From: an uncultured Gammaproteobacteria bacterium
Lineage (GTDB): Bacteria > Patescibacteriota > Microgenomatia > Daviesbacterales > UBA10151
Direction of reading: 5' to 3'
Assembly (NCBI GenBank): GCA_964422835.1
Contig: CAYRCR010000001.1
Coordinates: forward strand, 212,517 to 276,516
Length of the DNA stretch: 64,000 nucleotides
Under the pieces are notes generated by a model. It was not told where the DNA came from, did not search any database, and was given only the letters and a program-made list of their open reading frames with translations. The position numbers and the translations under genes were made by a program. Every line of letters begins with the position of its first letter. Position 1 is the first letter of the stretch. This document shows, piece after piece, positions 1-64,000 of this stretch.

Positions 1-303
1 ATCGGCAATCACAATATCCCACTTGCCGGAAACAGTTTCTTTATAAAGTTTTTTAAAAGTTTCCTGCGCTGTCCTTTTGTGTTCTGCCGGTAAAAATTTA
101 TCACCTAAAATCCCCACAAACCCCTTACCTCCTTGAATAATTTTAATCTTTAATTTCTTAAGGGATTTAAGTTCCCCGGAAAAAGTATTTTTGCCAAACT
201 GAACAATGAGAATTTTTTTATTGTACCCCGCCCCGCGGATAGCCAGTCCCAAAGCTGCAGTCGTCTTCCCCTTCCCGTCACCTGTATAAACAATGACCAT
301 GCC
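1..303 (-). CDS. cobO: cob(I)alamin (corrinoid) adenosyltransferase, CobA/CobO/BtuR family; C-terminus cut by the window edge
   Basis: Reverse translation from ATG at 303 gives MGMVIVYTGDGKGKTTAALGLAIRGAGY...VQFGK. This P-loop resembles E. coli BtuR/CobA (IIVFTGNGKGKTTAAFG...VVQFIKG). Confidence 0.7.
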
Positions 304-335
304 CATAATAATACAACTTTCATGCAGGATTTATG

Positions 336-378
336 CTGCCACCCTTGGGGTGGATTAGCTTGACACCTGCGGAATTTG
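336..378. repeat. REP-like hairpin upstream of RAYT (ccacccttggggtgg + ttgacacc)
   Basis: Inverted repeat CCACCC-TTGG-GGTGG followed by TTGACACC. The same motif recurs downstream of the transposase. Confidence 0.5.
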
Positions 379-396
379 GGATTATGCTAGGGTCAA

Positions 397-1047
397 ATGC
401 CATCGAGAACATTTCCATTTTCTAACGGCTATTTTTACCACATATTTAATAGGGGGAGTGAAAAACGATCTATTTTTGAAACCCAACGCGATTACCAGAG
501 GTTCTTAAAGACACTAAAATATTACCAAATACTCGGGCCCAAACCAAGATTTTCCCGTTTCCCCTCACCCTTATCTAACAAACTGGATGAATCCCAAAAA
601 GTTATCGAAATCATAGCTTTCTGTTTAATGCCCAACCACTTCCATCTGTTGCTCAGACAAAATACGGATCGGGGCATAACTGAATTTACCAGCAAACTTA
701 GTAATAGTTACACCAAATATTACAATACTAAACATACCCGGGTTGGCCCCCTATTCCAGGGAGAATTTAAGGCAGTCCTCATGGAAAGTGATGAACAGCT
801 CGTGCATGTCTCCCGCTATATTCACCTTAATCCCGTAGTTTCCGGTTTAGTCAAACAACCTGACCACTATCAATGGTCTTCATATAGAGAATTTCTCGAT
901 CCAATAAAAAGTGGCGTTTGTCTCAAAGATCCAATACTGGGATTCTTCAAAAATCCTAGTGATTACCAGCAATTTGTTTTAGACCAAATAGGATATGCCC
1001 AAGAACTTGAATTTATAAAACACCAGCTACTGGATGCTGAAGCTTAA
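397..1047 (+). mobile_element. IS200/IS605-family Y1 transposase of REP-associated type (RAYT, TnpA_REP)
   Basis: 216 aa. HxH motif (PNHFHLLL) and a catalytic Tyr region (SRYIHLNPV), typical of IS200-like/RAYT proteins. REP-like hairpins on both sides. Confidence 0.75.
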
Positions 1048-1061
1048 TTCATGATTCGTGC

Positions 1062-1128
1062 GTCCACCTCGGAGGTGGATTGTATTGACACCTAAGGATT
1101 CATGCTGACACCCTTGAGGCGGAAAGCT
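1062..1128. repeat. REP-like hairpins downstream of RAYT (two copies)
   Basis: gtccacctcggaggtggattgtattgacacc and ctgacacccttgaggcgg share the CCACC..GGTGG and TTGACACC elements of the upstream copy. Confidence 0.5.
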
Positions 1129-1160
1129 AAAACATAATCGTGCATTTAATTTAATAAATT

Positions 1161-1508
1161 TTAGGAGAAACGTTTTCTACTAGAATAAAACCAGATAAAA
1201 AGTCCTATATATATCACTATTCTAAGCCAGGAAATTGGAGAAACAAGTTCTTCGCTTGGTGCATAAAGAAGTAACATTACTAACTGAAATATTCCTAAAG
1301 CACCTAATCCAAAGACACTCCAAGTTTTAGATTTATACAACCCTAATCCGATTGCCAATGTAAAAATGGCTATCACTAAATAAAATGTTAAACCAAATAA
1401 ATCTACCTGCCCGGAACCAAATGATTTGATTGTGCTCACAAAGAGAGGTGCACTACTAATCACCAATAAAACTCCCAGAATTTTAGCTACCTTAACTGGA
1501 GTCACCAT
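1161..1508 (-). CDS. small hypothetical integral membrane protein
   Basis: 115 aa with 3-4 hydrophobic segments. No recognisable motif. Confidence 0.35.
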   Translation of the reverse strand: MVTPVKVAKILGVLLVISSAPLFVSTIKSFGSGQVDLFGLTFYLVIAIFTLAIGLGLYKSKTWSVFGLGALGIFQLVMLLLYAPSEELVSPISWLRIVIYIGLFIWFYSSRKRFS

Positions 1509-1565
1509 GGATTTAATTATTAATTATTTTGGTAATTTTGTCAATCAACCCTGCAGTTAATTAAT

Positions 1566-4232
1566 TTAGCACATTGAATAGCCGCAGGAATGGCATTTTT
1601 TGCAACCTTCGGCAAAAACAAATGTGGCCTGGCCACATTCCGGGCAAAGGTCAGCAATTTCGGACTTCGGATATCGGTTATCGAATATCGGAGAATTATT
1701 ATTATTCTCGCTATTACTTTCCACAACAAGATTGAGGGGTAAAGGTTCCGGTTGACTTTCTTTGGGCTTTTTTGACTCCAAAAGGGCTAACTCTTCTGCC
1801 AGAGCCTTAGCTATGGCATCAGCCAAACTCATTACCCTGTCCTTGCCAAAACCTATTTGGGATGAACCTCCGATTCCCCGCAATTGTCCGACAATTTTTC
1901 TGGCAATGGAGTTGGCATCGGTCCGGGAAATCCGGCGGAGAGCCAAAGAAACCAGTCTCCCGATTGCTTCCGCATCAGCCGACGTATGCATCCCGGCCCT
2001 GCCGATTGTCACAAACACCTCAAAGAGTTGATCCCTACTGTCCCGATTGATAGTAATAAAAGCTTCACCAACAGGCGTATTAACCTTATAGGTCCGGCCC
2101 CGAAGAACCATCGGTCTTTTACCTAAACTATCAGCCATCCCCTCCTGTTTAGATACGGTTTTCCCCATTAACTGGTCATAATATGAACCTTCCTTTTTAA
2201 TCTCCAAAATCTGTTTTTCCCGTGAGCCGTCACGGTAGATAGTTATCCCGCGGCAGCCTGTTTCATATACCATCGTATAAGCAGAGCGCACATCTTCCAC
2301 AGTTGCGCTGTTAGGGAAGTTGACAGTTTTGGAAATGGCATTGTCAACATGTTTTTGGAAAGCAGCTTGTATCTTAATATGCCACTCCGGAGTAATGTCG
2401 TGGGCCACCACAAATATTTTTTGCCATTTAAGAGGAACTTCTGCTATACCTTGGACTGATCCGTGGTTTTTTTCGATTTTTTCAAGAAGTGTGTCAGAAT
2501 AAAAACCTTCGTCCTTTGCCATTTTCAAAAAGAAAGGGTTGGTGGTAAAAAGCCTTTTTCCTTCAATGGTATTTTTGGCATAAGCAACACCAAAATATGG
2601 TTCAATGCCGGAGGAGGCATCAGCCAACATTGAGGTAGTACCGGTGGGGGCAATTGTAGTAAGCGCTCCATTGCGGGGTTTTAAGCTTTCGCCCCGAAAA
2701 TAGGGGCTTTTGGAATCATATATGGATCCCGGCCAGGCAAGGAAAGCACCTCTTGTTTTAGCAAGCCCAACGCTTGAGGTACGGGCAGTTTGGGTGATAA
2801 ATTCCATCACATCTTCCGCAACGCGCAAGCCCTCTTCAGTGTTATAACCTACCCCAAGCTGTACCAAAAGATCAGCAAAACCCATCACTCCCAAGCCCAT
2901 TCTTCTTATTTTTTGGGTCATTTCATTGACAGCCGGAATTGGATACCTGCTCATTTCTATAACATTGTCCAAAAAGTGCACTGCCAGTTTGACAGTTTCA
3001 CCCAAAAGTTCCCAGTCGATTTGTCCGTCTTTAACATGCTTCCCCACATTAATGCCCCCTAAATTACAGGCATCATAAGGCAGGAGCGGTTGCTCCCCAC
3101 AGGGGTTCGTGGATTCAATCGTGCCTAAATTGGGGGTTGGATTGGCGCGGGAATTATTAATGCGGTCCATGAAAATCATCCCCGGATCGCCAAAATGCCA
3201 GGCCAGTTCAGTAATCAAAAGAAATACTTTTTTGGCATTAAGGCGGTCTGTCACTGTGCCGTTTCTGGGGTTTATCAATTCATATCCTTCATCTTCGTGA
3301 GTGGCCCGGGTTGCCTCATACAATTTTTTAACTGCGTCTTCCACTCTCTTCAATTTTAAATCAACATCACGGATAGCCTCTGCTTCCCTTATTTCTTCAA
3401 TAACGCTTTTCCAATCAGGCTCTTTTTCAACATATTTGCCGTCTTTTTTAACCTGTTCCATCCAGTCCTCTGTTACAGAAACAGAAATATTAAAATTAGT
3501 CAGGGAAAATTCATCCACTTTCATTACTGCAAAACGCAGGATATCAGGATGGGTAATGTGCAAAATCCCCATGTTTGCCCCGCGTCTTACCCCACCTTGT
3601 TTTACTTGGGAAGTCACATCATTGTAAGCCTGTAAAAATGATGTCGGACCGACTGTTGTCCCGCCCGATGAAGCAATTGTATCCCCATGGGGCCGGAGGC
3701 GGGAAAAAGAAAATCCAGTCCCTCCACCGGATTTATGGATCATCACCATGTCAACTAGAGTTTGGGCAATCGAGCGCATATCATCTTCGATCGGCAGGAC
3801 AAAACAGGCAGATAACTGTTGCATGGGTTTCCCGGCATTGAGCATAGTTGGGGTATTGGGGATAAATTTTTGCAGGGCCATGGCGCAGTAGAATTCTTTG
3901 GCTGTTGTAAGAAAGTGGTCTTTATTTGAATCAAATTGCAAATCGGCGCAGGCAATATTAAAGGCCACCCGCCAAAACATCTCTCCGGCATTCTCTTCGG
4001 GTTCACTTTGAGCGTTTCTTCTGGCATATCTGGTCTTGCCAATATAGATGGCTGTCTCGGAAAGCGTAGGTTCCGGTAAATCTTTTGGCACAGACAGGAT
4101 ATTTTTACCAATTTCCCAAACCTCCTCCCGGCTGTATGTTTTAACATTTTTAGCATGACCATTACTAACCTTTTGTTTAGACCTTGCTACTGTCAATTGC
4201 AAATTGACTGATTTTTGTATTTTTCTTTTCAT
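1566..4232 (-). CDS. nrdJ: class II (adenosylcobalamin-dependent) ribonucleotide reductase NrdJ with C-terminal Zn-ribbon
   Basis: 888 aa. The RNR active-site region (NPCGEQPL) is present. C-terminal CPECG...CKKCHSCG cysteine cluster. Overlaps nrdR by 4 nt. Confidence 0.9.
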   Translation of the reverse strand: MKRKIQKSVNLQLTVARSKQKVSNGHAKNVKTYSREEVWEIGKNILSVPKDLPEPTLSETAIYIGKTRYARRNAQSEPEENAGEMFWRVAFNIACADLQFDSNKDHFLTTAKEFYCAMALQKFIPNTPTMLNAGKPMQQLSACFVLPIEDDMRSIAQTLVDMVMIHKSGGGTGFSFSRLRPHGDTIASSGGTTVGPTSFLQAYNDVTSQVKQGGVRRGANMGILHITHPDILRFAVMKVDEFSLTNFNISVSVTEDWMEQVKKDGKYVEKEPDWKSVIEEIREAEAIRDVDLKLKRVEDAVKKLYEATRATHEDEGYELINPRNGTVTDRLNAKKVFLLITELAWHFGDPGMIFMDRINNSRANPTPNLGTIESTNPCGEQPLLPYDACNLGGINVGKHVKDGQIDWELLGETVKLAVHFLDNVIEMSRYPIPAVNEMTQKIRRMGLGVMGFADLLVQLGVGYNTEEGLRVAEDVMEFITQTARTSSVGLAKTRGAFLAWPGSIYDSKSPYFRGESLKPRNGALTTIAPTGTTSMLADASSGIEPYFGVAYAKNTIEGKRLFTTNPFFLKMAKDEGFYSDTLLEKIEKNHGSVQGIAEVPLKWQKIFVVAHDITPEWHIKIQAAFQKHVDNAISKTVNFPNSATVEDVRSAYTMVYETGCRGITIYRDGSREKQILEIKKEGSYYDQLMGKTVSKQEGMADSLGKRPMVLRGRTYKVNTPVGEAFITINRDSRDQLFEVFVTIGRAGMHTSADAEAIGRLVSLALRRISRTDANSIARKIVGQLRGIGGSSQIGFGKDRVMSLADAIAKALAEELALLESKKPKESQPEPLPLNLVVESNSENNNNSPIFDNRYPKSEIADLCPECGQATFVFAEGCKKCHSCGYSMC

Positions 4233-4672
4233 AAAAGAGCCCTCACTTCTTTCGTAAAATCATCCGGGCGGGAAAACTGCCTGTAAACGCTCATAAACCG
4301 GAGGTATGCCACACTATCCAGCTTCTTAAGTTCTGCAAGAACCATCCTGCCAATAGCCTTGGAAGCAATCTGCTGATTACCTTTGCGCCGGATCTTTCTT
4401 TCAATTTTGTCCGTCACTTCCTGCGCACGTATCAGAGCCGGTCTTTTTTCCAGCGCTTTAATAAGTCCTGCCGTCAGTTTTTCCTTATTAAAGGCCTCTC
4501 TCCTACCGTCTTTTTTAATAACCATCAGCTCCACTCCAGCAATTTTCTCATAAGTTGTAAAACGCCTGCCGCATTTTAAACATTCACGCCTCCGCCTAAT
4601 CTCACCCACACCCGCAACCGGCCTTTTATCTACTACACGGTGTAGGACACTCTCACAAAATGGGCACTTCAT
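4229..4672 (-). CDS. nrdR: transcriptional repressor NrdR (Zn-ribbon + ATP-cone)
   Basis: MKCPFCES...CLKCGRRFTTYE zinc ribbon followed by an ATP-cone. Coupled to nrdJ. Confidence 0.9.
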   Translation of the reverse strand: MKCPFCESVLHRVVDKRPVAGVGEIRRRRECLKCGRRFTTYEKIAGVELMVIKKDGRREAFNKEKLTAGLIKALEKRPALIRAQEVTDKIERKIRRKGNQQIASKAIGRMVLAELKKLDSVAYLRFMSVYRQFSRPDDFTKEVRALL

Positions 4673-4699
4673 TCAAAAAAAATGGTGGTTTATCTAACT

Positions 4700-4746
4700 T
4701 AACATATAGTAGTATCTCTTTGTCAATACGCAACATATTGCGTATA
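4700..4746. promoter_or_regulatory. candidate paired NrdR boxes upstream of nrdR
   Basis: Two AT-core imperfect palindromes, taacatatagtagtat and caacatattgcgtata. Their starts are about 31 nt apart, as NrdR boxes are. The consensus match is only partial. Confidence 0.3.
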
Positions 4747-4750
4747 TACC

Positions 4751-5872
4751 TCATTCTTTTAGTCTGCCAATGTCCGCAGGAGGAGTTGATAAAATTGCCG
4801 GGATCAGTACTTCAAACCGTTTTTCCTTATCAACAATCTTTTCGCGGAAAATCGCCTCTTTATCCGTAGTCTGCCAAAAATTCGCTCCCAAAATCAGGCT
4901 GCCTACACAATTGCCGGAATGGGCAAATCTTAGTACCCCCACAATGGAGTTTTGGGCAATTTGTACTTTAGAATCACACGGAATTTCAATGATGCTGCCG
5001 CCGGAAAAGCTATTGAGAATAACTGTTCCCCCTATCCCCTCTCCCCCGCCTGTAAATTCCAGAGCAACACTCCCCGGCATTTCAAAGTTGTTATAGTAAA
5101 TAAGAGGTGCGCCAAAACGCTCCGGATCCACTATAACTCCCTTGCCTTTTGATACTGTAAATAAGTTATTTGAAATCTTGGGACTGCCGCCATCAACCGT
5201 GATGTATGCTCTGACTGCACTTTCAAAAATGTTATTATAAATAGTTGGGCTGGTGCGATCGGCACAGAGGCTGCATTCACCTGTATTACTAAGGCGTGAA
5301 TCCCGCACGGTAACTTTATTGCCGAGCGACATCTTGCGGTAATTCGATAATTTGCCGAAACTTACAATCCCTTCCTTAATTGAAATTACATTAAATTCAA
5401 CTTTTGTTTCCTCTGTGGCGTTTTCTGCTTCAATAATAATAGGCTGTTCTTTCATCCCCAGGGCATAAACTTTGGCAAAATAAAGGGAAATTTTATTCTG
5501 CTCATCCCAAAAAAATTCGCCGTTTTTTACCCCCATCCATTCTTCTTCCGTATTCATACCCTGTTTCAGATGCCACGGCAGCCAGTCTAAATTAAAAATA
5601 TCCCCCAAGCGTCTGACTGAAATTTTTGTGCCCGGAATAATATTGACGCGTGTTCCCGGCATTGCCCAAATATCCCCCGTAATAGTTATTTCTCCACTCC
5701 AACTTTCATTCCGAAAAATTATGCCTGATTTTTGCCGGTTGGACACTTTTGCTTCCGGTAAAATTTGCGGGACAAAATATGCTACAAAAATCCACACTAA
5801 ACTTACCACCCCTGCCGCTAAACAGAACCGCAGAAACCAATGGAGCCTGAAAAGATATTTATCCCGAAGCAT
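4751..5872 (-). CDS. membrane-anchored hypothetical protein with parallel beta-helix (pectate-lyase-like) repeats
   Basis: N-terminal TM segment. Repeated NNIF/NNLF..V..G beta-helix-like units. Confidence 0.45.
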   Translation of the reverse strand: MLRDKYLFRLHWFLRFCLAAGVVSLVWIFVAYFVPQILPEAKVSNRQKSGIIFRNESWSGEITITGDIWAMPGTRVNIIPGTKISVRRLGDIFNLDWLPWHLKQGMNTEEEWMGVKNGEFFWDEQNKISLYFAKVYALGMKEQPIIIEAENATEETKVEFNVISIKEGIVSFGKLSNYRKMSLGNKVTVRDSRLSNTGECSLCADRTSPTIYNNIFESAVRAYITVDGGSPKISNNLFTVSKGKGVIVDPERFGAPLIYYNNFEMPGSVALEFTGGGEGIGGTVILNSFSGGSIIEIPCDSKVQIAQNSIVGVLRFAHSGNCVGSLILGANFWQTTDKEAIFREKIVDKEKRFEVLIPAILSTPPADIGRLKE

Positions 5873-5925
5873 GTTGGCTCAACTATTGTATCACTACTTG
5901 ACGGGCAGGAACAATTTGCTCCACA

Positions 5926-6654
5926 ATGAAACTGGTGCATAAATTCCTGCCTTTAGTACTTCTTGTTGTCATAATTTTTATTGTATTTTCTTACCTGCCC
6001 ATCCGGCGGGTGATATTTTACCGCCTTGGCATTACCAACGATTCCACTACTTCATGCTGCAGTGTTGAGGAAATTATGTCCTCATCGGGAAAATTTGATG
6101 AGGAAACCGCCGCAGCTATCTTTAATAACCAGGTCGTTGATTACCCCAGGACTTCCCTGGCCTATGCTTATTCGGAGTCCCTTGCACAAAGTATAAGTAA
6201 TGATGGCCCGACAGTTTTGGGGGCAGAAAATACTGACAAAGATGAAAAATGGATTGATGTATCACTTGACGAACAAAGGCTTAGAGCCTATGAAGGAAAT
6301 AGAGTCGTCCTGGAATTCCCTATCTCTTCCGGGCTCTGGACTCCTACCCCGAAAGGGACATTTCAGATTTGGCACAAAACTCGAAGCCAACGGATGAAGG
6401 GCGGGTCAAAAGAAATGGGCACTTATTATGATCTGCCCAATGTACCAAACAATATGTTCTTTTATAAAGGCTACGCTATTCACGGGGCCTATTGGCACAA
6501 TAATTTCGGGCATCCGATGAGCCATGGCTGCGTCAACTCACCCCTCTCATCTGTTGCCAAACTGTTTGAATGGGCGGGACCGACGGTAGATATCGGGCAA
6601 AATGTTGCCCATGCCACAACTGATAATCCGGGTACAAAAGTAATAGTCCACTAA
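5926..6654 (+). CDS. L,D-transpeptidase (YkuD domain), membrane-anchored
   Basis: N-terminal TM segment. Catalytic motif YAIHGAYWHNNFGHPMSHGCVN (His...SHGC). Confidence 0.8.
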   Translation: MKLVHKFLPLVLLVVIIFIVFSYLPIRRVIFYRLGITNDSTTSCCSVEEIMSSSGKFDEETAAAIFNNQVVDYPRTSLAYAYSESLAQSISNDGPTVLGAENTDKDEKWIDVSLDEQRLRAYEGNRVVLEFPISSGLWTPTPKGTFQIWHKTRSQRMKGGSKEMGTYYDLPNVPNNMFFYKGYAIHGAYWHNNFGHPMSHGCVNSPLSSVAKLFEWAGPTVDIGQNVAHATTDNPGTKVIVH

Positions 6655-6656
6655 GT

Positions 6657-7097
6657 TCACTTCTTTTGCACTCTGCCAAGAAGCGTAATTACCTGTTCTA
6701 ATTTTTTATCCTGCTCATCAAGGTGGATAAATATCTTTTCAATATCTTTATAAATTGATTCCGTAGTTTTAAACTCTTCTTCTGCGCGCATCTCGGTGTG
6801 TCTACCTAATAAGTTTTGTCCCACCATAATAAGAGACATCAACGGCAACTGCAGGGCAGAGGCTATAAAAAGTAAAAAAGCAAAAGGATATGGGTCAAAA
6901 GGGAGATCTGATGAGGATTGCCAAAGCATCCAAAGAGCCATAATAAAAATGGCAAAATAAACGGCCCACATTGTTCCAATCAGTCTGGTCGTCCAAAGAG
7001 CGACTCTTTCCTGAAACCCAATGCTTTGCCTGTGCTTGATGTTAATATTCTCCGGCTTATGCCGGAGGTTTAGATAATCTACCAGTTTATCGCTCAT
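6657..7097 (-). CDS. DUF1003-like small membrane protein
   Basis: 146 aa with two TM helices. N-terminal region resembles DUF1003. Confidence 0.4.
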   Translation of the reverse strand: MSDKLVDYLNLRHKPENINIKHRQSIGFQERVALWTTRLIGTMWAVYFAIFIMALWMLWQSSSDLPFDPYPFAFLLFIASALQLPLMSLIMVGQNLLGRHTEMRAEEEFKTTESIYKDIEKIFIHLDEQDKKLEQVITLLGRVQKK

Positions 7098-7954
7098 ATT
7101 TTTCCTTCAGAACCAAATACCTCTATCTTCTGTTCTACCACTTTTTGGATACTTTCCACAACAGGCTTTTCAATTTTATACATGGCTGCCTCGTCCGGAC
7201 TCCCTGCCAAAACTTTTGTCAGCTCTTCTTTAAAGGCCAAACGAAGTTCAGTGTTGATATTTACTTTGACAATTCCGTTTTGAATAGCTTCTTTTACTTG
7301 GTCATCGGGCAGGCCTGATGCCCCATGCAAACTTAAAAGACAACCAGAAGCCTCATTGATCCGTCTTAATCTTTCTATGTCAATATTCTCGTCCCCGGCA
7401 CTATAAACCCCATGCAAATTTCCCACAAAAACAGCCAAGATGTCAGCCCCACTATCTCTCATAAACAGTGCCGCTTTTTCAGGATCAGTCATAGGTACTT
7501 TACCCAAATCATCTACCACGGAACCAGCGTGCATTTCCGATGATCCTCCGATATGGTCCATTTCCACCTCAACAGTTAAACCTCTTTGGTGAGCCGCTTC
7601 TACCACTTTTCTGGCAATTTCCAAATTTTGTTCCAGCGGGAGTTTTGAGCCGTCAAAATGAATCATGTCATACCCTGCTTCAATGCCTTTCAGACAATCT
7701 TCCAAAGTTTCAGTATGATCCAGATTTACCAAAACAGGAACGCTAAATTCTGCAGAAAAATTACGGGCCAAATCCACAATGTTTTCTGAACCCAGCCAGG
7801 AAGTTTCACCGGGGGATGATTCAATAATTATGGGAGATTTTTTATTGGCAGCAGCAGAAACTATGGCCTTAAAAGTTTCCAGATTCCCCACATTAAACGC
7901 CCCAATGGCAAACTTTTCATCTTTGGCCTTCTGAAGCCACTCTCTTGCCGTCAT
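7094..7954 (-). CDS. fba: class II fructose/tagatose-bisphosphate aldolase
   Basis: FAIGAFNVGNLE, NLDHTE and MIHFDGS motifs of class II aldolases. Confidence 0.85.
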   Translation of the reverse strand: MTAREWLQKAKDEKFAIGAFNVGNLETFKAIVSAAANKKSPIIIESSPGETSWLGSENIVDLARNFSAEFSVPVLVNLDHTETLEDCLKGIEAGYDMIHFDGSKLPLEQNLEIARKVVEAAHQRGLTVEVEMDHIGGSSEMHAGSVVDDLGKVPMTDPEKAALFMRDSGADILAVFVGNLHGVYSAGDENIDIERLRRINEASGCLLSLHGASGLPDDQVKEAIQNGIVKVNINTELRLAFKEELTKVLAGSPDEAAMYKIEKPVVESIQKVVEQKIEVFGSEGKI

Positions 7955-7978
7955 AAATTTATGATAACATACTGGTTG

Positions 7979-9091
7979 TTATTTGCCTTGAATAGCTTTT
8001 TGCAAAGATTCACAAATGTATGTCACTTTATCTTTTGATAAATTGCCATAAAAAGGCAAGGCCAGAGTTCTTCGGCCCACTTCTTCAGTGACAGGAAAAT
8101 CACCCATCTTATAACCAAATCGTTCGACATAAACAGGCTGGAGATGAATGGGGATAAAATATGGGCGTGATGGAATGCCCATTTTTTGCAAGTTATTCAT
8201 GACTTTATCCCGATTACCATTCATAAGTTGAATCACATACACAAACCAGCTCATTTTAGTCACCATTGGATCAATATAGGGAATTTTGATTCCTTCAATT
8301 CGGTTCAATTGCTCATTGTACCAAGAAGCTACTTTCTCGCGTTTTTCCAGCAACTCATCAATCCTGGAAAGCTGTGCCACCCCCAAGGCCGCGCTCATTT
8401 CATCAAGGCGGTAATTGTAGCCCAAACGGATATGATCAAGCCATCCGCCTCCCTCACCCCTGCCCTGATTTCTTAGGCTCTTAAATAATTCCCGCCACTC
8501 CGTGTTACTTGTCACAATAATTCCACCTTCACCTGTAGTCATCTGTTTATTCGGGTAAAATGCAAACACTGCCGCATCGCCAAAACTACCTGCTTTTTTG
8601 CCCTTAAACTCTGCTCCAATTGCCTCACAGGCATCCTCAATTACTAAAAGTTTGTGTTTTTGGGCAACCACAAGAAGCTCATCCATTCGGCAAGGCTGGC
8701 CAAAAGCATGGACAGGCAGGATCGCTTTGGTTTGAGGGGTAATTTTTTCTTCAATCCCGCTCACATCAATGTTTAAAGTCCCCTGTTCAATATCAACAAA
8801 AACTGGCTTTGCCCTCTCATAGAGAATACAATTGGCTGAGGCAATAAAAGAGAAGGGAGTAGTTATTACTTCATCTCCCTCCCCAATTCCTGCCGCAATC
8901 ATGCACAGGTGCAATCCGGCAGTACCGCTGCTTACCCCTGCGGCATAGTTTGTGCCAATAAATCTAGCCATACTCTCTTCAAATTTTTCAAGCATTGGGC
9001 CCATACTCAAATCAGGGGTATCAAGTACCTGACCAATCAGATCTTTTTCTTTTTGAGTAATATCCGGACCAGAGAGTTTAATCTCCTCCAT
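7979..9091 (-). CDS. DegT/DnrJ/EryC1/StrS-family PLP-dependent sugar aminotransferase
   Basis: 370 aa with the family-typical N-terminal region and an internal lysine region. Confidence 0.8.
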   Translation of the reverse strand: MEEIKLSGPDITQKEKDLIGQVLDTPDLSMGPMLEKFEESMARFIGTNYAAGVSSGTAGLHLCMIAAGIGEGDEVITTPFSFIASANCILYERAKPVFVDIEQGTLNIDVSGIEEKITPQTKAILPVHAFGQPCRMDELLVVAQKHKLLVIEDACEAIGAEFKGKKAGSFGDAAVFAFYPNKQMTTGEGGIIVTSNTEWRELFKSLRNQGRGEGGGWLDHIRLGYNYRLDEMSAALGVAQLSRIDELLEKREKVASWYNEQLNRIEGIKIPYIDPMVTKMSWFVYVIQLMNGNRDKVMNNLQKMGIPSRPYFIPIHLQPVYVERFGYKMGDFPVTEEVGRRTLALPFYGNLSKDKVTYICESLQKAIQGK

Positions 9092-10331
9092 TTTTACCTC
9101 CTGCTATGGCACGGTTCCGGAAAGCCAGCCGATCTTCATATTTTTTTGTCAAACGATCATGTTCGATTTGAAGTTGCTCATTTGTTAAATAACATGTCCG
9201 GGTCATTTTATTACCATATTCATCAACAGCCGACCAATCAATATCCCTATGTTTTTTTTCATCATAAAAACATGTTCCCGGATATGGTGCCAGAATAGTA
9301 AACCCCACTATGTCGGGATCAATTTCATCAATTAACTGCTCAGTTAATTTTATATCATCAATATCCTCATTGGGCATTCCCAATAAGATATAGGCCCGGC
9401 GAAACAACCCAATATCTTTTGCCAATTCAAATGTAATTCTTATCTGATCAGGAGTAATTCCTTTTTTCATATCTGCCAGTATTTTTGGAGAGCCGCTTTC
9501 CACCCCTGCCCAAACCTCGCGGCAGCCGGCTTTATGCATGGCGCGAAGCATTTCCTCATCTGCTGTATCCACCCTGATATTGCATCCCCACTCGGTTTTA
9601 ATATCCCTTTTGAGTTTTTCTTCGCAAAACTGCAGGACCAACTTTTTCCTCAAAGTAAAAGTATCATCGCTAAATTTCATAAAATCAATCTGCCAATCAT
9701 TTACCACCTGTTCAAACTCATCAACAATATTTTTTGCACTGCGGAATCTGACATGCCTTGTCCAAATTACATTACTGGCGCAAAATACACACCTAAAAGG
9801 ACAGCCGCGGCTGCTAAAAATTGCCGCAATTCTTTTTTGATTATCTCTTTCTGCCTCCGCAATATTGCGTTCCTGCCTCACAATTCTCCTATCAGGAAAA
9901 GAAAGACTGTCTAAATCCTCGATATATGGCTGTTGTACTTTTAGTTCATGATTTCCCCGGACAATATCCAAAAATGCGTGTTCCCCTTCACCTATCACCA
10001 CTGCATCCACACACTTATTTTCCAGTGTTTCATCAGGTAAGGCCGAAGGGTGTACACCTCCAAATACAATATGATTATTAGGTCCTTTAATCTTTTCAGC
10101 TAAAAATAAACCATGCCTCATCTGGGGAGAAGTGCACGAAAATCCTACAATATCTGCCCCCTTACAACCCTCGATGATTTCCTTATCACTGTCAAAAAAA
10201 CCGCTGTAGAAAGAAATATTCTCATATCCTGCTACCCTTAAATTAGCCGCAAGATAGCCCATATTTAAAGCTTCCCAGGTGTGAAAGGATCTGGGTTGAA
10301 CCAGTGCAATCTCAGGTTTTCGTTCCGCCAT
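9078..10331 (-). CDS. B12-binding-domain radical SAM protein
   Basis: CPFRCVFCAS radical-SAM cluster motif after an N-terminal cobalamin-binding-like domain. Confidence 0.7.
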   Translation of the reverse strand: MAERKPEIALVQPRSFHTWEALNMGYLAANLRVAGYENISFYSGFFDSDKEIIEGCKGADIVGFSCTSPQMRHGLFLAEKIKGPNNHIVFGGVHPSALPDETLENKCVDAVVIGEGEHAFLDIVRGNHELKVQQPYIEDLDSLSFPDRRIVRQERNIAEAERDNQKRIAAIFSSRGCPFRCVFCASNVIWTRHVRFRSAKNIVDEFEQVVNDWQIDFMKFSDDTFTLRKKLVLQFCEEKLKRDIKTEWGCNIRVDTADEEMLRAMHKAGCREVWAGVESGSPKILADMKKGITPDQIRITFELAKDIGLFRRAYILLGMPNEDIDDIKLTEQLIDEIDPDIVGFTILAPYPGTCFYDEKKHRDIDWSAVDEYGNKMTRTCYLTNEQLQIEHDRLTKKYEDRLAFRNRAIAGGKNGGD

Positions 10332-11298
10332 TATTTATAAATTCTTCGGCAGTAATTTTAGAATTCTCCTTTAGAATCTTTTGTATTTTATCATAAGTTA
10401 AAAGGCCTGCTTGAGCACCTATCTTTTCTACTACCGAAGCCCCGTTGGCTGCCCCCCAGCGCATGGCTTCAGCAAGATCTTTGCCATGGAAAAAGGCTGC
10501 CAGAACTCCTGTGGCATATGCGTCCCCTGCCCCGGTCATATCCACCACTTTTGCCGGAAAAGCCTCCAATTTATAATATTTTTCCCCACTAAATCCATAA
10601 GAACCATTTTTCCCGTCAGTAATAATTACCATCTTCGACCCCAAGTCCAACAAACCGCATAACATTTTTTTCATATTTATCCCGCCTACAACCTGTTCCG
10701 CCTCTTCTTTGTTTAAAATCAAAAGTTTAGTCAGGGAGAGAAGCCTGGCAAATTTTTTAATGCCGAAGTTTAGCTCATAGGTTCCGGGATTATAAATTAA
10801 AGAAGCTCCTGTTCTTTCCAGATAATTTTCAACCTGCCCGTTTAAATTGCACTCTATAGCAGATTTTCCCATAGATGAAACATAAATCCACTTGGCGCGG
10901 TCAAGATCCGGCAACTGGTATTTAAAATCCTGATGGTAAGTTAAAATTGTCCGTTCCCCTTTAAAGGAAATAAGGGCTGAAACATTGGAATCCTGCCCCT
11001 CACAAACTTTTACATAACGGGTATCCACCCCCTCCTCTTTTAATTTAGACAGAGTGAATTTTCCCATCTCATCAGTACCGATATTCAGATAAACTGCCGA
11101 GCGCATGCCAAGCCTTGCTGCTCCCACAGCATTATTGGGGTTATTGCCCCCCAAAACCTGCATGTATTTATCAACAGGTAATTTATCCCCAAAACGGAGA
11201 CATAACTCCTTTTGCCCTTTTTCTATTTCAATCTCCGCATCATGGATCTGAAAAAATAAATCTACCGCCGCATCACCAATGGAAATTAAATCAAACAT
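10312..11298 (-). CDS. PfkB-family carbohydrate kinase
   Basis: DTTGAGDAYATG (PfkB GAGD motif) and an N-terminal GG region. Confidence 0.75.
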   Translation of the reverse strand: MFDLISIGDAAVDLFFQIHDAEIEIEKGQKELCLRFGDKLPVDKYMQVLGGNNPNNAVGAARLGMRSAVYLNIGTDEMGKFTLSKLKEEGVDTRYVKVCEGQDSNVSALISFKGERTILTYHQDFKYQLPDLDRAKWIYVSSMGKSAIECNLNGQVENYLERTGASLIYNPGTYELNFGIKKFARLLSLTKLLILNKEEAEQVVGGINMKKMLCGLLDLGSKMVIITDGKNGSYGFSGEKYYKLEAFPAKVVDMTGAGDAYATGVLAAFFHGKDLAEAMRWGAANGASVVEKIGAQAGLLTYDKIQKILKENSKITAEEFINNGGTKT

Positions 11299-11307
11299 AC
11301 TTCCAGT

Positions 11308-11520
11308 TTACAACACAGCAGGAGTAAACCCAAGTTCTTTAATTTTATCCAGAATCTGTTCCAATTCTATTTTTTCTTTATCGTATTCCACTTCTGTTTC
11401 TTGTTTTGCATAAGAAGTATTGGCAGATTTGACACCTTCCAAGTCTTCTAAATCCATATCAATGGAGAGGGCACAAGAGGTACAATGCATACCTTCAATT
11501 TTTAATTTAATCTTTTTCAT
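11308..11520 (-). CDS. copZ: copper chaperone CopZ (HMA domain)
   Basis: GMHCTSC metal-binding motif in a 70-aa protein. Confidence 0.8.
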   Translation of the reverse strand: MKKIKLKIEGMHCTSCALSIDMDLEDLEGVKSANTSYAKQETEVEYDKEKIELEQILDKIKELGFTPAVL

Positions 11521-11527
11521 AATATCC

Positions 11528-11625
11528 TTGTCATTCTGAGCGTAGCGAAAAATCTCTCAGCCCGTCTGAGAAACTCGCATACGCGAGAGATCCTTCTCCC
11601 TCGACTTTACTCGGGATCAGGATGA
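11528..11625. repeat. structured intergenic repeat element (GAGCGTAGCGAA...CTCGACT family)
   Basis: Terminal inverted ends gtcattctga/tcaggatgac. Internal hairpins tctcag..ctgaga and ctcgcatacgcgag. Shares the 13-mer tgagcgtagcgaa and ctcgact with the element at 20697-20760. Confidence 0.4.
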
Positions 11626-11629
11626 CATT

Positions 11630-12667
11630 TTATATCACCTCAATTGTTCCGTAATACATGCCCATGGAGCAGGTCCAATAAGTCTTACCCGCCTTTGTTG
11701 GGGTAAATTCTACTACTTCCGAAGTTTTTTGCAATAAATTTTTCCTTATATTAAAAGAAGGAATAACAAAAGCGGAAGTACAACCATAACCGCCTGTCGG
11801 AATCAAATTTAAACGGACAGGAATATTGGCCTGCACCTTAATGGAATTGGGGCTATAGCCATTGGGGAAAACCTTGATGTCAGTTACCTGCACTCCGTCC
11901 ACAATTTTAATATTTGAATCAACGGTTTTTATTTCCTCTCCCCCAACCCTTACCTCAAAAGGCAAAGCATCAACTATGGTTTGGGAAGTTATCGGCGCGT
12001 TTAAAACAATCAGGGCGGAATTTATTGATGATAGCCCGAGGTATATAACCAAAACGGCTGCCAGCCTTAAGAACTTTGTTTTGAAAGCATCTCCCAAAAC
12101 TGTGGTAATAAAACCGACTGCAAAAAAAAGCGGGGCAGTACCCAAAACGAACGCCCCCATGATAGCCGCGCCCAAAAAAGGGTTGCCTGAAGAGATTGCC
12201 AAGGCTTCCATGGCAATAGTGGTCCCGCAGGGAATTAAAATCGTCAAAACCCCGACTGTGGCCGGAGCAAAAAGGTCCTGGCTTTTAGCTCTACTGTGCA
12301 CAAGTTTTGCCAAAAACTTGGGTGGCTGGATTATGACATACCTGAAAATCGGGTGAACATTTAAAAGATTAAAGGCCACCAGTAGCATATATATTCCGGC
12401 AAATAGCTGCATGACAACTCTTGCAGTTTCTGAAATTTGTAAGGCTTGGCCAAATAACCCCAGGGCAAATCCTAAAATAACATAAACAATAAGCTTGGCC
12501 AATATAAAAGCAAGCGTTGGGAAAATGTTATGTTTCCTGCGGCCTCCTGCTTCTAAATCCGCCTCTTCCCGTGAAGTTATGACAGAAGCCAAAAGTCCGC
12601 CCTGTACAGCCAGGCATCCAATACCACCCACAGTAAGTCCGGTCAGGAAAATTATCCAAAGATCCAT
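11630..12667 (-). CDS. polytopic membrane protein fused to a C-terminal cupredoxin-like domain
   Basis: About 8 TM helices. C-terminal YGCTS...TYWTCSMGMYYGTIEV resembles the cupredoxin-like domain of the neighbouring 117-aa protein. Confidence 0.5.
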   Translation of the reverse strand: MDLWIIFLTGLTVGGIGCLAVQGGLLASVITSREEADLEAGGRRKHNIFPTLAFILAKLIVYVILGFALGLFGQALQISETARVVMQLFAGIYMLLVAFNLLNVHPIFRYVIIQPPKFLAKLVHSRAKSQDLFAPATVGVLTILIPCGTTIAMEALAISSGNPFLGAAIMGAFVLGTAPLFFAVGFITTVLGDAFKTKFLRLAAVLVIYLGLSSINSALIVLNAPITSQTIVDALPFEVRVGGEEIKTVDSNIKIVDGVQVTDIKVFPNGYSPNSIKVQANIPVRLNLIPTGGYGCTSAFVIPSFNIRKNLLQKTSEVVEFTPTKAGKTYWTCSMGMYYGTIEVI

Positions 12668-12674
12668 CTTTTAA

Positions 12675-14945
12675 TTAAAGCTTAATCCTCTTTAAAAGTA
12701 AAGAATTGGTGACTACTGAAACCGAAGAAAGAGCCATGGCACCTGATGCCAAAATTGGGTTTAGCAGAATATGGAAAAATGGAAATAAGGCACCCATGGC
12801 AACCGGAATGAGTATTGTATTATATCCAAAAGCCCAAAACAAATTTAATCTGATTGTCCTCATGGTTTTACGCGAAAGTTCAATTGCCCCTGCCACTGAA
12901 TTTAGGTCTTTGCTTACCATGGTGATATCTGCCGCCTCAATTGCCACATCAGTTCCCGTGCCCATGGCAATCCCCACATCGGCAGAAGCCAAGGCCGGGG
13001 CATCATTTATGCCATCCCCTACCATAGCCACAATTTTGCCTTCGGCCTGAATTTTTTTTACTTCTGCCTCTTTACCGCTGGGCAAAACCTCTGCCAGAAC
13101 TCTTTTAATCCCGACCTGCTTGGCAATAGCCTTGGCTGTCCGGGCATTATCTCCGGTAATCATCACGGCCTCAATGCCCATCTTTTGCAAGCGCGCAACA
13201 CCAGCTTTGGCACTGGGTTTGACAGTATCTGCCACGGCAATCAGCCCTAAAAATTTCCCACCAGAGGCAAGTACCATTACAGTTTTTCCTTCATTTTCCA
13301 GCTTTTCCAAATTGGACTTAACCTTACTTATATCTATTTTTTCTTTTTCCATTAATCTAACATTACCCAAGACCACTTTTACTTTGCCGATTAAACCTTC
13401 CACACCATATCCTGAAATGGCCTTGAATTTATCAACTTTTTGCAGGGTAAGTTTATCCTCATCCGCTTTTTGAACAATAGCTTCAGCCAGTGAGTGCTCC
13501 GATCCTTTTTCCAAGGATGCAGCCATTTGCAAAACCTTCTTATCGCCAACAATGTCGGTCACCCTGGGTTTACCTTCAGTCAAAGTTCCGGTTTTGTCAA
13601 AAATTATGGTATTTATTTTATGGGCCAGCTCTAAACTTTCAGCATCTTTTATTAAAATCCCGTTTTCCGCACCTTTCCCCACTCCCACCACAATGGCAGT
13701 AGGAGTGGCCAACCCCATGGCACAAGGGCAGGCGATAATTAACACTGCTACAGTATTTAACATGGCCAAAAGGAAGGCTGGCATCGGCCCAAAGTTATAC
13801 CAGACAACAAAAGTCAAAATTGCCAAAATTAAAACAACAGGTACAAAATAGGAGGAGATCACGTCAACCAGTTTTTGAATCGGGGCCTTGCTGGATTGCG
13901 CCTCGGACACTAGTTTAATAATCTGGGCCAGCATTGTATCAGACCCAACTTTAGTGGCTTTATAGGTAAAAGTGCCGGATTTGTTGATTGTTGCCCCGAT
14001 TACCGTATCGCCTTTCCGCTTTTCTACGGGGATACTTTCTCCGGAAATCATTGATTCATCAATTGACGATTCTCCTTCCAAAATTTGTCCGTCCACCGGG
14101 ATCTTTTCGCCGGGCCTGACCCTGATAATATTTCCCACTACCACCTGTTCAATTGGGATATCCACTTCTTTACCATTCTTGACAATCCTGGCAGTTTTGG
14201 CCTGCATGCCAATTAATTTCTTAATAGCCTCACTCGTTCCCAGTTTAGCTTTTGCCTCAAAATACCGCCCCAATAAAATAAGGCCAATCACCACGGCCGA
14301 AACATCAAAATACGGCATCGGGTCAATACCCGTTTCCATTAAAAACTGCGGGAAAACTATTGCAAATACCGAGTAGGCAAAAGCAGCTGTTGTGCCAATG
14401 GCAATCAAAGTATCCATGTTGGCCAGGCGGTGGCGGAAAGCCGGGATTGCCCCTTTATAAAAACCCAGTCCTGCCCAAAATTGCACAGGGATGGCCAAAA
14501 TCATCTGAAAGTAGAAATTGCGAAGGATAGAGGGGGCAAAATCGGCCAAAACTGGAAATGTCCCCCAAACAATCAAAGCCCCCAAAAACAAACTCATCAT
14601 AACTTTTCTTTTTAGGGCTGCCAGTTCTTTTTGTTTTTGTTGTTTTTCTTTATCTTCAGATTGCAGTTTTTCTTTTACAGCCATTTTGTATCCGACATTG
14701 GCAATTTTGGAAATCAGTTCTTCTTCGGAAACCGCGGACTCATCAAAAGTTACATTGGCGCTTTCATCTATCAGGCTGACTGTAGACTTTTCTACCCCGG
14801 GAGTTTTTTTCAAAGTATCCTCAATAACTTTGACGCAAGAGGCACAGTGCATACCGGAGATAGTAAAACTTTGCTTCGTTAATTGACCAGTTCGTTCGTC
14901 GTTCATTGTACTATGATCTTTCCATGGTACATACCCATACCACAA
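12675..14945 (-). CDS. copA: copper-translocating P-type ATPase CopA (true start probably MNDER near 14906)
   Basis: HMA motif GMHCASC, CPC motif (CPCAMGL), DKTGTLT phosphorylation site, and [10 protein letters not shown]. Confidence 0.9.
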
Positions 14946-15256
14946 CTGTATCCATATTCCCCGCTCTTTTGCGGAGTAATTTCAACGGTTACTTTTTGAT
15001 TTAGAGGTAACTCTTTTTTAATTTTAAAGTCAGAAAGTACTACTTCGGATAAACACTCTGTCGGATCAGTCCTGGTAAAATTAATTCTGGTTGTTTTACC
15101 TTTAGGCACAGAGATTACTTCCGGCTGGTATCCTCCGTCCACAATAATATCTACAGAACCCACAACCTTCACTTCTTTTTCTTTTCTCATCAGAAAAAAC
15201 CAGAAAGTAAAAATAATCCCAATCACGCCGGCTATGGTAACTAAAATTTTATCCAT
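14903..15256 (-). CDS. membrane-anchored cupredoxin-like domain protein
   Basis: N-terminal TM. C-terminal [16 protein letters not shown], with Cys/Met/His spacing like type-1 copper cupredoxin-like domains found next to copA genes. Confidence 0.5.
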
Positions 15257-15259
15257 TAT

Positions 15260-15529
15260 TTAACCCTTTTTGGCCCATTTGTTATACAAAGAAATGGTGC
15301 CATAAATTGTTATCCAAGTGAGCCCCACAGCTGTTATAAAACCAAAGACCAGCGAACCTAAATCCGGAGCTGAAGTTGACTTAAGTCCTTCAAGGTTCAT
15401 GGAATGTGTCCAAGACTGGGTAACGCTGAACAATAAGTCCGGCGCAATATATGAAAGTGTTGCACAAGCTGCAACCCAAATGGCCATAATTGCCGCAGCA
15501 GCGTTAGCAAAAGCTTTTGCATTTAACAT
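15260..15529 (-). CDS. small hypothetical membrane protein
   Basis: 89 aa, three hydrophobic helices. Confidence 0.35.
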   Translation of the reverse strand: MLNAKAFANAAAAIMAIWVAACATLSYIAPDLLFSVTQSWTHSMNLEGLKSTSAPDLGSLVFGFITAVGLTWITIYGTISLYNKWAKKG

Positions 15530-15546
15530 CTTTTCTCACCCCCCTA

Positions 15547-15684
15547 TTACTTCTTTTGTATTTGTTTCCAAAGCCAAACACCCAAAAGAATGGCATCAAT
15601 TAAAATCACCAGTCCAAATAATCCTCCCAAAATATTAAATCCTCCGCCCCCTCCCCAATTCATCATATTTGTATATCCCCACAT
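15547..15684 (-). CDS. unannotated 45-aa Gly-rich hydrophobic peptide (MWGYTNMMNWGGGGGFNILGGLFGLVILIDAILLGVWLWKQIQKK)
   Basis: An ORF under 60 aa, absent from the ORF track. It fills the gap between two minus-strand copper-island genes. Confidence 0.25.
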   Translation of the reverse strand: MWGYTNMMNWGGGGGFNILGGLFGLVILIDAILLGVWLWKQIQKK

Positions 15685-15698
15685 TTTTTCATCACCTC

Positions 15699-16589
15699 CT
15701 ATGTTTTTCTGGAAATCCAATACAAGAAATAAATCACTGCCAGTAAAAATATGCCGTTTACTACAATATTACCCCCCAATAGGGAATTTATAAAGCCTCC
15801 CACATTCTCAATGGTTTTGGTGGCACCGGACATCCCTTCCATAGACAATCTTCCATTGACAGTCAAGATTAAAGTTAAAGAGCCGGTTATAAAAAAGATG
15901 GCTGCGGCAATTAAGTTATTTAAAATCAAAGGATAAGTTTTACCGAAGATTTTTATTTCCCCCAAAGGCCGCCTAAGAACCGTAAATTTGGGCATTTTGC
16001 CGGACAAAAAAGCAGAAATTATAAGCAAGGGTGTGACCATACCCAAAACATACATCCCGCCCAAAATTATTGCCCCGAAAAAAGAAGGAGTCAAAAAGGT
16101 CAGAGCCATGATACCGATTAAAACCGGAGCACAGCAAGCCGAGGTTATTCCTGAAAAAATTCCCATGGTAAAAATTGACAAGACATCAGTCTTCACACCC
16201 GGTTGGCTCCTTGAAAAATGCGGCATAGGCATTTTAAGCCCCAAAAGCGAAACCCCGGCAATTAAAAGCATAAATACTCCTGATATAAGATAAATCTCAT
16301 TATGGTAACGGAATAAAGACTTTGAGATAAAGGCTACCCCCAGGACTGCCGGAAGAAGCACTACAAAAATCCCCAAACCAAAAACCAGAGTCATGAGTAA
16401 TACCTTTTCTTTTTCCTTAAAAACGCTACCTAAGTATGCCGGAAGTAAAAAGGTGATGCAGCAAGGCGCGAAAAGCGCCACCATCCCCGCTACAAATGCC
16501 GCAATAAGTGATGTTTGAAAGAGAATGGTTTCCATCCTATGCTCCGCATCCTTTGCCTCCGGAAAGGCTGGGCCAGGCAATTGGTCCAA
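15699..16589 (-). CDS. CcdA/DsbD-like transmembrane thiol-disulfide transfer protein
   Basis: Polytopic. Cys pairs in TM helices (FAPCCITFLLP, ACCAPVLIG), as in CcdA/DsbD-family proteins. Confidence 0.45.
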   Translation of the reverse strand: MDQLPGPAFPEAKDAEHRMETILFQTSLIAAFVAGMVALFAPCCITFLLPAYLGSVFKEKEKVLLMTLVFGLGIFVVLLPAVLGVAFISKSLFRYHNEIYLISGVFMLLIAGVSLLGLKMPMPHFSRSQPGVKTDVLSIFTMGIFSGITSACCAPVLIGIMALTFLTPSFFGAIILGGMYVLGMVTPLLIISAFLSGKMPKFTVLRRPLGEIKIFGKTYPLILNNLIAAAIFFITGSLTLILTVNGRLSMEGMSGATKTIENVGGFINSLLGGNIVVNGIFLLAVIYFLYWISRKT

Positions 16590-17511
16590 CCTGCCTTTTT
16601 ATGGCCTGATAGCCCTGGGCAGAAGAAAATGTCTTGGATAAAATCTCGGCAGGGGAAACAGTTTTAAAATCACGGTTATTTTTAGCAAAATGGTAAGAAA
16701 TATCAAGATAAGTCTGCGGGAACCAGTAGGAATTAAAGGCCAGAACAGTTCTGTAAATCTCATCTTTAGAAAAGTTTTGCGATACCATCAGCTCAACCAG
16801 CGCTAAAGCCGCCATGCCATGATTGCAGTCAGGAAAAGCCACAGAATTTCCACAACAAGGCCTGAAAATCCCCCCGGCAATTTCCTCAACTTGTTTTTGC
16901 TGATCAGGCGTAAGTTTAATATAGGAAAACTTGCTATAAAGGTCCATTGGTTTTGAAACCCCGATTGTATAACCTCCGGTTGAAGCAAAATTGGCAGTTT
17001 GCCCGCCTTCCACCATCGGCCCCTTATCCAAAATGTCATTTTTATTAGAGAGCCCCAAACCCCATAAGACATCCACCCAGAATTGGGCATTGCCGGTATT
17101 TAGCTCAATTTGATCTTTAACAGAACCGTCAAGATATTTTTTGTATTCCGGAGGCAAGGCATCAGTCCCGGTTAAAGCTTTGGCCAGTTTTACCTCGTCA
17201 ATTACCCCATCGGAAATCAACTTCTTACCCAAATCTCCCCAGTTTAATTTAAAAGTAAAGCCTTTCGATGGCAAAACTTTTTCCTGTAAAACGCTTAAGT
17301 CCGGAGCTTGTTCTTTTGGGGCTTCTATTTTTTTAGCCTGGATTTTAAAGATTGGTTGGGAGATATTGCCTATCAAAAAAGAGGCTAGTATTATTCCTAA
17401 AATTAGAAATAAAGGCAATTTAAACTTTTTTTTCACATTATTTAATAACATTGCCTGAAAAAGAAAATTCCACATACGGCTTGTCCGGATCATTGGTTTC
17501 AAAACTGACAA
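16537..17511 (-). CDS. hypothetical exported Cys-rich protein (copper island)
   Basis: N-terminal TM/signal. C-terminal FRPCCGNSVAFPDCNHG cysteine/histidine cluster. Family not recognised. Confidence 0.35.
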   Translation of the reverse strand: MSVLKPMIRTSRMWNFLFQAMLLNNVKKKFKLPLFLILGIILASFLIGNISQPIFKIQAKKIEAPKEQAPDLSVLQEKVLPSKGFTFKLNWGDLGKKLISDGVIDEVKLAKALTGTDALPPEYKKYLDGSVKDQIELNTGNAQFWVDVLWGLGLSNKNDILDKGPMVEGGQTANFASTGGYTIGVSKPMDLYSKFSYIKLTPDQQKQVEEIAGGIFRPCCGNSVAFPDCNHGMAALALVELMVSQNFSKDEIYRTVLAFNSYWFPQTYLDISYHFAKNNRDFKTVSPAEILSKTFSSAQGYQAIKRQVGPIAWPSLSGGKGCGA

Positions 17512-18025
17512 TCCGGGAAATCGGGCCTACCCCTTGCGGGCCATGATAGGTTGGGTCAAAACTGGATACAACCTGGCCTTCTTCCCCCGGATTTAAGGTA
17601 CCTGTCCAGTCAGAAGGCGGGGACATACCTTTCATACCAAACTTAGGACCTTCTCCTTTTGGAGTTTTTAAAAATACTTTACTACAGGCACAAGAGCTAA
17701 CCATGTTGGCAATTTGCAATGGCTTATCACCAATATTTTTCACTTTAAACTCATGTATGGCATCTCCTCCGGAATATGGGATGTCTTTAAAGTCAAAACT
17801 TGTTTCTGTTGTTTCTATTTTGGCTCCGGCTGTTTTTTCAAGGGAAGCTTTGGATGAAGATTTACCCAAAAAGAAAATAGCCCCCGCTAGAATAGCAACT
17901 GTAAATAAAATAACTGCAATGATGATTTTTTTGTCGCTCATTTTATTATTGGCTCTTTTTAAAAACCTGCATAATTTCTGAAACTGCCTCCCCGCCTTTG
18001 CCATGCTTGACAGCATCAGCGGCAC
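17438..18025 (-). CDS. DUF1573-domain protein, membrane-anchored (true start likely MSDKK near 17941)
   Basis: Beta-sandwich-like region with SSCACS, as in the CxC signature of DUF1573. Confidence 0.5.
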   Translation of the reverse strand: MPLMLSSMAKAGRQFQKLCRFLKRANNKMSDKKIIIAVILFTVAILAGAIFFLGKSSSKASLEKTAGAKIETTETSFDFKDIPYSGGDAIHEFKVKNIGDKPLQIANMVSSCACSKVFLKTPKGEGPKFGMKGMSPPSDWTGTLNPGEEGQVVSSFDPTYHGPQGVGPISRIVSFETNDPDKPYVEFSFSGNVIK

Positions 18026-18215
18026 AGGTTTTTAAGTGGTTTTCCAGCATAACCAGATCTGCTTCCCGCAAAGCTCTTTGCACGGCTTGGGATTGATGAA
18101 TAATGTCAATGCAATATACCTGGCTTTCAACCATTTTAATAATCTTTTTCAAATGCCCTGCAGCAATTTGAAATCTGTGTAATATTCTCTCCTGTGTATC
18201 TTTAGGTCTATACAT
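17946..18215 (-). CDS. csoR: CsoR/RcnR-family metal-sensing transcriptional repressor
   Basis: 89 aa. Cys-His-Cys ligand pattern (YCIDIIHQ ... HLKTCA) and family-typical helix arrangement. First gene of the copper island. Confidence 0.75.
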   Translation of the reverse strand: MYRPKDTQERILHRFQIAAGHLKKIIKMVESQVYCIDIIHQSQAVQRALREADLVMLENHLKTCAADAVKHGKGGEAVSEIMQVFKKSQ

Positions 18216-18220
18216 GAAGT

Positions 18221-18233
18221 CCCCCTATGGGGG
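18221..18233. promoter_or_regulatory. GC-rich inverted repeat CCCCC-N3-GGGGG upstream of csoR (candidate CsoR operator, overlaps SD)
   Basis: ccccctatggggg lies 6 nt upstream of the csoR ATG. CsoR operators are typically G/C-tract inverted repeats. Confidence 0.3.
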
Positions 18234-18275
18234 ATATAGTAAGATATTCTAAAAGCGATGTCAAGGGCCGCTATT

Positions 18276-19190
18276 TTATGCTGCTCGCTGAAGGATATGA
18301 GCTACCTCTAGTATCTGTGGTACAGTATCTGTCACCACTTTATCTGGATAGAGAGAGGGATACCTGATTTGCCCCATTTCATTTATTCTTTTCTCTATTA
18401 AAACACCTGGAATCTCAAAGTAAATATTATCCAAAAAAACATTGGGATCCAAACTTTTCTTCCCACCTAATCGATTATATAAATCTCTCTGAGCTAAAGT
18501 TCTGGTAGTATGATAACCCTCTCCCTTCAAGGCATCCTCAACCCTATCTCCTACAATATATTGATTGAAAGCTGGAATACTTTTCTGGGCGCGCCGTTCT
18601 GCCAAGAAACTTGTTAGCGGCAGGACGACCACTCCTCCTATCATCATCCCGACCCCTGCTAAATAGAATCTTTCATCTCCGGATCCAGAACTTAACAGAT
18701 AACCTAAAGTTGTTCCGGCAGCCATTATAGCAACCCAACTACCAAAAAATGATTTTTTTCCTGTTGTTACCCGGGAGGGAAAACCCAAAATAGCGGGTCT
18801 CTCAATATAGTGCCCGGTGAAATTATTAAGATCCCTTAAGAATTCTTCTTCTGGTAAATCATCCGTAGCTATTCGCAAAAATGGGTTCACATGCTTTGGT
18901 TCTTCTTGAGCTTCAGGATAATAGAAACCTAGTCTAGAGTTGATAACTGTTCCGCCATCAGGAAAGTTTGGAACAGTGTGACCGATCCGTTCATATATTT
19001 CCCACTTGCCTCGCTTTTTAGGTACAACAGCGGATTTCTCAAAACCCAACTCTTTGGCAACTAACGGAAGGTCGTCAATTAACACCGACTTGACAACTTT
19101 TTCCCTCTTAGACCATAAAGTCCCCCACTGATCCCCAAGAGTAGCATACCGGGAAACTCTATAAGCAACATTTTCGACTGCGGTCGCCAT
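18276..19190 (-). CDS. hypothetical membrane-associated protein
   Basis: 304 aa with a central hydrophobic pair of helices. Appears GC-richer than its neighbours by eye. Confidence 0.4.
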   Translation of the reverse strand: MATAVENVAYRVSRYATLGDQWGTLWSKREKVVKSVLIDDLPLVAKELGFEKSAVVPKKRGKWEIYERIGHTVPNFPDGGTVINSRLGFYYPEAQEEPKHVNPFLRIATDDLPEEEFLRDLNNFTGHYIERPAILGFPSRVTTGKKSFFGSWVAIMAAGTTLGYLLSSGSGDERFYLAGVGMMIGGVVVLPLTSFLAERRAQKSIPAFNQYIVGDRVEDALKGEGYHTTRTLAQRDLYNRLGGKKSLDPNVFLDNIYFEIPGVLIEKRINEMGQIRYPSLYPDKVVTDTVPQILEVAHILQRAA

Positions 19191-19446
19191 ACAATGATTG
19201 AATACTACTCTTCCAACAATCCCCTGTCAAGATAGTATCAGACCCCATATTCCACCCCCAGGGTATGATATTGTTTCATCCAAAGAATTGTAGTTTTCCA
19301 CTTTGTTACACCTCTGGTGTGTAACAAACTTTAAAACTGAACTCTACCAAATTAGACGATCGCGTTTTTTAGGGAAGCCAAGAAGGCCTGGCCTTATAAC
19401 TTATAAAGGGATTTAATATTATTCACAAAGATGTGATAATAAAGTA

Positions 19447-19698
19447 ATGTATATAAGAGCGATTTTAGCGCTACTATTTATACCATTGGGTTTATATGTG
19501 GTTGCCCCCAGATACAGAGCCACATTCAACTGGGTATTAGTACTTATTACAGAATTCATTGTAATAAGCATATTTAGTCTGGACATTATATTAAGTAAAA
19601 TTGGTTTTTACGAGGGAAAGGGTCATATCACAAGAAAGCTAATATTATTTCTAATAATGGCTTTAATAATAGGCGCCGGAATCAGCTTTCTTGCATGA
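19447..19698 (+). CDS. small hypothetical membrane protein
   Basis: 83 aa with 3 TM helices, in an AT-rich region. Confidence 0.3.
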   Translation: MYIRAILALLFIPLGLYVVAPRYRATFNWVLVLITEFIVISIFSLDIILSKIGFYEGKGHITRKLILFLIMALIIGAGISFLA

Positions 19699-19710
19699 CA
19701 TATATATTCT

Positions 19711-20694
19711 TTATTTCATCCTCAAAACAGAAGTTATAGCTTTAATAATTTCCTCTTTTGTCAAACCGTATTTTTGTAAAAGCTCTTCCGGGGTGCCTGA
19801 TTGGCCGAATTTGTCATCAACTCCAATGATTTTTATGGGTACCGGAAAGTTTTGGGAAACATATTCCGCCACGGCGGATCCCATACCTCCCATCTTTTGA
19901 TGATCCTCAACTGTCACTATGGCTCCAGTCTCTTCTGCCGCAGATTGGATAACTTTTGTATCCATTGGTTTGATGGTGGGTAAATTTATTACCCGAACAC
20001 TAATTTTACTCTCTTCCAATTCCTTCGCAGCCAAAAGCGCATAATAGACCATCTCTCCCGTAGCAATGATAGTCGCGCTATTGCCTTCATGCATAATTTC
20101 CGCCTTTCCTATTTCAAAAGGGGAATCTTCTGTAGTAATAATGGGGCATTCACACCTGGGTAACCTTAAATAACAAGGCTTATCAAGTTCCATTATGGCC
20201 AATGTGGCTTTTTTGGCCTCAATGGCATCACAAGGAGAGAGGACCACCATGTTAGGCAATACCCTCATCAAGGCAATATCTTCCAAAGCCTGATGGGTTG
20301 CTCCATCCGGACCAACTGTTAAACCTGCATGCGAGCCAATAATTTTTACAGGCATGTCATTTAAACAAATTGTGGTTCTTATTTGTTCCCAATTCCTGCC
20401 CGGTGAAAACATGGCATAAGAGGTGGCAACCGGAATTTTGCCTGCTGCCGCAAGCCCCGAGGCCACAGTCACCAGATTTTGTTCTGCCACACCCACCTGA
20501 ATAAACCTACCCGGAAATTTTTCCTCAAAACCTTCCACTTTAGTAGATCTGGCCAAATCTGCAGTTACAACAATTATCCTGTCATTTTTCTCCGCAGCCA
20601 AAATCAAGCTTTCACCAAACCCATCACGGGGAGATTTCCGTTTTATATCATTATCAAATAATTTAGGATTTAGAAAAGTATTAGTGTTTGTCAT
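19711..20694 (-). CDS. tktB: transketolase, C-terminal (pyrimidine-binding) subunit
   Basis: 327 aa, split-transketolase subunit B. Confidence 0.85.
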   Translation of the reverse strand: MTNTNTFLNPKLFDNDIKRKSPRDGFGESLILAAEKNDRIIVVTADLARSTKVEGFEEKFPGRFIQVGVAEQNLVTVASGLAAAGKIPVATSYAMFSPGRNWEQIRTTICLNDMPVKIIGSHAGLTVGPDGATHQALEDIALMRVLPNMVVLSPCDAIEAKKATLAIMELDKPCYLRLPRCECPIITTEDSPFEIGKAEIMHEGNSATIIATGEMVYYALLAAKELEESKISVRVINLPTIKPMDTKVIQSAAEETGAIVTVEDHQKMGGMGSAVAEYVSQNFPVPIKIIGVDDKFGQSGTPEELLQKYGLTKEEIIKAITSVLRMK

Positions 20695-20696
20695 GA

Positions 20697-20760
20697 TATT
20701 CTTCGATTGAGCGTAGCGAATCGAGAAGTTTCTTTGGTAGTTCTCGACTACGCTCGAACA
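20697..20760. repeat. intergenic hairpin element between tktA and tktB (GAGCGTAGCGAA...CTCGACTACGCTC)
   Basis: Inverted repeat gagcgtagcgaatcgagaa / ttctcgactacgctc. Shares the 13-mer tgagcgtagcgaa with the element at 11528-11625. Confidence 0.4.
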
Positions 20761-20764
20761 ATAA

Positions 20765-21577
20765 TTACAAGGTCTTCTCTTTAAGTTCCTCCAAAGCTTT
20801 TTTCATGTCTTCTTCCGTAATCACCCTGCTATGCCACTGGTATTTGCCCTCCATAAAAGAAACTCCTTTGCCGGGAATGGTGTGGGCAATAATCACTGTG
20901 GGGTCATCAGAGATTTCTTTGGCTTCTCTAAATGCCCCCAAAATTTCTTCAAAATTGTGGCCGTCAATTTCTGCCACCTGCCAGCCAAAACTTAAAAATT
21001 TATCTTTGATGGGATCAAGCGGCATAATAGCTTCCGTCCCTCCGTCGCTTTGGATATTGTTCCTGTCAATTACCACAATCAAATTACCCAATCTATATTT
21101 ATCAGCAAACATGATAGCCTCCCAAACATTACCTTCATCAAGTTCAGTGTCTGACATCAAACAAAATACCTGTGACTCTTTTTTGTCATGCAAAAGCGCC
21201 CAGGCTATACCACAAGCTTGCGACAGGCCACATCCCAGGGGACCTGAAGTTGTCTCCAGCCCCGGTAAAGATTTTCTTTCCGGATGACCTTGTAATCTGG
21301 AACCAAACTTTCTTAAAGTTTTCAGCTCATCGGGTGAAAAATACCCGGCCCGGGCCATGGATGCATACTGGACCGGACAGATATGGCCATTGGATAAAAT
21401 TAACCTGTCCCGATCTTCCCAATCAGGCTTTGCCGGATCATGTTTGAGGATTTCAAAATAGAGGGCAGTGAAAATATCAGCCATGCCCAGAGATCCGGCT
21501 GGATGGCCCGAACCCGCCTCATAGATCATGGAGATTACGTCTTGCCTGATTTGGTTGGCAGTTTTGGGCAGATCCAT
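20765..21577 (-). CDS. tktA: transketolase, N-terminal (TPP-binding) subunit
   Basis: 270 aa with a GDG..EG TPP-binding region. Confidence 0.85.
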   Translation of the reverse strand: MDLPKTANQIRQDVISMIYEAGSGHPAGSLGMADIFTALYFEILKHDPAKPDWEDRDRLILSNGHICPVQYASMARAGYFSPDELKTLRKFGSRLQGHPERKSLPGLETTSGPLGCGLSQACGIAWALLHDKKESQVFCLMSDTELDEGNVWEAIMFADKYRLGNLIVVIDRNNIQSDGGTEAIMPLDPIKDKFLSFGWQVAEIDGHNFEEILGAFREAKEISDDPTVIIAHTIPGKGVSFMEGKYQWHSRVITEEDMKKALEELKEKTL

Positions 21578-21583
21578 TTCAAT

Positions 21584-22204
21584 TTAAGCCTGGCCGTTCT
21601 CACGGCTGATTTTTAAATACTCATAATTACCTTTTTTAATCTCATCTTCAAAAAAAAGAATTGTGCGTAAAACTCCTTCAGGGGAGTTGGCAATTTTATA
21701 AACTTCAATCTCTTCCGGCCGAAGCAGCATGCTTTTCTTGAGGGCCTGCAAAATTTCAATCCAAAAATCTCCATATAAAATAATTGGTTTGTGATGGCCA
21801 AATTGAAGCCGGGCCAAACCCCAAGCCATGCCAAGTTCTGATAAAGTGCCTGATCCCCCATTGAAAACCACATAAACTTGTCCTTCCTTCATTAAAGTCA
21901 GAGTTCTTTCAACATAGTTTTGGGTTTTAATTTCGCTGTCAAGAGGGTTTTCCGGGCATCTTCCTTCGAAATTTTTCATGTCTTTAGGGTAATAGGTGAC
22001 ACCTATTACCTTACCTCCTCCTGCCTTGGCCCCGCAACTTGCCGCTTTCATCACTCCCGGTCCTCCTCCATCAACCACAGTGTACCCTGCTTCTGCCAAG
22101 GCTTTGGCCACACCGTAAGCATCTTTATAAAGTTGGCTTTCTTCTTCAGCATCTGCAAAACCGAAGATCGCCACATTATCAATGCTTTGCGCTTTTTGGA
22201 TCAT
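21584..22204 (-). CDS. LOG-family protein (cytokinin riboside 5'-monophosphate phosphoribohydrolase-like)
   Basis: GGGPGVM and NGGSGTLSE motifs of the LOG/TIGR00730 Rossmann family. Confidence 0.8.
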   Translation of the reverse strand: MIQKAQSIDNVAIFGFADAEEESQLYKDAYGVAKALAEAGYTVVDGGGPGVMKAASCGAKAGGGKVIGVTYYPKDMKNFEGRCPENPLDSEIKTQNYVERTLTLMKEGQVYVVFNGGSGTLSELGMAWGLARLQFGHHKPIILYGDFWIEILQALKKSMLLRPEEIEVYKIANSPEGVLRTILFFEDEIKKGNYEYLKISRENGQA

Positions 22205-22222
22205 ACTTTATTATCGCCCAAA

Positions 22223-22669
22223 TCAGTTAGTTTTTTCAATCTCTTGCAGTTTTTTAAGGCGTCTGACATGTCTTTCCTCTCCTGAAAAAGAAGTTTGGAG
22301 AAAAACTTTCACAATCTCAAAAGCAGTCTCGGCATCTAAAGTATCGGCGGGAAGTGAGATTATGTTGGCATCTTCATGTTCCCTTACCTGTTTGGCCCGC
22401 GCCACATCAGATACAAGGGCAGACCTTACCCCGTCTATTTTATTGGCTACTATGTCCACACCCACTCCTGAACCACACAAAATTATGCCACGGTTATCAG
22501 GCATCTCGTCCACAGCCTCAGCTACTTTTTGGGCAAAATCCACATAGTCATCCGCCGGATCCAGATGATCATTTCCAAGATCCGTCACCTCAAAACCCTC
22601 ATCCACCAGCCTTTTTTTCAATAGCTCTTTTAGTTCAAACCCCCGGTGATCAGCCCCAAGATATATCAT
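22223..22669 (-). CDS. rpiB: ribose-5-phosphate isomerase B (start at MIYLGADH)
   Basis: IYLGADHRGFELK...ILCGSGVGVDIVANK, typical of RpiB/LacAB. Confidence 0.85.
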   Translation of the reverse strand: MIYLGADHRGFELKELLKKRLVDEGFEVTDLGNDHLDPADDYVDFAQKVAEAVDEMPDNRGIILCGSGVGVDIVANKIDGVRSALVSDVARAKQVREHEDANIISLPADTLDAETAFEIVKVFLQTSFSGEERHVRRLKKLQEIEKTN

Positions 22670-22679
22670 TAGTACTATT

Positions 22680-23252
22680 CTAGCGCATTTCGAACAATTT
22701 TTTGAAGACCAAATATGTGGCCTTGGCATCAGAGAGAGCGCGGTGCTTATTTTCCCTTTTAATTTTCAAATAATCACAGACTTCTCCGAGGCTAAATCTT
22801 TTAACTTTTATTTTGGGGAAGAGTTTGATATAAGCCATGGCCATCACATCAAGGCGGTGGTAATAAAAAGGATCAATTTTACCCAAAGTAAAATAAGCCC
22901 TGTCAAGCATAGCCCAGTCAAAAGAAACATTGTAGCCTGCTAAAATCCCACCTTCCGCAAATATATCAAGCCTTTCCAAAGCTTTTTCCAAACTTAAAGC
23001 ACACTTCCATTCCTCCTTAGTATAGCCATTTATTTTCATAGCTTCAGGGCTGGCAGTTTCAATATGTTTTGGAGCAACTTTTATTTCTAGCTCCTCCACA
23101 ATATTAAAAGGAGGCTTCGGGTTCACTTTCAAAGCCCCAATTTCAATAATTTCATGGGCGGAAATTCTAAGTCCTGTTGTTTCCGTATCCAGAAAAATCA
23201 AGGGGCGGTTCCTCATTTTCTTATCGGAATTTTTCACTGAATTGATGTCCAT
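22680..23252 (-). CDS. DEDDh 3'-5' exonuclease (DnaQ/epsilon-like)
   Basis: LIFLDTETTGL exo I motif and HRALSDAKAT exo III motif. Confidence 0.75.
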   Translation of the reverse strand: MDINSVKNSDKKMRNRPLIFLDTETTGLRISAHEIIEIGALKVNPKPPFNIVEELEIKVAPKHIETASPEAMKINGYTKEEWKCALSLEKALERLDIFAEGGILAGYNVSFDWAMLDRAYFTLGKIDPFYYHRLDVMAMAYIKLFPKIKVKRFSLGEVCDYLKIKRENKHRALSDAKATYLVFKKLFEMR

Positions 23253-23346
23253 AAGTTATGATACATTATGACACAGTTGACCAGACTTGCAAGCAGTGAT
23301 ATAAATTTTCTTGTCCTAATTCCGCCCTTAGCGGGAAAAGTGATCT

Positions 23347-23372
23347 TCAAGAAAACCCGCTACGTGCGGGTT
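23347..23372. terminator. rho-independent terminator hairpin downstream of the MBL hydrolase gene
   Basis: aaaacccgctacgtgcgggttttttt: GC stem with flanking A/T tracts, functional in both orientations. Confidence 0.5.
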
Positions 23373-23381
23373 TTTTTGATT

Positions 23382-24002
23382 CTAAATCGGATGTATAGCT
23401 GAAAGCAAACTTGGCCGGCCATGGCCGGGATAAACAATTGTTTCTTTGGGTAATTTCAACATTCTTTTGATTGATTCCTTCAAGTCCTCACGGGATGAAT
23501 AGCTTCTGTCAGTCCTGCCTACAACTCCACCGTAAAACATTAAATCACCGCAAAATAATGCCCGGTCTTTTTTGGAATATAAGCATATCCCTCCGGGTGA
23601 ATGGCCGGGAGTGTCGTATACTTTGAGTTTGGTGCCACCTACATCCAACACTATACCTTCATTTACAGGCTTGAAATCAACCATAATATCAGCAACCTCC
23701 GCCATTTTAAAATACTCGGCAGATGATTTGGCCCGCTCCAGTAAAAACTGATCATCAGGGTGCATGTAAAAAGGAATATTGTAAGTTAAAACCAGGTCAT
23801 TGACCCCTAAAAGGTGGTCAAAATGGCCATGGGTTGAGAGAACCCAGACAGGTTTTAATTTCTTGTCCTCAATGATCCTGATAATATAATCTCCATCATC
23901 CCCCGGATCTACAATCCCAACCTCACCATTTGAGATTAAAAGATAGCAATTTGTCCTGACCGGACCCACTTTTAAAGTAATAATTTGCATGCCAACCATC
24001 AT
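23382..24002 (-). CDS. MBL-fold metallo-hydrolase (glyoxalase II-like)
   Basis: STHGHFDHLLG metal-binding motif. Confidence 0.8.
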   Translation of the reverse strand: MMVGMQIITLKVGPVRTNCYLLISNGEVGIVDPGDDGDYIIRIIEDKKLKPVWVLSTHGHFDHLLGVNDLVLTYNIPFYMHPDDQFLLERAKSSAEYFKMAEVADIMVDFKPVNEGIVLDVGGTKLKVYDTPGHSPGGICLYSKKDRALFCGDLMFYGGVVGRTDRSYSSREDLKESIKRMLKLPKETIVYPGHGRPSLLSAIHPI

Positions 24003-24014
24003 ATCATGATCGGC

Positions 24015-24530
24015 TTAAACTGTCTCTGGTAGTGAATCCACTTCATTTATTTTGACTTCCTGACGAAGTTCTTTTTGGAAGGGTCCATAATGCACCTCTG
24101 CTCTAATCTTTTTTCCATCCAAAACAGGCGGCAGCCAAAACCTATCAGCCGGCATCATTTCTTCAAATGGTAAATTATTTATTTCAAACCAGGTGGGGGT
24201 AATCATAGCTTCATCTCCTGTAGGTACTCCTGTCCAGCGGGGAGTTACAAAAACATGCACCTGGCAAATAAAGTTTTCTCCCTTGGCAGTTGTATTATGG
24301 AAATCAACTACGGCCATTTTTGTAAGATCTGCCTGTAAAACATCCAACCCTGATTCTTCTTTTAACTCCCTAACAGCCGCACCCCTTGGAGTTTCTCCCT
24401 TTTTTATCCCACCGCCATAACCATTCCATCTATCTTTGCCAATTTTTTTAGTTTTAAAAGCCAATAAAACTCTCTCCCCATCAATAGGAAAACAAAGTGT
24501 GGCTTGATATAAAACTTTCTCCTCTTCCAT
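24015..24530 (-). CDS. NUDIX hydrolase
   Basis: Nudix box GGGIKKGETPRGAAVRELKEESGL. Confidence 0.8.
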   Translation of the reverse strand: MEEEKVLYQATLCFPIDGERVLLAFKTKKIGKDRWNGYGGGIKKGETPRGAAVRELKEESGLDVLQADLTKMAVVDFHNTTAKGENFICQVHVFVTPRWTGVPTGDEAMITPTWFEINNLPFEEMMPADRFWLPPVLDGKKIRAEVHYGPFQKELRQEVKINEVDSLPETV

Positions 24531-24548
24531 TAGGTGGATTATAGCAAA

Positions 24549-24623
24549 TTGGCTGCGGGACTAGGAGTCGAACCTAGATAGACAAGTTCAGAGCCTGTCG
24601 TCCTACCATTAGACGATCCCGCA
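24549..24623 (-). tRNA. tRNA-Gln (anticodon CTG)
   Basis: Manual cloverleaf fold: acceptor TGCGGGA/TCCCGCA (U1:A72, as in bacterial tRNA-Gln), anticodon loop CTCTGAA, T-arm CTAGG-TTCGACT-CCTAG, 3' GCCA. Confidence 0.85.
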
Positions 24624-24688
24624 TTGTTACAATGAGTGTATTTTATCAGGGTTTGGGCATCAATTAAAGTTTTTGGTATATCCCACCC

Positions 24689-24707
24689 CGGGGGTGGGAG
24701 TTTTGTT
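24689..24707. repeat. perfect GC-rich hairpin tcccaccccgggggtggga (REP-like)
   Basis: Resembles the ccaccc..ggtgg stems next to the RAYT. Confidence 0.3.
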
Positions 24708-24762
24708 TAAATATTTTAGCCTCGCAAGACCTGGTCTGGGAGGCTGTCTGGGAGGCTACCAT

Positions 24763-25473
24763 TTATTGCGTCTCTAAAATATCTTTTACTTCCAGGAACC
24801 CATCTTTGTTTTTAAAACATTTCGGGACAATGTTATATCTATTCAAATCAAGGAGCAAGGGTAAATCATCCTTTATTTCCGACTGATCAGAAGCATATTT
24901 CATCAGTTCTTTTGTCAAAGCTTGTCTGCTATCCTCCCAATCAACAGGCAATCCGGATAATTTCTTCTCAATCATTTCCCCGCAAATTTTATCCTCCAAA
25001 ACCTCCTGCCCTCTGTCTCCTGCCATAACTATCAAGACATCTTTTTGGGATTGAGCCAGAAAATTTACCAATGCCCCAAAGTTATTGAAAGCCCCGGCCA
25101 AAACCAATCTATCTGTATGCCCGCACATTTTTTCAAAAACCCGCGAGCCGTTAATGCTCATCCAAAGAATATCTTTTCCTCCTGCCTCAATTTTATTAAT
25201 ACTGCTGATATGGTTACTGGCAGAAAACCTTTCAGGATCCATAGACAAACTTTCTCCGGCCAGGAGAGCATCCGGGTATTGCATTAAAGCCCGGGATAGA
25301 TTTTGTTCATTAACTACCAGTAGTCTGGCAGGATTTTTGGAAAGGAAAAGCGGCATATTGGATGAAGCCGCGTTGGCATCAACCATCACAGTAGTTCCAT
25401 TAAATTCAAAATCAGATGGCAGCTCGTAAAACCATACCTTTTCTATATGCACAGGGTAGATTATACCATCCAA
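24763..25473 (-). CDS. ComB-like (2-phosphosulfolactate phosphatase family) protein
   Basis: 236 aa. Weak resemblance to the PF04029 N-terminal region. Assignment tentative. Confidence 0.35.
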   Translation of the reverse strand: MDGIIYPVHIEKVWFYELPSDFEFNGTTVMVDANAASSNMPLFLSKNPARLLVVNEQNLSRALMQYPDALLAGESLSMDPERFSASNHISSINKIEAGGKDILWMSINGSRVFEKMCGHTDRLVLAGAFNNFGALVNFLAQSQKDVLIVMAGDRGQEVLEDKICGEMIEKKLSGLPVDWEDSRQALTKELMKYASDQSEIKDDLPLLLDLNRYNIVPKCFKNKDGFLEVKDILETQ

Positions 25474-25493
25474 TAGCTGATCATCCCAATGTG

Positions 25494-26321
25494 TTAACCG
25501 TGGGTAACGTTCAATTGGTAAATGACAACCTCCCCAAAGTTGCTGTCACTGCAAAGACCTGATACCTCTTTGGTGCAGTTGGATTGGGTATAAACACCGG
25601 CTTTAAAATACCCTCCGGAATAGCTTTTATCCAGAATATAGGAAGGGTCCGCACTGTTGTTGTAATATATTGATGTTTTCCCACCGCTAACCACAAACTT
25701 AACAGTAAACCTTTTCCCTAAAGTGTAATTTGAGTCAAGAGTATAAATATTTTTTCCGTCCACATTAATGTATAACTTGGAAGATTCAAGACGGATAACG
25801 ATTACATCATCCAAAGAATCGTGTATCTGCCCGGCCACAACATGCTGTTTGGTTTTTGGCAGGGAAGTTATAGCCTGGTCAATAAACATGGTATGAGTAC
25901 CGGAAGTGGAAGACCAGCTGGCTTTTGTACTGCCATTATCCGTCATTTCCCGAAGTTCTGACCGGGGATAGCCTGAACCGCTGGTGGTTACACCGTTGAC
26001 CGCTGCCCGAAAGCGGACACCCCCTCCGGAGTTTGCCACAAACCAGGGATCGATCTGATAGGTATTTAGCGCTGGCTGTTTAATTTCTGTCGGACTCTCA
26101 ACAGAACCTATTGGTAAAGTTAATTTCCAGTCGGCAAGGTTAATAGCTGTTTGAGGTGATGCTGCCAAAATAACCGCAGGGGTTGGTGTTGGAGATGGTT
26201 TGGGTTTGCGTTTTTTAGCCGAAGCTTCAGAAGTAAATACCCCTAAAACCATGATAGTGGCAAAAATCCCAACCAGTACCCGAGCAAGCATCTTCATCAA
26301 AGTTTTGTGATTGTACCACAA
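25494..26321 (-). CDS. secreted polysaccharide lyase family 7 (alginate-lyase-like) protein
   Basis: Signal peptide. PL7 signature motifs RSELRE, QIHD and YFKAGVYTQ. Confidence 0.6.
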   Translation of the reverse strand: MWYNHKTLMKMLARVLVGIFATIMVLGVFTSEASAKKRKPKPSPTPTPAVILAASPQTAINLADWKLTLPIGSVESPTEIKQPALNTYQIDPWFVANSGGGVRFRAAVNGVTTSGSGYPRSELREMTDNGSTKASWSSTSGTHTMFIDQAITSLPKTKQHVVAGQIHDSLDDVIVIRLESSKLYINVDGKNIYTLDSNYTLGKRFTVKFVVSGGKTSIYYNNSADPSYILDKSYSGGYFKAGVYTQSNCTKEVSGLCSDSNFGEVVIYQLNVTHG

Positions 26322-26455
26322 CCTAACGAAAACATCTGTCTTCTATCTTAATTTACGTACTTGACACATTCGACGACAATCCCAAAAGGGCTCGCCGCTC
26401 AGTGTCTGCGCGCTCAATGTAATCCATATTCGCGCTTGACAAACTAAAAAGAAGT

Positions 26456-26653
26456 CTATTTTTTCTTAAGGATCGGGAGGCCAGTGCGGGGGTTTTCTAC
26501 CACCATAAACCCTTCCGGGATATCATCCAAACTTCCATCCCGCTCTTCTCTGGCAAAAAAGTAAATTCTTTGCTGCCTGCCGGAGCGGAGCCTGACATCC
26601 TTAGAGTGGAGGAAATATTCCGTCCCTTTGTTGTTGGTATATTTATATGCCAT
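26456..26653 (-). CDS. small hypothetical protein
   Basis: 65 aa, no recognisable motif. Confidence 0.3.
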   Translation of the reverse strand: MAYKYTNNKGTEYFLHSKDVRLRSGRQQRIYFFAREERDGSLDDIPEGFMVVENPRTGLPILKKK

Positions 26654-26914
26654 TTTTTAGATTATATCATAAGTCAGTTGTGGGGTAAAGATGGGGAAAT
26701 TAGAAACCTATTTTTTATGATTATTTAATAATCGGGGTTTCCCCTCTTTTCCTCAACACTTTACCCCCAAACCTGATTTAAAAGTATCTTAACTTCCGAG
26801 ATTAAGAAAACAATAAATTTTTTGTAAGGAATGCGCAAGGAAAGAATATCAGAATAGTGTAAGAGAATGTTATAGGTCTTGAAATGTAAGAAAAATACTT
26901 ATATAATTTGGGGC

Positions 26915-27586
26915 ATGACAAAATCAATACTAGTAGTGGAAGATGACCAGGGCCTGCAAAAGTACCTTAAAGAACTGCTTTCGGAAAACGGCTATAATGT
27001 ACGCGCAGCTTCGGATGGGATTGAAGCGCTCGGGGCCATTAAAAAACTTCCTCCTGATTTAGTCATCCTGGATTTAGGCCTTCCCAATATGAGCGGTGAG
27101 TCTGTCTGCACGGAAGTGCACAAAAAATACCCCGACGTGTCAGTTTTAATTTTAACGGCCAAGGATAGTGTGGCCGATATTGTGGCAGGATTAAATTTAG
27201 GGGCAGATGATTATATGACCAAACCATTTGTGGCAGATGAGCTTCTGGCAAGGATAAAGGCCAGGCTCCGGGAAAAAGGCAATAATGAGATAGAGTTGCA
27301 GGTTGGGGATTTGGTGCTAGATACTAAAAATTTTGAGGTCAAGCGGGGTAAGAAACAAATCCAGCTTACTCCCCAGGAATTTAAGCTCCTGCAATACTTA
27401 ATGACCAATAAAGGCAGGATTTTAACCCGGGAAATGATATTAAACAGGGTCTGGCTTTATTCACAGGATATAGAAACCCGGGTGATTGATGTTTATGTGG
27501 GGTATTTGCGGAAAAAAATTGACACAGGTTTTGATAAAAAGCTCATCCACTCTGTCCGTGGTTTTGGGTACATGGTTAAGGAGTGA
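26915..27586 (+). CDS. OmpR-family two-component response regulator (start at MTKSIL)
   Basis: Receiver domain (VVEDD...D...K) plus a winged-helix output domain. Confidence 0.85.
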   Translation: MTKSILVVEDDQGLQKYLKELLSENGYNVRAASDGIEALGAIKKLPPDLVILDLGLPNMSGESVCTEVHKKYPDVSVLILTAKDSVADIVAGLNLGADDYMTKPFVADELLARIKARLREKGNNEIELQVGDLVLDTKNFEVKRGKKQIQLTPQEFKLLQYLMTNKGRILTREMILNRVWLYSQDIETRVIDVYVGYLRKKIDTGFDKKLIHSVRGFGYMVKE

Positions 27587-27590
27587 GTAT

Positions 27591-28307
27591 ATGTACCTAG
27601 ACTGCGAACCACCACAAAGAAGATTGCAGATCATCGTAGTACGCCATGGGGAACCAGAGAAATATGCTGCCACGGACGCCAGATTATCCGAAAATGGTGT
27701 GAGTCAAATTAGAGATTTTAAAGACGAGGTAGTTGCAAGACTCCAGGATGAAACCTCTAGGTGCCTAGTACAAATATTTCACAGCACCCGCCAACGCACA
27801 CATCAATCAGCAACTATTATTTATGATGGGATAGCGGCAGAAATCAAATCTGGCAGGTTAACAAATACGTTACTGGCAGATACCAGAAGCTGCGAAGCCC
27901 TTCAAACCGCCGATCCCTTAAATAGATTACAAGAGGAAGGAGTTACTCCAGATAGATTAATGCATGTTTGGCTGACCACACCAGAAGAAGAGTTAGCGTC
28001 ACGGGGAATATTAACCCCCAGTCAAATCGCACACAACTTCCGAAGACTCGTAGGCGAATTGGTCTGTTGTCCGATCTGGCCGGATGGCATTTCAAAAAAG
28101 ATTGACATTCTACAAACCCATGAGACCTCAACTGCCGCCATACTGGGCTCATGGCTTGGAAAACCAATATCCGAACAACGCATCGAATACGCGGGACATA
28201 TCAACATTGTAGCTCCTTATCCCGGTGATGATGCTCGTGACAATCCCTGGTTTGGGATTCAAGGTAGCGGCCACAAGCCAGATAGAAAATTATTTATGCC
28301 GCTTTAG
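27591..28307 (+). CDS. histidine phosphatase superfamily (phosphoglycerate-mutase-like) protein
   Basis: RHGE catalytic motif (IVVRHGEPE) near the N-terminus. SD aaggag 5-13 nt upstream of ATG at 27591. The upstream part of the track ORF (27486-27590) is not coding. Confidence 0.6.
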   Translation: MYLDCEPPQRRLQIIVVRHGEPEKYAATDARLSENGVSQIRDFKDEVVARLQDETSRCLVQIFHSTRQRTHQSATIIYDGIAAEIKSGRLTNTLLADTRSCEALQTADPLNRLQEEGVTPDRLMHVWLTTPEEELASRGILTPSQIAHNFRRLVGELVCCPIWPDGISKKIDILQTHETSTAAILGSWLGKPISEQRIEYAGHINIVAPYPGDDARDNPWFGIQGSGHKPDRKLFMPL

Positions 28308-29349
28308 TTAGTTTCCGTGGATGCTCCCTAAAAAACTCGTCAACAATATCTTCCACCGGCAAACCAAAATCTTTGGGACGGTCGCCTAAACGGATTACAT
28401 CTCGAAGATATCCCGTCCTAACATCATTCATCGCCACAAGACAACTTGCCCCATAGGGCTCAAAATATCGCTTACAAAAGTCTATGCAATAATACCGAAG
28501 GTTTTCACTGAACAAATGCGAGCGCATCGGAAATCTGCGTTGGCAGGAATAGACCCATTCATTAACGATGCTCATCATCCTTTCTTTAACCATATTTGCC
28601 GCTCCCACAGTCGCCATCCCCTCCTGGAGCCGCGTTAGATCTTGCTCATCCGTTTCTCCCCCCAGATCGATCCGTAAAGATTTTAGCTGTCTATTAAATC
28701 TTAATAAATCGTTATCTGCGATAGCTTTTGCAACAGCACCACGAAATTTTTCTGCCCTCTTTTCTACTGCCGGGCTAGCTATAACTACCACAACAAAGGA
28801 TTTGTCTTCTCTTCGACACGAATATTTAACACTATTAAGTTGCGCTCTTCCCCCAAGGTCTCTATAAGGATAAGTGATTACCGGCGCCGCTCTTACATGG
28901 AATACTTGTTGCGTAGGTGTTTGCTGTGGGCGGATGTATCCTCTGTCAGCATAAACCATTACTTCCGAAGTCCGAGCTAAAGCCCAATCGCTAGATTGGT
29001 GACCAGTTGCGGCGTTACCCCATTTAACACCCTCGTGCTCCTCCACCGATCTTAAATATTCGTCAAACTCATCATGAATAATCACTAGTTCGCGGCCAGT
29101 TTCTTTTAGGTGGTTCCCAATTTTCTTCACGAGAGGATGCGGCGAATCACCTGACATAAACTCCACAAGCTGCCTCGCCACAATACTTTTTCCCGCATAA
29201 GGCACTCCGTTAACATTCAATTCAACAACCCCCACTCCTTTATTACCAAGGGCAGAGTTACCTACCATTAAACTACCACTAACCTCCATCAAGAACCCAT
29301 CAATTTCAGGCAAACTTAGCAATACCCCATACCTTTCTTTCGTGTTCAT
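28294..29349 (-). CDS. P-loop NTPase/kinase-like protein of unknown function, translationally coupled to the upstream histidine kinase
   Basis: Walker A GVPYAGKS and a Walker-B-like ELVIIHDEFDE. ATGA overlap with the HK gene. Confidence 0.45.
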   Translation of the reverse strand: MNTKERYGVLLSLPEIDGFLMEVSGSLMVGNSALGNKGVGVVELNVNGVPYAGKSIVARQLVEFMSGDSPHPLVKKIGNHLKETGRELVIIHDEFDEYLRSVEEHEGVKWGNAATGHQSSDWALARTSEVMVYADRGYIRPQQTPTQQVFHVRAAPVITYPYRDLGGRAQLNSVKYSCRREDKSFVVVVIASPAVEKRAEKFRGAVAKAIADNDLLRFNRQLKSLRIDLGGETDEQDLTRLQEGMATVGAANMVKERMMSIVNEWVYSCQRRFPMRSHLFSENLRYYCIDFCKRYFEPYGASCLVAMNDVRTGYLRDVIRLGDRPKDFGLPVEDIVDEFFREHPRKLTKAA

Positions 29350-30506
29350 TTTTTAAATCGTGGCAAGGCAATTTCTACGGTCGTTCCGCGGCCAACCCTT
29401 GAATTAATACTGATAGTCCCCCTATGCGTGTCAATGATATTTTTTACTAAAAAAAGCCCCAAACCCATTCCCCGTTCCGATTTTTCATCTCCCTTAAAAA
29501 ACCCCTCAAACACCTTTCCTAAATCTTTTTTTTCAATACCTTTTCCATAATCCTTGACAGCCAATATGATATCTGACTCCGTTTCGCTCAATTCTAATTT
29601 GATTTCACCCTGGTTGGTAGAAAATTTGCTAGCATTGTCAAGTAAATTTGAGATCGCCTGCAATAATTTATCAAAATCGCCAATAATTAACCCGGCAGAC
29701 GGAGTTGTTTTATTCTCAAAAACCAATTTTCTATCAGGATAATTAAAACGGAATCTTAAAATAGCTTTACCAATAATCTCTTTTATGTCATGCTCCCGTA
29801 AGTCAAAATGAAACTTACCAACATTAATTCTACTAATATCCAGAAGTTCATTAACAAGCCCTGTTAATCTTGATATTTCCCCTGATAATTCCTGGATCCA
29901 ACGTGCTGGTTTGGGAGGAAGTTGCTGCAACTGGGTTTCCAAAAGCTGGGCATACCCGCTAATTGTCGTTAAGGGAGTGCGCAATTCATGAGCAGCCAGA
30001 GAGATGAATAAATCACGGTGTTTCAAAGCCTGTTGTGCCTGCTGATAAAGTTGAGTTTTCCTGATTGCCAACGATGCCATTGATCCGAAAAGTTTGAGAG
30101 TGTTTTCATCATTTACAGAGAAATCTTCATCTTTAGATGAACGGACGGTTAGGGCTCCGATTGGTTTTCTGCGATAGGAAAGAGGTATAAAAATAAGTGA
30201 CTTCACTCCCGCTTTTACGATTTCTGGATGTATTCGCCTTAATTCTTTTGCATAAACTATCAAAACTTTCTGCTCGCTTATAGATTTATAAGTAAAACCT
30301 CGTTTGCGGACTTTAGTATTTGAAAAATCGGGGTTTACGCTATAAACTGTTGTAATCCCCTTTCCGTCAACCAGAGAAACAGAGCCCCCATTTCCTTTTA
30401 CCAATCTGATAGCTTCATGTACAATAATGGCATACGTTTCCTCCGGCGTTAGCGGCACTAAAAATTTTAGGCCGCTTTTGTATATTTTTTCAAGGGTATT
30501 ATCCAT
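29346..30506 (-). CDS. cytoplasmic GAF-domain sensor histidine kinase
   Basis: H-box HELRTPLTTISGYAQLLE and a C-terminal HATPase region. No TM segments. Confidence 0.8.
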   Translation of the reverse strand: MDNTLEKIYKSGLKFLVPLTPEETYAIIVHEAIRLVKGNGGSVSLVDGKGITTVYSVNPDFSNTKVRKRGFTYKSISEQKVLIVYAKELRRIHPEIVKAGVKSLIFIPLSYRRKPIGALTVRSSKDEDFSVNDENTLKLFGSMASLAIRKTQLYQQAQQALKHRDLFISLAAHELRTPLTTISGYAQLLETQLQQLPPKPARWIQELSGEISRLTGLVNELLDISRINVGKFHFDLREHDIKEIIGKAILRFRFNYPDRKLVFENKTTPSAGLIIGDFDKLLQAISNLLDNASKFSTNQGEIKLELSETESDIILAVKDYGKGIEKKDLGKVFEGFFKGDEKSERGMGLGLFLVKNIIDTHRGTISINSRVGRGTTVEIALPRFKK

Positions 30507-30611
30507 AATCCTTTAAAACGTGGTTATTTTACCATGTTTGATCTTGACTTTACAATACTGATGAAAAGTTTTAGGAAATATAGGCACGACAAGATAGAGT
30601 TCTTACAATTT

Positions 30612-31868
30612 TTAGTCTTCTTTTTTGATACTTGCCCCAAGAGAGGAGAGTTTGCCTACCATATCTTCATAACCCCGTTCAATAAGTTGCGCTTCATCAA
30701 TTACGCTCGTGCCGGAGGCTGCCAAGGCAGCCAAAACCAGGGCCATTCCGGCCCTGATATCCGGACTTTCCATATGTCTCCCAGTCAGTTTGGTCGGGCC
30801 ATATACCAAAACCCGGTGAGGATCGGCAATGATAATATGGGCACCCATGGAAATTAGTTTGTCCACAAAGAACATCCTTGTTTCATACATCCAGTCATGA
30901 AGAAGAGACATACCCCGGGCACGCGTTGCAAGAACTATTACCGCACTCATCAGGTCTGTCGGGAACCCCGGCCAGATATTAGTATGAAGTCTTGGGATGG
31001 CAGTTAAATTTTTAGCTGATATTGCAATCACATCTTCTTTATCTTTGAAATTTATTCCCATTTTTTTAAGGTGGCAAGTGACCGGAGCAAGATCCGGCAA
31101 ATCCTTTTTTTCAATTTCAATTGCGCCTCCGGTTAAAGCTGCTGCAATGGCGTAAGTCCCGAATTCTATATGGTCCGGGCAAATGGAAAAAGTTGTCCCA
31201 TGAAGTTTTTCTACACCCCGGATTTCAATGATCTGGGTACCAATTCCGGAAATTTTGGCACCCATTTGACAAAGCATCTGGCAAAGGTCGCTGATATGCG
31301 GTTCTGAAGCGCAATTTTTAATCGTAACTTTTATATTCCCCAACACGGATGCAAGAATCATACTTTCAGTGCCGGTTACCGAACACTCACTCATAAAAAT
31401 TTCCCTGTCATGCCCATTTGTACCTCTTTTCCCTTTATATTCCAAATCACGAATTTGAAATACAAAACCCAACTTTTTTAACCCTTCAAGGTGCGGGTCA
31501 ATGCTCCTTCTGCCAATAATATCCCCTCCCGGAAAAACAAAGGAAGCTTTGCCCAGACGCGCCAGCAATGGTCCTACAAATAAAATCGAAGCCCGAAGTT
31601 TTTTTACCAGGTCGTTTGGCAAATCCGTTTTGGTAATTTTTTCACATTTAATTTTTAATATAGCACCATCCCTTTTTATATATGCACCCAGTCTTTGCAA
31701 TATTTCTGCCAATACATCAACATCAGAAATTTGGGGAACATTTTTTAGCGTTACCTCATCAGAGGTTAAGATGCATGCCGCAAGGGCCGGTAAAATTTCA
31801 TTCTTGTTGCCCGAAAGCTTGATCCTGCCGGAAAGTTTCCTTCCGCCTTCAATAATATATTTAGACAT
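30612..31868 (-). CDS. murA: UDP-N-acetylglucosamine 1-carboxyvinyltransferase
   Basis: 418 aa. N-terminus KLSGRIKLSGNKNEILP and overall EPSP-synthase-like fold. Confidence 0.9.
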   Translation of the reverse strand: MSKYIIEGGRKLSGRIKLSGNKNEILPALAACILTSDEVTLKNVPQISDVDVLAEILQRLGAYIKRDGAILKIKCEKITKTDLPNDLVKKLRASILFVGPLLARLGKASFVFPGGDIIGRRSIDPHLEGLKKLGFVFQIRDLEYKGKRGTNGHDREIFMSECSVTGTESMILASVLGNIKVTIKNCASEPHISDLCQMLCQMGAKISGIGTQIIEIRGVEKLHGTTFSICPDHIEFGTYAIAAALTGGAIEIEKKDLPDLAPVTCHLKKMGINFKDKEDVIAISAKNLTAIPRLHTNIWPGFPTDLMSAVIVLATRARGMSLLHDWMYETRMFFVDKLISMGAHIIIADPHRVLVYGPTKLTGRHMESPDIRAGMALVLAALAASGTSVIDEAQLIERGYEDMVGKLSSLGASIKKED

Positions 31869-33186
31869 AGTTTAAAGAGTCTTTGATGCGCCTTAAGGTT
31901 TCTTCTTCTCCCAAAATTTTAATGCTTTCAAAAAGAGGAGGGGTAACAAGTTGTCCGGAGATTGCGGCACGGATTAGTTGGAACATATCCCCCGCTTTAA
32001 TTTTTTCATCCTCTGCCAGTTTTCTAAAACCTGCCTCAAATTCTTTTGCCTCCCAGGGTTTTTTTAAGTTTTCCATAATCTGCATAATTTTTTCCAGCAC
32101 GGTTTTTTTATCGCTTATTTTAATTTTGGCAAAAATTTCTTTATCATAATCCGGTTTTTCCCGGAGAAAATCTGTCAGAGGTATAAAATCAGAAAGTTTT
32201 TTAATTCTTTCTTTTATCAAGGGGACTACTGGTGCGATATCTCGCACAGGATGATCCTCCTTCGCTAAAGCTCCGGCGGACAAGTCCACCAAAAATTCCT
32301 GCAGCCTTTTTGTTAATTCTTCATCTGACATTTTTCTGATATATTCCCCATTCATCCATTCCAGTTTGGTAATATCAAAAACAGGTGACGATAAATTCAT
32401 GTCCTTTAAATCGAAATCTTTCACCATTTCATCCAGAGAAATAATTTCCCGATCTCCTTTTGGCCTCCAACCTAAAAGAGCCATAAAGTTTAGCAATGCT
32501 TCTTTTAAATAACCATCCTGGCGAAATTCTAAGGCAGATTTTGCGCCATGCCTTTTTGACAACTTACTTTTGTCTGAACCCAAAAGCAGCGGCAAATGAG
32601 CAAATTGGGGAATTTCCCACCCAAGCGCCTCATAGAGTTGTATATGTTTGGGCACGGAAGAAATATATTCATTTCCCCTGATAACATGAGTTATTTGCAT
32701 TAAATGGTCATCAATGACATTTGCAAAATTATAAGTGGGATATCCATCGGATTTTAATAGTACAAAATCCTCTTGTAGACTATTTTCAATTTCAATTTTT
32801 CTGTTACCAACCAAATCCACCCAAGAAGTTTTTCCCTCTTTATTGGTTCTAAATCTAATTGCGCCTTCATCTTTAAAAGCAACTCCCTTTTCTAAGAGTT
32901 CATCTGCGTACTTTCTATAAAGATCTAATCTCTCTGATTGAACATAAGGGGCAAACGGCCCACCAACATCTGGACCTTCATCATAATCCAGCCCTAGCCA
33001 GTGGAGTGTCTCAAAAATTTTTTCAGCAGCTTCCAGAACTAACCTCTCTCGATCAGTATCTTCTAAACGCAAGATAAATTTGCCGTTGTTTTTGCGGGCA
33101 AATAAGTAATTTATTAAGGCAGCCCAGGTATTTCCAATATGGGGGATACCGGTTGGCGAAGGCGCAGTTCTTACTCGAACTTCCAT
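31861..33186 (-). CDS. gltX: glutamate--tRNA ligase
   Basis: HIGN (PTGIPHIGN) and KLSKRHG class I signatures. Confidence 0.85.
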   Translation of the reverse strand: MEVRVRTAPSPTGIPHIGNTWAALINYLFARKNNGKFILRLEDTDRERLVLEAAEKIFETLHWLGLDYDEGPDVGGPFAPYVQSERLDLYRKYADELLEKGVAFKDEGAIRFRTNKEGKTSWVDLVGNRKIEIENSLQEDFVLLKSDGYPTYNFANVIDDHLMQITHVIRGNEYISSVPKHIQLYEALGWEIPQFAHLPLLLGSDKSKLSKRHGAKSALEFRQDGYLKEALLNFMALLGWRPKGDREIISLDEMVKDFDLKDMNLSSPVFDITKLEWMNGEYIRKMSDEELTKRLQEFLVDLSAGALAKEDHPVRDIAPVVPLIKERIKKLSDFIPLTDFLREKPDYDKEIFAKIKISDKKTVLEKIMQIMENLKKPWEAKEFEAGFRKLAEDEKIKAGDMFQLIRAAISGQLVTPPLFESIKILGEEETLRRIKDSLNYV

Positions 33187-33240
33187 AACCTACATATTAT
33201 ACCAATCTTAGGCTTTACTGTATAATAAGTTCATACTGCC

Positions 33241-34218
33241 ATGACTCTAACACAAGCCGCCACACTTACAAAACGCACAATAATTGCCTTTCTCATTTTA
33301 GGAATTCTGGGGATTGCCGGGGCGGTGGGCCTTAATTTCTACAGACAATATCAAGCTCTTCATGCTCCTCCTCCGCCAGAGGTACATTGGGAAGAATGGG
33401 GACAACTCCCACTTCCGGTTTTCCCCCCTTCAACAGTTACCTCATCCAATTTTTCCTACTCACTGGATACAACCACCGGTAGCCTGCCACAAACACCCCA
33501 GGATATACCCAAATCATTGAGAGTTTACTTCATCGCCCAAACAGGCATTAACCTCCGCGCACCGGATAAAGCCAGGGAGTTGGCAGAAAATTTTGGCTTT
33601 CCGGAAGGCCCCAAAATTTTATCGGAAGAAACCAGGGAGTTTGGTGATAAAAAAGGCGGAACTTTGACCATCAATCTTATTACAGGAAATTTTAATTTCG
33701 AAAAAATAGCCCCCCCTGCCGCTGAACTGAAAAACATCCCTGATAAATCCACATTAGTTGAAGCATTGAAAAAATATCTGGCAGAGAAAAATTTATTGCC
33801 CGAGGCCCTGCTAAACGGCGAAGGTAAAACATCGACAGACAACCCTATGCAAGTTTCACTCTTTCCGGCTGATATCGATAGATTATCTGTTGTGACACCA
33901 TCGGAAACTGAAGGGTTGGTCCACGCACTTTATTCCAGAAAAGATGAGACATTCAGTAAATTAACTTACACATTTTGGACAGTTGATCAGACATCGTTTG
34001 CCACCTATCCTTTAAAAACTGCCGAAGAAGCATACAGCGACCTTGTGTCAGGTAAGGGGTATATAAGCATTATCCCGGATAAACCGGCAGTTTCCATTTC
34101 GATGGTTTATCTTGCCTATTTTGAGCCGGAAGATTATGCATCCTACCTTCAGCCGGTATTTATCTTTGAGGGGCCAAATTTTAAAGCTCTAGTTCCGGCA
34201 GTTAAGTCGGCCAGGTGA
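33241..34218 (+). CDS. hypothetical membrane-anchored protein
   Basis: 325 aa, N-terminal TM, Pro-rich linker. Confidence 0.35.
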   Translation: MTLTQAATLTKRTIIAFLILGILGIAGAVGLNFYRQYQALHAPPPPEVHWEEWGQLPLPVFPPSTVTSSNFSYSLDTTTGSLPQTPQDIPKSLRVYFIAQTGINLRAPDKARELAENFGFPEGPKILSEETREFGDKKGGTLTINLITGNFNFEKIAPPAAELKNIPDKSTLVEALKKYLAEKNLLPEALLNGEGKTSTDNPMQVSLFPADIDRLSVVTPSETEGLVHALYSRKDETFSKLTYTFWTVDQTSFATYPLKTAEEAYSDLVSGKGYISIIPDKPAVSISMVYLAYFEPEDYASYLQPVFIFEGPNFKALVPAVKSAR

Positions 34219-35131
34219 AATTGGCAAAAGTCCAGTCAATCAGTTTTTTGGTTTCCCCGAAACGGTCTTCGGATCCTAAAACTACCATCAAAACAATATG
34301 CCCATCCCGTTCCATCAAGCTGACCAAATTCTCCCGGGCCAGAGGCGTTGTACCGGTCTTCATGCCCAACATACCGGGGATGTCCAGTAATTTATTCAAG
34401 TTTTTCAAAGGATGGATGAATTTAAGATCTACGGATGCTACTTCTGTTTCACGGGTGGCCACCACTTTGGCTATCTGGATATTATCAGAAGCCACAGCGG
34501 CAATTTTGGCAAGGTCAGAAGCTGTTGAAAAATGATCAGGTGAATCATAGCCTGCCGGGTTATCAAAATGGGAATTTAAAAGGCCTAAGCTTGCTGCTTT
34601 TTGGTTCATTTTATCAATAAAAGTATCTTTTCCCCCGGGATAATTTTCAGCGATTGTATAGGCTGCATCATTACCGGAGTTGAGTAACATCCCGAATAAA
34701 ATACTGCGGAATGTCATTTGCTCTCCCGCCTTAAGCCCCATGGAAGAGCCGTTGATATTTCCCAAATCATCCGGCACCTCCAAAATATCACCGGGCTTAA
34801 AATATTCCACAGCCACAAGCGCAGTCATTATCTTGGTTGTTGAAGCAATCGGCAAACGGGTATCAGCGCTTTTGCTGTATAAAATATTGTCCGAACCCAT
34901 ATCTTTTATGACAGCCGCAGCCGCCGAAAGTGGCGGAGGAAGTGTACCTTTATCTTTTGGGGGCAAAACTACCTTTTCTACCGCCGCTACCTCACCCCGG
35001 GAAAATGCCACTCCCTCCGCGACGTTCGAAGATACAACTTTAGTTTGTATTAGATCAACAGCCCTGGGCAAACTTAAAAGCACATTGATGGCCAAAAGCA
35101 AAAAAATGGCAGAAAGAAGTATCTTCTTCAT
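34202..35131 (-). CDS. D-alanyl-D-alanine carboxypeptidase (peptidase S11, PBP5-like)
   Basis: SxxK (ASTTK), SGN (LNSGND) and KTG (MKTGTT) motifs. Confidence 0.8.
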   Translation of the reverse strand: MKKILLSAIFLLLAINVLLSLPRAVDLIQTKVVSSNVAEGVAFSRGEVAAVEKVVLPPKDKGTLPPPLSAAAAVIKDMGSDNILYSKSADTRLPIASTTKIMTALVAVEYFKPGDILEVPDDLGNINGSSMGLKAGEQMTFRSILFGMLLNSGNDAAYTIAENYPGGKDTFIDKMNQKAASLGLLNSHFDNPAGYDSPDHFSTASDLAKIAAVASDNIQIAKVVATRETEVASVDLKFIHPLKNLNKLLDIPGMLGMKTGTTPLARENLVSLMERDGHIVLMVVLGSEDRFGETKKLIDWTFANFTWPT

Positions 35132-36453
35132 TTTAGGGTAGATAGTCTGACATCAACCCGCTCCATGTCACGGGGGAAAAGTGAAGCCTCACGGACATTG
35201 GAAAGACCCAAAATATGCATCACAATTCTCTCCGATCCGAACGAAAATCCCCCCTCGGGAGGCATGCCGTATTTAAATGCTTGCAGATAAATCTCACTTT
35301 TCTGTAAATCCACCCCCCGTTCTTTTGCCTTTTCTACCAATAATTTGTAATCATTGATTCTTTGCCCACCTGTTAGCCACTCGGTTCCCCGTCCGATTAA
35401 ATCAAAACTTAATGTGAAACCTTGATCTTTTGGATCTTCAAAAGTATAGAACGGGCGTTTTGAAACAGGGTAATGCGTCACGAAAACTAAATCTGATCCT
35501 TTCTCTTCCAGTGCCCAGCGGCAAATTTCTCTCTCATCTTCCGGCTCCAGATCCGGCTCTTTTCTATTATCCCGGCCGGTCCTTTTAAAAATAATTTCCT
35601 GCGCTTCCCGTAACTTAATTCTGGGGATTTCTCTGCTAATCTGTGGAACGCTCACCTTGCACAAATCAAGCGTTGTCTTACATTCCTTCGCCACCCTGTC
35701 AAAAATGTATCTTACCGTATATTCCACCATATCCATAATTTCCGTCCAGGATTCAATGAAACCAAATTCTGCATCGAGTGTAGTTACCTCTGTCAGATGT
35801 CTTGTGGTAACGGACGGTTCTGCACGAAGTGTTTTATTAACTGTAAAAACCCGCTCAAAAACAGGCACCAGAATTTGTTTGTAAAATTGCGGACTTTGAG
35901 AAAGATAAGCTTTTTGTCCAAAATATTTCACCTCAAACACTTCCGCCCCGCCTTCAGCAGCTTGGGGAATGATAACAGGAGACTGAAATTCCGTAAAATC
36001 TTTTTCCTTTAAAGCCTCCCGGAAAGCATCAATCACCACTTCCTGCATTTTAAAAATCTCTTTTATTTTGGGGTGGCGGAGCGTTAATCCGCGAAAGTCC
36101 AGCAGGGTTGGAAGTTGTAAATCAAGATCTTTCACTCCCATATCAAAAGGGAGTTCCTCGGCTTTTGACAAAACCTCAATTTCTTCCGCCTGCAACTCAA
36201 TGGAGCCAGTGACAAGGTTTTTATTGACCAGATTTTCCGGGCGCTTACTGACTTTTCCTGTAATACAGACCACATCCTGCGGTCGTAAACTTCCAGCCAG
36301 CTCTCCGTTTGCTACAACCTGTAAAACTCCTGACCTGTCGGAAATATCCAAAAAAACTATCTTGCCGTGGTCGCGACGGGTTGTCACAAATCCACAGATT
36401 TTAACTGCCTCCCCAACTTTACTCACACAATCCAAGATTAATGTTCTTTCCAT
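35128..36453 (-). CDS. aspS: archaeal-type aspartate--tRNA ligase (likely non-discriminating)
   Basis: 441 aa. Class II motifs FRAEPSVTTRHLTE and GMPPEGGFSFGSERIVM...FPRD match archaeal-type AspRS. Confidence 0.8.
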   Translation of the reverse strand: MERTLILDCVSKVGEAVKICGFVTTRRDHGKIVFLDISDRSGVLQVVANGELAGSLRPQDVVCITGKVSKRPENLVNKNLVTGSIELQAEEIEVLSKAEELPFDMGVKDLDLQLPTLLDFRGLTLRHPKIKEIFKMQEVVIDAFREALKEKDFTEFQSPVIIPQAAEGGAEVFEVKYFGQKAYLSQSPQFYKQILVPVFERVFTVNKTLRAEPSVTTRHLTEVTTLDAEFGFIESWTEIMDMVEYTVRYIFDRVAKECKTTLDLCKVSVPQISREIPRIKLREAQEIIFKRTGRDNRKEPDLEPEDEREICRWALEEKGSDLVFVTHYPVSKRPFYTFEDPKDQGFTLSFDLIGRGTEWLTGGQRINDYKLLVEKAKERGVDLQKSEIYLQAFKYGMPPEGGFSFGSERIVMHILGLSNVREASLFPRDMERVDVRLSTLK

Positions 36454-36599
36454 TGAATTGATAATAACAGCTTAAGTTTGCCTTGACAATACCAGTAAAG
36501 CAAATTAGAATGGTATTATGACGTTCGTAAATTTAAGTGTAGCGTTGCTTTTGGGTCTTCTCTTTGTACTTGTTTCAGGCATAGTATCTTTCAAAACCG

Positions 36600-38039
36600 T
36601 CAAGGCTTAATGGTTTTGAAATGTTTTCTAATCTGGGCTTTGGCAGAGCTTGTTACGGTAAATTCCAGCCAATCTCTGTTTGGTTTCTTGTTTCCCTTGC
36701 CTAAAATTATCTCTACCACATCACCATTTTGGATCTTAAAGTCAAGCGGTACCATTTTACCATTAACTTTAGCACCAGAGCATCCATCTCCCACTTCCGT
36801 ATGCAGACAGTAGGCAAAATCAACCGGGGTTGCGCCTGCCGGTAAATCTTTTACGTCACCTCCGGGAGTAAAGCAAAAAACTCTTTCCCCGAAAAAATCA
36901 GTTTTGACACTTTTTAAAAATTCGCTGTCGTTTGTCACTTCTTTTTGCCATTTCGCCAAATTTTTGACCCACTCCAATTTTTCAGCGCTCGTTGCAAAAC
37001 CACGGGAGACTTCCGCATCCGATACCCCCCTACTTTTCATTTCCGCATAATTCCAGTGGGCAGCCAACCCGTATTCTGCTTCTTCGTGCATCTCCTCCGT
37101 CCTGATTTGAATTTCAAAAATCCGACCCTGGGGGCCTACAACTTTAGTATGGATAGACCTGTAGCCATTTGGCTTGGGATGGGTAATAAAATCACTGACA
37201 GAGCCCGAAACAGGTTTCCACAGTTTATGCACAATATCCAGGACTTTGTAGCAATCTTCAGTGGTGGAAACCACTATCCGAAAAGCTATTAAATCCGAAA
37301 CCTTTGACATATCAAAATTAATTTCCGGGCGGCAGAGCTTCATATATAGTGAATATAAATGCTTGGTCCGGCTTTCAATCCGGTAATGGATTCCCGCTTT
37401 CCCTAAAGATTTTTTCAACTCATCTTTTATTTTCGTCAATATTATATTCAACTCAACTAAATTAGTTTGCAAAAGTTGTTTGGTTTTATCACATGACGCA
37501 CGTTCAAGATAAGCAAAGGCTAAATCCTGCATTTCTCCTTTCATCTCCCCAATCCCAAGCCGTTCTGCCAAGGGCGCAAAAATTTCCAATGTTTCCCGGG
37601 CAACTTCTTCACCCTTTTCCCGCGTGAGGCAAGAAAGGGTCCGTAAATTATCCAAAATATCGCACATTTTAATAAGCACTACACGGAGATCCCGTGCCAA
37701 AACCAAAAACATTTTTCGAAGCTCTTCAGCAAATTCTTTTTCGGTACCTTTTCTAAACTTCACAATATGCAATTTATGGAAAGCATTAAGTATTCCGGCA
37801 ATATCTTCGCCGAATTCCTCTTTCAAATCTTCAGGTGTAGCCGCCCCGTTTAAAATGCTATGATGCAAAATTGCAGCAGATAGTGTTTTCGGGTCAGTGA
37901 CATCAAACTTCATCAGGTTATCAGCCACTTTAACGCAGTGTTCCAAAATCTCCTCGCCGGAAAGCCGTTTTTGCCCCGCCAAAGAAGTTTCGGCAAAATC
38001 ATAAGCTTTTTTGACTAATGGTATTTCCAGATAATTCAT
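36600..38039 (-). CDS. RelA/SpoT-homolog (p)ppGpp synthetase; hydrolase HD motif degenerate
   Basis: Synthetase motifs (YRSIHT, EIQIRT, AAHW) and a TGS domain are present. The HD-domain positions read HH...NG instead of HD...ED. No ACT domain. Confidence 0.8.
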   Translation of the reverse strand: MNYLEIPLVKKAYDFAETSLAGQKRLSGEEILEHCVKVADNLMKFDVTDPKTLSAAILHHSILNGAATPEDLKEEFGEDIAGILNAFHKLHIVKFRKGTEKEFAEELRKMFLVLARDLRVVLIKMCDILDNLRTLSCLTREKGEEVARETLEIFAPLAERLGIGEMKGEMQDLAFAYLERASCDKTKQLLQTNLVELNIILTKIKDELKKSLGKAGIHYRIESRTKHLYSLYMKLCRPEINFDMSKVSDLIAFRIVVSTTEDCYKVLDIVHKLWKPVSGSVSDFITHPKPNGYRSIHTKVVGPQGRIFEIQIRTEEMHEEAEYGLAAHWNYAEMKSRGVSDAEVSRGFATSAEKLEWVKNLAKWQKEVTNDSEFLKSVKTDFFGERVFCFTPGGDVKDLPAGATPVDFAYCLHTEVGDGCSGAKVNGKMVPLDFKIQNGDVVEIILGKGNKKPNRDWLEFTVTSSAKAQIRKHFKTIKP

Positions 38040-39711
38040 ACAAGTCAGTTACTTTTAGTTGTAATTTTTCCGTATTATTAAATTTATCTATTTCCAGATA
38101 ATAAGCAAGCCCCATGCTTTGCCCGTCTACCAAATTCGGGTACTTTCCCCCAAAAGAGAAGGCGATGGCGTCTATGCCATCGGCTTTAAATTTAAGGTGT
38201 GCTCCACCCCCCACTGTTTTAATATTAGCAATCTTTGCGTTTCCGCTAAAAATTGGCTTGGGATTACCTATGCCGAACGGCTCAAACTTATCCAAAGCCT
38301 CTACCCACGACTTATCAATTTTATCTAAAGCCAACTCCCCGTCGACCTCCATTTTACCACTTCTATCAAATTTAACTTTTTCCATAGCTTTTTGAAGAGA
38401 ACTTTTAAATTCATCAATCTTAGAAGTTTCAATGGTAAACCCGGCAGCAGCCGGATGTCCCCCCACATCAATCAAAAACTTCGAACAGCTTCTAAAAATT
38501 TCCACAATATTGACCCCTTTGACAGAACGGGCAGAACCCTTAGAAACACTTTCCATCCGGCAAATTACCACTGCCGGGATGCCATACTCATCCTTTAACT
38601 TGCCTGCCAAAAGGCCGGTGATGCCGGGAATCCATTTATCAGAAGAGGTCAGAATAATCTTTTCATCCTTGATACTGATCCCTGTTTTGGCCAATACTAA
38701 CCCATCAGTTACCAGCTGCCTTCGCCGGTCATTCGTTTCCCCTAAAAGTTTGGCCAAGTTTCTTGCTTTCATTGGGTCTTTGGTGCAAAGAAGGCGCAAT
38801 GCATCCATAGCATGTTCCAGTCTCCCTTTGGCGTTAAGCCGCGGCCCTAAAACAAAGCCCACATGATATGAATTAATCTCTCCTTCTGTGAGTCCTGCCT
38901 GATTTATCAGTGCCAAAAGACCAACCCTTTTTGTGGAATTTAATTTTTCCAAACCAGCTTTGACCAGAGCACGGTTTACCCCAAGCATTGGTACCATATC
39001 GGAAACTTCGGCCAAAGCCACCAAATCCAGTAAATCTTCTGCGTCTTTTTTTGATAAAAACGAGCGCAGCAAACACCATCCAACAGCTGCCCCGCACATC
39101 TTCGTGGAATGGATAATTGATAAGGCTTCAGGCTTTATATCCTGCGGCAAATGATGGTCGGTGATAATTAAATCCAAACCCATTTTTTGGGCAAGTTTTG
39201 CTTGATCTACAGCTGTAATACCATTATCAACTGTCACAATAAGCTTTGCTCCCTGATCTTTGGCAAATTGTAAACCCGTCTCTGACATACCAAAGCCTTC
39301 TTTTTCCCGATGGGGAATATAGGGCAGGACTTTTGCTCCAACTATAGAAAGTCCTAAATACAAAATGGCGGCACCACACAGTCCGTCAACATCATAATCA
39401 CCATAAACAATAACCAGCTCCTTATTTTTAGTGGCTTGGAGGATTCTTCTTTTCGCGCTTGTAATACCGGGTAAGTCAAATTCTTTTTCAAAGTCCCGCA
39501 AAGCCGGATTAAAAAATTTTTCCCTGTCAGCCTCTTTTATCCCCCGGTTTTTCAAAAGTATTTTAACAAGTTCTTCTTTAGAAGTGATGATTTTTTGAGG
39601 TTTCAACATACCCAAAGATTGTAACATAGGGCGTTTAACGGTAAAATCGTGGTATGGACTACAAGATTCCAGAGAGCGTCCAAAAAATTTTAAATGAACA
39701 AGTTCGCGCAT
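37999..39711 (-). CDS. recJ: single-stranded-DNA-specific exonuclease RecJ (true start probably an internal Met)
   Basis: DHH motifs (YGDYDVDG, ITDHH) and a DHHA1 region. The annotated start overlaps the divergent cca start. Confidence 0.85.
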   Translation of the reverse strand: MRELVHLKFFGRSLESCSPYHDFTVKRPMLQSLGMLKPQKIITSKEELVKILLKNRGIKEADREKFFNPALRDFEKEFDLPGITSAKRRILQATKNKELVIVYGDYDVDGLCGAAILYLGLSIVGAKVLPYIPHREKEGFGMSETGLQFAKDQGAKLIVTVDNGITAVDQAKLAQKMGLDLIITDHHLPQDIKPEALSIIHSTKMCGAAVGWCLLRSFLSKKDAEDLLDLVALAEVSDMVPMLGVNRALVKAGLEKLNSTKRVGLLALINQAGLTEGEINSYHVGFVLGPRLNAKGRLEHAMDALRLLCTKDPMKARNLAKLLGETNDRRRQLVTDGLVLAKTGISIKDEKIILTSSDKWIPGITGLLAGKLKDEYGIPAVVICRMESVSKGSARSVKGVNIVEIFRSCSKFLIDVGGHPAAAGFTIETSKIDEFKSSLQKAMEKVKFDRSGKMEVDGELALDKIDKSWVEALDKFEPFGIGNPKPIFSGNAKIANIKTVGGGAHLKFKADGIDAIAFSFGGKYPNLVDGQSMGLAYYLEIDKFNNTEKLQLKVTDLYELSGNTISQKSL

Positions 39712-41057
39712 TCTGCGCTAAATTTCAAAAGAGAGGCTTCCAGATCTATACTGTCGGAGGGTCTGTCCGCGATCTTTTAATGGGGAGGGGGGTTCATGAT
39801 TGGGACTTTACTACTGATGCTACGCCGGAGGAAATACTCAAGCTTTTCCCGGAGGGATTTTATGATAATAAATTCGGAACGGTCGGTGTAAAGGCGGGTG
39901 ACGTGCAAATTTACGAGATCACCACCATGCGCAAAGAGGGAAAATATGAAGATTTCCGTCACCCTGAAAAAGTTTTATGGACTAATAAAATTGAAGAAGA
40001 TTTGGCCCGCAGAGATTTCACTATCAATGCGATAGCCCTTCGACTAGTTTACACTGAGTGTAATCGAAGTGCTCAGGGTGAACCTCCAAATTTTGAAATT
40101 GTTGACCCATATGATGGGCAGGAAGACATTAAAAATAAATTAATCAGGGCTGTTGGCGACCCGGACAGAAGATTTAAGGAAGATGCCTTAAGGCTTATAC
40201 GGGCTATTAGATTTGTAGCACAATTGGGGTTTGAAATTGAGGAAAAAACATATCTGGCTATCAAAAAAAATACTCATCTTATCTCTGAAGTGGCCAACGA
40301 AAGAATCCGCGATGAGCTATTTAAACTTCTGGGTTCAGACAATCCCCTTTTGGGAATTGAAAAAATGCGGGATACTGGTATCCTGCAAATAATTTTGCCG
40401 GAAGTAGAGAAAAGTTTTGGGGTATCGCAAGTTGGTCCCAAACATGCCCGGGTTTATGATATCGGCAGCCACTTATTTTTAACTTTGAAAGAAACCCCCT
40501 CCAAAGACCCCCTAGTCAGGCTAGCAGCGCTTTTACACGATATCGGTAAAGCAGATACTTTAAAAGTCGATGAAACTGGTAATGCCACCTTTTACCAGCA
40601 TGATGTGGTGGGATCAAGGCTGGCACTTCAAATTGCCAAAAGGTTTAATTTATCAAGAAAACAAACTGATAAACTTTTCAGATTAGTCCGCTGGCATTTA
40701 TTTACAGTTGACGAGAGACAAACTGATAGTGCCATCCGCCGCTTTATCAAAAATGTCGGACGGGAAAATATAGAGGATATGATGGCAATAAGGATCGGGG
40801 ATCGGATCGGGGGAGGAACCCAGCGGGCAGTTTCCTGGAGAATGGAAAGATTTGGAGGAAGAATTAAACAAGTTCTGAAAAAACCATTTTCAATATCTGA
40901 TTTAAAAATTAATGGCCAAGATGTGATGAAAATTTTAAATATCCCACCCAGTCCCAAAGTGGGTCATATTTTACAAAAACTTTTTGAGGAAGTTCTGGAA
41001 GACGCCTCTAAAAACAACAGGGAATATCTACTAAACGAAATTAAGCAATTGAACTGA
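39654..41057 (+). CDS. cca: CCA-adding tRNA nucleotidyltransferase with HD domain
   Basis: GGSVRDLLMG and DWDFTT polymerase-beta motifs. HD motif LLHDIGK. Confidence 0.8.
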   Translation: MDYKIPESVQKILNEQVRAFCAKFQKRGFQIYTVGGSVRDLLMGRGVHDWDFTTDATPEEILKLFPEGFYDNKFGTVGVKAGDVQIYEITTMRKEGKYEDFRHPEKVLWTNKIEEDLARRDFTINAIALRLVYTECNRSAQGEPPNFEIVDPYDGQEDIKNKLIRAVGDPDRRFKEDALRLIRAIRFVAQLGFEIEEKTYLAIKKNTHLISEVANERIRDELFKLLGSDNPLLGIEKMRDTGILQIILPEVEKSFGVSQVGPKHARVYDIGSHLFLTLKETPSKDPLVRLAALLHDIGKADTLKVDETGNATFYQHDVVGSRLALQIAKRFNLSRKQTDKLFRLVRWHLFTVDERQTDSAIRRFIKNVGRENIEDMMAIRIGDRIGGGTQRAVSWRMERFGGRIKQVLKKPFSISDLKINGQDVMKILNIPPSPKVGHILQKLFEEVLEDASKNNREYLLNEIKQLN

Positions 41058-41077
41058 ATTATATTCATTTTTATTCT

Positions 41078-41103
41078 TTTGTTCTATTGATTTAAATCAT
41101 TAG
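41078..41103. promoter_or_regulatory. near-perfect palindrome gttctattgatttaaatcattagaac upstream of the TrpR-like gene
   Basis: 24 of 26 positions palindromic. Shares the core TGATTTAAATCA with the palindrome at 41579-41614. Confidence 0.4.
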
Positions 41104-41121
41104 AACAAATATAGTAATTTT

Positions 41122-41574
41122 ATGGCACAGGTCTCTAAGTACCCTATCTCAAAAGATATAGCCGACCGGATATTTGATATTTTTATTAAAACTTTATTAA
41201 AAATCCATAATCCACAAGATGCCCAAAATTTAACCAACGACTTATTTTCCCCAACAGAAAAAATTATGCTGGCAAAACGTTTAGCTATTGCTTTTCTATT
41301 GATGAAAAATTATCAATACCGGGAAATCAGTAAACTTTTGAGAGTTAGCGTAGCTACAGTGGCTTCAGTTAACATATCACATAAATATGGCAGTGGTGGC
41401 TATAAAACTATACTTGAACGCATAGCCAAAGAGGAAAAACTAGAAGAATTTTTCTTGGGAATAGCAGAACAATTGCTAAAATTACCGGCCAGTGTCTCGA
41501 AAGGAGGAGGAAACTGGAGATACCTCTTAGAAGAAGTTAGAAAATCAAAAAGAAAAAAATTGAATGAACTTTGA
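41122..41574 (+). CDS. TrpR-like YerC/YecD-family DNA-binding protein
   Basis: 150 aa. PF01371-like HTH region (MLAKRLAIAFLLMKNYQYREISKLLRVSVATV). Confidence 0.55.
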   Translation: MAQVSKYPISKDIADRIFDIFIKTLLKIHNPQDAQNLTNDLFSPTEKIMLAKRLAIAFLLMKNYQYREISKLLRVSVATVASVNISHKYGSGGYKTILERIAKEEKLEEFFLGIAEQLLKLPASVSKGGGNWRYLLEEVRKSKRKKLNEL

Positions 41575-41578
41575 TGCA

Positions 41579-41614
41579 ATACCGTTTCAATGATTTAAAT
41601 CATTGAAACGGTAT
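41579..41614. terminator. perfect 36-nt palindrome (ataccgtttcaatgattt|aaatcattgaaacggtat) between convergent genes
   Basis: 18-nt perfect arms. Overlaps the last 7 codons of the minus-strand gene. Bidirectional terminator or regulatory site. Confidence 0.5.
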
Positions 41615-42078
41615 CTTATTCTTCTTAAATCTCCATCTAGTATAATAGGTCTCATTGCTAAAATTTCTGTCTTATAAAAATCTATTTCTGGAACTGGATT
41701 TAATAGAAAAATTTTTTTATCATTTACATAAGCAAAACCTATTTCCAAAAAAGAATTTCCTCCAATATAATTGGGGATACCTTTTTTATCATAATTTAGG
41801 ACTACTATTCCGTCTGACTTCATTATTTTACGGTAATGATCTTTTATCAAATCGTGCTTCCTTTTAAATTCTGCACTTTCGCGCTCTCCATTACCTTGTA
41901 GTTCTTCCCTTATCAGTGCCTCTCTGTCAAACCGTTCGATTGAATATGGTACTTCAACTTTAATTCCAGCATTTTTCAGTGCTTCTCTTGCCTGAACCAT
42001 TTGTTCAGCAAAAGACATTGATCCGCAGATAGTTATTTTAATTTCTCTATTCATTAATGTCCCAATTTTTCTTCCCAT
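41587..42078 (-). CDS. nucleoside 2-deoxyribosyltransferase-like protein
   Basis: KITICGSMSF...GGNSFLEIGFAY pattern resembles the Nuc_deoxyrib_tr-like fold. Tentative. Confidence 0.4.
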   Translation of the reverse strand: MGRKIGTLMNREIKITICGSMSFAEQMVQAREALKNAGIKVEVPYSIERFDREALIREELQGNGERESAEFKRKHDLIKDHYRKIMKSDGIVVLNYDKKGIPNYIGGNSFLEIGFAYVNDKKIFLLNPVPEIDFYKTEILAMRPIILDGDLRRIRYRFNDLNH

Positions 42079-42941
42079 AAAACAAGTAAAGCCGTGGCAT
42101 TAAAGATTGAGGAATATGTTCCGGAGACAATTCCCACAAGGAGTGCTACTACAAACCACCTGATAGTTTCACCCCCAAACAGAAGCAGTGCCAGCAGGAC
42201 AAAAACTACCGTCAGGGAAGTATTCAAAGACCTGGCTAAAGTTTGGGTAATGGAAATATTAGCAACCTCCTCAAATCTTCTTGATAAATGTTTGGGTAGA
42301 TTTTCCCTAATTCTGTCAAAAACTACAATGGTATCATGAACAGAAAATCCAATTACAGTAAGAGTGGCTGTGACAAATAAAACGTCGACTTCCACTTTCA
42401 AGAAATGCCCTAAAAGGGAGAATACCCCTACTAATACTAACACATCATGAAGCAACGCTATGACTGCCGTGATGCCAAATCTAAGAGATGAAGCAGGTTT
42501 GGGCACTTTTCTGAAAGACAGGGCAAGATAAATAATAATGGCAAAAGAGGCCACGATAACTGCCAGGAATGCATTGCGGGTAGTTTCTGCCCCGATTATG
42601 GGACCGATATTTTCTACTCTCACTTCTTCTGCTTTGCCAAAATCTTTTTCCAACTCCTTTTTCACCTCAAGTATCTTTTGGCCATCAACTGGTTTAGTTT
42701 TTATGATATAAGTATTATTTCCGGAGTCAGCAATTGAGGATACTTCTATATTTTGTTTAACAATCTTTTCGTGCAAATTATCCTTATTTATGCTTCTTTC
42801 AAATTTATATTCCAAAAGCGCCCCGCCGGTAAAATCTACCCCCAGATTTAATCCGTATAAAAACAGCGAGATTGTTCCGGGCAAAATAATAACCAGAGAC
42901 AGAACAAAAAACCACCATTTTTTACCCATTAAATTAAGCAT
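42054..42941 (-). CDS. secF: protein translocase subunit SecF
   Basis: N-terminal TM, GVDFTGG motif, six TM helices. Confidence 0.85.
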   Translation of the reverse strand: MLNLMGKKWWFFVLSLVIILPGTISLFLYGLNLGVDFTGGALLEYKFERSINKDNLHEKIVKQNIEVSSIADSGNNTYIIKTKPVDGQKILEVKKELEKDFGKAEEVRVENIGPIIGAETTRNAFLAVIVASFAIIIYLALSFRKVPKPASSLRFGITAVIALLHDVLVLVGVFSLLGHFLKVEVDVLFVTATLTVIGFSVHDTIVVFDRIRENLPKHLSRRFEEVANISITQTLARSLNTSLTVVFVLLALLLFGGETIRWFVVALLVGIVSGTYSSIFNATALLVLWEEKLGH

Positions 42942-43278
42942 GGGCTTTACCCGCCGGCTGGCGGGCCTCCCTAATATCCATATGCAGTTCTTCCTTTAGA
43001 TCTTGGACTGTGTTTTTTATTTCTTCCTCAATATTTTCAACTTTTTCTTTTACAAATTTCATCAAATCTTTATCTTCCGGATTTTCCTTCATCTTGGCAA
43101 CTAAAGTTCTTCTATCGGACTTTGAAAGTTTTGACAAAATCAAATCTAAAACAGTCTGATGAATTGTTGAGTCAACGAGATGTGCCAGGTGTTTTTTTTG
43201 ATCATTTGATAAATCTATCTCATCTAACTTAACCAGAACAGATTCAATCTCAATTATATGTGAATAGAAATATTTCAT
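42934..43278 (-). CDS. hypothetical charged coiled-coil protein inserted between secD and secF
   Basis: 114 aa, overlapping start and stop with its neighbours. Confidence 0.4.
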   Translation of the reverse strand: MKYFYSHIIEIESVLVKLDEIDLSNDQKKHLAHLVDSTIHQTVLDLILSKLSKSDRRTLVAKMKENPEDKDLMKFVKEKVENIEEEIKNTVQDLKEELHMDIREARQPAGKAHA

Positions 43279-44153
43279 ATTTTTGTGCTTCCATTCATTT
43301 GTATTGGCCCTAACGGAACCTCATTTTTTGGATCATCAACAAAAAAGTATAACACAGCTCCTTTTCTTGGACCTTTTGCCAAACCTAAATAATGCATCGC
43401 TTCCGGAGAACCCCCCAGGTGTTTACCTGTCCACTCGGCCGGCCCCGCATCCCCAACAACCGCCACGACCGCCTGCCCCGTCTTGGGATTGACAACCAAC
43501 ATTTTGCGGAACCGGAAAAAATCTCTGAATTTCCCGACGTTCTCGGCAAAACCCGGCGCTAAAAATGTCTGCACTGCCAAATAATATTTTTCCCTCATTT
43601 TATCTTCTTCGGAAAAAGAGCTTTCTGAAGGTGCAAAATAACCCCAAGCGCCAAGCCCCGGCGCAATGCCGGCCGGTCCATACATTGCCCAGTCGGCTGC
43701 ATTATCAGCATGCTTATATAAATTATCCCCCGGGAAACGGTACAAATGTTGTTCCCCTCCGATAAGCCCATAAGAGCGGTTTAGCCTAATCCCTTCAAGC
43801 TCCCCTGCTACCTTAAAACCCATTTTCCCCGATAAGACTTCTGCAATTTGAGTTTCTTCATCAGTGGTCAGTTTCCTCACCTCTTCCGGTACAATATCTT
43901 TCAGGCTTTCTGCCAAAAGCCTGTTTTTATCTTCTGCATAAGTTATGTTATTTTCCCCCGCAAGCGCATTATGATTTTCGGTAAATCCCGCTCCTGATGT
44001 TGTCATCAGCATCAGCCCCCCCAACCCGCCAAGTGTTGCCCGCCTGATTGTTTCTCCATGAGTGGCCAAAAATTTTTCCGAAACCGCCTTTTGTCTGCCG
44101 ACCCATTTTTTTCTCAAGTATTCATATTGGGGATGTTTAGTTTGGAATTTCAT
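43275..44153 (-). CDS. hypothetical exported protein inserted between secD and secF
   Basis: 292 aa. N-terminal hydrophobic segment GGLGGLMLMTTSGAG. No recognised domain. Confidence 0.4.
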   Translation of the reverse strand: MKFQTKHPQYEYLRKKWVGRQKAVSEKFLATHGETIRRATLGGLGGLMLMTTSGAGFTENHNALAGENNITYAEDKNRLLAESLKDIVPEEVRKLTTDEETQIAEVLSGKMGFKVAGELEGIRLNRSYGLIGGEQHLYRFPGDNLYKHADNAADWAMYGPAGIAPGLGAWGYFAPSESSFSEEDKMREKYYLAVQTFLAPGFAENVGKFRDFFRFRKMLVVNPKTGQAVVAVVGDAGPAEWTGKHLGGSPEAMHYLGLAKGPRKGAVLYFFVDDPKNEVPLGPIQMNGSTKI

Positions 44154-45505
44154 TTTTTAAACCTTGGCCCGCTTCGCCAAATCGAGGCGAGTAAAAGCCG
44201 TAAAAAAGTCCTGGTTACAAAAATTGCTGAAAACATTGATACCATTACCCCAATCGCCAGTGTTAAGGCAAAACCCCGGACTACACTTGTACCAAAAGCA
44301 TACAAAATTGAGGCGGTAATAAGTGATGAAACATTGGAATCACGGATTGACGTCCATGCCCGGGAAAATCCATGCTCCAAAGCTAATGTGCCGCTTTTCC
44401 CGAGGCGCGCTTCTTCTTTCATTCTTTCAAAAATTAAAATATTGGCGTCAACTGCCATACCGACAGACAAAATAAATCCGGCAATCCCTGCTAAAGTTAA
44501 AGTTACAGGAGGTAAAATAAATAGTCCGGTTCTAAAGATAGATAAAACAAAAACTGTATAAAGTATAAGCGCCATATCAGCTACCAAACCATACACTCCA
44601 TAGTAGAAAATCATAAATAACATCACCAGAAGAATGCCGATGCCGCCTGCTACTAAACTTTTTTGTACCGACTCGTGCCCTAATGTTGCGCCGATGGTGC
44701 GCTGGGATAACAGCTCAATTGGTACAGGTAGCGCCCCGGCATTAAGTTGAATTGAGAGCTCTTTTGCTTCCTCCGAAGTGAATTGTCCTGTGATCACTGC
44801 ACTCCCAATAATTTCCTGCTCTACATTTGGGGCAGAAACTAACTGGTTATCCAAAAAAATAGCCAAAGGTTTTCCAACATTCCTTTTGGTAATCTCGGCA
44901 AATTTTTTAGCTCCATCAGATGTGAATTCAATTGAAACTTGGGGACCGGATGACTTACCTGAAGAACCGAACGTAACAGCGGCCTTTTTTAAATCAGCCC
45001 CCGTCAGACCCGTACTTTGGGAAAAAATCTGCAAAGGATGCCCGGATGATGAGCTTTCAGCAGAAGAGGTAGCAGGAATCTCGCGAAATTCCAGCTGGGC
45101 AGTTTTCCCTACTAAATTTACAGCCGCGGCAGTATCTTTTATTCCCGGCAATTCCACCAATATCCGCCTCTCATTCCCTAAGCGGGAAGTTTGGACAACC
45201 GCCTCTGATACTCCATAAAGATTAACGCGCCTTTCAATTACTTCGCGGGCAGCAACCAAGGCGCTGTCCTGATCCTCCGGCGCTATTTTATCCATTTTCG
45301 CCCGCATAACAAGCTCTGTACCTCCCAAAAGATCCAAACCCAGCTTAACAGGAAACTTACCAATAAAATTGGTGAGGGGGGTAGGAATTTGCGGAATGAG
45401 CGGCAAATTGATCCAAAGTGAGAAAATCGTCACAAGTATTATCAACCATAAAGTCCAGCGTGATGTCATTTTATATAACCAAACCTTCCAATAAGTTTTC
45501 CTCAC
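44150..45505 (-). CDS. secD: protein translocase subunit SecD
   Basis: LGLDLLGG motif, periplasmic domain, C-terminal 6 TM helices. Confidence 0.85.
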   Translation of the reverse strand: MRKTYWKVWLYKMTSRWTLWLIILVTIFSLWINLPLIPQIPTPLTNFIGKFPVKLGLDLLGGTELVMRAKMDKIAPEDQDSALVAAREVIERRVNLYGVSEAVVQTSRLGNERRILVELPGIKDTAAAVNLVGKTAQLEFREIPATSSAESSSSGHPLQIFSQSTGLTGADLKKAAVTFGSSGKSSGPQVSIEFTSDGAKKFAEITKRNVGKPLAIFLDNQLVSAPNVEQEIIGSAVITGQFTSEEAKELSIQLNAGALPVPIELLSQRTIGATLGHESVQKSLVAGGIGILLVMLFMIFYYGVYGLVADMALILYTVFVLSIFRTGLFILPPVTLTLAGIAGFILSVGMAVDANILIFERMKEEARLGKSGTLALEHGFSRAWTSIRDSNVSSLITASILYAFGTSVVRGFALTLAIGVMVSMFSAIFVTRTFLRLLLASIWRSGPRFKK

Positions 45506-46055
45506 TGCCTATAAGCATAATTTTAGGCTGGACCAGAACCCGGAGTATGAATGGATCGCGCCTCCTTACCCTAAAATTAAATTCCGCTTCATCCATAAAC
45601 GAATAGTTTATTTCTATCTCCCGTTTGGCCTGTTCGTCTGCAATAATCACTTGCAGTTCCGGCAAAACAATCTGTCCCACAATTAAAAGGTCAACATCTT
45701 CAGACGTTCCTTTTTCACCCTTGAGAAATCTTAAGGCAATCATGGCATGCTTAATTCTGCCAAGCCTTGCCTTATTTTTGATAACCGCACCACCCAGTCC
45801 TTCAGTCTTTGCCACAAACCCCAACAGTTGGTCATAAAAAAGATAGTCTTTCCTAAAGTGGTAAAGCCTTTTATTGGCCCGCCATTCCGATGCAACTATG
45901 CCAAATTTTTCCATTCTGGAAAGTTCCCGCCTGACTGCATTAATTTCTTCACTGCACCTTCTGACAATTTCCCGGACATGTAAAAGCGGCTCGTGAGAGG
46001 CTAGAAAAAGCTTTAGGAGTTTTACCCGAACACGGGATACAAAAAGTTCCTCCAT
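45471..46055 (-). CDS. hypothetical protein, possible winged-helix regulator
   Basis: N-terminal wHTH-like region (LLHVREIVRRC). Weak. Confidence 0.3.
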   Translation of the reverse strand: MEELFVSRVRVKLLKLFLASHEPLLHVREIVRRCSEEINAVRRELSRMEKFGIVASEWRANKRLYHFRKDYLFYDQLLGFVAKTEGLGGAVIKNKARLGRIKHAMIALRFLKGEKGTSEDVDLLIVGQIVLPELQVIIADEQAKREIEINYSFMDEAEFNFRVRRRDPFILRVLVQPKIMLIGSEENLLEGLVI

Positions 46056-46099
46056 ATTTTCCTCCTTTCTGAGCAGGAACTTAAAATTTCAGTAGCTGA

Positions 46100-47305
46100 C
46101 TAGCTATAGCTGACCTTCGCTCCTTCCGGGACTGTTTCAATCCAGATAAGCCCCTTATTAAACTTTATTTCGGAGCCTTTATCATCTGTATATTTAGTCC
46201 TGGCAGTGCGAGAAGCCTTACTCCATTTGCCGGAAATTACTTTGCCGTCCTGGAAAATCAGGGCGCGGCCTTGACCTGTTGTACCATAAAGAAGATGGGC
46301 ATTATTTTCATATCCGTCATTGGCATTACTTTCTCTTTCGAATTGGACTACTATATTTTTAGCCGTAAGCTGCTGCTTATTGTTCAAATCAAGATGGGGC
46401 TCACCGCCATTTGACCTTTTGTAAAGGTTGGTAGCCGGATCAAAATCCCAGGTAACGGAATAGCTGGAATACCCCGACCAAAATTCAACGTTGACTTTTG
46501 CACCGCCACTTGCTGACCCTGTAACAGATGCTAAATTTGCAGCCGGGTCTTTGAATATCCACGAGACAAAGCCTGTTCCCCATTTACCGTCTTTCTCATC
46601 CACCGCCGCGAAGCCCCGTTTTGTCCCAATGTCCCAAAGTTTTTGGGTGGTAGAATACATGGTGTGTTCCGTGGCAACAGGCCGGCCAAGCCTTTGATAA
46701 TCCCTCCAAAAAGTGGGGAAACCAATGCTAAATTGGTTCAGGTCTTTAATACCATATTTAATAATCTGGCCCAATGCATTGGCGGGTCCCGGAGTATTGG
46801 CCCCCCCGACATGGGCGTAAAGGGCACCATATTCTGAAAGCCAATCCAAAAAGTAGGTCCGGGCAGAACGAACAGGACCTATCTGAATATCCCCCAAATT
46901 ACAGTAAAACAGCGCCATAAACCGGGTAATTCCGCCCTCTGCCACAACTTCATAGATAATATCAGCCGAAGAAAGGCCTGATTGCGGCCGGGATTCGGTA
47001 TGATTTTCAATCATTACCGCAAGAGGTATTCTTTTTTCCCACACCTCACGGGCTTTTTTGGTATGCAGTTGCCCATTTAAGGGACAACTTTCTGTTTTGG
47101 GTTCACTGGGATCTTCAGAGATGACAGCAGCCGGACCCGGTATGGTCATAGTTCCCGGTACCACTAAATTTCCTATTTTACCCCTCCCGAAAATAGAAAA
47201 AGATAATGTAGAAGACCCGATGAATAAAACTATGGAAAGGATAGACACAATCAAACTTTTCTGTACGGTTGTCAAATTACTAAATAAATTAAATATGTTA
47301 CTCAT
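46100..47305 (-). CDS. DUF3048-domain (YerB-like) membrane-anchored protein
   Basis: N-terminal TM. AVMIENHTESRPQSGLSSADIIYEVVAEGGITRFMALF matches the DUF3048 core. Confidence 0.55.
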   Translation of the reverse strand: MSNIFNLFSNLTTVQKSLIVSILSIVLFIGSSTLSFSIFGRGKIGNLVVPGTMTIPGPAAVISEDPSEPKTESCPLNGQLHTKKAREVWEKRIPLAVMIENHTESRPQSGLSSADIIYEVVAEGGITRFMALFYCNLGDIQIGPVRSARTYFLDWLSEYGALYAHVGGANTPGPANALGQIIKYGIKDLNQFSIGFPTFWRDYQRLGRPVATEHTMYSTTQKLWDIGTKRGFAAVDEKDGKWGTGFVSWIFKDPAANLASVTGSASGGAKVNVEFWSGYSSYSVTWDFDPATNLYKRSNGGEPHLDLNNKQQLTAKNIVVQFERESNANDGYENNAHLLYGTTGQGRALIFQDGKVISGKWSKASRTARTKYTDDKGSEIKFNKGLIWIETVPEGAKVSYS

Positions 47306-47733
47306 TGTTTGTTTTCAACTACCTCTTTTTCCTCTTCGGAAAACCTAAAACCATCTTCTTCCCCTCCCTTGACAGATTTGGCAAAGACTCTTGTACCTGA
47401 ACGGGAATGGAGACTGGTAATGACTACCCCATTCTTATTGCCATCAAGCAGGGCCAGAGAAAAACTTTGGTCGCCTCCGGTATCCCTGTAAGGATTATAC
47501 CTTTTCAAAGTTACCTTCTGCACAGATCCCAAACTATCTCTTTTAAACTCTTCCAGCCCTTCCACTTCCTTTAAAACCTCTTCCAGTTTATCTTTGAATG
47601 TCTTGCCTGACCTCGGGAAGAGAGTCTTCAGGAAAAGACGCTCCTGCCAAATAAGATAACTTAAAATAGCCAGCCATACTAAAACCAGCCCCACAAACAA
47701 CCAAAAAAAACTACCGCCGCCTGCTGGATACAT
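47302..47733 (-). CDS. DUF4446-like protein
   Basis: N-terminal TM. RYNPYRDTGGDQSFSLALLD...VVITSLHSR motif. Confidence 0.5.
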   Translation of the reverse strand: MYPAGGGSFFWLFVGLVLVWLAILSYLIWQERLFLKTLFPRSGKTFKDKLEEVLKEVEGLEEFKRDSLGSVQKVTLKRYNPYRDTGGDQSFSLALLDGNKNGVVITSLHSRSGTRVFAKSVKGGEEDGFRFSEEEKEVVENKQ

Positions 47734-47896
47734 AAGTTACTCTTTTTCAAATATACCAATGTTTTAATCCTTTTGTCAAACTCGTGCTTGATCCTTCGAC
47801 AGGCTCAGGATCAATACTGAATGTAACTGAAGTATTGACAGGCATAAATTTATCTGCTAGGCTCAAGTGAGTTCAATTTGAAGCTGATAAGATTAC

Positions 47897-48142
47897 ATGA
47901 GTTATTCTCAAAGTAAGAAAATGACCGATATTGAAAAAAGACTCATCTCCCTTAAGGCCCAACTATATGGCAAGGAACAAATTCTGCCCAAGGCTGCCGC
48001 TTTCCAAACCCACCCCGTGGCAGGCCACGAGATAGACTTTCTAAAACACGACCTTTTAAAAACCATTGCCTTTGCCGCTTTGGCAATTACTATCCAACTG
48101 CTTTTATTCGTCAGTATTAACCGTGGATTTATCAGATTTTAA
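47897..48142 (+). CDS. small hypothetical protein
   Basis: 81 aa with a C-terminal TM helix. Confidence 0.3.
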   Translation: MSYSQSKKMTDIEKRLISLKAQLYGKEQILPKAAAFQTHPVAGHEIDFLKHDLLKTIAFAALAITIQLLLFVSINRGFIRF

Positions 48143-48169
48143 GACGGTTTGAAAGGGGGTGAAAATTAA

Positions 48170-48313
48170 ATGCAAATGTATTGTGTAAAATGCCGCCAGA
48201 AAAGGGAGGCTTCCAATCCGCAAAATGTAACCATGAAAAATGGTAAACCGGCAGTCAAAGCAACTTGTTCTGTCTGCGGTACCGGAATGTACAAAATCGG
48301 TTCTCAAGTTTAA
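48170..48313 (+). CDS. unannotated 47-aa zinc-ribbon protein (MQMYCVKCRQKREASNPQNVTMKNGKPAVKATCSVCGTGMYKIGSQV)
   Basis: Strong SD aaagggggtga 8 nt upstream. Two CxxC pairs. Terminator immediately downstream. Under 60 aa, so absent from the ORF track. Confidence 0.55.
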   Translation: MQMYCVKCRQKREASNPQNVTMKNGKPAVKATCSVCGTGMYKIGSQV

Positions 48314-48330
48314 TAGCTTTTGGCTGATTT

Positions 48331-48367
48331 AAAAACCCCGCGGAGTTTCAACGAAGTGGGGTTTTTT
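48331..48367. terminator. rho-independent terminator (aaaaccccgcgg...gtggggtttttt)
   Basis: GC stem flanked by A and T tracts. Sits between convergent genes. Confidence 0.55.
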
Positions 48368-48371
48368 GTGC

Positions 48372-48659
48372 TTAAAACCGATTCGTTTCTTTTTTTAGAA
48401 GTTTAAAGTCCTCTGTAAAACTATCCGGAGCAAGTTTTTCCAATTCATTTTCCAGGTTGCTGGTTTTATCAAGAGTGATTGGAGTGGGGGTGGGTCCGGC
48501 AGTTGGCGGAGGGGTGGGGGTGGGTTGGAAGGCAGCGGAAGATCCGGGTATCTGCAAGTTTGCAGATATTAAACTCTGATTTACTTTGCGCCCAAAAATT
48601 CCAAACAATAACCCGACAATTACTATACTGCATATAATAAGTATTACTATCTTTTTCAT
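48372..48659 (-). CDS. hypothetical membrane-anchored protein with Pro/Thr-rich linker
   Basis: 95 aa. Confidence 0.35.
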   Translation of the reverse strand: MKKIVILIICSIVIVGLLFGIFGRKVNQSLISANLQIPGSSAAFQPTPTPPPTAGPTPTPITLDKTSNLENELEKLAPDSFTEDFKLLKKETNRF

Positions 48660-49177
48660 TACTTAATTACTCCTTTTAAAATTTGCCCTGAATAGATAAC
48701 TTTAGAGCGGGCAGATAAAAGTTCTCCCTCAAACAATGAAATTAAATTCAATGCATCGTTTTTAATATTTCCCTCCCCATTTAAAATAAAAATATAAATT
48801 TTGGCTGCCTGATAGGCTATGGCCTCGTGGGCATAAGTTATCTGATATCTGGCTTTTTCAATTCCCACCTTGTTATTTCCATTGGAACGAAGTTCATATT
48901 CATCCAGAATCCTAGCTTGGTTAATCATAATTTGGTCCAATTCATCGGCTCGTCTCTTATTAATTTCGGCAATTTTATCGGAAAGAATTTTTAATTTTTG
49001 TTTATGGTCAAAGGAATAATTTTTGACTGTTTTTTCATAGGCTTCCCTTTTGGAATTGACAATATCCTCCGGTGTCACCCTGGCAAAAACCTGCCCTGGC
49101 CATATCATTGCCAATAAAATTAGTAGCATCAATATCACACATCGGATGTGTGATATTGCTAATCTTTTCTTAAACAT
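48659..49177 (-). CDS. hypothetical membrane-anchored protein
   Basis: 172 aa. Its N-terminal codons contain one copy of the palindromic repeat. Confidence 0.35.
   Translation of the reverse strand: MFKKRLAISHIRCVILMLLILLAMIWPGQVFARVTPEDIVNSKREAYEKTVKNYSFDHKQKLKILSDKIAEINKRRADELDQIMINQARILDEYELRSNGNNKVGIEKARYQITYAHEAIAYQAAKIYIFILNGEGNIKNDALNLISLFEGELLSARSKVIYSGQILKGVIK
49134..49157. repeat. palindromic repeat ATCACACATCGGATGTGTGATATT (copy 1)
   Basis: Near-identical copy at 50162-50185. The two copies bracket the frameshifted gene. Confidence 0.6.
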
Positions 49178-49240
49178 GTTCTTATTCTATAATATTGCAG
49201 ATGCTGATTAAACCTCAAAGTTCCCTTTCCATTTGAAATA

Positions 49241-49920
49241 TTAATCCGTCGTCCAAAAATCTGAAGTTGGCTTACCATAAACCAAAGCATTTCTATGTAT
49301 CAAAAGCACTGTTTTATTTACTGTAATTCCGGTTTTCTTAGCAACCTTTTTCGCAAACTCTTTCGCATCTTTTTCGCCCTCTATTTTTATTACCTCCCTG
49401 TCAAATGCAGTGGGTAATTCACCAACTACTAGTCTATCCCCATAAAATTTTTGCATAATCGCAAGATCATATGGAGTCAAACCGCCGATCGACCTAGTGG
49501 ATTGACCCATTTCTTCGTATACAGTTCTATAAAAAGTCGCCGGGGATTTCCCGTCCCAATTTTCTTTTAATCTAACAACACTTGCTCCTCTCGCAGAAGG
49601 AGATATTGCGTCAATATTATCTTTAAAATACTCGTCTATGATTGTCTTAAAAAATCAAGGAGGGCAGAATCATATTCTCTCTTTCCATAAACCAAATCGA
49701 CCCTCATAGCCTTAACCGCTCTTGACACATCATCCGCATTAAAACATAAGCTCTCTGCTACTTGTTCAATGAAACCATCAGAAGAATAATGATGAGGGTA
49801 GCAGCTACTACCAAATACTCTGCTGGAAAGCCCTTCTTCTGCAATACACAGATACAAAGTATCCTTTTTGGTTGCGTTCTGCCCCTGCGCCTCGATGGCC
49901 CGATCTAAATGAACTAACAT
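49241..49920 (-). pseudogene. unknown protein gene split by a frameshift at an A6/T6 homopolymer (track ORFs 49636..49920 and 49241..49510)
   Basis: The downstream ORF's frame stays open upstream to 49654 and overlaps the upstream ORF by 19 nt, across the aaaaaa run at 49648-49653. A single-base shift yields about 230 aa. Confidence 0.5.
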
Positions 49921-50161
49921 TTTTCTCCCCTTAGATCTTCCTCTCCTGATATCATTTACCCAATTCTTATGCGGGGGGTAAATAAGGCCTTTCCTGCCAA
50001 ACTATCCATAAATGGCGAAACTAGCTCGCCCTTGCTACCAACTGGAACTCCAACAATCTCCTCTATTCTGCGTCTGATTATTTCACTCATGAAGGTATTA
50101 TAGCCCGAAAAAGGCAAATTATCAACTATAGGCTCGTTTAACTTCCTGTTTCAGTGGATAT

Positions 50162-50185
50162 ATCACACACCCGATGTGTGATATT
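50162..50185. repeat. palindromic repeat ATCACACACCCGATGTGTGATATT (copy 2)
   Basis: See copy 1. Confidence 0.6.
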
Positions 50186-50195
50186 TTTAGGTTGA

Positions 50196-50212
50196 CATCT
50201 CGAAGGCCATGG
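50196..50212. repeat. 17-nt direct repeat catctcgaaggccatgg (copy 1)
   Basis: Identical 17-mer at 51375-51391. Weaker extended similarity continues on both sides. Confidence 0.5.
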
Positions 50213-50312
50213 CAATGAGCACTTCGACCCCCTCGGCTGCGCTCAGGACAAGCTCGCTCAATATAAATTCCGTCTAACCGGTGAAAAGCTAAACTTTTTA
50301 CATACATTGTTT

Positions 50313-51329
50313 TTATTTTTCAACAAGAAGCCCTCTTTTGCGGAGTTCCCCGATTTTAGCTAACTCCAATGCTTCTACTTGTGGTGGGAGTTGTTCCGCA
50401 ATTCTTAGGGCTTCCAATTTTCCAGATAAATAATCCATTATTTCTTGTTGCGAAGTTGATTGATCAAACCAAGTAAACTCTTTACTATCAGATCGATAAC
50501 CCCAATCTGTCAAACATTGATCGTAATATGGAACAAGAATTGATGGGACAGTTACCCAAATTACTAAATTATCAGGTCTATACCAAATCTGCTTTGGAAT
50601 AGTATCATTGCTAATGTGTTGAGTTACCCTAAGACCCTGGTAAAAGTCAAGAAAAAATTCCCTTAGTTCTGTATTCTCAGAAGCAAAACCCTTATAAGGA
50701 TTGGTTTCATTCCCTGGTAAATTTTGGGGTTCTGGAAATTTCATATTTCCAAAATCAACTCTTATTTGCTCACGAACTTCCGAACTTAAAGCTAACCACT
50801 TCCCTGTGCGGTAATACTCTGTCCTAGGACCACAATCGTAATCACCACCCATAGGAGTACCATGCGAAATGTAGCCTGGGTGATCTATTCCCTTTATTTC
50901 TTCTTTTGTAAAGGTATAGTTGCACCAAAGAACAGCCTTGCTTCCTTCATGACGAATTTCACCTCTACCCCATATGTCACGTACCATCCCGAGTATCTCA
51001 ACAACATTTATTCGATCTAAAAGTTGATCTCGAGCTTCAAGTCCTTTTCTGTATGTTTCTGTATGTTTTTCTAAGAGAAACTCATCATCCTTGGGAACAA
51101 GACAATCATCCGCCCAGTCCAAAGAGTAAACCATCACCCCGCGTCCATGAAAGGACCTCACTTCTCGCTCTTTACCATTTCTAAATAGAAATCCTGGAAT
51201 AACTTTGATAGTACTGATTTTTTCTCCATCTAATCGTGCTCTGAATGCATTAAGTTGAGCTTCTGTTGACATTGAAAGGTTATTTCCCACTCCTGTAGAT
51301 TGTGGTTCAGGTTCAGTTGCCATATGCAC
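50313..51329 (-). CDS. hypothetical 338-aa protein, no recognised family
   Basis: Bracketed by the 17-nt direct repeats. No TM segments. Confidence 0.4.
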   Translation of the reverse strand: MHMATEPEPQSTGVGNNLSMSTEAQLNAFRARLDGEKISTIKVIPGFLFRNGKEREVRSFHGRGVMVYSLDWADDCLVPKDDEFLLEKHTETYRKGLEARDQLLDRINVVEILGMVRDIWGRGEIRHEGSKAVLWCNYTFTKEEIKGIDHPGYISHGTPMGGDYDCGPRTEYYRTGKWLALSSEVREQIRVDFGNMKFPEPQNLPGNETNPYKGFASENTELREFFLDFYQGLRVTQHISNDTIPKQIWYRPDNLVIWVTVPSILVPYYDQCLTDWGYRSDSKEFTWFDQSTSQQEIMDYLSGKLEALRIAEQLPPQVEALELAKIGELRKRGLLVEK

Positions 51330-51374
51330 GAATTTTACTCCAAGCTATAAGCTAAATCAAATTAATTTACCATG

Positions 51375-51391
51375 CATCTCGAAGGCCATGG
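51375..51391. repeat. 17-nt direct repeat catctcgaaggccatgg (copy 2)
   Basis: See copy 1. Confidence 0.5.
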
Positions 51392-51426
51392 TTGTAAACT
51401 TTGTCGAAACAGTGCAAAGCTAACTT

Positions 51427-51500
51427 TTAATTCTCTTCACGAGCCCTATATGTTAAAGCTTCTGCTATATGTTCCGATAAAATGTTTTCCTGATCTGCCA
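51427..51500 (-). repeat. orphan duplicate of the comM/yifB 3' end (encodes ...ADQENILSEHIAEALTYRAREEN*)
   Basis: 59 bp identical to 52245-52303, plus 5 further codons with synonymous changes and their own stop. A direct-repeat partner of the intact gene end, like an att-site pair. Confidence 0.7.
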
Positions 51501-51507
51501 AATTACA

Positions 51508-51846
51508 TCAAGTTCCCACACTGAGTGTGGGAACACAAGGAACAATCTTAATTTCTAATCTAGCTTTTAGAGCTTTGGTAACTTTTTCCAAAGTTTTCAG
51601 TGTATATCCCGTATAATCCGCAGACTCAATTCTGGCAATATTAGACTGTTTTGTCCCAACTAATTTTGCCAATTCTGTTTGAGTTAATCCCATTTTTTCC
51701 CTTAAATCATAGAGTTGGAAAGCAATATCCCAGGCTTGATCTGCTTTATCCATTTCCACCTTAAAAGAAGGATCCTGTTTTAAGAGTTTCTCTGTTAATC
51801 TATCTATATCATCTTTTATTCTTTTCATTTTAATTTTCTCCTTCAT
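51508..51846 (-). CDS. higA: HigA-like antitoxin (XRE-family HTH)
   Basis: HTH LTQTELAKLVGTKQSNIARIE. Overlaps the upstream toxin gene by 17 nt. Confidence 0.7.
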   Translation of the reverse strand: MKEKIKMKRIKDDIDRLTEKLLKQDPSFKVEMDKADQAWDIAFQLYDLREKMGLTQTELAKLVGTKQSNIARIESADYTGYTLKTLEKVTKALKARLEIKIVPCVPTLSVGT

Positions 51847-52186
51847 TTTTTAATTCTTTTAATCTTTTTCTTGCTATTTCCAGCTCATTTACCGGAGTTT
51901 TCTGTTTCTTTTTAATAAATATATGCAATAAAATAATTATCTGCCCTTTATTAAAAGTATAAATAATTCTCAAAATATCTGTTCCTGATTTAGCTCTTAA
52001 TTCCCATAAGTTTGGTTCCAGATACTTCGATAATGGCTCTTTATGATAAATTTTATATCTTAATTTCTCAATTCCCCTACGAGCTTGAGCTACCAAAACC
52101 TTATTACTTTTTTCCAGCTCAAGAAAGAATTTCTCTATCAGATTACTTCCCGATTTATCTTTATAAAAAATTATCTTAAATTCCAT
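51830..52186 (-). CDS. higB: HigB-like toxin (RelE/ParE superfamily, Gp49-like)
   Basis: LWELR...ILRIIYTFNKGQIIILLHIFIKKKQKTPVNELEIARKR pattern matches Gp49/HigB addiction-module killer proteins. Toxin-then-antitoxin order. Confidence 0.7.
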   Translation of the reverse strand: MEFKIIFYKDKSGSNLIEKFFLELEKSNKVLVAQARRGIEKLRYKIYHKEPLSKYLEPNLWELRAKSGTDILRIIYTFNKGQIIILLHIFIKKKQKTPVNELEIARKRLKELKNEGEN

Positions 52187-52229
52187 TTATAATTATATCA
52201 AATTTGATATATAAAACAATACCCCAATT

Positions 52230-53750
52230 TCAATTTTCCTCCCTAGCCCTATATGTTAAAGCTTCTGCTATATGTTCCGATAAAATGTTTTCCTGATCTG
52301 CCAGGTCTGCAATAGTTCTGGAAAGTTTGAGGACCCTGTGATAACCGCGGGCCGAGAGGTTCATTTGGGATATGGCCATTTTTAAAAGATCCATGGCATC
52401 TTGGGTGATCTGGCAAAACTGCTTAATCTGGGCGCTTTTCATTTCTGAATTGGTTAAAATTCCCGAGCCTTGAAATCTTTTATATTGTAACTCCCTAGCT
52501 TTTTTAACCCTTTCACGGACAGTTTTTGAGTCCTCCGGCACTTTTTCCCCGGTTAATTTTTCCACATCCACATATGGCACATCCAAATGAATGTCAATCC
52601 TGTCAAGAAGCGGCCCTGACATCCTTTTTTTATAGCGGGAAATTTGCCCGGGCATGCAGACACAATTTTTATTAGGGCTCCCCAAAAACCCGCAGGGACA
52701 GGGGTTGTGGGCTGCCAAAAGAATAAACTGCGATGGAAAAGTTAAAGATCCGGAAGCGCGTGATATGGTCACTTTGCGGTCTTCCAGAGGCTGGCGCAGT
52801 GCCTCCAGCACTTGTCTGGGAAATTCTGGCAGTTCGTCCATAAAAAGTACACCGCGGTGGGCCATGGACACTTCCCCTGGTTTAATATTATTTCCTCCGC
52901 CAATCATCCCCACATAAGAAGCGGTGTGGTGGGGGCTGCGGAAAGGCCGGGTCGTGACAATTGCCTCACCCGGAGAAAGCGAACCGCAAATGGAATAAAT
53001 TCTGGTTACTTCCAAAGCTTCTTCTTTGGTAAGAGGTGGCAATATGGAAGGGAAGGCCCGGGCCAGCAAGGTTTTTCCAGCTCCTGGCGGGCCTTTTAAA
53101 ATAACATTATGGGCACCAGTTGCTGCAATCTCAAGAGCTCTTTTGGCCATTTCCTGCCCTTTAATATCGCGAAAGTCATATTCATAAAGATTTCCATCGG
53201 ATGAGTTAAATTCCGTCAAGGGTTGCGGTAAAACCTCTTCTGCCCCTGTTAAAAATTTAAAAATTTGTAAAATATCCTCAAAAGGATAAATGTCAATTCC
53301 ATCAACCACTGCCGCTTCCGGGGCGTTTACTTTTGGTACAAATAATCTTTTCAAACCTATTTCTTTTGCTAGTATCGCAAAAGATAAAATTCCATGAGTT
53401 GAACGCAAACTCCCGTCCAAGGACAACTCCCCCACAGCCAAGGTATTTGATAAATCAGAGACCAGTTGACCCGATGCCAGTAAGATTCCCAGGGCAATCG
53501 GCAAATCAAAGGCCGGTCCTTCTTTTGGTAAATCTGCCGGGGCTAAATTAACCGTAATTTTTTTGGGAGGGAGGTCTGCCTCGGAATTCCGAAGGGCCGA
53601 GCGGACCCTTTCTTTTGATTCCTCAACTGCCCTATCTGCCAAACCCACCAGGGTAAATGAAGGCAAGCCCTGCGAGGCAATGTCCACTTCTACCGTGACA
53701 GGAACAGATTCAAGCCCAACATTTGCTCCGGATATTACTTTGGCTAACAT
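52230..53750 (-). CDS. comM: YifB/ComM-family Mg-chelatase-like AAA+ ATPase (start at MLAKVIS)
   Basis: Lon-like N-terminal domain. Walker A GPPGAGKT. Cys cluster NPCPCG...C. Confidence 0.8.
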   Translation of the reverse strand: MLAKVISGANVGLESVPVTVEVDIASQGLPSFTLVGLADRAVEESKERVRSALRNSEADLPPKKITVNLAPADLPKEGPAFDLPIALGILLASGQLVSDLSNTLAVGELSLDGSLRSTHGILSFAILAKEIGLKRLFVPKVNAPEAAVVDGIDIYPFEDILQIFKFLTGAEEVLPQPLTEFNSSDGNLYEYDFRDIKGQEMAKRALEIAATGAHNVILKGPPGAGKTLLARAFPSILPPLTKEEALEVTRIYSICGSLSPGEAIVTTRPFRSPHHTASYVGMIGGGNNIKPGEVSMAHRGVLFMDELPEFPRQVLEALRQPLEDRKVTISRASGSLTFPSQFILLAAHNPCPCGFLGSPNKNCVCMPGQISRYKKRMSGPLLDRIDIHLDVPYVDVEKLTGEKVPEDSKTVRERVKKARELQYKRFQGSGILTNSEMKSAQIKQFCQITQDAMDLLKMAISQMNLSARGYHRVLKLSRTIADLADQENILSEHIAEALTYRAREEN

Positions 53751-53771
53751 TACAGGGTAAGTATAACAAAG

Positions 53772-54368
53772 TTGACAAAAATGTATAGTTTTGGTAAATC
53801 TAAGCCAGTGAAAAAAGCGGCCAAACAAAAATACCATCCTGTCAAAATATGCGGTGAAGTTTGTAAGCTTCCTATTGTGGAAGTGGGGCCAAATTTAAGC
53901 GTGGCCCTGTTTAATATTTTAGGAATTAATTTTGTTTCTCCTAAAATATGCAAAAGTTTAGCCAAAAAATTACCCAAGGAGATTTCTGCCATCGTCACCC
54001 CGGAGGTCAAAAGCATCTGTCTGGCTTATGAAATGTCCAAAGTTTTAAAAGTACCATATATTGTGCTTAGAAAAACTTTGAAGCCTTACATGGTCAATTC
54101 TATAGGGATTGAGGTACTTTCCATCACCACCGGCAAGCCGCAAAATTTATTCCTTGACGGTAAGGACCGCAAAAAAATCCGCGGTAAAAAAGTTATGCTT
54201 TTGGATGATGTCATATCCACCGGTGAAACTTTGAAAGGCATGCGGGCCTTGATGAAAAAAGCCGGGGCAAAAATCGCCGCAGAAGCAGCAGTTTTTACGG
54301 AGGGTGAGGAAAATTTTTGGAAAGAAGTTGTTTCACTGGGTCATCTGCCCCTGTTTAAATCAAAATGA
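53772..54368 (+). CDS. type I phosphoribosyltransferase (adenine/purine PRTase-like)
   Basis: PRPP-binding motif VMLLDDVISTGETL. Confidence 0.6.
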   Translation: MTKMYSFGKSKPVKKAAKQKYHPVKICGEVCKLPIVEVGPNLSVALFNILGINFVSPKICKSLAKKLPKEISAIVTPEVKSICLAYEMSKVLKVPYIVLRKTLKPYMVNSIGIEVLSITTGKPQNLFLDGKDRKKIRGKKVMLLDDVISTGETLKGMRALMKKAGAKIAAEAAVFTEGEENFWKEVVSLGHLPLFKSK

Positions 54369-55171
54369 AAAAGGCACAGGCAGAAATCGGCGTTTTCGGG
54401 GGATCGGGTTTTTACTCACTGTTCCAAAAAGCAAAACAAATCAAACTAACTACCCCGTACGGCAAGCCTTCAGCTCCAATCACTATTGCGCAGATACATG
54501 GCAAAAAAGTAGCTTTCCTGCCAAGGCATGGGGAAAAACACCAGTATCCCCCCCACAAAGTTCCCTATAAAGCCAATATTTATGCCTTTAAGATGCTGGG
54601 GGTTAAAAATATTATTTCTCCTTGCGCCGTCGGGTCTTTGCAGCCTAATATTAAACCCGGGCATTTTGTTATTTTGGATCAGTTTTTTGATAGAACCCAC
54701 GGCCGCGATGACACTTATTATCACGGCCCGGAAACAGTCCATATTGGAGGAGCCAATCCCTATTGCCCCAATTTGCAAAAAATTGCCGCGGAGTCTTGCA
54801 AAAAGTTAAAAATTCCGGTTCACAAAAACGGATCAGTGGTGGTTATCAACGGACCGCGTTTTTCAACAGCTCTCGAGAGCTCTTATTTTGCCAAACTAGG
54901 CTATCAGATTATAAATATGACCCAATGTCCTGAGGCAATTTTAGCCCGGGAGATGGAAATGTGTTTTTTGGGGATAGCGCTAGTTACTGATTGGGATGCG
55001 GGAATTGCCCAAAAAGGCAAAGTAAAACCTGTGGAAACAAAAGATATCTTGAAAATGTTGAATGAAAATAACGAAAAATCAAAGAAATTAATTTTTGAAA
55101 TTATTAAAAATTTACCCCATCAAGAAAGCTGTCCTTGTACATCAGCTTTGAGTAGTGCTAAAGTCAGCTAG
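54365..55171 (+). CDS. mtnP: S-methyl-5'-thioadenosine / purine nucleoside phosphorylase (PNP/MTAP family)
   Basis: IGVFGGSGFY...AFLPRHG N-terminal signature. Confidence 0.8.
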   Translation: MKKAQAEIGVFGGSGFYSLFQKAKQIKLTTPYGKPSAPITIAQIHGKKVAFLPRHGEKHQYPPHKVPYKANIYAFKMLGVKNIISPCAVGSLQPNIKPGHFVILDQFFDRTHGRDDTYYHGPETVHIGGANPYCPNLQKIAAESCKKLKIPVHKNGSVVVINGPRFSTALESSYFAKLGYQIINMTQCPEAILAREMEMCFLGIALVTDWDAGIAQKGKVKPVETKDILKMLNENNEKSKKLIFEIIKNLPHQESCPCTSALSSAKVS

Positions 55172-55932
55172 TGAATGAATTCTGGGGAGAGATTAGTCCC
55201 AATTTGCACCTAGCCGATTTACATATTCATACTTGCCGTTCCGATGGTTTACTTACGCCCCAAGAAGTAATCGATCAAGCTGTGAAACTACACCTTTCAG
55301 CCATTGCCATAACTGATCATGAAGTAACCGATTCTGCCCTTGAGACAAGAGAACTAGCCAAGAACTACCCGCTTGAAGTTGTTACGGGTAGTGAAATCAC
55401 GACTCATAACGGCCACCTTTTGGGACTTTACCTTGAGAGAAATATTCCCAGTGGTAAAAAAGTTGAATGGACTATTGATGCAATCCATGACCAGAATGGG
55501 TTAGCCATTGTTCCTCATCCCATGTACAAATGGACTAAGTCACTCACTGAAAATAAAATTTTATCCATTATTCAAGGTTCAAGCGATATTTACTTTGATG
55601 GTTTTGAAATATTCAATGGCGGGGTTGCCGTAAACCCATGGACACTTGCCAACCAGGATGCCAAAGATTTTTATTATCAGTATCAGAAAAGTTTGGGCGC
55701 ACCACTTGGTGGCAGTGATACCCATTTTCGTTTGATCGGGCGGGGTCTAACCGGATATCGGGGTAATCTTTTTGAAAGCATTAAAACAAAGCAAACAACT
55801 GTATTTTTTAATACTGTAAAAGAACAGATTACATTGCAGGAATTTGCCCAGCAATTGACATTAGGGCTCATTGTTGAGCCGGGGCGGAGATTCAGGCGTT
55901 ATACTGAAAGACACTTAAATAATAGAGAATAA
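55171..55932 (+). CDS. PHP-domain metal-dependent phosphoesterase
   Basis: LADLHIHTCRSDG...AITDHE PHP motifs. Confidence 0.75.
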   Translation: MNEFWGEISPNLHLADLHIHTCRSDGLLTPQEVIDQAVKLHLSAIAITDHEVTDSALETRELAKNYPLEVVTGSEITTHNGHLLGLYLERNIPSGKKVEWTIDAIHDQNGLAIVPHPMYKWTKSLTENKILSIIQGSSDIYFDGFEIFNGGVAVNPWTLANQDAKDFYYQYQKSLGAPLGGSDTHFRLIGRGLTGYRGNLFESIKTKQTTVFFNTVKEQITLQEFAQQLTLGLIVEPGRRFRRYTERHLNNRE

Positions 55933-55937
55933 TTTTG

Positions 55938-56300
55938 TGCCTAGGGAGCCTTTAAGCCAGATTCTGTTTGAGATGAAATCTATCTACAAATGATGTTTGA
56001 TGTCATCTGTGTCGCCTTAGGCGACTGCTCCTTATTCGAACTATCGAGCGAGCAGCTCAGTTCAATCTAGGATTGCAGCGGGGAGGATTGTCCTTCGACT
56101 CGCTTCGCTCGCTCAGGATAAATCCCTCGCGTTTCTACAAGCCAAAGATCCAGTAGCTTGATCGTTTCAACCGGCGCCACCCGGATCGTCTCTGTTACTC
56201 TAACTAGGCCTTACGGCTGTCGCCTAACGGCGACCACCCTGCTCTGCGCTGTCTGGACTTTCCTGTCGCCAATGGCGACTATCATCCAGCTTCCTAGGCA
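55938..56300 (-). ncRNA. rnpB: RNase P RNA (bacterial, compact)
   Basis: Minus-strand read gives aggaaagtccagacagcgcagagcagggtgg (P4/CR-I region, compare E. coli AGGAAAGUCCGGGCUCCAUAGGGCAGGGUG). The 3' region reads acagaatctggcttaa (compare ACAGAACCCGGCUUA). P1 pairing is cctaggaagc/gctccctagg. Repeated GTCGCC-loop-GGCGAC helices. Confidence 0.8.
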
Positions 56301-56343
56301 TGCTAATTTTAGCTCAAAACAAAGGCAAAATCAAATTGAAAGG

Positions 56344-57309
56344 TTATTCTTCGACCTTGAGGGTTTCTTGCAACACAAGTTGTATTACTACAGCAATAGG
56401 TACGGCCAAAAGAGCTCCTCCAATTCCCAAAAGTCTTCCTCCAACGGAAATAGCCAAAATAACAAGCAAAGGATTTAAGCCTACTGCCCGCCTCATTACC
56501 TGCGGCACCACCACATGACCCTCAAGTTGTTGTATGGCAACATAAAGCCCGGTTACAAGTCCCGCTTGAAAGGGTGAAACAGTCAGGGCCAAAAGCACTG
56601 CCGGAATAGCAGCGATAATTGGTCCGATTACCGGTACCACTTCCAGAAGCCCTGCCAAAATTGCCAAAGGCAGGGCAAATTCCACACCCAAAATCAGAAG
56701 GCCTGCATATGTCATTGCACCAATCAAAAGCGACAGAACTACCTGCCCCCGAAGCCAGGCTCCCAATTTCTCCTCCACCAACCTCAATATCTTTTGGACT
56801 TTCTCCTGGCGCACCCCGAAAAAAGAAGTAGCATAATTTTCAATTTTTTCCCTATCAAGGAGCATATAAATGGTAATTACCAAAATACTGACAAGAGCAA
56901 TCAAATCACGAAGCACATCAAAAGTAATATTTAAAAGCTGCCCCGAGATCTTGGACATTTCCTGCCTGATAATTGACTGGTCCAATAAGCTGACCTGCAG
57001 GAGGGCCGAAAGCGCATCGGCCAAGCGGGTTGTTAAATTGCTTGTTTCAGAAATCAATGGGGTAAAACCAAGAGTAATTACCGCCACAAGTATCCCCATG
57101 ACAGTAAAGAAAGTCAAAAGTACAGACAGCGTCTTGGGAATTTGCCAGGAATTGAGTTTATTAACAATCGGGTAAAGGGCTGACATAACAATAAAGGCCA
57201 CAAAAACAAGTAAGATGATGTCGCGGATCAGAAACAGTATCCAAAGAGAAAGTAAAAAAACGGCAATAAAAATAATGGTCCGGTAAGAAATATCAATTCT
57301 TCGTGTCAC
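56344..57309 (-). CDS. AI-2E family transporter (UPF0118/PerM-like)
   Basis: 321 aa, 8 TM helices, family-typical topology. Confidence 0.75.
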   Translation of the reverse strand: MTRRIDISYRTIIFIAVFLLSLWILFLIRDIILLVFVAFIVMSALYPIVNKLNSWQIPKTLSVLLTFFTVMGILVAVITLGFTPLISETSNLTTRLADALSALLQVSLLDQSIIRQEMSKISGQLLNITFDVLRDLIALVSILVITIYMLLDREKIENYATSFFGVRQEKVQKILRLVEEKLGAWLRGQVVLSLLIGAMTYAGLLILGVEFALPLAILAGLLEVVPVIGPIIAAIPAVLLALTVSPFQAGLVTGLYVAIQQLEGHVVVPQVMRRAVGLNPLLVILAISVGGRLLGIGGALLAVPIAVVIQLVLQETLKVEE

Positions 57310-58315
57310 ACCCCGAATAATACCATTTTTCTACCTCGTTTTCCACTACATTTATCATGTTCGGTTCATTTATATCAAACCACAAAACATCTCTTTCGTG
57401 ATTAAACCAGGTCATCTGTCTTTTGGCATATTGGTGAATTTTATTTTTGAGTCTTTCTATAAACTCTTCTTTATTGATTTTACCTTCCAAAAGGTCTGCC
57501 AATATACCATATTCCAACCCCAATTGCCTCATTCTCTTAAAAGATAGCCCTTCTTTGTATAATTTACTAGCCTCTTCAATCATTCCCTGATTAATTCTGG
57601 CAAGTAAACGCAAATCAATCCGTTGATTTAAGACCTGCCTCGGAGCAGTCAACCCAACTTTCAAAATATCCCAACTTTGCACTTTGCACTTTTCACTTTT
57701 CACTTGTTTGATGTATGGATACATAAGGTGAAGTTCAATAGAGCGAAGGAGTCTCCGTTTATTTTTTTTGTCAGAAGAAGTCATATTTTCCCATTTAGTA
57801 GGGGACAGGGTTTGTAATTTATTTTGCAGCTTTTCCAAAGAAAGTTTTTCTAACTCCCCTCTTAGTTTCAGGTCAACAGGTACAGCTAAATTAGGCAGGC
57901 CTTGCAGTAGCGCCTTAAGATATAGCCCAGTTCCACCTACAATAATCGGCAATTTATCTCTTTGCAAAATACCATCAATCACTTTTCCGGCGTCTTTAAC
58001 ATAATCATAAACTGTGTATTGAACTTTTGGAGAAACCACATCATACATCCAAACTTTAATTCCATTAATTTCCCAAAATCCTTTTCCTTTTTTAATGTCA
58101 TTCCGGACTTGATCCGGAATCCATATAGATCCTGAAACAAGTTCAGGATGACCATCTTTTCTACCCGGCATTTTGCCTGTCCCAATATCCAACCCTTTAT
58201 AAACCTGTCTGGAATCACAGGAAATAAGTTCCCCGTTAAATTTTTTGGCCAAGAATAGGGCCACATCGGTTTTTCCGGTAGCTGTCGGCCCTAAGATCGC
58301 TAACACCTTTTTCAT
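57293..58315 (-). CDS. miaA: tRNA dimethylallyltransferase
   Basis: P-loop GPTATGKT and DSRQVY motifs. Confidence 0.85.
   Translation of the reverse strand: MKKVLAILGPTATGKTDVALFLAKKFNGELISCDSRQVYKGLDIGTGKMPGRKDGHPELVSGSIWIPDQVRNDIKKGKGFWEINGIKVWMYDVVSPKVQYTVYDYVKDAGKVIDGILQRDKLPIIVGGTGLYLKALLQGLPNLAVPVDLKLRGELEKLSLEKLQNKLQTLSPTKWENMTSSDKKNKRRLLRSIELHLMYPYIKQVKSEKCKVQSWDILKVGLTAPRQVLNQRIDLRLLARINQGMIEEASKLYKEGLSFKRMRQLGLEYGILADLLEGKINKEEFIERLKNKIHQYAKRQMTWFNHERDVLWFDINEPNMINVVENEVEKWYYSGCDTKN
57671..57722. repeat. ~50-nt repeat copy inside miaA CDS (ttgcactttgcacttttcacttttcacttgtttgatgtatggatacata)
   Basis: 7-nt sub-repeats TTTGCAC/TTTTCAC followed by gtatggatacata. Second copy at 58608-58648. 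Here it is read in-frame as ...MYPYIKQVKSEKCKVQS... Confidence 0.55.
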
Positions 58316-58317
58316 AA

Positions 58318-58593
58318 TTAATCAGATTTTCCGAAGATCCAGGGGGTAGAGGTTTTTATATTTTGAGGTTTTGATCCGGAGTTTCCGCTTTTTTTGACCA
58401 TTTTGGCAACCCGAACCACTGTATCCGTCCCCACTTTTACCCGTTCGGCAATTTTCCTGACGGACAAACCATCAGATAAAAGATTGGAAATTAAAAATCT
58501 TTGTTTAACCATCCGCCATTCCGAATCGGTCAAAAACTTTTTGATCAGGTCATCAGAAATATTAATATTTCTATCTATTTTCGGTTTACTCAT
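58318..58593 (-). CDS. TrpR-like YerC/YecD-family DNA-binding protein (second copy in window)
   Basis: SDDLIKKFLTDSEWRMVKQRFLISNLLSDGLSVRKIAERVKVGTDTVVRV, a PF01371-like region. Confidence 0.55.
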   Translation of the reverse strand: MSKPKIDRNINISDDLIKKFLTDSEWRMVKQRFLISNLLSDGLSVRKIAERVKVGTDTVVRVAKMVKKSGNSGSKPQNIKTSTPWIFGKSD

Positions 58594-58607
58594 GGAGGTA
58601 TTCTTAA

Positions 58608-58648
58608 CTTTTCACTTTTCCCTTTGCACTTATCACTTTCTTACGTAT
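58608..58648. repeat. ~50-nt repeat copy, intergenic (cttttcacttttccctttgcacttatcactttcttacgtatggatacata)
   Basis: Same orientation and 13-nt identical core as the miaA-internal copy. Lies upstream of the TrpR-like gene. Confidence 0.55.
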
Positions 58649-58712
58649 GGATACATAGTAAAATAGACGGGTAGAGAAGTCAACTCCCAGAATTGATATA
58701 ATTAATTATTGT

Positions 58713-59363
58713 ATGCTCAAAGAAATTAATTTTTGGGTTTCATCCTTGATCCCGCAAAAAATTTACTGGCACCTGGCAGGCCTTCTCCATCCCTGGCAAG
58801 CAATCCTGGAAAATGCCCTATCGCGCAAAGAGCTTTACCTGCGGGATGATAATATTGTTCCTTTATTTTCAAAAATGCACCTTATTGATAAAAAATATAC
58901 CGTGCTTGATATTGGCTGCGGAGCGGGACGGCTCGAGAATTTTTTGGCCGGGCAATTTAAAAGATGTATCGGTATCGATATCGCCCCTTCGATGATCAAG
59001 TTAGCCAAAAAATATGTTGGAAAAAAGAATGTGGAATTTTATGCTGGTAATGGCAAGGATCTAAAAAATTTTGATGATGAAACTTTCGATTTAGTCTTTT
59101 CTATGCTGGTCTTTCAACATTTGCCAAGAAAAATTTTTTTAAATTATTTAAAGGAATCTTACCGTGTTTTAAAAAATAACAGGAAAATATTTTTCCAGAT
59201 TTCAATATCTGATAGAAAGACGCCGGAACCTCCCAAAAATCATCCCTGGGCTCTAAGGTATTATTCCTCTGATGAGTTGAAGCAAATGTTAAAAAATATC
59301 GGGTATAGAAATATTAGTTTCCACAGCGCTACTGACCAAGCCCTTATTACAGCGTTGAAATAA
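58713..59363 (+). CDS. class I SAM-dependent methyltransferase
   Basis: Motif I VLDIGCGAGRL. Confidence 0.75.
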   Translation: MLKEINFWVSSLIPQKIYWHLAGLLHPWQAILENALSRKELYLRDDNIVPLFSKMHLIDKKYTVLDIGCGAGRLENFLAGQFKRCIGIDIAPSMIKLAKKYVGKKNVEFYAGNGKDLKNFDDETFDLVFSMLVFQHLPRKIFLNYLKESYRVLKNNRKIFFQISISDRKTPEPPKNHPWALRYYSSDELKQMLKNIGYRNISFHSATDQALITALK

Positions 59364-60267
59364 TTTTCTCAACCTCTTTCACAGAACTTGTTTCCATCAA
59401 TTTTTTCCGCAATTTTGAGGCATTTCTATAACCCAAAGTGTAGCATTTGAAGAATTTTTTCAGGATATTAAAATTCTTCGTACCCAGCCAGGTTTTATTA
59501 AATAATCTGGCATGGAAAAGTAGAAGTTCTAACATTTCCTGTAAGGTTGCTTTGTGTTCTTTATCAGAAAATGCCCATAAATTTTTAAAAATCCCCCGTC
59601 CGATCATTACGCCATCAACCCCGTATTTTTTACAAAACTTGAGCCCCTGAATTTTATCTTCGACATCTCCATTACCAAAGATTAAAGTTTTTGACCCCAT
59701 TTTATTGCGAATTTTTACGGCCTTTGCAATTTCATCCCAATGACACGGCACTTTAGAAAGTTCCCTGGCAGTCCGGCCGTGAACCGTGATTGCATAAAGA
59801 TTTTGTTTTAATAAAAATCCAATCCACTCTTCAGTAATAATTTTATCCAACCCAATTCTGGTTTTAACGCTAATTGGCAAATTCGGGACACCCTTTTTGA
59901 CCGCTTTAATAATTTTTTGGGCCAAATTGTGATTTTGAATGAGCGCAGCACAGGCTCCCTTTTTAACTGCCTTTTTATCCGGGCAGCCCATATTGATGTC
60001 GATACCGTCAAACCCGAGTTTTTTACAAAACCTGGCAGCTTTTTCAAAATTATCAGGGTTTATGCCCCAAAGTTGGGCCACAATTGGTTTTTCTTCTTTC
60101 GCAAATTTTAATCGCTGCATGATTTTTTCTGATCCGGCAGAGAAGAGTCCTTCGCAATTGGTAAATTCTGTGTAGAAAATATCGGGCTGGCAAGTTTTTA
60201 AAATGACCTGGCGGAAAACCGTGTCCGTCACATCATCCATCGGCGCCAGAGAAAAAATTGGTTTCAC
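59347..60267 (-). CDS. dus: tRNA-dihydrouridine synthase
   Basis: LAPMDDVTD and GFDGIDINMGCP motifs. Confidence 0.85.
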   Translation of the reverse strand: MKPIFSLAPMDDVTDTVFRQVILKTCQPDIFYTEFTNCEGLFSAGSEKIMQRLKFAKEEKPIVAQLWGINPDNFEKAARFCKKLGFDGIDINMGCPDKKAVKKGACAALIQNHNLAQKIIKAVKKGVPNLPISVKTRIGLDKIITEEWIGFLLKQNLYAITVHGRTARELSKVPCHWDEIAKAVKIRNKMGSKTLIFGNGDVEDKIQGLKFCKKYGVDGVMIGRGIFKNLWAFSDKEHKATLQEMLELLLFHARLFNKTWLGTKNFNILKKFFKCYTLGYRNASKLRKKLMETSSVKEVEKIISTL

Positions 60268-60272
60268 TGTGG

Positions 60273-60545
60273 TTATTTAATTAACCGCTTAATGGTTTTG
60301 CCGGCAGTAAAACCGGGGAGTTTTTTACCGGGGATTTGAATCACTTCTCCTGTTTGAGGATTACGGCCACGGCGGGCGGCGCGTGACCTGATTAAAAATG
60401 TGCCAAAACCGGTAATAACTACTTTTTCACCCCTAAGGAGCGAATCCCTGATCAGGTCAAAAGTAAAATTAACAGCATCAGCAGCACCACGTTTGGTTAA
60501 ATATGATTTCCTGGCTACTTTTTCGATAAGTTCGTGCTTTGTCAT
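60273..60545 (-). CDS. hup: HU-family DNA-binding protein (start at MTKHELIEK)
   Basis: GFGTF...R.GRNP.TGE HU arm motif. Confidence 0.85.
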   Translation of the reverse strand: MTKHELIEKVARKSYLTKRGAADAVNFTFDLIRDSLLRGEKVVITGFGTFLIRSRAARRGRNPQTGEVIQIPGKKLPGFTAGKTIKRLIK

Positions 60546-60590
60546 GCACTCTGAAAATAGCACATGTTTGGGCTTCTGGCAAGCCCCAAT

Positions 60591-61916
60591 TTAGGCAGAA
60601 GCAAAGTCTGTGGCGCGGACTTCTCTGATTGTTGTCACTTTGACTTGTCCCGGAACCATGACTTCTTTACCAATTCTTGAGGCGATATCATGTGTCAGTT
60701 TTGGTAACTCATCATCGGAGATTTTTTCCGGATAAACTATCACTCTAACTTCCCGTCCGGCAGAGAGCGCATAAGCTTTTTCCACTCCTTCAAAAGAGGT
60801 AGCAATTTTCTCAATATCTTCAATTCTTTTAATATAATCCTCTACATCCTCACGTCTGGCTCCGGGCCTTGCCCCGGAAATTGCATCGGCAATATAGCAG
60901 AGAATTGATTCGGTTGAGGAAAATGGTTCGTCCTCATGATGTTGGGCAATGCAATTTACCACTTCTTTTGAAAGTTCATATTTTTTAGCCAGAGCCACAC
61001 CTTTTTCAACATGGGTTCCCTCATCATCCATATCTGCCACTTTTCCGATATCGTGAAGAAGACAGCCCAAACGCACAATATTGACATTGGCTCCAAGTTG
61101 CGTCGCCAAAGCTATCCCAATTCTTGTTTCTTCCAAAGTGTGTTGGATCATGTTTTGTCCATAAGAATACCTGTACTTAAACCTGCCTAAGAGCGCAACC
61201 AGCTCGCGGGGCAAATTATAAACACCAACCTGGTGGCATAAATCCTCACCTGTGGCAAACATAATTTTCTCGATTTCATCGGCAGTTCTTTTGACAATCT
61301 CTTCGATCCTTTCCGGCTGGATCCTGCCATCGGCCATTAATTTTTCCAAAGATTTTTTGGCAATTTCACGGCGGACCGGATCAAAGGAGGAAATAATTAA
61401 GACCCCGGGCGTTTCGTCCATTAATACATCAACTCCCGTGGCTGCCTCAAAAGCCCGGACATTTCTGCCCTCTTTACCGATAATCCGGCCTTTCATTTCC
61501 TCATCGGGAAGCTTAACTTGGGAGGTGGTAAATTCGGCAATATAATCCGTGGCGCCATGAAGCATTGCTTCTGCCAAAATTCCTTTTGATTTTTCATCAG
61601 CTTGCAGTTTAATTTGTTCTTCCGCTTCCCGGACTTTTTTGGAAATTTCTGAAGCCAAATCCTTTTCCACATTTTCAAGAAGTATTTTTTGAGCCTCATC
61701 GGAACTCATCTTGGAGGATTTTTCTAATTTCGAGATTAAATCCTTGCGGATTTTTTCCAAGCTTTCTAATTTTTCTTCAATTAACTGCTGTTTTTCGGCT
61801 AACATTCTTTCCCGCTCTTCCAAAATCCCCTCGCGCTTGGAGAGTTCAACTACATCAATACCAGCTTGCCCCGAGCCGTCAATTGGCGGACGAGGGGGAC
61901 CAAATGTTTTTTGCAT
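60591..61916 (-). CDS. rny: ribonuclease Y (KH + HD); N-terminal membrane anchor not evident
   Basis: Coiled-coil region, KH motif (IGKEGRNVRAFEAATGV), HD motif (LLHDIGK). Confidence 0.8.
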   Translation of the reverse strand: MQKTFGPPRPPIDGSGQAGIDVVELSKREGILEERERMLAEKQQLIEEKLESLEKIRKDLISKLEKSSKMSSDEAQKILLENVEKDLASEISKKVREAEEQIKLQADEKSKGILAEAMLHGATDYIAEFTTSQVKLPDEEMKGRIIGKEGRNVRAFEAATGVDVLMDETPGVLIISSFDPVRREIAKKSLEKLMADGRIQPERIEEIVKRTADEIEKIMFATGEDLCHQVGVYNLPRELVALLGRFKYRYSYGQNMIQHTLEETRIGIALATQLGANVNIVRLGCLLHDIGKVADMDDEGTHVEKGVALAKKYELSKEVVNCIAQHHEDEPFSSTESILCYIADAISGARPGARREDVEDYIKRIEDIEKIATSFEGVEKAYALSAGREVRVIVYPEKISDDELPKLTHDIASRIGKEVMVPGQVKVTTIREVRATDFASA

Positions 61917-62044
61917 ATTTTTTGGGGAGAAATTAAAAGTCCAAAGGAAACTCCCGGATTAAACCAGGCTGGGAAGAGTTGTAACTTTTCCTAAAACTAT
62001 TTTTTTCATAGTTTTCCTTAAACTTAAATTTCTCTATTAGTATT

Positions 62045-62707
62045 CTACCTGTTTCCCAAAATATTTTCAACTACCGCCTTAATAATTTCCCAACCAAAAC
62101 CTTTTCTCATGAGATATTCTATTGCCTTTTGTTTCCTTTTTTTGGGATCCAGGTTTTTCCAGGATCTCATCTTTTTCTCGAGGGCAAGTTTCGCAAGGTC
62201 CTCTTCACTAACAGCTAACGGCTCATTACTTATGACTTCCTCAATGATCTCCCTGCCAATTCCCTTCCTCACAAGTTCCATTTTAAGTGCGCGAATTCCT
62301 AAATTTTTACTTCTTCTTCTACCCTCTATCCAGGCCTTGGCAAACTCCAAATCGTTTAGCATGCCTTTTTGTTTTAGTCTTTCAATCAAAAGATCAACTA
62401 CCAAGGGAGAAATTTCCTCTTGATCTTTTATTTTTCTTTTAAAAGATAATGTTTTTAAATAATCACGGATTTCTTTTTCCGAACGCTGGCGGAAAGAAAA
62501 CAGGTTATACATTTTTTCCATTAACTTACCCACTTCCGCTTCGAAAATTAATTTTTCCAGATCTTTTTGTTCAATAATTTTACCCGGGACTAAACGGTAA
62601 TTTACCACTAAATCTTCATCTGCCCCAAAGGCAAACTGCCCATCAAGGAACACATTAAATCTTTTACTATTTTTCTTCTGGGGTTCAACCGAAGTTACCT
62701 TGGGCAT
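62045..62707 (-). CDS. recX: recombination regulator RecX
   Basis: 220 aa with three helical RecX repeats. Downstream of recA. Confidence 0.75.
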   Translation of the reverse strand: MPKVTSVEPQKKNSKRFNVFLDGQFAFGADEDLVVNYRLVPGKIIEQKDLEKLIFEAEVGKLMEKMYNLFSFRQRSEKEIRDYLKTLSFKRKIKDQEEISPLVVDLLIERLKQKGMLNDLEFAKAWIEGRRRSKNLGIRALKMELVRKGIGREIIEEVISNEPLAVSEEDLAKLALEKKMRSWKNLDPKKRKQKAIEYLMRKGFGWEIIKAVVENILGNR

Positions 62708-62708
62708 A

Positions 62709-63032
62709 TTACCCTAAGTTTGTTCGTCCTTTTTCTTTTAACGAAGCTTCTGTTTCCCCTTGATAAAATGTTACCCCTCTAGTGAACCGCTCCATACCAT
62801 TCTTAAATCCATTCGTCATATCCCAATCAATCTCTATAACCCCATACGGCGTTTGTTCATAAGTTCTAATACCTTTAGCAAATCCAGGGATTGCAAATGC
62901 AGCCTCCAATCGTTCTTTCGGAGTTTTACCCCACGGGATCACAGGCTTTCTAACCGGTGTCTTTTCAACTACCAGGGGAGTTTCTGGTCTGTTTTTCGAA
63001 CGATGAAGAATCTGATTTAATCTTTCAAGCAT
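62709..63032 (-). CDS. hypothetical protein between recA and recX
   Basis: 107 aa. No recognised motif. Confidence 0.35.
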   Translation of the reverse strand: MLERLNQILHRSKNRPETPLVVEKTPVRKPVIPWGKTPKERLEAAFAIPGFAKGIRTYEQTPYGVIEIDWDMTNGFKNGMERFTRGVTFYQGETEASLKEKGRTNLG

Positions 63033-63047
63033 TTCTTTATAAACTCA

Positions 63048-64000
63048 TTATACAGTTTCTGAAACTGTAGATTCTTCCTCTTCTTTACCTACCACCAATT
63101 CATTGCCCGATTTTTGTTTAATCCAGACAGTTCTGATTTCTTTTTCCAGTTTTTCCGCTAACTTTTTGTCTTCTTTTAAGGTAGCAATAGCCGCGGCCCG
63201 GCCCTGCCCTAAAAGCTGTTCATTCCATTTAATGAAAGCGCCTGCCTTCGTCAAAATCCCCAATTCAATTCCTACATCCAGGAGTTCCCCCTGGTGCGAA
63301 ATACCATTTTCATTCATATCAAACTCGGCAATGCGGAAGGGCGGAGCTACTTTATTTTTAACAATCTTGACGCGGTGACGCGATCCCACCACTAGATCTC
63401 CTTCTTTAATATTTTCAATTTTTCTAATATCAAGCCTGATAGTTGAATAAAATTTCAAGGCCAAGCCTCCGGTTGTAACCTCGGGATTACCAAACATCAC
63501 CCCGATTTTTTGCCGGAGCTGGTTGGTAAAAATCATAATAGTGTTGGTAGAAGAAATGGCGCCGGTGAGTTTGCGGAGTGCTTGTGACATCAGCCGCGCC
63601 TGCACTCCAATCATTGAGTCACCCATTTCCCCTTCAATTTCTGCCTTTGGCACCAGGGCTGCCACAGAATCAATTACCAAAACATCAATGCCCCCGGAAC
63701 GGATCAAGGTCTCGGCAATCTCCAGTGCCTGCTCTCCTGTATCGGGTTGTGAAATCAGCAAATCGTCAAGATTTACACCCAATTTTTGCGCCCTTTGCGG
63801 ATCAAGCGCATGTTCGGCATCAATAAAAGCTGCTACTCCGCCCTTTTTTTGTGCTTCGGCAATAACATGCAGGGCCACTGTAGTTTTCCCCGAGGCTTCC
63901 GGCCCAAATATTTCAACAATCCTACCTTTTGGTAAACCTCCAACACCTAAAGCCAGATCCAAAGCAATGGATCCTGTAGAGATCACATCAATTGACATCC
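63048..64000 (-). CDS. recA: recombinase RecA (N-terminus beyond window edge)
   Basis: Walker [11 protein letters not shown]2 loop region and overall RecA sequence. The ORF runs to the window end. Confidence 0.9.

Follow-up and report, generated by a model that had tools for sequence, protein, structure and literature searches.

A CsoR-associated ten-gene copper cluster recurring across Patescibacteria, with a predicted extracytoplasmic thiol arm

The csoR-copZ-copA operons of Bacillus subtilis and Mycobacterium tuberculosis (cso) share with the locus studied here a CsoR of the C-H-C type, an HMA-type CopZ, a palindromic operator with G/C tracts at the promoter and a P1B-1 CopA with an HMA domain; here, however, the interval from csoR to copZ holds seven additional genes. 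The locus lies in a 64-kb stretch of DNA, called the window hereafter, from an uncultivated tiny groundwater bacterium, Candidatus Daviesbacteria. The first-pass annotation of this DNA had proposed an extracytoplasmic copper redox or handling module; copper control and several products predicted on the outer face agree with that proposal, but the cupredoxin-like domains are not type-1 redox centres, and the free-standing CupA-like protein most likely faces the cytoplasm.

Gene set, control region and recurrence

All ten open reading frames ascribed to the copper island are present, all on the minus strand and in the order originally given (Table 1), and the HMM searches suggested for PF13473, DUF1573 and DsbD_2 each found their domain in the cluster. 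Co-directionality as such carries no weight as an argument: of the window's 50 ORFs with 180 residues or more, 40 are on the minus strand. The genes overlap or are separated by at most 17 nt, the sole exception being the 109-nt spacer before copZ; the start of pfkB lies 9 nt past copZ. CopA contains, according to the HMMs, the HMA, E1-E2 ATPase and Hydrolase domains and exhibits all the P1B-1 signature motifs, MALSS being among those read from the translation. The metal-site motif of CopZ is GMHCTSC, and both CopZ and the HMA domain of CopA score against mercury-related HMA models, too.

Table 1 Features of the copper cluster and their positions in the window
Feature	Position	Strand	Description
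copZ	11308..11520	-	70 aa, HMA Cu(I) chaperone; PF00403, 56 bits; also CopZ models
Structured 109-nt spacer	11521..11629	-	between fusion gene and copZ
DsbD_2 + CupA-like fusion	11630..12667	-	PF13386, 109.8 bits; PF13473 (Cupredoxin_1), 37.3 bits
copA	12675..14906	-	P1B-1 Cu(I)-exporting ATPase, one N-terminal HMA domain; TIGR01511, 634 bits
CupA-type chaperone	14903..15256	-	117 aa, membrane-tethered; Cupredoxin_1, 84 bits
DUF5676 protein	15260..15529	-	89 aa, two TM; PF18926, 48.9 bits
pep45	15547..15684	-	45-aa single-pass peptide
P4	15699..16535	-	278 aa, CcdA-family membrane protein, ~7 predicted TM helices
P3 (CCGNS...DCNHG protein)	16537..17475	-	312 aa; alternative start 17451 gives 304 aa
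DUF1573 protein	17438..17941	-	167 aa; PF07610, 43.5 bits
csoR	17946..18215	-	89 aa, Cu(I)-sensing repressor; PF02583, 74.8 bits
CsoR operator-like palindrome TCCCCCATAGGGGGA	18220..18234		between -10 box and csoR ATG
Promoter-like site TTGACA-17 nt-TACTAT	18236..18264	-	10/12 matches, sigma-70-like

Concerning the regulator, the ligand pattern x-C-H-C can be read from the CsoR sequence as Cys35-His60-Cys64, together with Tyr34, and across 51 homologues the conservation of Y34, C35 and H60 is 95% or higher. The inverted repeat noticed near the csoR start is indeed there, as TCCCCCATAGGGGGA, 4 nt ahead of the ATG and directly after the TTGACA-17-TACTAT site, the top-scoring promoter-like site of the region; its right arm, GGGGGA, is the only Shine-Dalgarno-like sequence for csoR. 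The perfect palindrome has only one copy in the 64-kb window, where the pattern CCCC-N5-GGGG was found once against 1.7 expected by chance and is not above chance. The palindrome is nevertheless considered meaningful because of its position and its conservation, ATATCCCC-N2-4-GGGGGATAT or ATACCCC-N2-4-GGGGTAT being found upstream of csoR in 38 of 51 related loci. TTGACA boxes occupy the equivalent place in many related loci; the number of promoter-like sites over the whole region (22, with 16.1 in shuffles) does not exceed that of shuffles. Judged from these motifs, the palindrome is the predicted operator, at which CsoR would act as a copper-released repressor.

The genes proved to be co-conserved elsewhere, which supports the cluster as one copper-responsive unit that recurs across Patescibacteria. 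P3 is present in at least ~590 species-level genomes of this group, where csoR, copA, DUF1573 and the CcdA-like gene are linked to it; in 40 loci whose sequence extends 6 kb or more to either side of P3, CopA was found nearby in 37, DUF1573 in 31, P4 in 30 and CsoR in 29. The gene order is shuffled between lineages, but the gene set stays together. The gene directly after csoR, scored for 49 csoR genes, is DUF1573 in 19 cases, copA in nine and the cupA-like gene in seven; in many relatives DUF1573-P3-P4 follow csoR, with copA kilobases off. The cupA-like gene and copA are neighbours in nearly all 20 loci having both, and in the window the stop codon of the former overlaps the ATG of the latter in an ATGA arrangement. 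In each of the nine loci keeping the window-type gene order (Microgenomates), copZ comes after the DsbD_2 fusion gene; in Parcubacteria its place is taken by an N-terminal HMA domain fused to DsbD_2. In the literature searched, no description of this gene set was found, in agreement with the earlier remark that it is not a described operon type; the same set occurs in hundreds of related species.

CupA-type domains and thiol proteins of the outer face

The two domains initially described as cupredoxins are not type-1 (blue) copper redox centres, but CupA-type Cu(I) chaperone domains. The free-standing protein matches CupA (4F2E/2MRY) with E=8.7e-22 over 84 residues and the fused domain does so with E=1.5e-7. 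The former exhibits Cys68...Cys105-G-Met107-G-Met109, at least 95% conserved among 20 homologues, the latter Cys...Cys-S-Met-G-Met with no His, the CxMxM being present in all full-length copies. A His-Cys-His-Met type-1 site is impossible because the soluble domains hold one and zero His only. The first-pass annotation had made its reading depend on a complete copper-ligand set and on co-conservation of the genes; the type-1 set is absent, but since the CupA-type set is complete and the co-conservation strong, the core idea survives with a changed mechanism.

The N-terminal charge of the free-standing protein predicts an N-out/C-in orientation with the domain in the cytoplasm, where it most likely serves CopA like its Streptococcus pneumoniae counterpart CupA. 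CupA itself reduces Cu(II) via its two cysteines, the reductant that resets it being not known (PMC5646241). In the copY-cupA-copA operon of S. pneumoniae, cupA is immediately upstream of copA, as here; the regulator here, however, is CsoR instead of CopY, CopA carries a ferredoxin-like HMA instead of a cupredoxin-like domain, CopZ is also present, and a second CupA-like domain, predicted to lie outside, forms part of the DsbD_2 permease. Reviews describe matched cupredoxin-cupredoxin or ferredoxin-ferredoxin pairs and confine CupA to a small number of streptococci (PMC7558416, PMC5646241).

The DsbD_2 part of the fusion has six transmembrane helices with a single Cys in TM1 (GGIGC) and in TM4 (IPCG), and its Lys and Arg residues number 12 in the odd loops and one in the even loops. 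From this charge topology, together with fission and fusion evidence, the CupA-like domain is predicted to be extracytoplasmic. In Parcubacteria, the fusion is split into an HMA-TM-DsbD_2 protein and a signal-anchored CupA-like protein, the N-in anchor of which gives independent support to the predicted topology, as does the additional TM helix, which a cytoplasmic HMA would require in order to reach the N-out DsbD_2 core. DsbD_2 is also paired with a cytoplasmic HMA in the HMA-DsbD_2(-DUF2318) proteins (COG2836) of the Firmicutes, which are predicted members of the CsoR regulon (PMC4938975), but the outer domain here is CupA-like instead of DUF2318, and the HMA is encoded on its own by copZ in Microgenomates and fused in Parcubacteria.

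P4, earlier described as a CcdA/DsbD-like thiol transporter, is a true relative of CcdA, its profile matching that of Thermus thermophilus (5VKV) with E=6.7e-7 and both catalytic cysteines aligned; PF02683 matches seven of 25 homologues, and some homologues are named CcdA by NCBI. It carries invariant vicinal cysteines—APCC in TM1 and CCAP in TM4—with both CC motifs present in 50 of 53 locus copies. P3, with no match in Pfam or NCBIfam, consists of an N-terminal anchor, an N-domain (~50-180) with no structural matches and a CcmH-like three-helix bundle (~181-260) bearing the motif R-P-C199-C200-x-N...F-P-D-C209-N-H211-G-M213; an invariant Cys302-Gly-Ala belongs to the C-terminal part, and the protein has four invariant cysteines. 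The structure model is confident (pLDDT 91), and only one protein is clearly similar to it in structure, the thiol oxidoreductase CcmH, which acts downstream of CcdA/DsbD in cytochrome c maturation and at whose active-site position the Cys motif of P3 sits. It should be noted that the likeness is at the fold level only (hhalign probability 1.8%, Foldseek E=1.7), with no PF03918 hit and the LRCxxC motif of CcmH not kept. In long homologues of P3 the extra part is either a rhodanese domain or a membrane domain whose CPxCG motif lies within the membrane. The DUF1573 protein has an N-terminal membrane anchor and an outward Ig-like (ASH/PapD-like) domain with S-C84-x-C86, the CxC occupying the position held by selenocysteine (UGC) in selenoprotein relatives. 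From hydropathy and positive-inside counts, DUF1573, P3, the pep45 N-terminus and the C-terminal domain of the fusion are predicted to lie on the outer face.

Two-armed copper defence and its alternatives

The reading preferred here, with moderate confidence, is a CsoR-derepressed operon combining a cytoplasmic efflux arm with a CcdA-fed extracytoplasmic thiol/thioether arm, which would functionally resemble the Salmonella Scs system, although built from other families. Binding of Cu(I) at Cys35/His60/Cys64 would take CsoR off the palindrome overlapping both the promoter and the csoR ribosome-binding site, whereupon the ten genes would be transcribed. The CupA-type chaperone on the cytoplasmic face, and possibly CopZ too, would then pass Cu(I) to CopA to be pumped out; the homology behind these sensing and efflux steps is strong. 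Outside the cell, four membrane-anchored products may offer soft Cys/Met/His ligands—CxC, Met and His in DUF1573, the CC...C-x-H of the CcmH-like bundle plus the flexible C-terminal Cys in P3, the Met-rich N-terminus of pep45, and the CupA-like domain fused to DsbD_2—and would bind copper arriving at the surface, as Cu(I) or Cu(II), besides protecting or repairing the thiols of exported proteins; their outer placing rests on charge-based topology and the fission/fusion evidence. Thiols in this position would become oxidised; the two CcdA-type membrane proteins could keep them reduced with cytoplasmic electrons, P4 serving DUF1573 and P3, and DsbD_2 its own CupA-like domain with CopZ/HMA as the cytoplasmic partner.

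This electron flow is suggested by analogy with the CcdA/DsbD-to-CcmG-to-CcmH branch and with Scs. The Scs systems of Salmonella, Proteus and Caulobacter (ScsB-ScsC-ScsD, suppressor of copper sensitivity) are copper-induced and act in the envelope, where periplasmic thiol proteins, which also bind Cu(I), receive electrons from a membrane protein of the DsbD family (PMC10907172); the present cluster, in contrast, has no thioredoxin-fold proteins, its partners being the Ig-like DUF1573 and the CcmH-like P3, its membrane part is of the short CcdA type with vicinal Cys pairs and lacks the periplasmic domains of ScsB, and its regulator is CsoR, the host belonging to a group that lacks an outer membrane. 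As in the CcmH branch, the gene of a CcdA-family reductase adjoins that of a CcmH-like bundle with Cys at the active-site loop, but RPCC...DCNH replaces LRCxxC, an N-domain of ~130 residues and a C-terminal Cys are added, and a copper regulator governs the cluster.

Several points speak against the two-armed reading. The ten genes encode no thioredoxin-fold partner; P3 resembles CcmH in fold but not in sequence; the host group consists of cells without an outer membrane, so that the benefit of holding copper at the surface is not obvious; and DUF5676 and pep45 are left without a role. Moreover, the vicinal CC pairs of P4 look more like metal-relay cysteines, such pairs being typical of MerT, MerC and MerF, and a cytoplasmic HMA/CopZ partner would suit DsbD_2 better as a transporter of metal than as one of electrons. 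It is conceivable, albeit rather unlikely, that P4 and DsbD_2 move Cu(I) itself, in parallel with CopA: the metal would pass from CopZ/HMA along the cysteines within the membrane to DUF1573, P3 and the outer CupA-like domain, or in reverse, following the logic of MerP-MerT-MerA. Both pseudo-repeats of P4 keep the CC, superfluous for CcdA chemistry, in the 50 of 53 copies mentioned above; HMA is fused to the cytoplasmic end of DsbD_2 in Parcubacteria, and in Microgenomates clusters of the window type copZ comes next after the fusion gene; ligands of the Cu(I) type occur on every outer-face partner; and the flexible C-terminal Cys of P3 recalls the C-terminal cysteines of MerA. Transmembrane vicinal Cys, HMA partners and a flexible Cys tail are features of the Mer relay, and their sharing suggests hand-over by thiol ligand exchange. 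P4, however, is homologous to an electron transporter of the CcdA family and not to MerT, with both catalytic cysteines conserved, the sole structural relative of P3 is an oxidoreductase, no MerA-like reductase is present, energy coupling is not apparent, and the operon already encodes an ATP-driven Cu(I) exporter.

The same generic redox folds, CcdA-like and CcmH-like, could also belong to general thiol redox of the envelope, e.g. disulfide isomerisation or reduction in pili and surface proteins, the accessory genes merely lying beside a csoR-cupA-copA-copZ core with no copper-specific role. DsbA-like genes occur near some loci, and small genomes often pack unrelated genes in one unit, as the nearby pfkB illustrates; but DUF1573 directly follows csoR more often than do copA or the cupA-like gene, the linkage to copA is kept in 37 of 40 loci although the genes have been extensively rearranged, and the invariant Cys, Met and His sets are typical of Cu(I) sites, which makes this explanation improbable. 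Still less credit can be given to a maturation role, in which a pathway of the CcdA/CcmH type would make ready an exported protein that carries copper or haem, or would supply it with copper. The fold of P3 and the matches of P4 do point to components of cytochrome c maturation, yet the cluster contains no haem-handling machinery, no CcmG and no obvious cuproenzyme gene, P3 does not keep the LRCxxC motif, and control by a sensor of copper excess together with the linkage to an exporter argues for detoxification; in addition, Patescibacteria ancestrally lack electron transport chains (PMC7507113). Equally remote is a regulator sensing Ag(I), Hg(II) or, like CstR, persulfide, with the outer-face proteins handling that stress: the CsoR family does include non-copper sensors (PMC8643695), the HMA domains match mercury-related models and soft ligands do not bind Cu alone but Ag and Hg too; yet x-C-H-C with Tyr34 is of the Cu(I) type, the ATPase carries Cu(I) signatures of P1B-1 and CupA is a copper chaperone.

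Small proteins and the spacer before copZ

A strong ribosome-binding site, AGGAGGTGA, lies 8 nt upstream of the pep45 ATG, the Met/Gly/Trp-rich N-terminus of the peptide being predicted outside and its KQIQKK tail inside. The family HMM, MMGxWGYGxMMxW...DLxLLGxWLWKQIQKK, covers ~17-20 related loci, mostly directly after P4. The peptide had been thought unannotated, but the GenBank record of Candidatus Daviesbacteria GW2011_GWB1_41_5 contains it as the hypothetical protein KKS13138.1. The DUF5676 family, of which no mention was found in the literature searched, is present in 25 of 80 loci; the loop joining its two helices contains a His, H41, that is at least 95% conserved. As far as the 109-nt spacer is concerned, it is structured (MFE -41.8 kcal/mol, z=-3.9 versus shuffles), unique in the window and with no match in Rfam, and it contains a hairpin followed by a U-run. 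The gap before copZ is much shorter in the inspected relatives L001, L007 and L017 (8 nt in L001), and the spacer may serve to attenuate transcription or to stabilise the transcript.

Gene layout of the cluster and its copper core

The cluster comprises ten head-to-tail ORFs on the minus strand within 11308-18264, in agreement with the ten-gene same-strand copper cluster proposed by the first-pass annotation. Its genes overlap or are separated by gaps of at most 17 nt—the stop codon of the gene for the 117-aa CupA-like protein and the ATG of copA overlap as ATGA—the sole exception being a 109-nt spacer before copZ. It should be pointed out that co-directionality carries no weight here, since 40 of the 50 long ORFs of the window share the minus strand; terminator-like sites occur within the cluster at the chance rate (10 found, 10.1 expected). 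An Rfam search of the cluster gave no match, the only one in the window being a tRNA gene, and a domain search revealed no thioredoxin-fold domain in any of the ten products. By exact protein look-up, the cluster proteins match KKS13134-13142 of Candidatus Daviesbacteria GW2011_GWB1_41_5, and identical or near-identical ones are encoded by RIFOXYD1_FULL_41_10. Concerning the flanks, a transketolase gene is found upstream, and pfkB begins 9 nt past the copZ stop with no terminator between them, so that pfkB may be co-transcribed; a related Microgenomates genome (L001) has the same flanks, i.e. transketolase upstream and PfkB with G6PD downstream.

Features of the cluster, its flanks and the remainder of the window
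Feature	Position	Strand	Match or remark
transketolase gene	19711-20694		upstream flank
operator right arm GGGGGA	18220-18225		Shine-Dalgarno-like
csoR	17946-18215	-	PF02583, 74.8 bits (cut-off 22.8)
DUF1573 protein	17438-17941	-	PF07610, 43.5 bits (cut-off 26.1)
P3 (312-aa CCGNS...DCNHG protein)	16537-17475	-	no match in Pfam or NCBIfam
P4 (CcdA-like membrane protein)	15699-16535	-	polytopic, CC motifs; single sequence without match
pep45 (45-aa peptide)	15547-15684	-	no family match
DUF5676 protein	15260-15529	-	PF18926, 48.9 bits
Cupredoxin_1 protein (117 aa, CupA-like)	14903-15256	-	PF13473, 84 bits
copA	12675-14906	-	TIGR01511, 634 bits
DsbD_2 + Cupredoxin_1 fusion	11630-12667	-	PF13386, 109.8 bits; PF13473, 37 bits
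spacer, fusion gene/copZ	11521-11629	-	109 nt
copZ	11308-11520	-	PF00403, 56 bits
pfkB	10312-11298		downstream flank
tRNA gene	24553-24623	-	Rfam, 59.5 bits
palindrome ATATCACACATCGGATGTGTGATAT, two copies	49131-49156; 50160-50185		26 bp
direct repeat, two copies	51425-51500; 52228-52303		76 nt

CsoR passes the threshold of PF02583, a family of four-helix-bundle repressors, and carries the x-Cys-His-Cys Cu(I) ligand fingerprint (Cys35, His60 and Cys64), the spacing of which is that of C36/H61/C65 in the M. tuberculosis protein; among 51 homologues, conservation is 95% or more for Y34, C35 and H60 and 60-80% for C64. Upstream of csoR lies TTGACA-17-TACTAT, the region's highest-scoring promoter-like site, which is directly followed by the palindrome TCCCCCATAGGGGGA, located between the -10 box and the csoR ATG, 4 nt before the latter. 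The inverted repeat previously noticed at the csoR start was thereby read directly and confirmed by a pattern search, an inverted-repeat tool having reported no repeat in the csoR leader. Being a G/C-tract pseudopalindrome at a predicted promoter, it has the form of a CsoR-family operator. In the 64 kb, CCCC-N5-GGGG was found once, with 1.7 occurrences expected by chance; given this chance-level count and the strand bias, the weight rests on the comparative evidence, 38 of 51 loci having the palindrome before csoR in the forms ATATCCCC-N2-4-GGGGGATAT or ATACCCC-N2-4-GGGGTAT. The right arm, GGGGGA, is also the only Shine-Dalgarno-like sequence before csoR, so that bound CsoR would cover both promoter-proximal DNA and its own ribosome-binding site. 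The translated CopA shows the P1B-1 signatures CPC(x)6P, YN(x)4P, M(x)2SS and DKTGT together with an N-terminal GMHCASC. The sensor, the operator and the efflux arm are ordinary and well supported.

The spacer before copZ folds unusually well, with a minimum free energy of -41.8 kcal/mol (z=-3.9), and has a hairpin and then a U-run at its end; neither an Rfam match nor a second copy in the window was found. The relatives inspected have far less sequence at this place (8 nt in L001), and the spacer is possibly an attenuator within the cluster or an element that was inserted.

CupA-type domains, membrane proteins and predicted outer-face proteins

Judged from their sequences, both Cupredoxin_1 domains are of the CupA type and not blue copper domains. 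For the 117-aa protein, the match to S. pneumoniae CupA (4F2E/2MRY) has E=8.7e-22 over 84 residues, and for the C-terminal domain of the fusion E=1.5e-7, the ligand set being complete in both (C68...C105-G-M-G-M and C...C-S-M-G-M, respectively); Cys...CxMxM is the published definition of the CupA binuclear Cu(I) site (PMC5552934; PMC7558416). Nearly all of ~45 locus copies keep this Cys/Met motif, one of them having CGMNI. A type-1 (blue) His-Cys-His-Met site is excluded because the soluble domain of the 117-aa protein holds only one His and that of the fusion (residues 225-345) none, and the idea of type-1 redox copper sites in these cupredoxin domains had to be given up.

The free-standing 117-aa protein, whose gene adjoins copA, possesses a single N-terminal TM helix and reads MDK-helix-RKEKEVK, a pattern shared by its homologues; from these flanking charges alone, its domain is predicted to be cytoplasmic, as for pneumococcal CupA. 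CupA has been described as confined to a few streptococci and occurring in matched cupredoxin-cupredoxin pairs (PMC7558416, PMC5646241). In contrast to the pneumococcal system, the partner CopA lacks the matching cupredoxin-like N-domain and has a ferredoxin-like HMA metal-binding domain instead (PF00403, 57 bits), and there is a separate CopZ. CupA-type chaperones thus occur beyond streptococci and can pair with an HMA-type CopA, which modestly widens the published picture. What re-reduces the CupA cysteines is an open question (PMC5646241), and, for the external copy, one possible answer lies in the fusion between a CupA-like domain and a DsbD-type membrane protein.

In that fusion, the cysteines of TM1 (GGIGC) and TM4 (IPCG) characteristic of DsbD_2 are conserved. 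The DsbD_2 core has 12 Lys/Arg residues in loops 1, 3 and 5 versus one in loops 2 and 4, from which an N-out/C-out topology is predicted with the fused CupA-like domain outside. Independent support comes from seven Parcubacteria loci in which the module is split into an HMA-extra TM-DsbD_2 protein and a CupA-like protein that is encoded separately and bears an N-in signal anchor, with an additional helix required for the cytoplasmic HMA domain to join an N-out core and with an exported CupA-like partner. Microgenomates have the outer CupA-like domain fused and the HMA domain as a gene of its own, copZ; in each of the nine loci of window-type order, copZ comes directly after the fusion gene. 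Taken together, the split and fused arrangements indicate that HMA/CopZ, DsbD_2 and the external CupA-like domain form one three-part module.

The other membrane protein, P4, gave as a single sequence no family match and only noise in a PDB search, so that a profile was required. With the 25-sequence profile, T. thermophilus CcdA (5VKV) was matched at E=6.7e-7, both of its catalytic Cys being aligned. Of the 25 homologues, 7 hit PF02683 (best E=1.1e-7) and some are named CcdA by NCBI; the CcdA/DsbD-like nature first suggested for P4 is thereby upheld. C25 and C134 align to the CcdA cysteines, one each in TM1 and TM4 within Pro-containing motifs, and each is accompanied by a second invariant Cys (APCC in TM1, CCAP in TM4), both motifs being present in 50 of 53 locus copies. 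P4 is devoid of extra-membrane domains.

The DUF1573 protein and P3 both start with a Lys-rich N-terminus followed by one hydrophobic helix, and their domains are predicted to lie outside the membrane. P3 has more than 5,585 homologues in a collection of 5.8 billion proteins, all named hypothetical, and is represented by 488 clusters at 50% identity; no protein of related sequence was found in Pfam, NCBIfam or the PDB, and neither the single sequence nor a 25-sequence profile gave a usable match to the PDB. Its confident AlphaFold2 model (113 sequences; pLDDT 91, pTM 0.83) contains a three-helix bundle of the CcmH/NrfF type, the top Foldseek match being CcmH (2KW0, TM 0.62 on the target) with E=1.7, a value not significant alone; residues ~50-180 have no structural match among PDB structures. 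By hhalign, P3 181-238 is aligned to CcmH 8-66 at a probability of 1.8%, pairing PCCGN with PKCQN, DCNHGMAA with DSNAPIAA and SKDEI with SDGEI. Of the CcmH motif LRCxxC only the second Cys aligns, P3 having RPCC. Membership in CcmH/NrfF was rejected because there is no PF03918 match, the hhalign probability is that low and LRCxxC is lacking, and the conclusion drawn is that P3 has a bundle resembling that of CcmH, its cysteines being placed where CcmH has its active-site loop. Two stretches of P3 are invariant and occur in 81 of 81 locus copies, namely R-P-C-C-x-N...F-P-D-C-N-H-G-M-A and the Cys-Gly-Ala at the C-terminus. Neither the cluster nor the loci inspected showed any Ccm, Ccs or haem genes. 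Among distant long homologues (P0272, P0261, P0248), there are forms with an N-terminal polytopic membrane domain bearing CPxCG inside a helix and one form with an N-terminal rhodanese domain; these domains are possible alternative partners to P4. Together with a single BNR domain, such fusions amount to weak hints only.

The DUF1573 model (pLDDT 93.8) is an ASH/PapD-like Ig sandwich, the nearest structure being an uncharacterised P. gingivalis protein. Residues S83, C84, C86, M103, W112 and H133 are invariant in 118 sequences, and the Cys-x-Cys is at the position of UGC in selenoprotein relatives. In two loci (L068 and L070), P3 is accompanied by two or three further DUF1573 paralogues in tandem, which are longer (190-272 aa); this suggests expansion of this component in some lineages.

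The small peptide pep45 is preceded by the ribosome-binding site AGGAGGTGA, 8 nt before its ATG, and its homologues share MMGxWGYGxMMxW...DLxLLGxWLWKQIQKK, with the Met-rich N-terminus predicted outside and the basic tail inside. Contrary to its first description as unannotated, it is a hypothetical protein in the GW2011_GWB1_41_5 record. A 44-nt likeness between its gene and 25092-25135 was dismissed as chance, the latter lying inside an unrelated 236-aa ORF. The DUF5676 protein has two helices with a conserved His in the connecting loop; the literature searched holds no mention of it.

Conservation across Patescibacteria

With one genome per species, relatives of P3 are encoded in at least 593 stretches, whose informative record titles are those of Microgenomates and Parcubacteria lineages. 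ORFs were called in the best 80 of these loci and searched with the ten window proteins, the resulting neighbour counts being lower bounds (single-sequence phmmer, E ≤ 1e-4).

Neighbours of P3 homologues in the best 80 loci (lower bounds)
Gene	All loci	Loci with ≥ 6 kb on both sides
copA	61/80	37/40
DUF1573	59/80	31/40
P4	52/80	30/40
csoR	49/80	29/40
DUF5676	25/80	17/40
CupA-like	20/80	15/40
DsbD_2	25/80	15/40
copZ	15/80	13/40

A family HMM found pep45 in ~17-20 loci. Three other species-level genomes show exactly the ten-gene order of the window, and six more have versions with eight or nine of the genes; in other lineages the set is arranged differently, with orders such as csoR-cupA-copA-DUF1573-P4-P3-DUF5676 or csoR-copA-DUF1573-P3-DsbD_2-CupA-like. 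Homologous clusters are thus conserved in related genomes, and the keeping of the gene set near P3 despite its shuffled order is good evidence for functional linkage.

In two of the loci (L003 and L004), csoR-DUF1573-P3-P4 stands apart from copA, which is ~+5.7 kb and ~+3.5 kb from P3, respectively, and encodes an ATPase with an HMBD (PF19335) N-terminal domain in place of HMA; just upstream of csoR there are a DsbA-like gene, a Crp-family regulator and a ZIP transporter. It should be noted that many MAGs with a near-identical cluster (e.g. L007, L017 and L038) are titled uncultured Gammaproteobacteria or Pseudomonadales bacterium (binchicken assemblies) and one 6.5-kb contig is titled Rikenellaceae; these titles conflict with the gene content and look unreliable, or the contigs misbinned.

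Possible mechanism and relation to known systems

The cluster is rated as an envelope thiol system that is copper-inducible and joined to a cop operon. Its soft-ligand proteins on the outer face, co-encoded with two CcdA-type membrane proteins, would bind copper or render it harmless and would shield exported thiols, and P4 together with the DsbD_2 domain would hold the cysteines of these outer proteins reduced, a reading whose chances are considered slightly better than even. By analogy, this would follow the logic of CcdA to CcmH and work in an Scs-like manner with different protein families. Beyond homology, we infer all the mechanistic steps, the host being uncultivated. The main rival takes the vicinal CC pairs and the HMA partner as marks of Cu(I) conduits: copper would pass, independently of ATP and by MerT-like thiol ligand exchange, from the cytoplasmic HMA/CopZ through the CcdA scaffolds—P4 with its four intramembrane Cys (APCC/CCAP) and DsbD_2—to outer acceptors, namely the external CupA-like domain, the CcmH-like P3 with its C-terminal Cys arm and DUF1573. 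Such a conduit is regarded as rather improbable; if real, it would add a new class to the known copper translocation pathways, one that is widespread among Patescibacteria and extends to Firmicutes by way of HMA-DsbD_2 proteins.

That the accessory genes are housekeeping redox genes and mere neighbours, that the cluster is a maturation pathway or that it answers a non-copper stress are all less likely, since csoR is most often directly followed by DUF1573, the sensor and the pump bear copper signatures and Patescibacteria are ancestrally without electron transport chains (PMC7507113).

Among known systems, Scs is copper-induced (PMC10907172) and has an ScsB-type DsbD with periplasmic domains plus the thioredoxin-fold ScsC/ScsD, whereas the present cluster has neither; because thioredoxin folds and extra-membrane domains of P4 are absent, the likeness to an envelope thiol system of the Scs kind is functional only. 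Already known are csoR-copA-copZ, the CupA-type chaperone and the HMA/DsbD_2 pairing, the last previously in silico only. As far as the literature searched shows, the csoR-DUF1573-P3-P4 module, the P3 family, the double-CC CcdA subfamily, the Met-rich micro-peptide and the predicted outward-facing CupA-like domain are new. The initial statement that this is not a described operon type stands, no account of the gene set being found in the literature on DUF1573, DUF5676, Patescibacteria CopA/CsoR, DsbD_2/PF13473 and YcnL; a recent paper dealing with how CPR adapted to oxic conditions makes no mention of copper.

Patescibacteria have genomes of ~1 Mb with little regulation. P3 is nevertheless kept in at least ~590 species-level genomes, in most cases linked to genes for a copper sensor, a copper pump, DUF1573 and a CcdA-like protein; judged from the maintenance of this linkage in reduced genomes, surface copper stress seems to be a major selective force on ultra-small groundwater bacteria. 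The module is widespread and coherent, with several testable handles, and the cluster offers a concrete, testable setting for the P3 family, for which there is no Pfam model, as well as for DUF1573, DUF5676 and the Met-rich micro-peptide, extending to the HMA-DsbD_2 proteins predicted in Firmicutes CsoR regulons.

Elsewhere in the window, the palindrome ATATCACACATCGGATGTGTGATAT occurs twice, ~1 kb apart and 92-96% identical, its copies flanking several small ORFs of 53-94 aa and looking like paired operator sites. The two copies of the direct repeat are 93% identical and 803 nt apart.

Follow-up and report, generated by a model that had tools for sequence, protein, structure and literature searches.

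Do the two genes that lie between a histidine kinase gene and its convergent response regulator gene in a groundwater bacterium take part in signaling, or do they merely sit there? The 64,000-nucleotide stretch of DNA analyzed here, called the window, comes from an uncultured member of Candidatus Daviesbacteria (CPR). Little has been documented about extrinsic phosphatases that reset sensor kinases: SixA is one example and, since 2025, the C-terminal domain of MutT1 another, and the genome context of neither singles out a particular partner kinase. With a histidine-phosphatase gene operonic with a single kinase/regulator pair, in two gene orders, one could ask in a clean one-to-one system whether some members of the histidine-phosphatase superfamily are phosphatases dedicated to two-component systems. 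The locus is also an example of how CPR orphan genes can attach to conserved signaling cores. If the association is accidental, the locus is an ordinary two-component one that happens to hold two hypothetical genes.

Four closely packed genes around a two-component pair

The four genes named in an earlier note on this DNA are all present, as listed in the open reading frame (ORF) calls. On the forward strand, an OmpR/PhoB-family response regulator (RR) gene (26915 to 27586; 223 amino acids [aa], Response_reg and Trans_reg_C domains) is followed by a gene of the histidine-phosphatase type (27591 to 28307; 238 aa, His_Phos_1), whose product we call the RHG protein. The reverse strand carries a soluble sensor histidine kinase (HK) gene (29346 to 30506; 386 aa, GAF-HisKA-HATPase_c) and a 351-aa orphan ORF with Walker-like strings and no family (28294 to 29349). 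The RR stop codon (TGA, 27584 to 27586) is separated by a 4-nt spacer from the phosphatase ATG at 27591, and the phosphatase gene has its AAGGAG ribosome-binding site within the RR gene, at its 3′ end (27578 to 27583, forward strand), as the earlier note had described for the spacer and its Shine-Dalgarno (SD) sequence. The claimed ATGA overlap was likewise found, at 29349 to 29346, where the HK stop codon and the start codon of the 351-aa ORF are combined. The 3′ end of the orphan and the phosphatase gene overlap convergently by 14 nt; no bidirectional terminator was found at this junction (fold z score of 0.15), and shadow ORFs in the other frames of the block had no Pfam match. None of the four proteins contains a hydrophobic segment, and the phosphatase is predicted to be cytoplasmic. 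Genes for MurA, GltX, and an alginate lyase flank the locus.

HK and RR carry the classical two-component features, namely, HisKA with an H-box, HATPase_c, and a receiver with a winged-helix output domain. In Pfam, the RR matched Response_reg (1e-29) and Trans_reg_C (8e-27), and the HK matched HisKA (2e-16) and HATPase_c (4e-26) and also contains a GAF domain; its H-box, HELRTP, begins at residue 173. The NCBIfam equivalog cutoffs gave no support for orthology to PhoR/PhoB, WalK/WalR, and MtrB/MtrA: all RR matches fell under them (best, MtrA, 210.9 versus 300, and PhoB, 202.6 versus 296), as did the best ones of the HK (WalK, 161 versus 725; PhoR, 155 versus 334). In GenBank, the HK is OGE70567.1 (tag 03390) of Candidatus Daviesbacteria bacterium RIFOXYD1_FULL_41_10, and the RR is OGE70566.1 (tag 03375).

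A divergent histidine-phosphatase-type protein next to the response regulator

Judged from its motifs and profile match, the RHG protein is a divergent member of branch 1 of the histidine-phosphatase superfamily. It passed the Pfam His_Phos_1 model (PF00300) with 27.4 bits against a cutoff of 21.7 (E = 3.2e-6), in a match aligned over profile positions 1 to 71 of 194 only and confined to the N-terminal third of the protein. The RHG triplet occupies residues 18 to 20 in IIVVRHGE, and ENG occupies residues 34 to 36. A candidate second catalytic histidine, H177 in DILQTHETSTAAILG (ILQTHETS; THE at 176 to 178), fits by eye and lies outside the profile-aligned region; the corresponding region of the RHG protein from an orthologous locus, L011 (described below), reads IGVGHSAVLAS. 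Identity with SixA (TIGR00249) was considered and rejected, the score being 17.2 bits against a cutoff of 74.5 and the length being 238 aa against a 154-position profile. A search of 5.8e9 proteins for relatives of the RHG protein returned only the protein itself.

Walker-like motifs in the 351-aa orphan

The earlier note had described the 351-aa product as a kinase-like P-loop protein of no recognizable family. The strings are indeed there: GVPYAGKS at residues 48 to 55 conforms to the Walker A pattern GxxxxGK[ST] and is followed at residues 88 to 94 by LVIIHDE, which conforms to the Walker B pattern hhhhD[DE]. Calculated post hoc, the Walker A pattern occurs in 0.95% of composition-matched shuffles and an A-then-B-like string in 0.04%. 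The absence of a recognizable family also held. There was no Pfam match to any P-loop family at E values up to 10, no NCBIfam match at E values up to 0.1, and nothing meaningful in the PADLOC or PHROG libraries. Phmmer and profile searches of the PDB, with the whole orphan, its N-terminal 189 aa, a two-sequence profile, and the L011 orphan as queries, gave noise only and nothing significant (best P-loop-type match, CFTR NBD, E = 1.3). A word-indexed search of 5.8 billion clusters and a full HMMER search over 1.84 billion representatives each returned the orphan alone, and tblastn against plasmids and phages gave no match.

Structure prediction with AlphaFold2 yielded unusable models (pLDDT of 33.2 from the single sequence and 38.5 from a two-sequence alignment). 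Foldseek searches of these models against the PDB gave no match with an E value of <0.3, and none of the 50 matches listed exceeded a TM score of 0.19; scattered PP2C and proteasome matches were set aside for TM scores below 0.2. The kinase-like label comes down to two short motifs, with profile, PDB-sequence, and fold support absent. Nor are the motifs conserved in the positional counterpart from L011, a 379-aa ORF that has neither a canonical Walker A (GEPAVGKK, with no Ser/Thr) nor an hhhhDE string. On this evidence, P-loop membership of the 351-aa protein is unproven.

Recurrence of the four gene kinds in one orthologous locus

A genome scan for orthologous loci yielded one true ortholog, L011, from a distant relative; the other matches were generic GAF kinases (Chloroflexota and cyanobacteria) with no relatives of the accessory genes nearby. 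The L011 HK is 44% identical to that of the window over its full length, and the RR is 71% identical. L011 encodes an RHG protein (7114 to 8016), the HK (8001 to 9182), the 379-aa ORF (9154 to 10293), and a convergent RR (10238 to 10909); the RHG gene and the HK gene overlap by 16 nt, and the HK gene and the 379-aa ORF also overlap. These are the same four gene kinds in a different order, with flanks (SecA and GlmS) unlike those of the window; the neighborhood conservation that the earlier note had proposed as a check extends to gene kinds and not to order or surroundings. In both loci, the RHG gene shares an operon with one half of the two-component pair, the RR gene in the window and the HK gene in L011. 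The accessory genes appear functionally tied to the pair, as had been claimed, in that an RHG protein and an HK-overlapping ORF recur. With n = 2 and one complete comparator, the recurrence supports a functional module.

A metagenome scan for further loci returned only L056 and L057, whose downstream sides are ended by the contig, and a scan of viral contigs returned nothing. The L056 HK is 48% identical to that of the window, and its stop codon overlaps an ATG (ATGA) that begins an ORF open to the contig end.

Comparison of the accessory proteins themselves gave different outcomes for the two. The window and L011 phosphatases are weakly homologous (BLASTP E = 6e-4; Smith-Waterman z score of 5.8, reached by 1 of 500 shuffles; hhalign P = 0.0026 over 107 columns). 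The 351-aa and 379-aa orphans are not demonstrably homologous by the same kind of evidence: hhalign gave a P value of 0.097, the same as for negative controls, semiglobal z scores were 0.2 to 1.8, and the sole significant match was an N-terminal local alignment (p ~0.01) in which the window's GVPYAGKS faces SAKFAGTV of L011 and the glycine-rich loops are unaligned. The 379-aa orphan also found only itself in the protein-cluster search. Within the population, 11 of 12 contigs carry at most one difference from the window across the region, whereas the remaining one (L060) carries 10; the orphan carries one synonymous and one nonsynonymous polymorphism, numbers with which a selection test has no statistical power.

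Base composition of the accessory genes

The earlier note had seen base composition rise sharply across about 27.6 to 29.35 kb and had taken this as a sign of acquisition. The computed rise is small: the block from 27600 to 29350 has 45.3% GC versus 41.5% for the window, which ranks it among the highest 0.3% of 1750-nt segments, with a z score of only 1.7. Per-gene GC was 0.450 and 0.449 for the two ORFs against a mean of 0.4155 (standard deviation [SD], 0.031; 52 ORFs), about 1.1 SD above the mean, and seven other ORFs are equal or higher. Third-position GC (GC3) was 0.405 and 0.398 versus a mean of 0.384, and the excess sits in codon positions 1 and 2; the R/(R+K) ratio was 0.62 to 0.65 versus a mean of 0.39. 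Codon-position GC of the 351-aa ORF (0.56/0.39/0.40) is typical of window genes. The slightly raised GC reflects proteins richer in Arg, Gly, and Ala, not foreign DNA. No repeat pairs flank the block, no mobile-element genes or signatures were found, and the L011 counterparts are not GC enriched. A horizontally acquired island is not supported: GC3 is typical, flanking repeats are absent, the same gene kinds occur in L011, and the GC rise is small. Stronger GC deviations occur elsewhere in the window, for example, at 41 to 42 kb (32% GC).

Possible roles of the accessory proteins

The reading we favor, which falls somewhat short of probable, is that the locus encodes a cytoplasmic GAF-HK/OmpR system served by its own extrinsic RHG phosphatase and by an HK partner specific to the lineage. 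HK and RR are transcribed convergently, each in an operon with one fast-evolving, lineage-specific gene. The RHG protein would act as an extrinsic signaling phosphatase that strips the phosphoryl group from the HK phospho-histidine, by analogy with SixA on ArcB or NPr and with the MutT1 C-terminal domain on SenX3, PhoR, and MtrB; its cotranscription with the RR suggests negative feedback or a reset of signaling. The 351-aa protein would be translated through reinitiation at the stop codon of the HK gene and would partner the HK in roughly stoichiometric amounts as an input or modulator protein; it may bind nucleotide through its Walker-like loop. The HK retains an H-E-x-x-T motif, which accompanies a kinase's own phosphatase activity on its RR, so an extra RR phosphatase would be less needed. 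Counting against this reading are the sample of two loci, the lack of an RHG gene upstream of the HK in L056 and L057, the small-molecule substrates of most His_Phos_1 members, the failed SixA model and the length in excess of it, the partial Pfam alignment, and the undemonstrated homology of the orphans.

Simple adjacency would be an unlikely explanation, if one to be taken seriously: the RHG protein would be an ordinary metabolic or small-molecule phosphatase, the 351-aa ORF an unrelated lineage-specific gene, and both would sit between HK and RR through the tight packing of a compact CPR genome. Small-molecule phosphatases and mutases make up most of the His_Phos_1 family. The top weak NCBIfam match of the RHG protein, alpha-ribazole phosphatase (19.4 bits), ranks above SixA, and its PDB profile match is a putative phosphoglycerate mutase (E = 0.044); gene overlaps are common across the whole window, and neither L056 nor L057 has an RHG gene upstream of the HK within contigs that end on the downstream side. 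Such packing accounts poorly for an association that recurs in L011 with another order and other neighbors, the RHG gene being operonic both times, by the 4-nt spacer after the RR gene and by the 16-nt overlap with the HK gene. We consider it improbable that the two ORFs represent DNA that was recently acquired or is decaying, or that they are young genes, and play no part in signaling. Searches of billions of proteins turned up no relative of either, they have the highest GC among local genes, and the consecutive accessions of RR and HK suggest that the intervening genes have no deposited protein. Set against these points are GC3 and a codon-position pattern typical of the genome, the absence of flanking repeats, mobile-element genes, and plasmid, phage, or defense-system matches, the intact RHG catalytic motifs, and the same gene kinds in L011; a chance origin is also unlikely for ORFs that run uninterrupted for 238 and 351 aa and carry SD or ATGA coupling.

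We are equally doubtful of a scheme that goes back to the earlier note, in which a novel P-loop kinase and the RHG phosphatase make and remove a phosphorylated small molecule or nucleotide sensed by the GAF domain. The presence of that domain in the HK, the rarity of ordered Walker-like strings in shuffles, the fact that the window's three other Walker A regex matches are all genuine P-loop proteins, and the helix placed directly after the loop in the low-confidence models fit such a scheme, whereas the missing P-loop family match in Pfam, NCBIfam, and the PDB, the noncanonical L011 counterpart, the unaligned loops, and models too poor for a fold call speak against it. A bolder proposal, to which we give little credence, is an undescribed four-component phosphosignaling unit in which a dedicated phosphohistidine phosphatase encoded in the operon and a new nucleotide-binding family control a soluble GAF kinase. 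The accessory proteins would act on the HK directly or make and destroy a phosphorylated ligand sensed by GAF; the nucleotide-binding family would be invisible to sequence searches, and both proteins would evolve fast enough for every lineage's copy to pass as an orphan.

Comparison with known systems bears on the favored reading, that of a dedicated phosphatase and a lineage-specific HK partner. It has been proposed that SixA acts on phospho-histidine of signaling proteins, namely, the ArcB HPt domain, NPr, and Ndk (PMC6282199, PMC7948535, PMC12934123). Like E. coli SixA, the window protein is small and soluble, has an RHG motif close to its N terminus, and belongs to the His_Phos_1 superfamily; unlike SixA, it is longer than the 154-position model and fails the SixA cutoff. 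The sixA gene is not known to be encoded beside its targets, whereas the RHG gene of the window shares an operon with a response regulator gene. The C-terminal RHG domain of MutT1 dephosphorylates the SenX3, PhoR, MtrB, and MprB kinases, which are classical sensor kinases paired with OmpR-type regulators, and so damps signaling (PMC12407098). The window protein is of the same RHG histidine-phosphatase type as this mycobacterial domain, with no detectable sequence relationship past the superfamily. MutT1 is a Nudix fusion that serves many kinases from outside their operons, whereas the window protein stands alone beside one HK/RR pair. The earlier note's view that this is not a described arrangement thus needs narrowing: RHG phosphatases acting on sensor kinases have been described (SixA; MutT1 C-terminal domain, PMC12407098), but we found no description of one in a specific two-component operon. 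No relevant literature support was found for a gpm-senX3-regX3 gene adjacency, which was not used as evidence.

For the orphan, LpqB after MtrB and YycH/YycI after WalK offer parallels, being coupled, lineage-restricted genes whose products modulate kinase activity. The 351-aa ORF likewise is lineage restricted, directly follows a kinase gene, and is coupled to it; however, LpqB and YycH/YycI are located in the membrane or outside the cytoplasm and act on membrane-bound kinases, the window HK and orphan are soluble, and the orphan has no similarity to them in Pfam or NCBIfam. Streptomyces conservons (cvnA-D) encode an HK-like sensor, a Roadblock protein, a DUF742 protein, and a small P-loop GTPase. 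Only if the orphan is a P-loop protein would the window resemble them, in pairing a sensor-kinase-like gene with a P-loop protein in one operon; unlike conservons, it has no Roadblock or DUF742 genes, and the orphan, at 351 aa versus ~200 aa for the conservon GTPase, matches no GTPase or ATPase family.

Predicted upstream sites and the RR start

A promoter-like site, TTGTAA-18-TAAAAT with a TG extension, lies upstream of the HK gene (30526 to 30555, reverse strand; consensus match only). The box TGTAAGAA (30600 to 30607, reverse strand) precedes the HK start by about 100 nt; in L056 and L057, this 8-mer recurs ahead of the orthologous HKs, at distances of 72 nt and 80 nt, and its shuffle control is weak. 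Three TGTAAGR boxes upstream of the RR gene (at 26823, 26858, and 26885; 26823 to 26892, forward strand) could be RR-binding sites and amount to no more than a weak lead. The mechanical ORF call for the RR gene (26879 to 27586, forward strand) gives 235 aa from a TTG at 26879. The ATG at 26915 is the more likely start, since the 223-aa form is the one deposited at NCBI and the alignment with the L011 RR begins at M13. The RR gene is preceded by a promoter-like site, TTGAAA-17-TATAAT, that matches the consensus at 11 of 12 positions (26879 to 26907, forward strand); because its −10 hexamer ends only 7 nt ahead of ATG 26915, the RR mRNA is probably leaderless or almost so.

Two convergent gene pairs around a two-component system

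The locus comprises four genes in two convergent pairs, a response regulator (RR) gene with a phosphatase gene on the plus strand and a histidine kinase (HK) gene with an orphan open reading frame (ORF) on the minus strand. The OmpR-type RR, with Pfam Response_reg and Trans_reg_C domains, is encoded in an ORF at 26879-27586 whose likely start is the ATG at 26915, and the gene for the 238-amino-acid His_Phos_1 phosphatase (27591-28307) starts 4 bases past the RR stop codon. On the opposite strand, the 386-amino-acid HK (30506-29346; Pfam GAF, HisKA, and HATPase_c) is followed by the 351-amino-acid orphan (29349-28294), in which Pfam found nothing. Both junctions described in the earlier note were confirmed: the RR-phosphatase junction reads AAGGAG-TGA-GTAT-ATG, with the 4-nt spacer and the AAGGAG, and the HK stop codon lies within the ATGA of the orphan start. 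None of the four proteins contains a hydrophobic segment, and the whole set is therefore cytoplasmic.

The convergent operons share their 3′ ends, by 14 nt in the window (28294-28307) and by 56 nt (10238-10293) in L011, a distant-relative locus (CAZAEE010000003.1) with orthologous HK and RR genes. Since no terminator-like hairpin was found at the convergent junction (fold z of 0.15), transcripts of the two halves should run together, colliding or overlapping as antisense.

Taken alone, the HK and RR are an ordinary two-component core. The novelty lies in their operons, which join this particular pair to an RHG phosphatase and to a hyperdivergent ORF coupled to the HK. The weight of this finding is modest: CPR genomes commonly contain orphan genes, the module was seen twice (n = 2), and we infer the functions of the accessory proteins. 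Assignment of the HK and RR to PhoBR, WalRK, or MtrAB was rejected, all equivalog scores falling below the cut-offs. The window comes from Candidatus Daviesbacteria bacterium RIFOXYD1_FULL_41_10, a Rifle aquifer bacterium of the CPR group. Its GenBank accessions for the RR (OGE70566.1) and HK (OGE70567.1) are consecutive, although two more genes would fit between their locus tags, A2617_03375 and A2617_03390. The NCBI protein collection listed no accession for either gene at 27591-29349, so the phosphatase and orphan apparently lack a deposited protein record.

Sequence features of the accessory proteins

The phosphatase carries RHG at residues 18-20 and ENG at 34-36, and a second histidine, H177, lies in what, by eye, looks like a canonical strand-H-E-helix context. 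It scored 27.4 bits against Pfam His_Phos_1 (cut-off, 21.7), with only the N-terminal third aligned, and a search of 5.8 billion clusters returned no close relatives. By sequence, it belongs to the His_Phos_1 superfamily, with SixA rejected as its identity (17.2 bits with the SixA equivalog model; cut-off, 74.5).

The orphan contains GVPYAGKS at residues 48-55 and LVIIHDE at 88-94, and it had been described as a P-loop protein. Since only 0.95% of composition-matched shuffles contained a Walker A motif and 0.04% had one with a Walker B motif after it, and since the window's other three matches to the Walker A regular expression were all true P-loop proteins, the Walker-like motif is a fair lead to a P-loop. 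The strings are present, but no further result backs a P-loop: a profile match, one defining test, failed, and P-loop membership is unproven. As had been proposed, no recognizable family was found; judged by the searches, the orphan is outside every known family. It retrieved only itself from the 5.8 billion clusters and from a full HMMER search of 1.84 billion representatives, and it had no match in Pfam (E values up to 10), NCBIfam, PADLOC, PHROG, the PDB (sequence and profile searches), or plasmids and phages. AlphaFold2 reached a pLDDT of 33 for the single sequence, rising to 38.5 when a two-sequence alignment was supplied, and Foldseek returned only noise for this low-confidence model.

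Predicted promoters and upstream boxes

The RR gene appears to lack a leader, its transcript being predicted to start at about 26914-26915. In the stretch 26879-26917, the near-consensus promoter TTGAAA-17-TATAAT has its 3′ edge 7 nt before the ATG at 26915, no Shine-Dalgarno site precedes this ATG, and the promoter spans the TTG that opens the longer mechanical ORF. In L011 (10909-10940, minus strand), an extended −10 element, TGATATAAT, stops 5 nt short of the RR ATG. Boxes of the form TGTAAGAA/TGTAAGR, candidate RR-binding sites, lie upstream of both two-component operons (26823-26892, plus strand; 30600-30607, minus strand). Such boxes precede three orthologous HK genes by 72 to 100 nt, including those of L056 (6919-6926) and L057 (511-518), two further HK orthologs on contigs that end early, and the orientation is always sense. 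Of the three copies of TGTAAGAA across the 64-kb window, two are at the two-component promoters. The shuffle control was weak, with an 8-mer common to at least 4 of 6 regions in 3.3% of sense-only and 21% of both-strand shuffles.

Conservation in relatives

All 22 contigs with the orphan belong to one nearly clonal population and carry no independent weight for conservation; L011 is the sole informative relative (HK, 44% identity over the full length; RR, 71%). There, a gene for a 300-amino-acid RHG-containing protein (7114-8016) overlaps the start of the HK gene (8001-9182), which is overlapped by a 379-amino-acid ORF (9154-10293) whose end is in turn overlapped by the convergent RR gene (10238-10909). 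The flanking genes are those for SecA and GlmS in L011 and for MurA, GltX, and an alginate lyase in the window. Thus, the four gene kinds stay together while their order and neighbors differ. Similarity between the two RHG proteins is weak but consistent (BLASTP E value of 6e-4; Smith-Waterman z of 5.8; hhalign P of 0.0026 over 107 columns). Homology of the two HK-downstream ORFs was not demonstrable (hhalign P of 0.097, equal to negative controls; semi-global z of 0.2 to 1.8); they share an N-terminal local match (p of ~0.01). The L011 ORF is itself an orphan and lacks canonical Walker motifs.

The HK of L056 is 48% identical, and its stop codon is again in an ATGA with a downstream ORF (MSEFGTSWRDRIPRG...; 8153-8291), which is unlike its window and L011 counterparts and is cut by the contig end after 46 codons. 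Neither L056 nor L057 has an RHG gene upstream of the HK gene. With two complete loci and one partial, conservation of the module is therefore suggestive, not conclusive.

The L011 record is titled "uncultured Gammaproteobacteria bacterium." This label may be wrong, because its RR and HK are 71% and 44% identical to the Daviesbacteria proteins of the window and the locus has 39.8% GC. In L060, a population variant of the window region, 9 single nucleotide polymorphisms (SNPs), 7 of them synonymous, are packed into a 76-nt stretch inside the RR gene (window-equivalent 26989-27064), and the remainder of the 4.1-kb region is identical except for one SNP; the cluster resembles a short tract gained by recombination with a related strain.

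Proposed roles and rival explanations

The evidence best supports a soluble kinase with a GAF sensor domain, paired with an OmpR-type regulator and accompanied by two accessory proteins specific to the lineage. RHG proteins such as SixA dephosphorylate phosphohistidine in signaling proteins, and the H-E-x-x-T motif, associated with a kinase's own phosphatase activity on its RR, is retained in the HK. The MutT1 C-terminal domain relies on its RHG motif to remove phosphate from SenX3, PhoR, MtrB, and other kinases (PMC12407098). Because of the retained motif and these two precedents, the RHG protein would most economically be an extrinsic phosphatase, drawing phosphoryl groups out of the pathway and probably off HK~P; cotranscribed with the RR, it could serve as a feedback or reset device. 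The rival that this is mere adjacency, with the RHG protein a metabolic phosphatase, has to be set beside the finding that, in both the window and L011 genomes, the RHG gene shares an operon with a two-component gene. As the ATGA coupling suggests synthesis roughly in proportion to the kinase, the orphan may be a binding partner or input module of the HK. A nucleotide-binding role for it is possible, and another rival has a kinase and phosphatase pair controlling how much of a GAF ligand is present.

A further rival, that the phosphatase and orphan are inert or acquired ORFs, bears on the earlier suggestion of acquisition from a sharp rise in GC. The rise exists but is modest, not sharp: the block at 27600-29350 has 45.3% GC, against 41.5% for the window, and is in the top 0.3% of 1,750-nt windows, yet its z is only 1.7. 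The GC of the phosphatase and orphan ORFs (0.450 and 0.449; mean of 52 long window ORFs, 0.4155; SD, 0.031) is matched by several housekeeping-size ORFs of the window. Their GC3 is normal (0.405 and 0.398; mean, 0.384), and the excess, carried by codon positions 1 and 2, reflects amino acid composition; their R/(R+K) is 0.62 to 0.65, against a mean of 0.39. The order GC1 > GC3 ≈ GC2 across their codon positions is the one that genuine genes of this genome show. With normal GC3, a modest rise, no repeats flanking the block, and no recognizable mobility genes or pseudogenes in its alternative frames, the rise offers no sign of acquisition. Rfam matched the window just once, at a tRNA gene (24553-24623, minus strand) that lies 2.3 kb from the locus and does not adjoin the GC-richer block. 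Stronger deviations in composition occur at 41001-42100, 48659-49177, and 51001-52000 (32 to 34% GC, against 41.5%); the ORFs at 41122-41574 and 41587-42078 have GC contents of 0.34 and 0.315, with GC3 as low as 0.20.

What the first reader, a model, noticed from the sequence alone, without database searches (positions are those of the whole stretch)
49130..52310. Array of three repeat-bounded cassettes ending in the 3' end of comM: candidate mobile/defence hotspot
Three adjacent segments are each bounded by their own repeat pair. (i) 49134-50185: 24-nt palindromic repeats (ATCACACAYCSGATGTGTGATATT) flank a single unknown gene disrupted at an A6 homopolymer. (ii) 50196-51391: identical 17-nt direct repeats (catctcgaaggccatgg) flank an unknown 338-aa protein. 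(iii) 51427-52303: a 59-bp exact duplication of the comM/yifB 3' end flanks a HigB/HigA toxin-antitoxin pair. The duplicated copy also carries 5 further synonymously diverged codons and its own stop. The comM duplication is an integration signature of the attL/attR type; comM is a known island target, for example AbaR in Acinetobacter. No integrase is present. The unknown proteins in (i) and (ii) are candidates for an undescribed defence or addiction function.
Basis: partly seen in the sequence, partly recalled or inferred. Interest (0 to 1): 0.75.

Follow-up and report, generated by a model that had tools for sequence, protein, structure and literature searches.

The report
Mosaic accessory islet behind comM-higBA
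Downstream of the comM gene of an uncultured Daviesbacteria-like (CPR) bacterium lies an old toxin-antitoxin pair followed by a 2.4-kb lineage-specific patch of two orphan genes. The patch is joined by REP-type hairpin repeats and short duplications, so it is a small recombination hotspot rather than a new defence system or a freshly integrated island.

Summary
All three repeat pairs are real, sit at the stated coordinates, occur nowhere else in the 64-kb window and exceed chance. The interpretation needs revising.

- **Palindromes.** The 24-nt palindromes (49130-49158, 50160-50185) and an unreported third one (51512-51534) are not cassette-specific ends. They belong to a REP-like hairpin family that flanks RAYT (Y1/HUH transposase) genes in this window (397-1047) and in a related Daviesbacteria contig.
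- **higBA.** It is not recent cargo of the comM duplication. comM-higBA is syntenic in three other lineages that lack the duplication.
- **Lineage-specific DNA.** Homology to all relatives stops at the third palindrome, inside the last codons of higA. It resumes in the 172-aa gene, leaving about 2.4 kb (51538 to about 49130) specific to this lineage.
- **Content of that segment.** It begins with the 76-nt comM 3' copy. It carries a 338-aa orphan gene with its own promoter, probably leaderless, and a second orphan gene dead from two frameshifts, not one.
- **338-aa unit.** Direct repeats of unrelated sequence bracket it in three independent contigs, which suggests a mobile single-gene cassette.
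- **Negatives.** No integrase, and no defence, phage or structural match.

This is a modest variant of known kinds.

The parts
52230..53750 (-). comM/yifB, intact (506 aa, starts MLAKV)
   Evidence: TIGR00368 at 608 bits. Pfam ChlI, Mg_chelatase and Mg_chelatase_C. 78% aa identity to L001.
52228..52303 (-). comM 3' end, working copy. The exact 59-nt core is 52245-52303. The last 5 codons plus TGA are 52230-52244.
52173..52211 (-). higBA promoter (TTGATA-N17-TAAGAT) overlapping the palindrome TATATCAAATTTGATATA at 52194-52211. This is the probable HigA operator and is conserved in L001, L167 and L170.
51830..52186 (-). higB toxin (118 aa, Gp49/RelE-ParE superfamily)
   Evidence: Pfam PF05973, E 2.9e-21. 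84-87% nt identity to L001, L167 and L170.
51508..51828 (-). higA antitoxin (HTH_3). An upstream in-frame ATG at 51846 is also possible. The last ~10 codons are replaced by the P3 palindrome.
   Evidence: Pfam HTH_3, E 1.8e-10. A C-terminal tail conserved in L001, L167 and L170 is lost here.
51512..51534 (.). REP-like palindrome P3 (TTCCCACAC-N3-GTGTGGGAA type). It marks the proximal edge of the lineage-specific segment.
   Evidence: Counterparts at L001 7847-7867 and L170 3847-3867. Homology to all relatives ends at 51538-51545.
51425..51500 (-). Ectopic copy of the comM 3' end. The 59-nt exact core is 51442-51500. The last 5 codons differ only synonymously, and it has its own TAA at 51427-51429.
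51375..51428 (-). Upstream copy of the ~52-nt repeat bracketing the 338-aa unit: S34b at 51395-51428 plus the 17-nt exact part at 51375-51391.
51332..51360 (-). Promoter of the 338-aa gene (TTGATT-N17-TAAAAT), 8 nt before the ATG. The transcript is probably leaderless. The upstream sequence is conserved across the family.
50313..51323 (-). 338-aa-family orphan gene (336 aa from the ATG, 338 aa from the GTG at 51329). The conserved DNA unit is 51362-50305.
   Evidence: 37 homologues and no Pfam match. Only 30 representatives in 1.84e9 proteins. AF2 pLDDT 79.8, with no structural match. Unit limits come from L179 and L180.
50196..50297 (-). Downstream copy of the repeat: S34a at 50264-50297, a 51-nt GC-rich insert at 50213-50263, and the 17-nt exact part at 50196-50212.
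50160..50185 (.). REP-like palindrome P2 (ATATCACAC-N7-GTGTGATAT type)
49241..50125 (-). Decayed orphan gene with its own promoter (TTGATA-N17-TATAAT, 50125-50097) and ATG at 50090. It has two frameshifts. The repaired product of ~283 aa is 37% identical end to end to P0038.
49130..49158 (.). REP-like palindrome P1, at the distal edge of the lineage-specific segment. It lies inside the first codons of the 172-aa ORF and is 1 nt different from L001 9238-9262.
48659..49177 (-). 172-aa secreted protein gene. Conserved flank: homology to L001 and L171 resumes at about 49084-49090.
339..1079 (+). RAYT-like Y1/HUH transposase gene (397-1047), flanked by the hairpins CCACCCTTGGGGTGG (339-353) and TCCACCTCGGAGGTGGA (1063-1079). 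It is the only transposase or recombinase found in the window.
   Evidence: Pfam Y1_Tnp at 35.2 bits. NCBIfam REP_Tyr_transpos at 60.6 bits, below its cut-off of 80. 55% identical to the L001 RAYT. Hairpins.

Best explanation
The locus is a small mosaic of accessory genes in the variable stretch downstream of comM in a Daviesbacteria-like CPR genome. Its parts have different histories.

1. comM-higBA is an old, vertically inherited pair. higBA is a self-regulated type II toxin-antitoxin module.
2. About 2.4 kb (51538 to about 49130) is specific to this lineage. It replaces whatever lay between the last ~10 codons of higA and the start of the 172-aa gene.
3. Its two edges and its internal boundary are each occupied by a REP-type hairpin. 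This hairpin family flanks the RAYT (Y1/HUH transposase) genes of this lineage.
4. Inference: the hairpins served as the breakage and joining points, and they now separate independently transcribed single-gene units. RAYT action in trans, or hairpin-provoked illegitimate recombination, are both possible.
5. The segment starts with a 76-nt copy of the comM 3' end. Its last five codons are a synonymous variant of the working end. I read this copy as the joint between two alternative 'downstream-of-comM' haplotypes. One carried higBA. In the other, comM was followed directly by the 338-aa cassette. They were stacked in tandem by a recombination anchored in, or converted across, the 59-nt identical core.
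6. The 338-aa gene is a roughly 1.06-kb unit with its own promoter, probably leaderless. It appears to move on its own and to sit between duplicated target sequence.
7. The second orphan gene is decaying.
For: **Shown**
- The repeats are real and unique in the window.
- L001 has five type-A palindromes and one P3-type palindrome within 4.5 kb. Two of them immediately flank a Y1_Tnp gene.
- The window has a 55%-identical RAYT that is also flanked by hairpins of the same general form.
- The hairpin family is seen only in the window, L001 and L170/L171 loci.
- comM-higBA synteny is present in L001, L167/L168 and L170-L175 without a comM duplication.
- Homology to all of these ends at 51538-51545 and resumes at about 49090.
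- The HigA tail is conserved in the relatives and replaced here.
- higBA divergence scales with comM divergence in all pairs.
- The window's two comM cores are identical, while relatives differ from them at 13-19 of 61 positions. The 5 differences in the last 17 nt are all synonymous.
- The 338-aa unit shares only 51362-50305 with L179 and L180 and has a conserved promoter.
- The unit is bracketed by unrelated direct repeats in the window, in L083 (24 nt, 92%) and in L180 (45 nt, 84%).
- The second orphan gene has two frameshifts.
- No integrase was found.
Against: - Only 64 kb of this genome was available. The REP family is represented by 2 type-A copies, 1 P3 copy and a few looser hairpins, so genome-wide dispersal is not shown.
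- The RAYT scores below the NCBIfam cut-off, and its own flanking hairpins differ in stem sequence from P1 and P2.
- No REPIN doublets and no conserved flanking tetranucleotide were seen.
- No higBA-less or cassette-less allele of this species was recovered. The metagenome scan gave nothing closer than 70% comM identity. The proposed second haplotype is therefore hypothetical.
- A role of the hairpins in recombination is inferred from position only.
- The direct repeats around the 338-aa unit are imperfect and were seen in 3 of about 8 contexts. Several of the others had flanks too short to judge.
Confidence: 0.55

Rival explanations
1. higBA is a small integrative cassette that targets the 3' end of comM and carries its own last five comM codons. 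The two 59-nt cores are attL and attR, and integration or excision is catalysed in trans. Relatives would carry older copies whose attR has been lost.
For: - There is a perfect 59-nt core followed by five purely synonymous differences and a separate stop codon. That is what an element restoring its target gene would leave.
- This HigB type is widespread at 65-76% identity across many CPR lineages.
- higBA has lower GC (27-33%) than comM in every genome compared.
Against: - comM-higBA with a homologous intergenic region is present in three other lineages without any second comM copy.
- higBA distances track comM distances, the pattern of vertical descent.
- The core is no better conserved between species than the rest of comM, at 13-19 of 61 differences. 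The perfect identity is therefore much younger than higBA's residence at this site.
- The right-hand junction is not a clean gene end. It is a truncated higA joined to a REP hairpin.
- There is no integrase in 64 kb.
Confidence: 0.2
2. The palindromes are recombinase sites of the dif/pdif kind, and the region is an array of Xer-type modules of one gene or one TA pair each, as on Acinetobacter plasmids.
For: P1 can be read as 11-7-11. The palindromes bracket single-gene units, and one such palindrome adjoins the TA pair.
Against: - The same palindromes directly flank a Y1 transposase gene in L001, and analogous hairpins flank its homologue in the window.
- The L001 copies are perfect 11-3-11 hairpins, not 11-6-11 sites.
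- No tyrosine recombinase was found in the window.
- There is no alternation of two half-site types.
Confidence: 0.07
3. The region is an integron-like cassette array without an integrase (CALIN), with the palindromes acting as attC sites.
For: The layout is ORF followed by palindrome, repeated three times. From general knowledge, TA cassettes are common in chromosomal integrons.
Against: - The palindromes are 23-29 nt perfect hairpins. They lack the R''/L''-L'/R' layout, the RYYYAAC...GTTRRRY boxes and the 57-141 nt length of attC (sequence read directly).
- Each gene has its own promoter.
- No IntI was found.
Confidence: 0.03
4. The repeats are assembly or chance artefacts.
For: none
Against: Four independent assemblies agree, and shuffles give expectations of 0.1 or less.
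Confidence: 0.01

Closest known systems
REP elements with their RAYT (REP-associated tyrosine transposase), as in Enterobacteria and Pseudomonas (PMC5581495, PMC3116915)
   Same: - Short GC-richer palindromes sit between genes.
- Copies directly flank a Y1/HUH transposase gene that has the HUH motif (NHFHLL) and the catalytic Tyr (RYIHLNP).
- The hairpin sequence differs between genomes along with the RAYT.
   Different: - The host is a CPR (Microgenomates) lineage.
- Few copies were seen, no REPIN doublets and no conserved flanking tetranucleotide.
- The RAYT scores below the NCBIfam equivalog cut-off.
- The copies sit at the edges of a lineage-specific insertion.
HigB/HigA (Gp49-type toxin with Xre/HTH_3 antitoxin) type II toxin-antitoxin modules
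   Same: The toxin gene comes first and is adjacent to the antitoxin gene. There is a palindromic operator in the promoter. The Pfam families match.
   Different: The antitoxin C-terminus is rewritten by a hairpin insertion. The module is fixed next to comM across several lineages rather than obviously mobile.
Integrative islands that insert into the 3' end of a gene and restore it (attL/attR direct repeats)
   Same: There is a direct repeat of the target gene's 3' end, and the displaced copy is a synonymous variant with its own stop.
   Different: There is no integrase. The DNA between the repeats is ancestral in relatives. One junction is a truncated gene plus a REP hairpin.
AbaR/Tn6022-type islands in comM of Acinetobacter
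   Same: Only the name of the neighbouring gene.
   Different: From general knowledge, those are Tn7-like transposons that interrupt comM. Here comM is intact and no transposition genes are present.
pdif modules (Xer-site-flanked gene modules on Acinetobacter plasmids)
   Same: Single-gene or TA units lie between short palindromic sites.
   Different: The sites here associate with a Y1 transposase and are perfect hairpins. No Xer link was found.

Membership tests
REP/RAYT system | Short (about 20-40 nt) palindromic repeat present in several copies between genes | tested here: met
   P1, P2 and P3 in the window. Six copies in 4.5 kb of L001 and one in L170. The whole genome was not available, so total copy number is unknown.
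REP/RAYT system | Copies immediately flank a Y1/HUH (IS200-like) transposase gene | tested here: met
   L001: 4754-4778 and 5474-5498 flank the gene at 4814-5464. Window: 339-353 and 1063-1079 flank the gene at 397-1047.
REP/RAYT system | The transposase meets the curated RAYT model | tested here: inconclusive
   NCBIfam NF047646 gives 60.6 and 50.0 bits against a cut-off of 80. Pfam Y1_Tnp is above its cut-off. HUH and Tyr motifs are present.
REP/RAYT system | REPIN doublets or a conserved flanking cleavage motif | tested here: not met
   No paired REPs at short spacing, and no conserved bases outside the palindrome.
HigBA type II toxin-antitoxin | Gp49/HigB-type toxin next to an HTH antitoxin, toxin first, with a palindromic operator | tested here: met
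   PF05973 E 2.9e-21 and PF01381 E 1.8e-10. Operator at 52194-52211, conserved in relatives.
HigBA type II toxin-antitoxin | Toxicity and neutralisation | not testable with these tools
   Needs expression experiments.
Integrative element at the comM 3' end (attL/attR) | Direct repeats of the target's 3' end flank the element, and the target gene is restored | tested here: met
   76-nt repeat with a 59-nt exact core. Both ends encode AREEN*.
Integrative element at the comM 3' end (attL/attR) | Element-encoded or nearby integrase | tested here: not met
   None among the window's ORFs.
Integrative element at the comM 3' end (attL/attR) | The DNA between the repeats is absent from close relatives (empty site) | tested here: not met
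   higBA is present at the same place in L001, L167/L168 and L170-L175, without a second repeat.
Integron cassette array / CALIN | attC sites (57-141 nt, R''-L''...L'-R' with RYYYAAC/GTTRRRY) and promoterless cassettes | tested here: not met
   The hairpins are 23-29 nt and perfect, without those boxes. Both orphan genes have their own promoters. No attC model was available to run.
AbaR-type comM island | Transposon interrupting comM, with Tn7-like transposition genes | tested here: not met
   comM is full length. No such genes are present.
Known anti-phage defence systems | Match to a PADLOC family other than the TA/HTH components | tested here: not met
   No hit for the 338-aa protein, the pseudogene fragments or the 172-aa protein.

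The most novel reading that the evidence does not exclude
The 338-aa family may be a new kind of non-autonomous single-gene mobile cassette in CPR bacteria. The unit is about 1.06 kb: its own promoter plus a probably leaderless ORF with sharply conserved N- and C-termini. It would insert next to gene ends and leave long target duplications of 17-52 nt. It would be moved in trans, conceivably by the lineage's RAYT/REP machinery or by an unknown recombinase. The comM-higBA flank would be one of its landing sites.
Probability: 0.15. Interest if true: 0.6.

Novelty: new variant of a known kind. Interest (0 to 1): 0.35.

Why it matters
- **Caution for repeat-based calls.** Repeat-bounded 'cassettes' read from raw sequence can be a mixture of unrelated things. 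Here they are an ancestral toxin-antitoxin pair, host REP hairpins and recombination scars. Synteny with relatives is needed before calling an integration.
- **REP/RAYT in CPR.** The locus gives a concrete example of a REP/RAYT-type hairpin family in a CPR lineage, sitting exactly at the breakpoints of lineage-specific DNA. The two-of-three-term literature search listed no paper that mentions Patescibacteria, so this may be under-described.
- **A tractable orphan family.** The locus singles out a very small family (30 representatives in 1.84 billion proteins) that has its own promoter and repeat-flanked copies in three genomes. That is a workable candidate for studying how accessory genes move in genomes with few classical mobile elements.
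- **Function.** No function can be claimed for either orphan protein.

Tried and rejected
- **Phage origin.** No relative was found in IMG/VR.
- **Pseudogene product.** There is one homologue only. The AlphaFold model of P0038 was unusable at pLDDT 45, and there was no PDB sequence hit.
- **Empty site.** The genome scan and metagenome scan with comM found no strain closer than 78% and 70% identity. No higBA-less or cassette-less allele of this species was seen.
- **Recent horizontal transfer of higBA.** I first suspected this because higBA is 82-94% identical in nt against 70-84% for comM. I rejected it because the two scale together in all six pairs and the comM core itself is not better conserved.
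- **Palindromes travelling with the 338-aa gene.** Rejected: homologue loci L083-L085, L176 and L177 lack them.
- **Structured RNA in the spacers or repeats.** Rfam gave nothing, and folds of the repeats are not better than shuffles.
- **The GC-rich 51-nt insert as a dispersed repeat.** No other copy was found in the window or the loci.
- **Integron and pdif readings.** Rejected on site anatomy; see the rival explanations.

Full report
**Observation.** All repeats exist where stated.
- The repeat finder gives the comM 3' duplication as 51425-51500 vs 52228-52303, 76 nt at 93%. The exact core is 59 nt.
- The 17-nt direct repeat is at 50196-50212 and 51375-51391.
- The palindromes are at 49130-49158 and 50160-50185.
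- None recurs in the 64-kb window, and shuffles expect 0.1 matches or fewer.
- The arrangement is identical in three other assemblies from other samples: L081 and L082 at 100%, L166 at 99.96%. Assembly error is excluded.

Three corrections are needed. The broken gene has two frameshifts. The 17-nt repeat is the exact part of a roughly 52-nt imperfect duplication whose downstream copy is split by a 51-nt GC-rich insert. A further palindrome, GTTCCCACACTGAGTGTGGGAAC (51512-51534), lies between higA and the second comM copy.

**Gene content (all on the minus strand).**
- comM (52230-53750): YifB family, 608 bits.
- higB (51830-52186): Gp49, E 2.9e-21.
- higA (51508-51828): HTH_3, E 1.8e-10.
- An orphan gene of 336-338 aa (50313-51323).
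- A decayed orphan gene (49241-50090).
- A 172-aa secreted-protein gene (48659-49177).

The closest genomes are Candidatus Daviesbacteria/Microgenomates MAGs, with comM at 78% aa identity to L001 and 69% to L002.

**The palindromes are REP-like elements.**
- A BLAST of the window against L001 picked up a near-identical palindrome in a different intergenic region.
- A pattern search then found five copies of ATATCACAC-N7-GTGTGATAT and one TTCCCACAC-N3-GTGTGGGAA within 4.5 kb of L001. Each sits in a gap between genes.
- Two of them sit 36 nt and 10 nt from the ends of a 216-aa gene that matches Pfam Y1_Tnp and, below cut-off, NCBIfam REP-associated tyrosine transposase.
- The window has a 55%-identical homologue at 397-1047 with the HUH motif and the catalytic tyrosine.
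- That homologue is also flanked on both sides by hairpins of the same general form: CCACCCTTGGGGTGG and TCCACCTCGGAGGTGGA.
- This hairpin family was seen only in the window, L001 and L170/L171. It is absent from the L167, L002, L003, L086, L088 and L089 loci and from the loci carrying homologues of the 338-aa gene.
- Flanking of a single-copy Y1 transposase by short palindromes is the hallmark of RAYT/REP systems (PMC5581495).
- So P1, P2 and P3 are host-lineage REP-type hairpins, not the private ends of one cassette.

**Comparative anatomy.**
- comM-higB-higA, with a homologous intergenic promoter/operator palindrome, is present in L001, in L167/L168 (753-837-kb Microgenomates contigs) and in L170-L175.
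- None of these has a second comM end.
- Nucleotide homology between the window and each of them runs from comM through higA and stops at 51538-51545, the edge of P3. It resumes at about 49084-49090 inside the 172-aa gene.
- The 12-13-residue HigA tail is conserved among the relatives and is replaced in the window by the hairpin.
- Between higA and the 172-aa homologue, the relatives carry a GNAT gene (L001, L170/L171) or NUDIX plus an inverted block (L167).
- More distant genomes have other content or almost none: L002 has vapBC, L086 has three genes, and L088 goes nearly straight to the conserved small membrane-protein gene.
- The stretch downstream of comM is therefore a genuine variable spot. 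The window-specific DNA is the 2.4 kb beyond higA, not higBA.

**Is higBA a recent arrival?**
- higBA is more similar between genomes (82-94% nt) than comM (70-84%).
- The two scale together in all six pairwise comparisons, including third codon positions.
- The 59-61-nt comM core differs from the relatives at 13-19 of 61 positions, like the rest of comM.
- This is the pattern of vertical descent with slower change in a very AT-rich module. It is not the pattern of recent transfer.

**The second comM end.**
- The two window copies are identical over 59 nt. They then differ at 5 of 17 positions.
- All five differences are synonymous, including TGA against TAA, and both copies read AREEN*.
- Uniform drift of a fresh duplicate cannot give 0/59 and 5/17. 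My calculation for all five changes falling in the last 17 of 76 positions is about 5e-4. Drift also would not give only synonymous changes.
- The second copy therefore once terminated a working comM in another allele or lineage, and the core/tail boundary is a recombination boundary.
- The copy is contiguous with the sequence duplicated around the 338-aa unit. I infer an alternative haplotype in which comM was followed directly by that cassette.
- The window would then carry the higBA haplotype and this haplotype stacked in tandem, joined at a REP hairpin plus 11 nt.
- The alternative is that higBA is itself an att-bounded cassette cycling in this population. This is not excluded and is kept as the main rival. 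It is weakened by the synteny data, by the truncated higA at the junction and by the lack of any integrase.

**The 338-aa unit.**
- The family is tiny and sharply bounded. There are 37 homologues in the 5.8-billion-protein search and 30 representatives in 1.84 billion proteins, 29 of them below 1e-30.
- The N-terminus (MAxEPEPxSTGQGSN) and the C-terminal helices are conserved, and the middle is variable.
- The AlphaFold model is fair (pLDDT 79.8) but matches nothing in PDB or BFVD.
- No profile library recognises the protein.
- DNA homology to the closest homologue loci (L179 at 80.7% nt, L180 at 75%) covers only 51362-50305, that is, promoter to stop.
- The promoter TTGATT-N17-TAAAAT ends 8 nt before the ATG, and this upstream sequence is conserved across distant family members. 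The transcript is probably leaderless.
- Neighbours elsewhere are a zeta toxin, GIY-YIG genes, Vsr plus a Dcm methylase, methyltransferases and an M23 peptidase. This is typical accessory company.
- In three independent contigs the unit lies between direct repeats of unrelated sequence at similar spacing:
  - the window: 17 nt exact plus 25/34, spacing 1179;
  - L083: 24 nt at 92%, spacing 1139;
  - L180: 45 nt at 84%, spacing 1210.
- This suggests a self-contained cassette that lands with duplication of the target. The sample is small, however, and some flanks were too short to judge.

**The decayed gene.** P0038, the only homologue at 278 aa, aligns to the window in three frames, and the repaired ORF aligns to it end to end at 37% identity. 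The gene has a strong promoter, TTGATA-N17-TATAAT, 6 nt before its ATG. Its function is unknown.

**How it most likely works.**
- Shown: the anatomy and the history described above.
- Inferred:
  - higBA acts as an addiction module that stabilises the neighbourhood.
  - The REP hairpins are the places where DNA was broken and joined, either by RAYT acting in trans on single-stranded hairpins or by hairpin-provoked illegitimate recombination.
  - The hairpins now separate independently transcribed units.
  - The comM core provided the homology for stacking or converting two alternative haplotypes.
  - The 338-aa unit entered by a mechanism that duplicates 17-52 nt of target.

**Comparison and verdict.**
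- The pieces belong to known kinds: a type II TA module, REP/RAYT-type hairpins, a gene-3'-end duplication and orphan accessory genes.
- What is somewhat new is the combination in a CPR genome, the position of REP hairpins exactly at the breakpoints, and the repeat-flanked orphan cassette family.
- It is not an AbaR-like island, not an integron array and not a recognisable defence system.
- Interest is moderate to low at 0.35. The most novel surviving reading, a new non-autonomous single-gene cassette type, has a probability of about 0.15.

Noticed in passing
window 339-1079: RAYT-like Y1/HUH transposase gene (397-1047) flanked by two hairpins. Each hairpin is followed by GGATT-N3-TTGACACCT. 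It is the only transposase found in the window, 48 kb from the finding.
   Followed up: partly
window 50213-50263: 51-nt GC-rich insert (about 63% GC in a ~40% region) splitting the downstream copy of the S34+D17 repeat. There is no other copy in the window or in 182 loci. Origin unexplained.
   Followed up: partly
window 24681-24699: Hairpin TCCCACCCCGGGGGTGGGA of the same general form as the REP family, 58 nt from tRNA-Gln (24550-24623).
   Followed up: no
L001 4754-9262: A 4.5-kb stretch upstream of comM in the Daviesbacteria relative has a palindrome in nearly every intergenic gap. The genes between them are RAYT, a 260-aa orphan, an rve-type transposase, an MTS methyltransferase, a CYTH gene and a DUF5674 gene. 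This is a much denser REP field than in the window.
   Followed up: partly
window 49130-49158 vs L001 9238-9262: REP copy P1 differs by one base from an L001 copy, although comM of the two genomes is only 71% identical in nt. The hairpin is either strongly constrained or exchanged between the lineages.
   Followed up: no
window 52230-53750 vs relatives: comM GC is 46% in the window against 37-39% in L001, L167 and L170, while higBA stays at 25-33% in all four.
   Followed up: no
L083 62-85, 2908-2931, 4047-4070: Two paralogues of the 338-aa family on one 6.6-kb contig. Each is preceded by the same small hairpin (GAGGGGTGCAACCCC) plus promoter, and a third hairpin copy follows the second paralogue.
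   Followed up: partly
L181 1-85: The only intact homologue of the decayed gene (P0038) starts about 50 nt after what looks like the 3' end of a tRNA gene (GGTTCGAGTCC...). It has the same type of promoter 6 nt before its ATG.
   Followed up: no
L167 9180-10792 vs window 48372-49177 and 55171-55932: In the 753-kb Microgenomates contig, the PHP gene and the 170-aa/94-aa pair lie inverted downstream of higBA. In the window, PHP is upstream of comM. This indicates a local inversion or rearrangement around comM.
   Followed up: no
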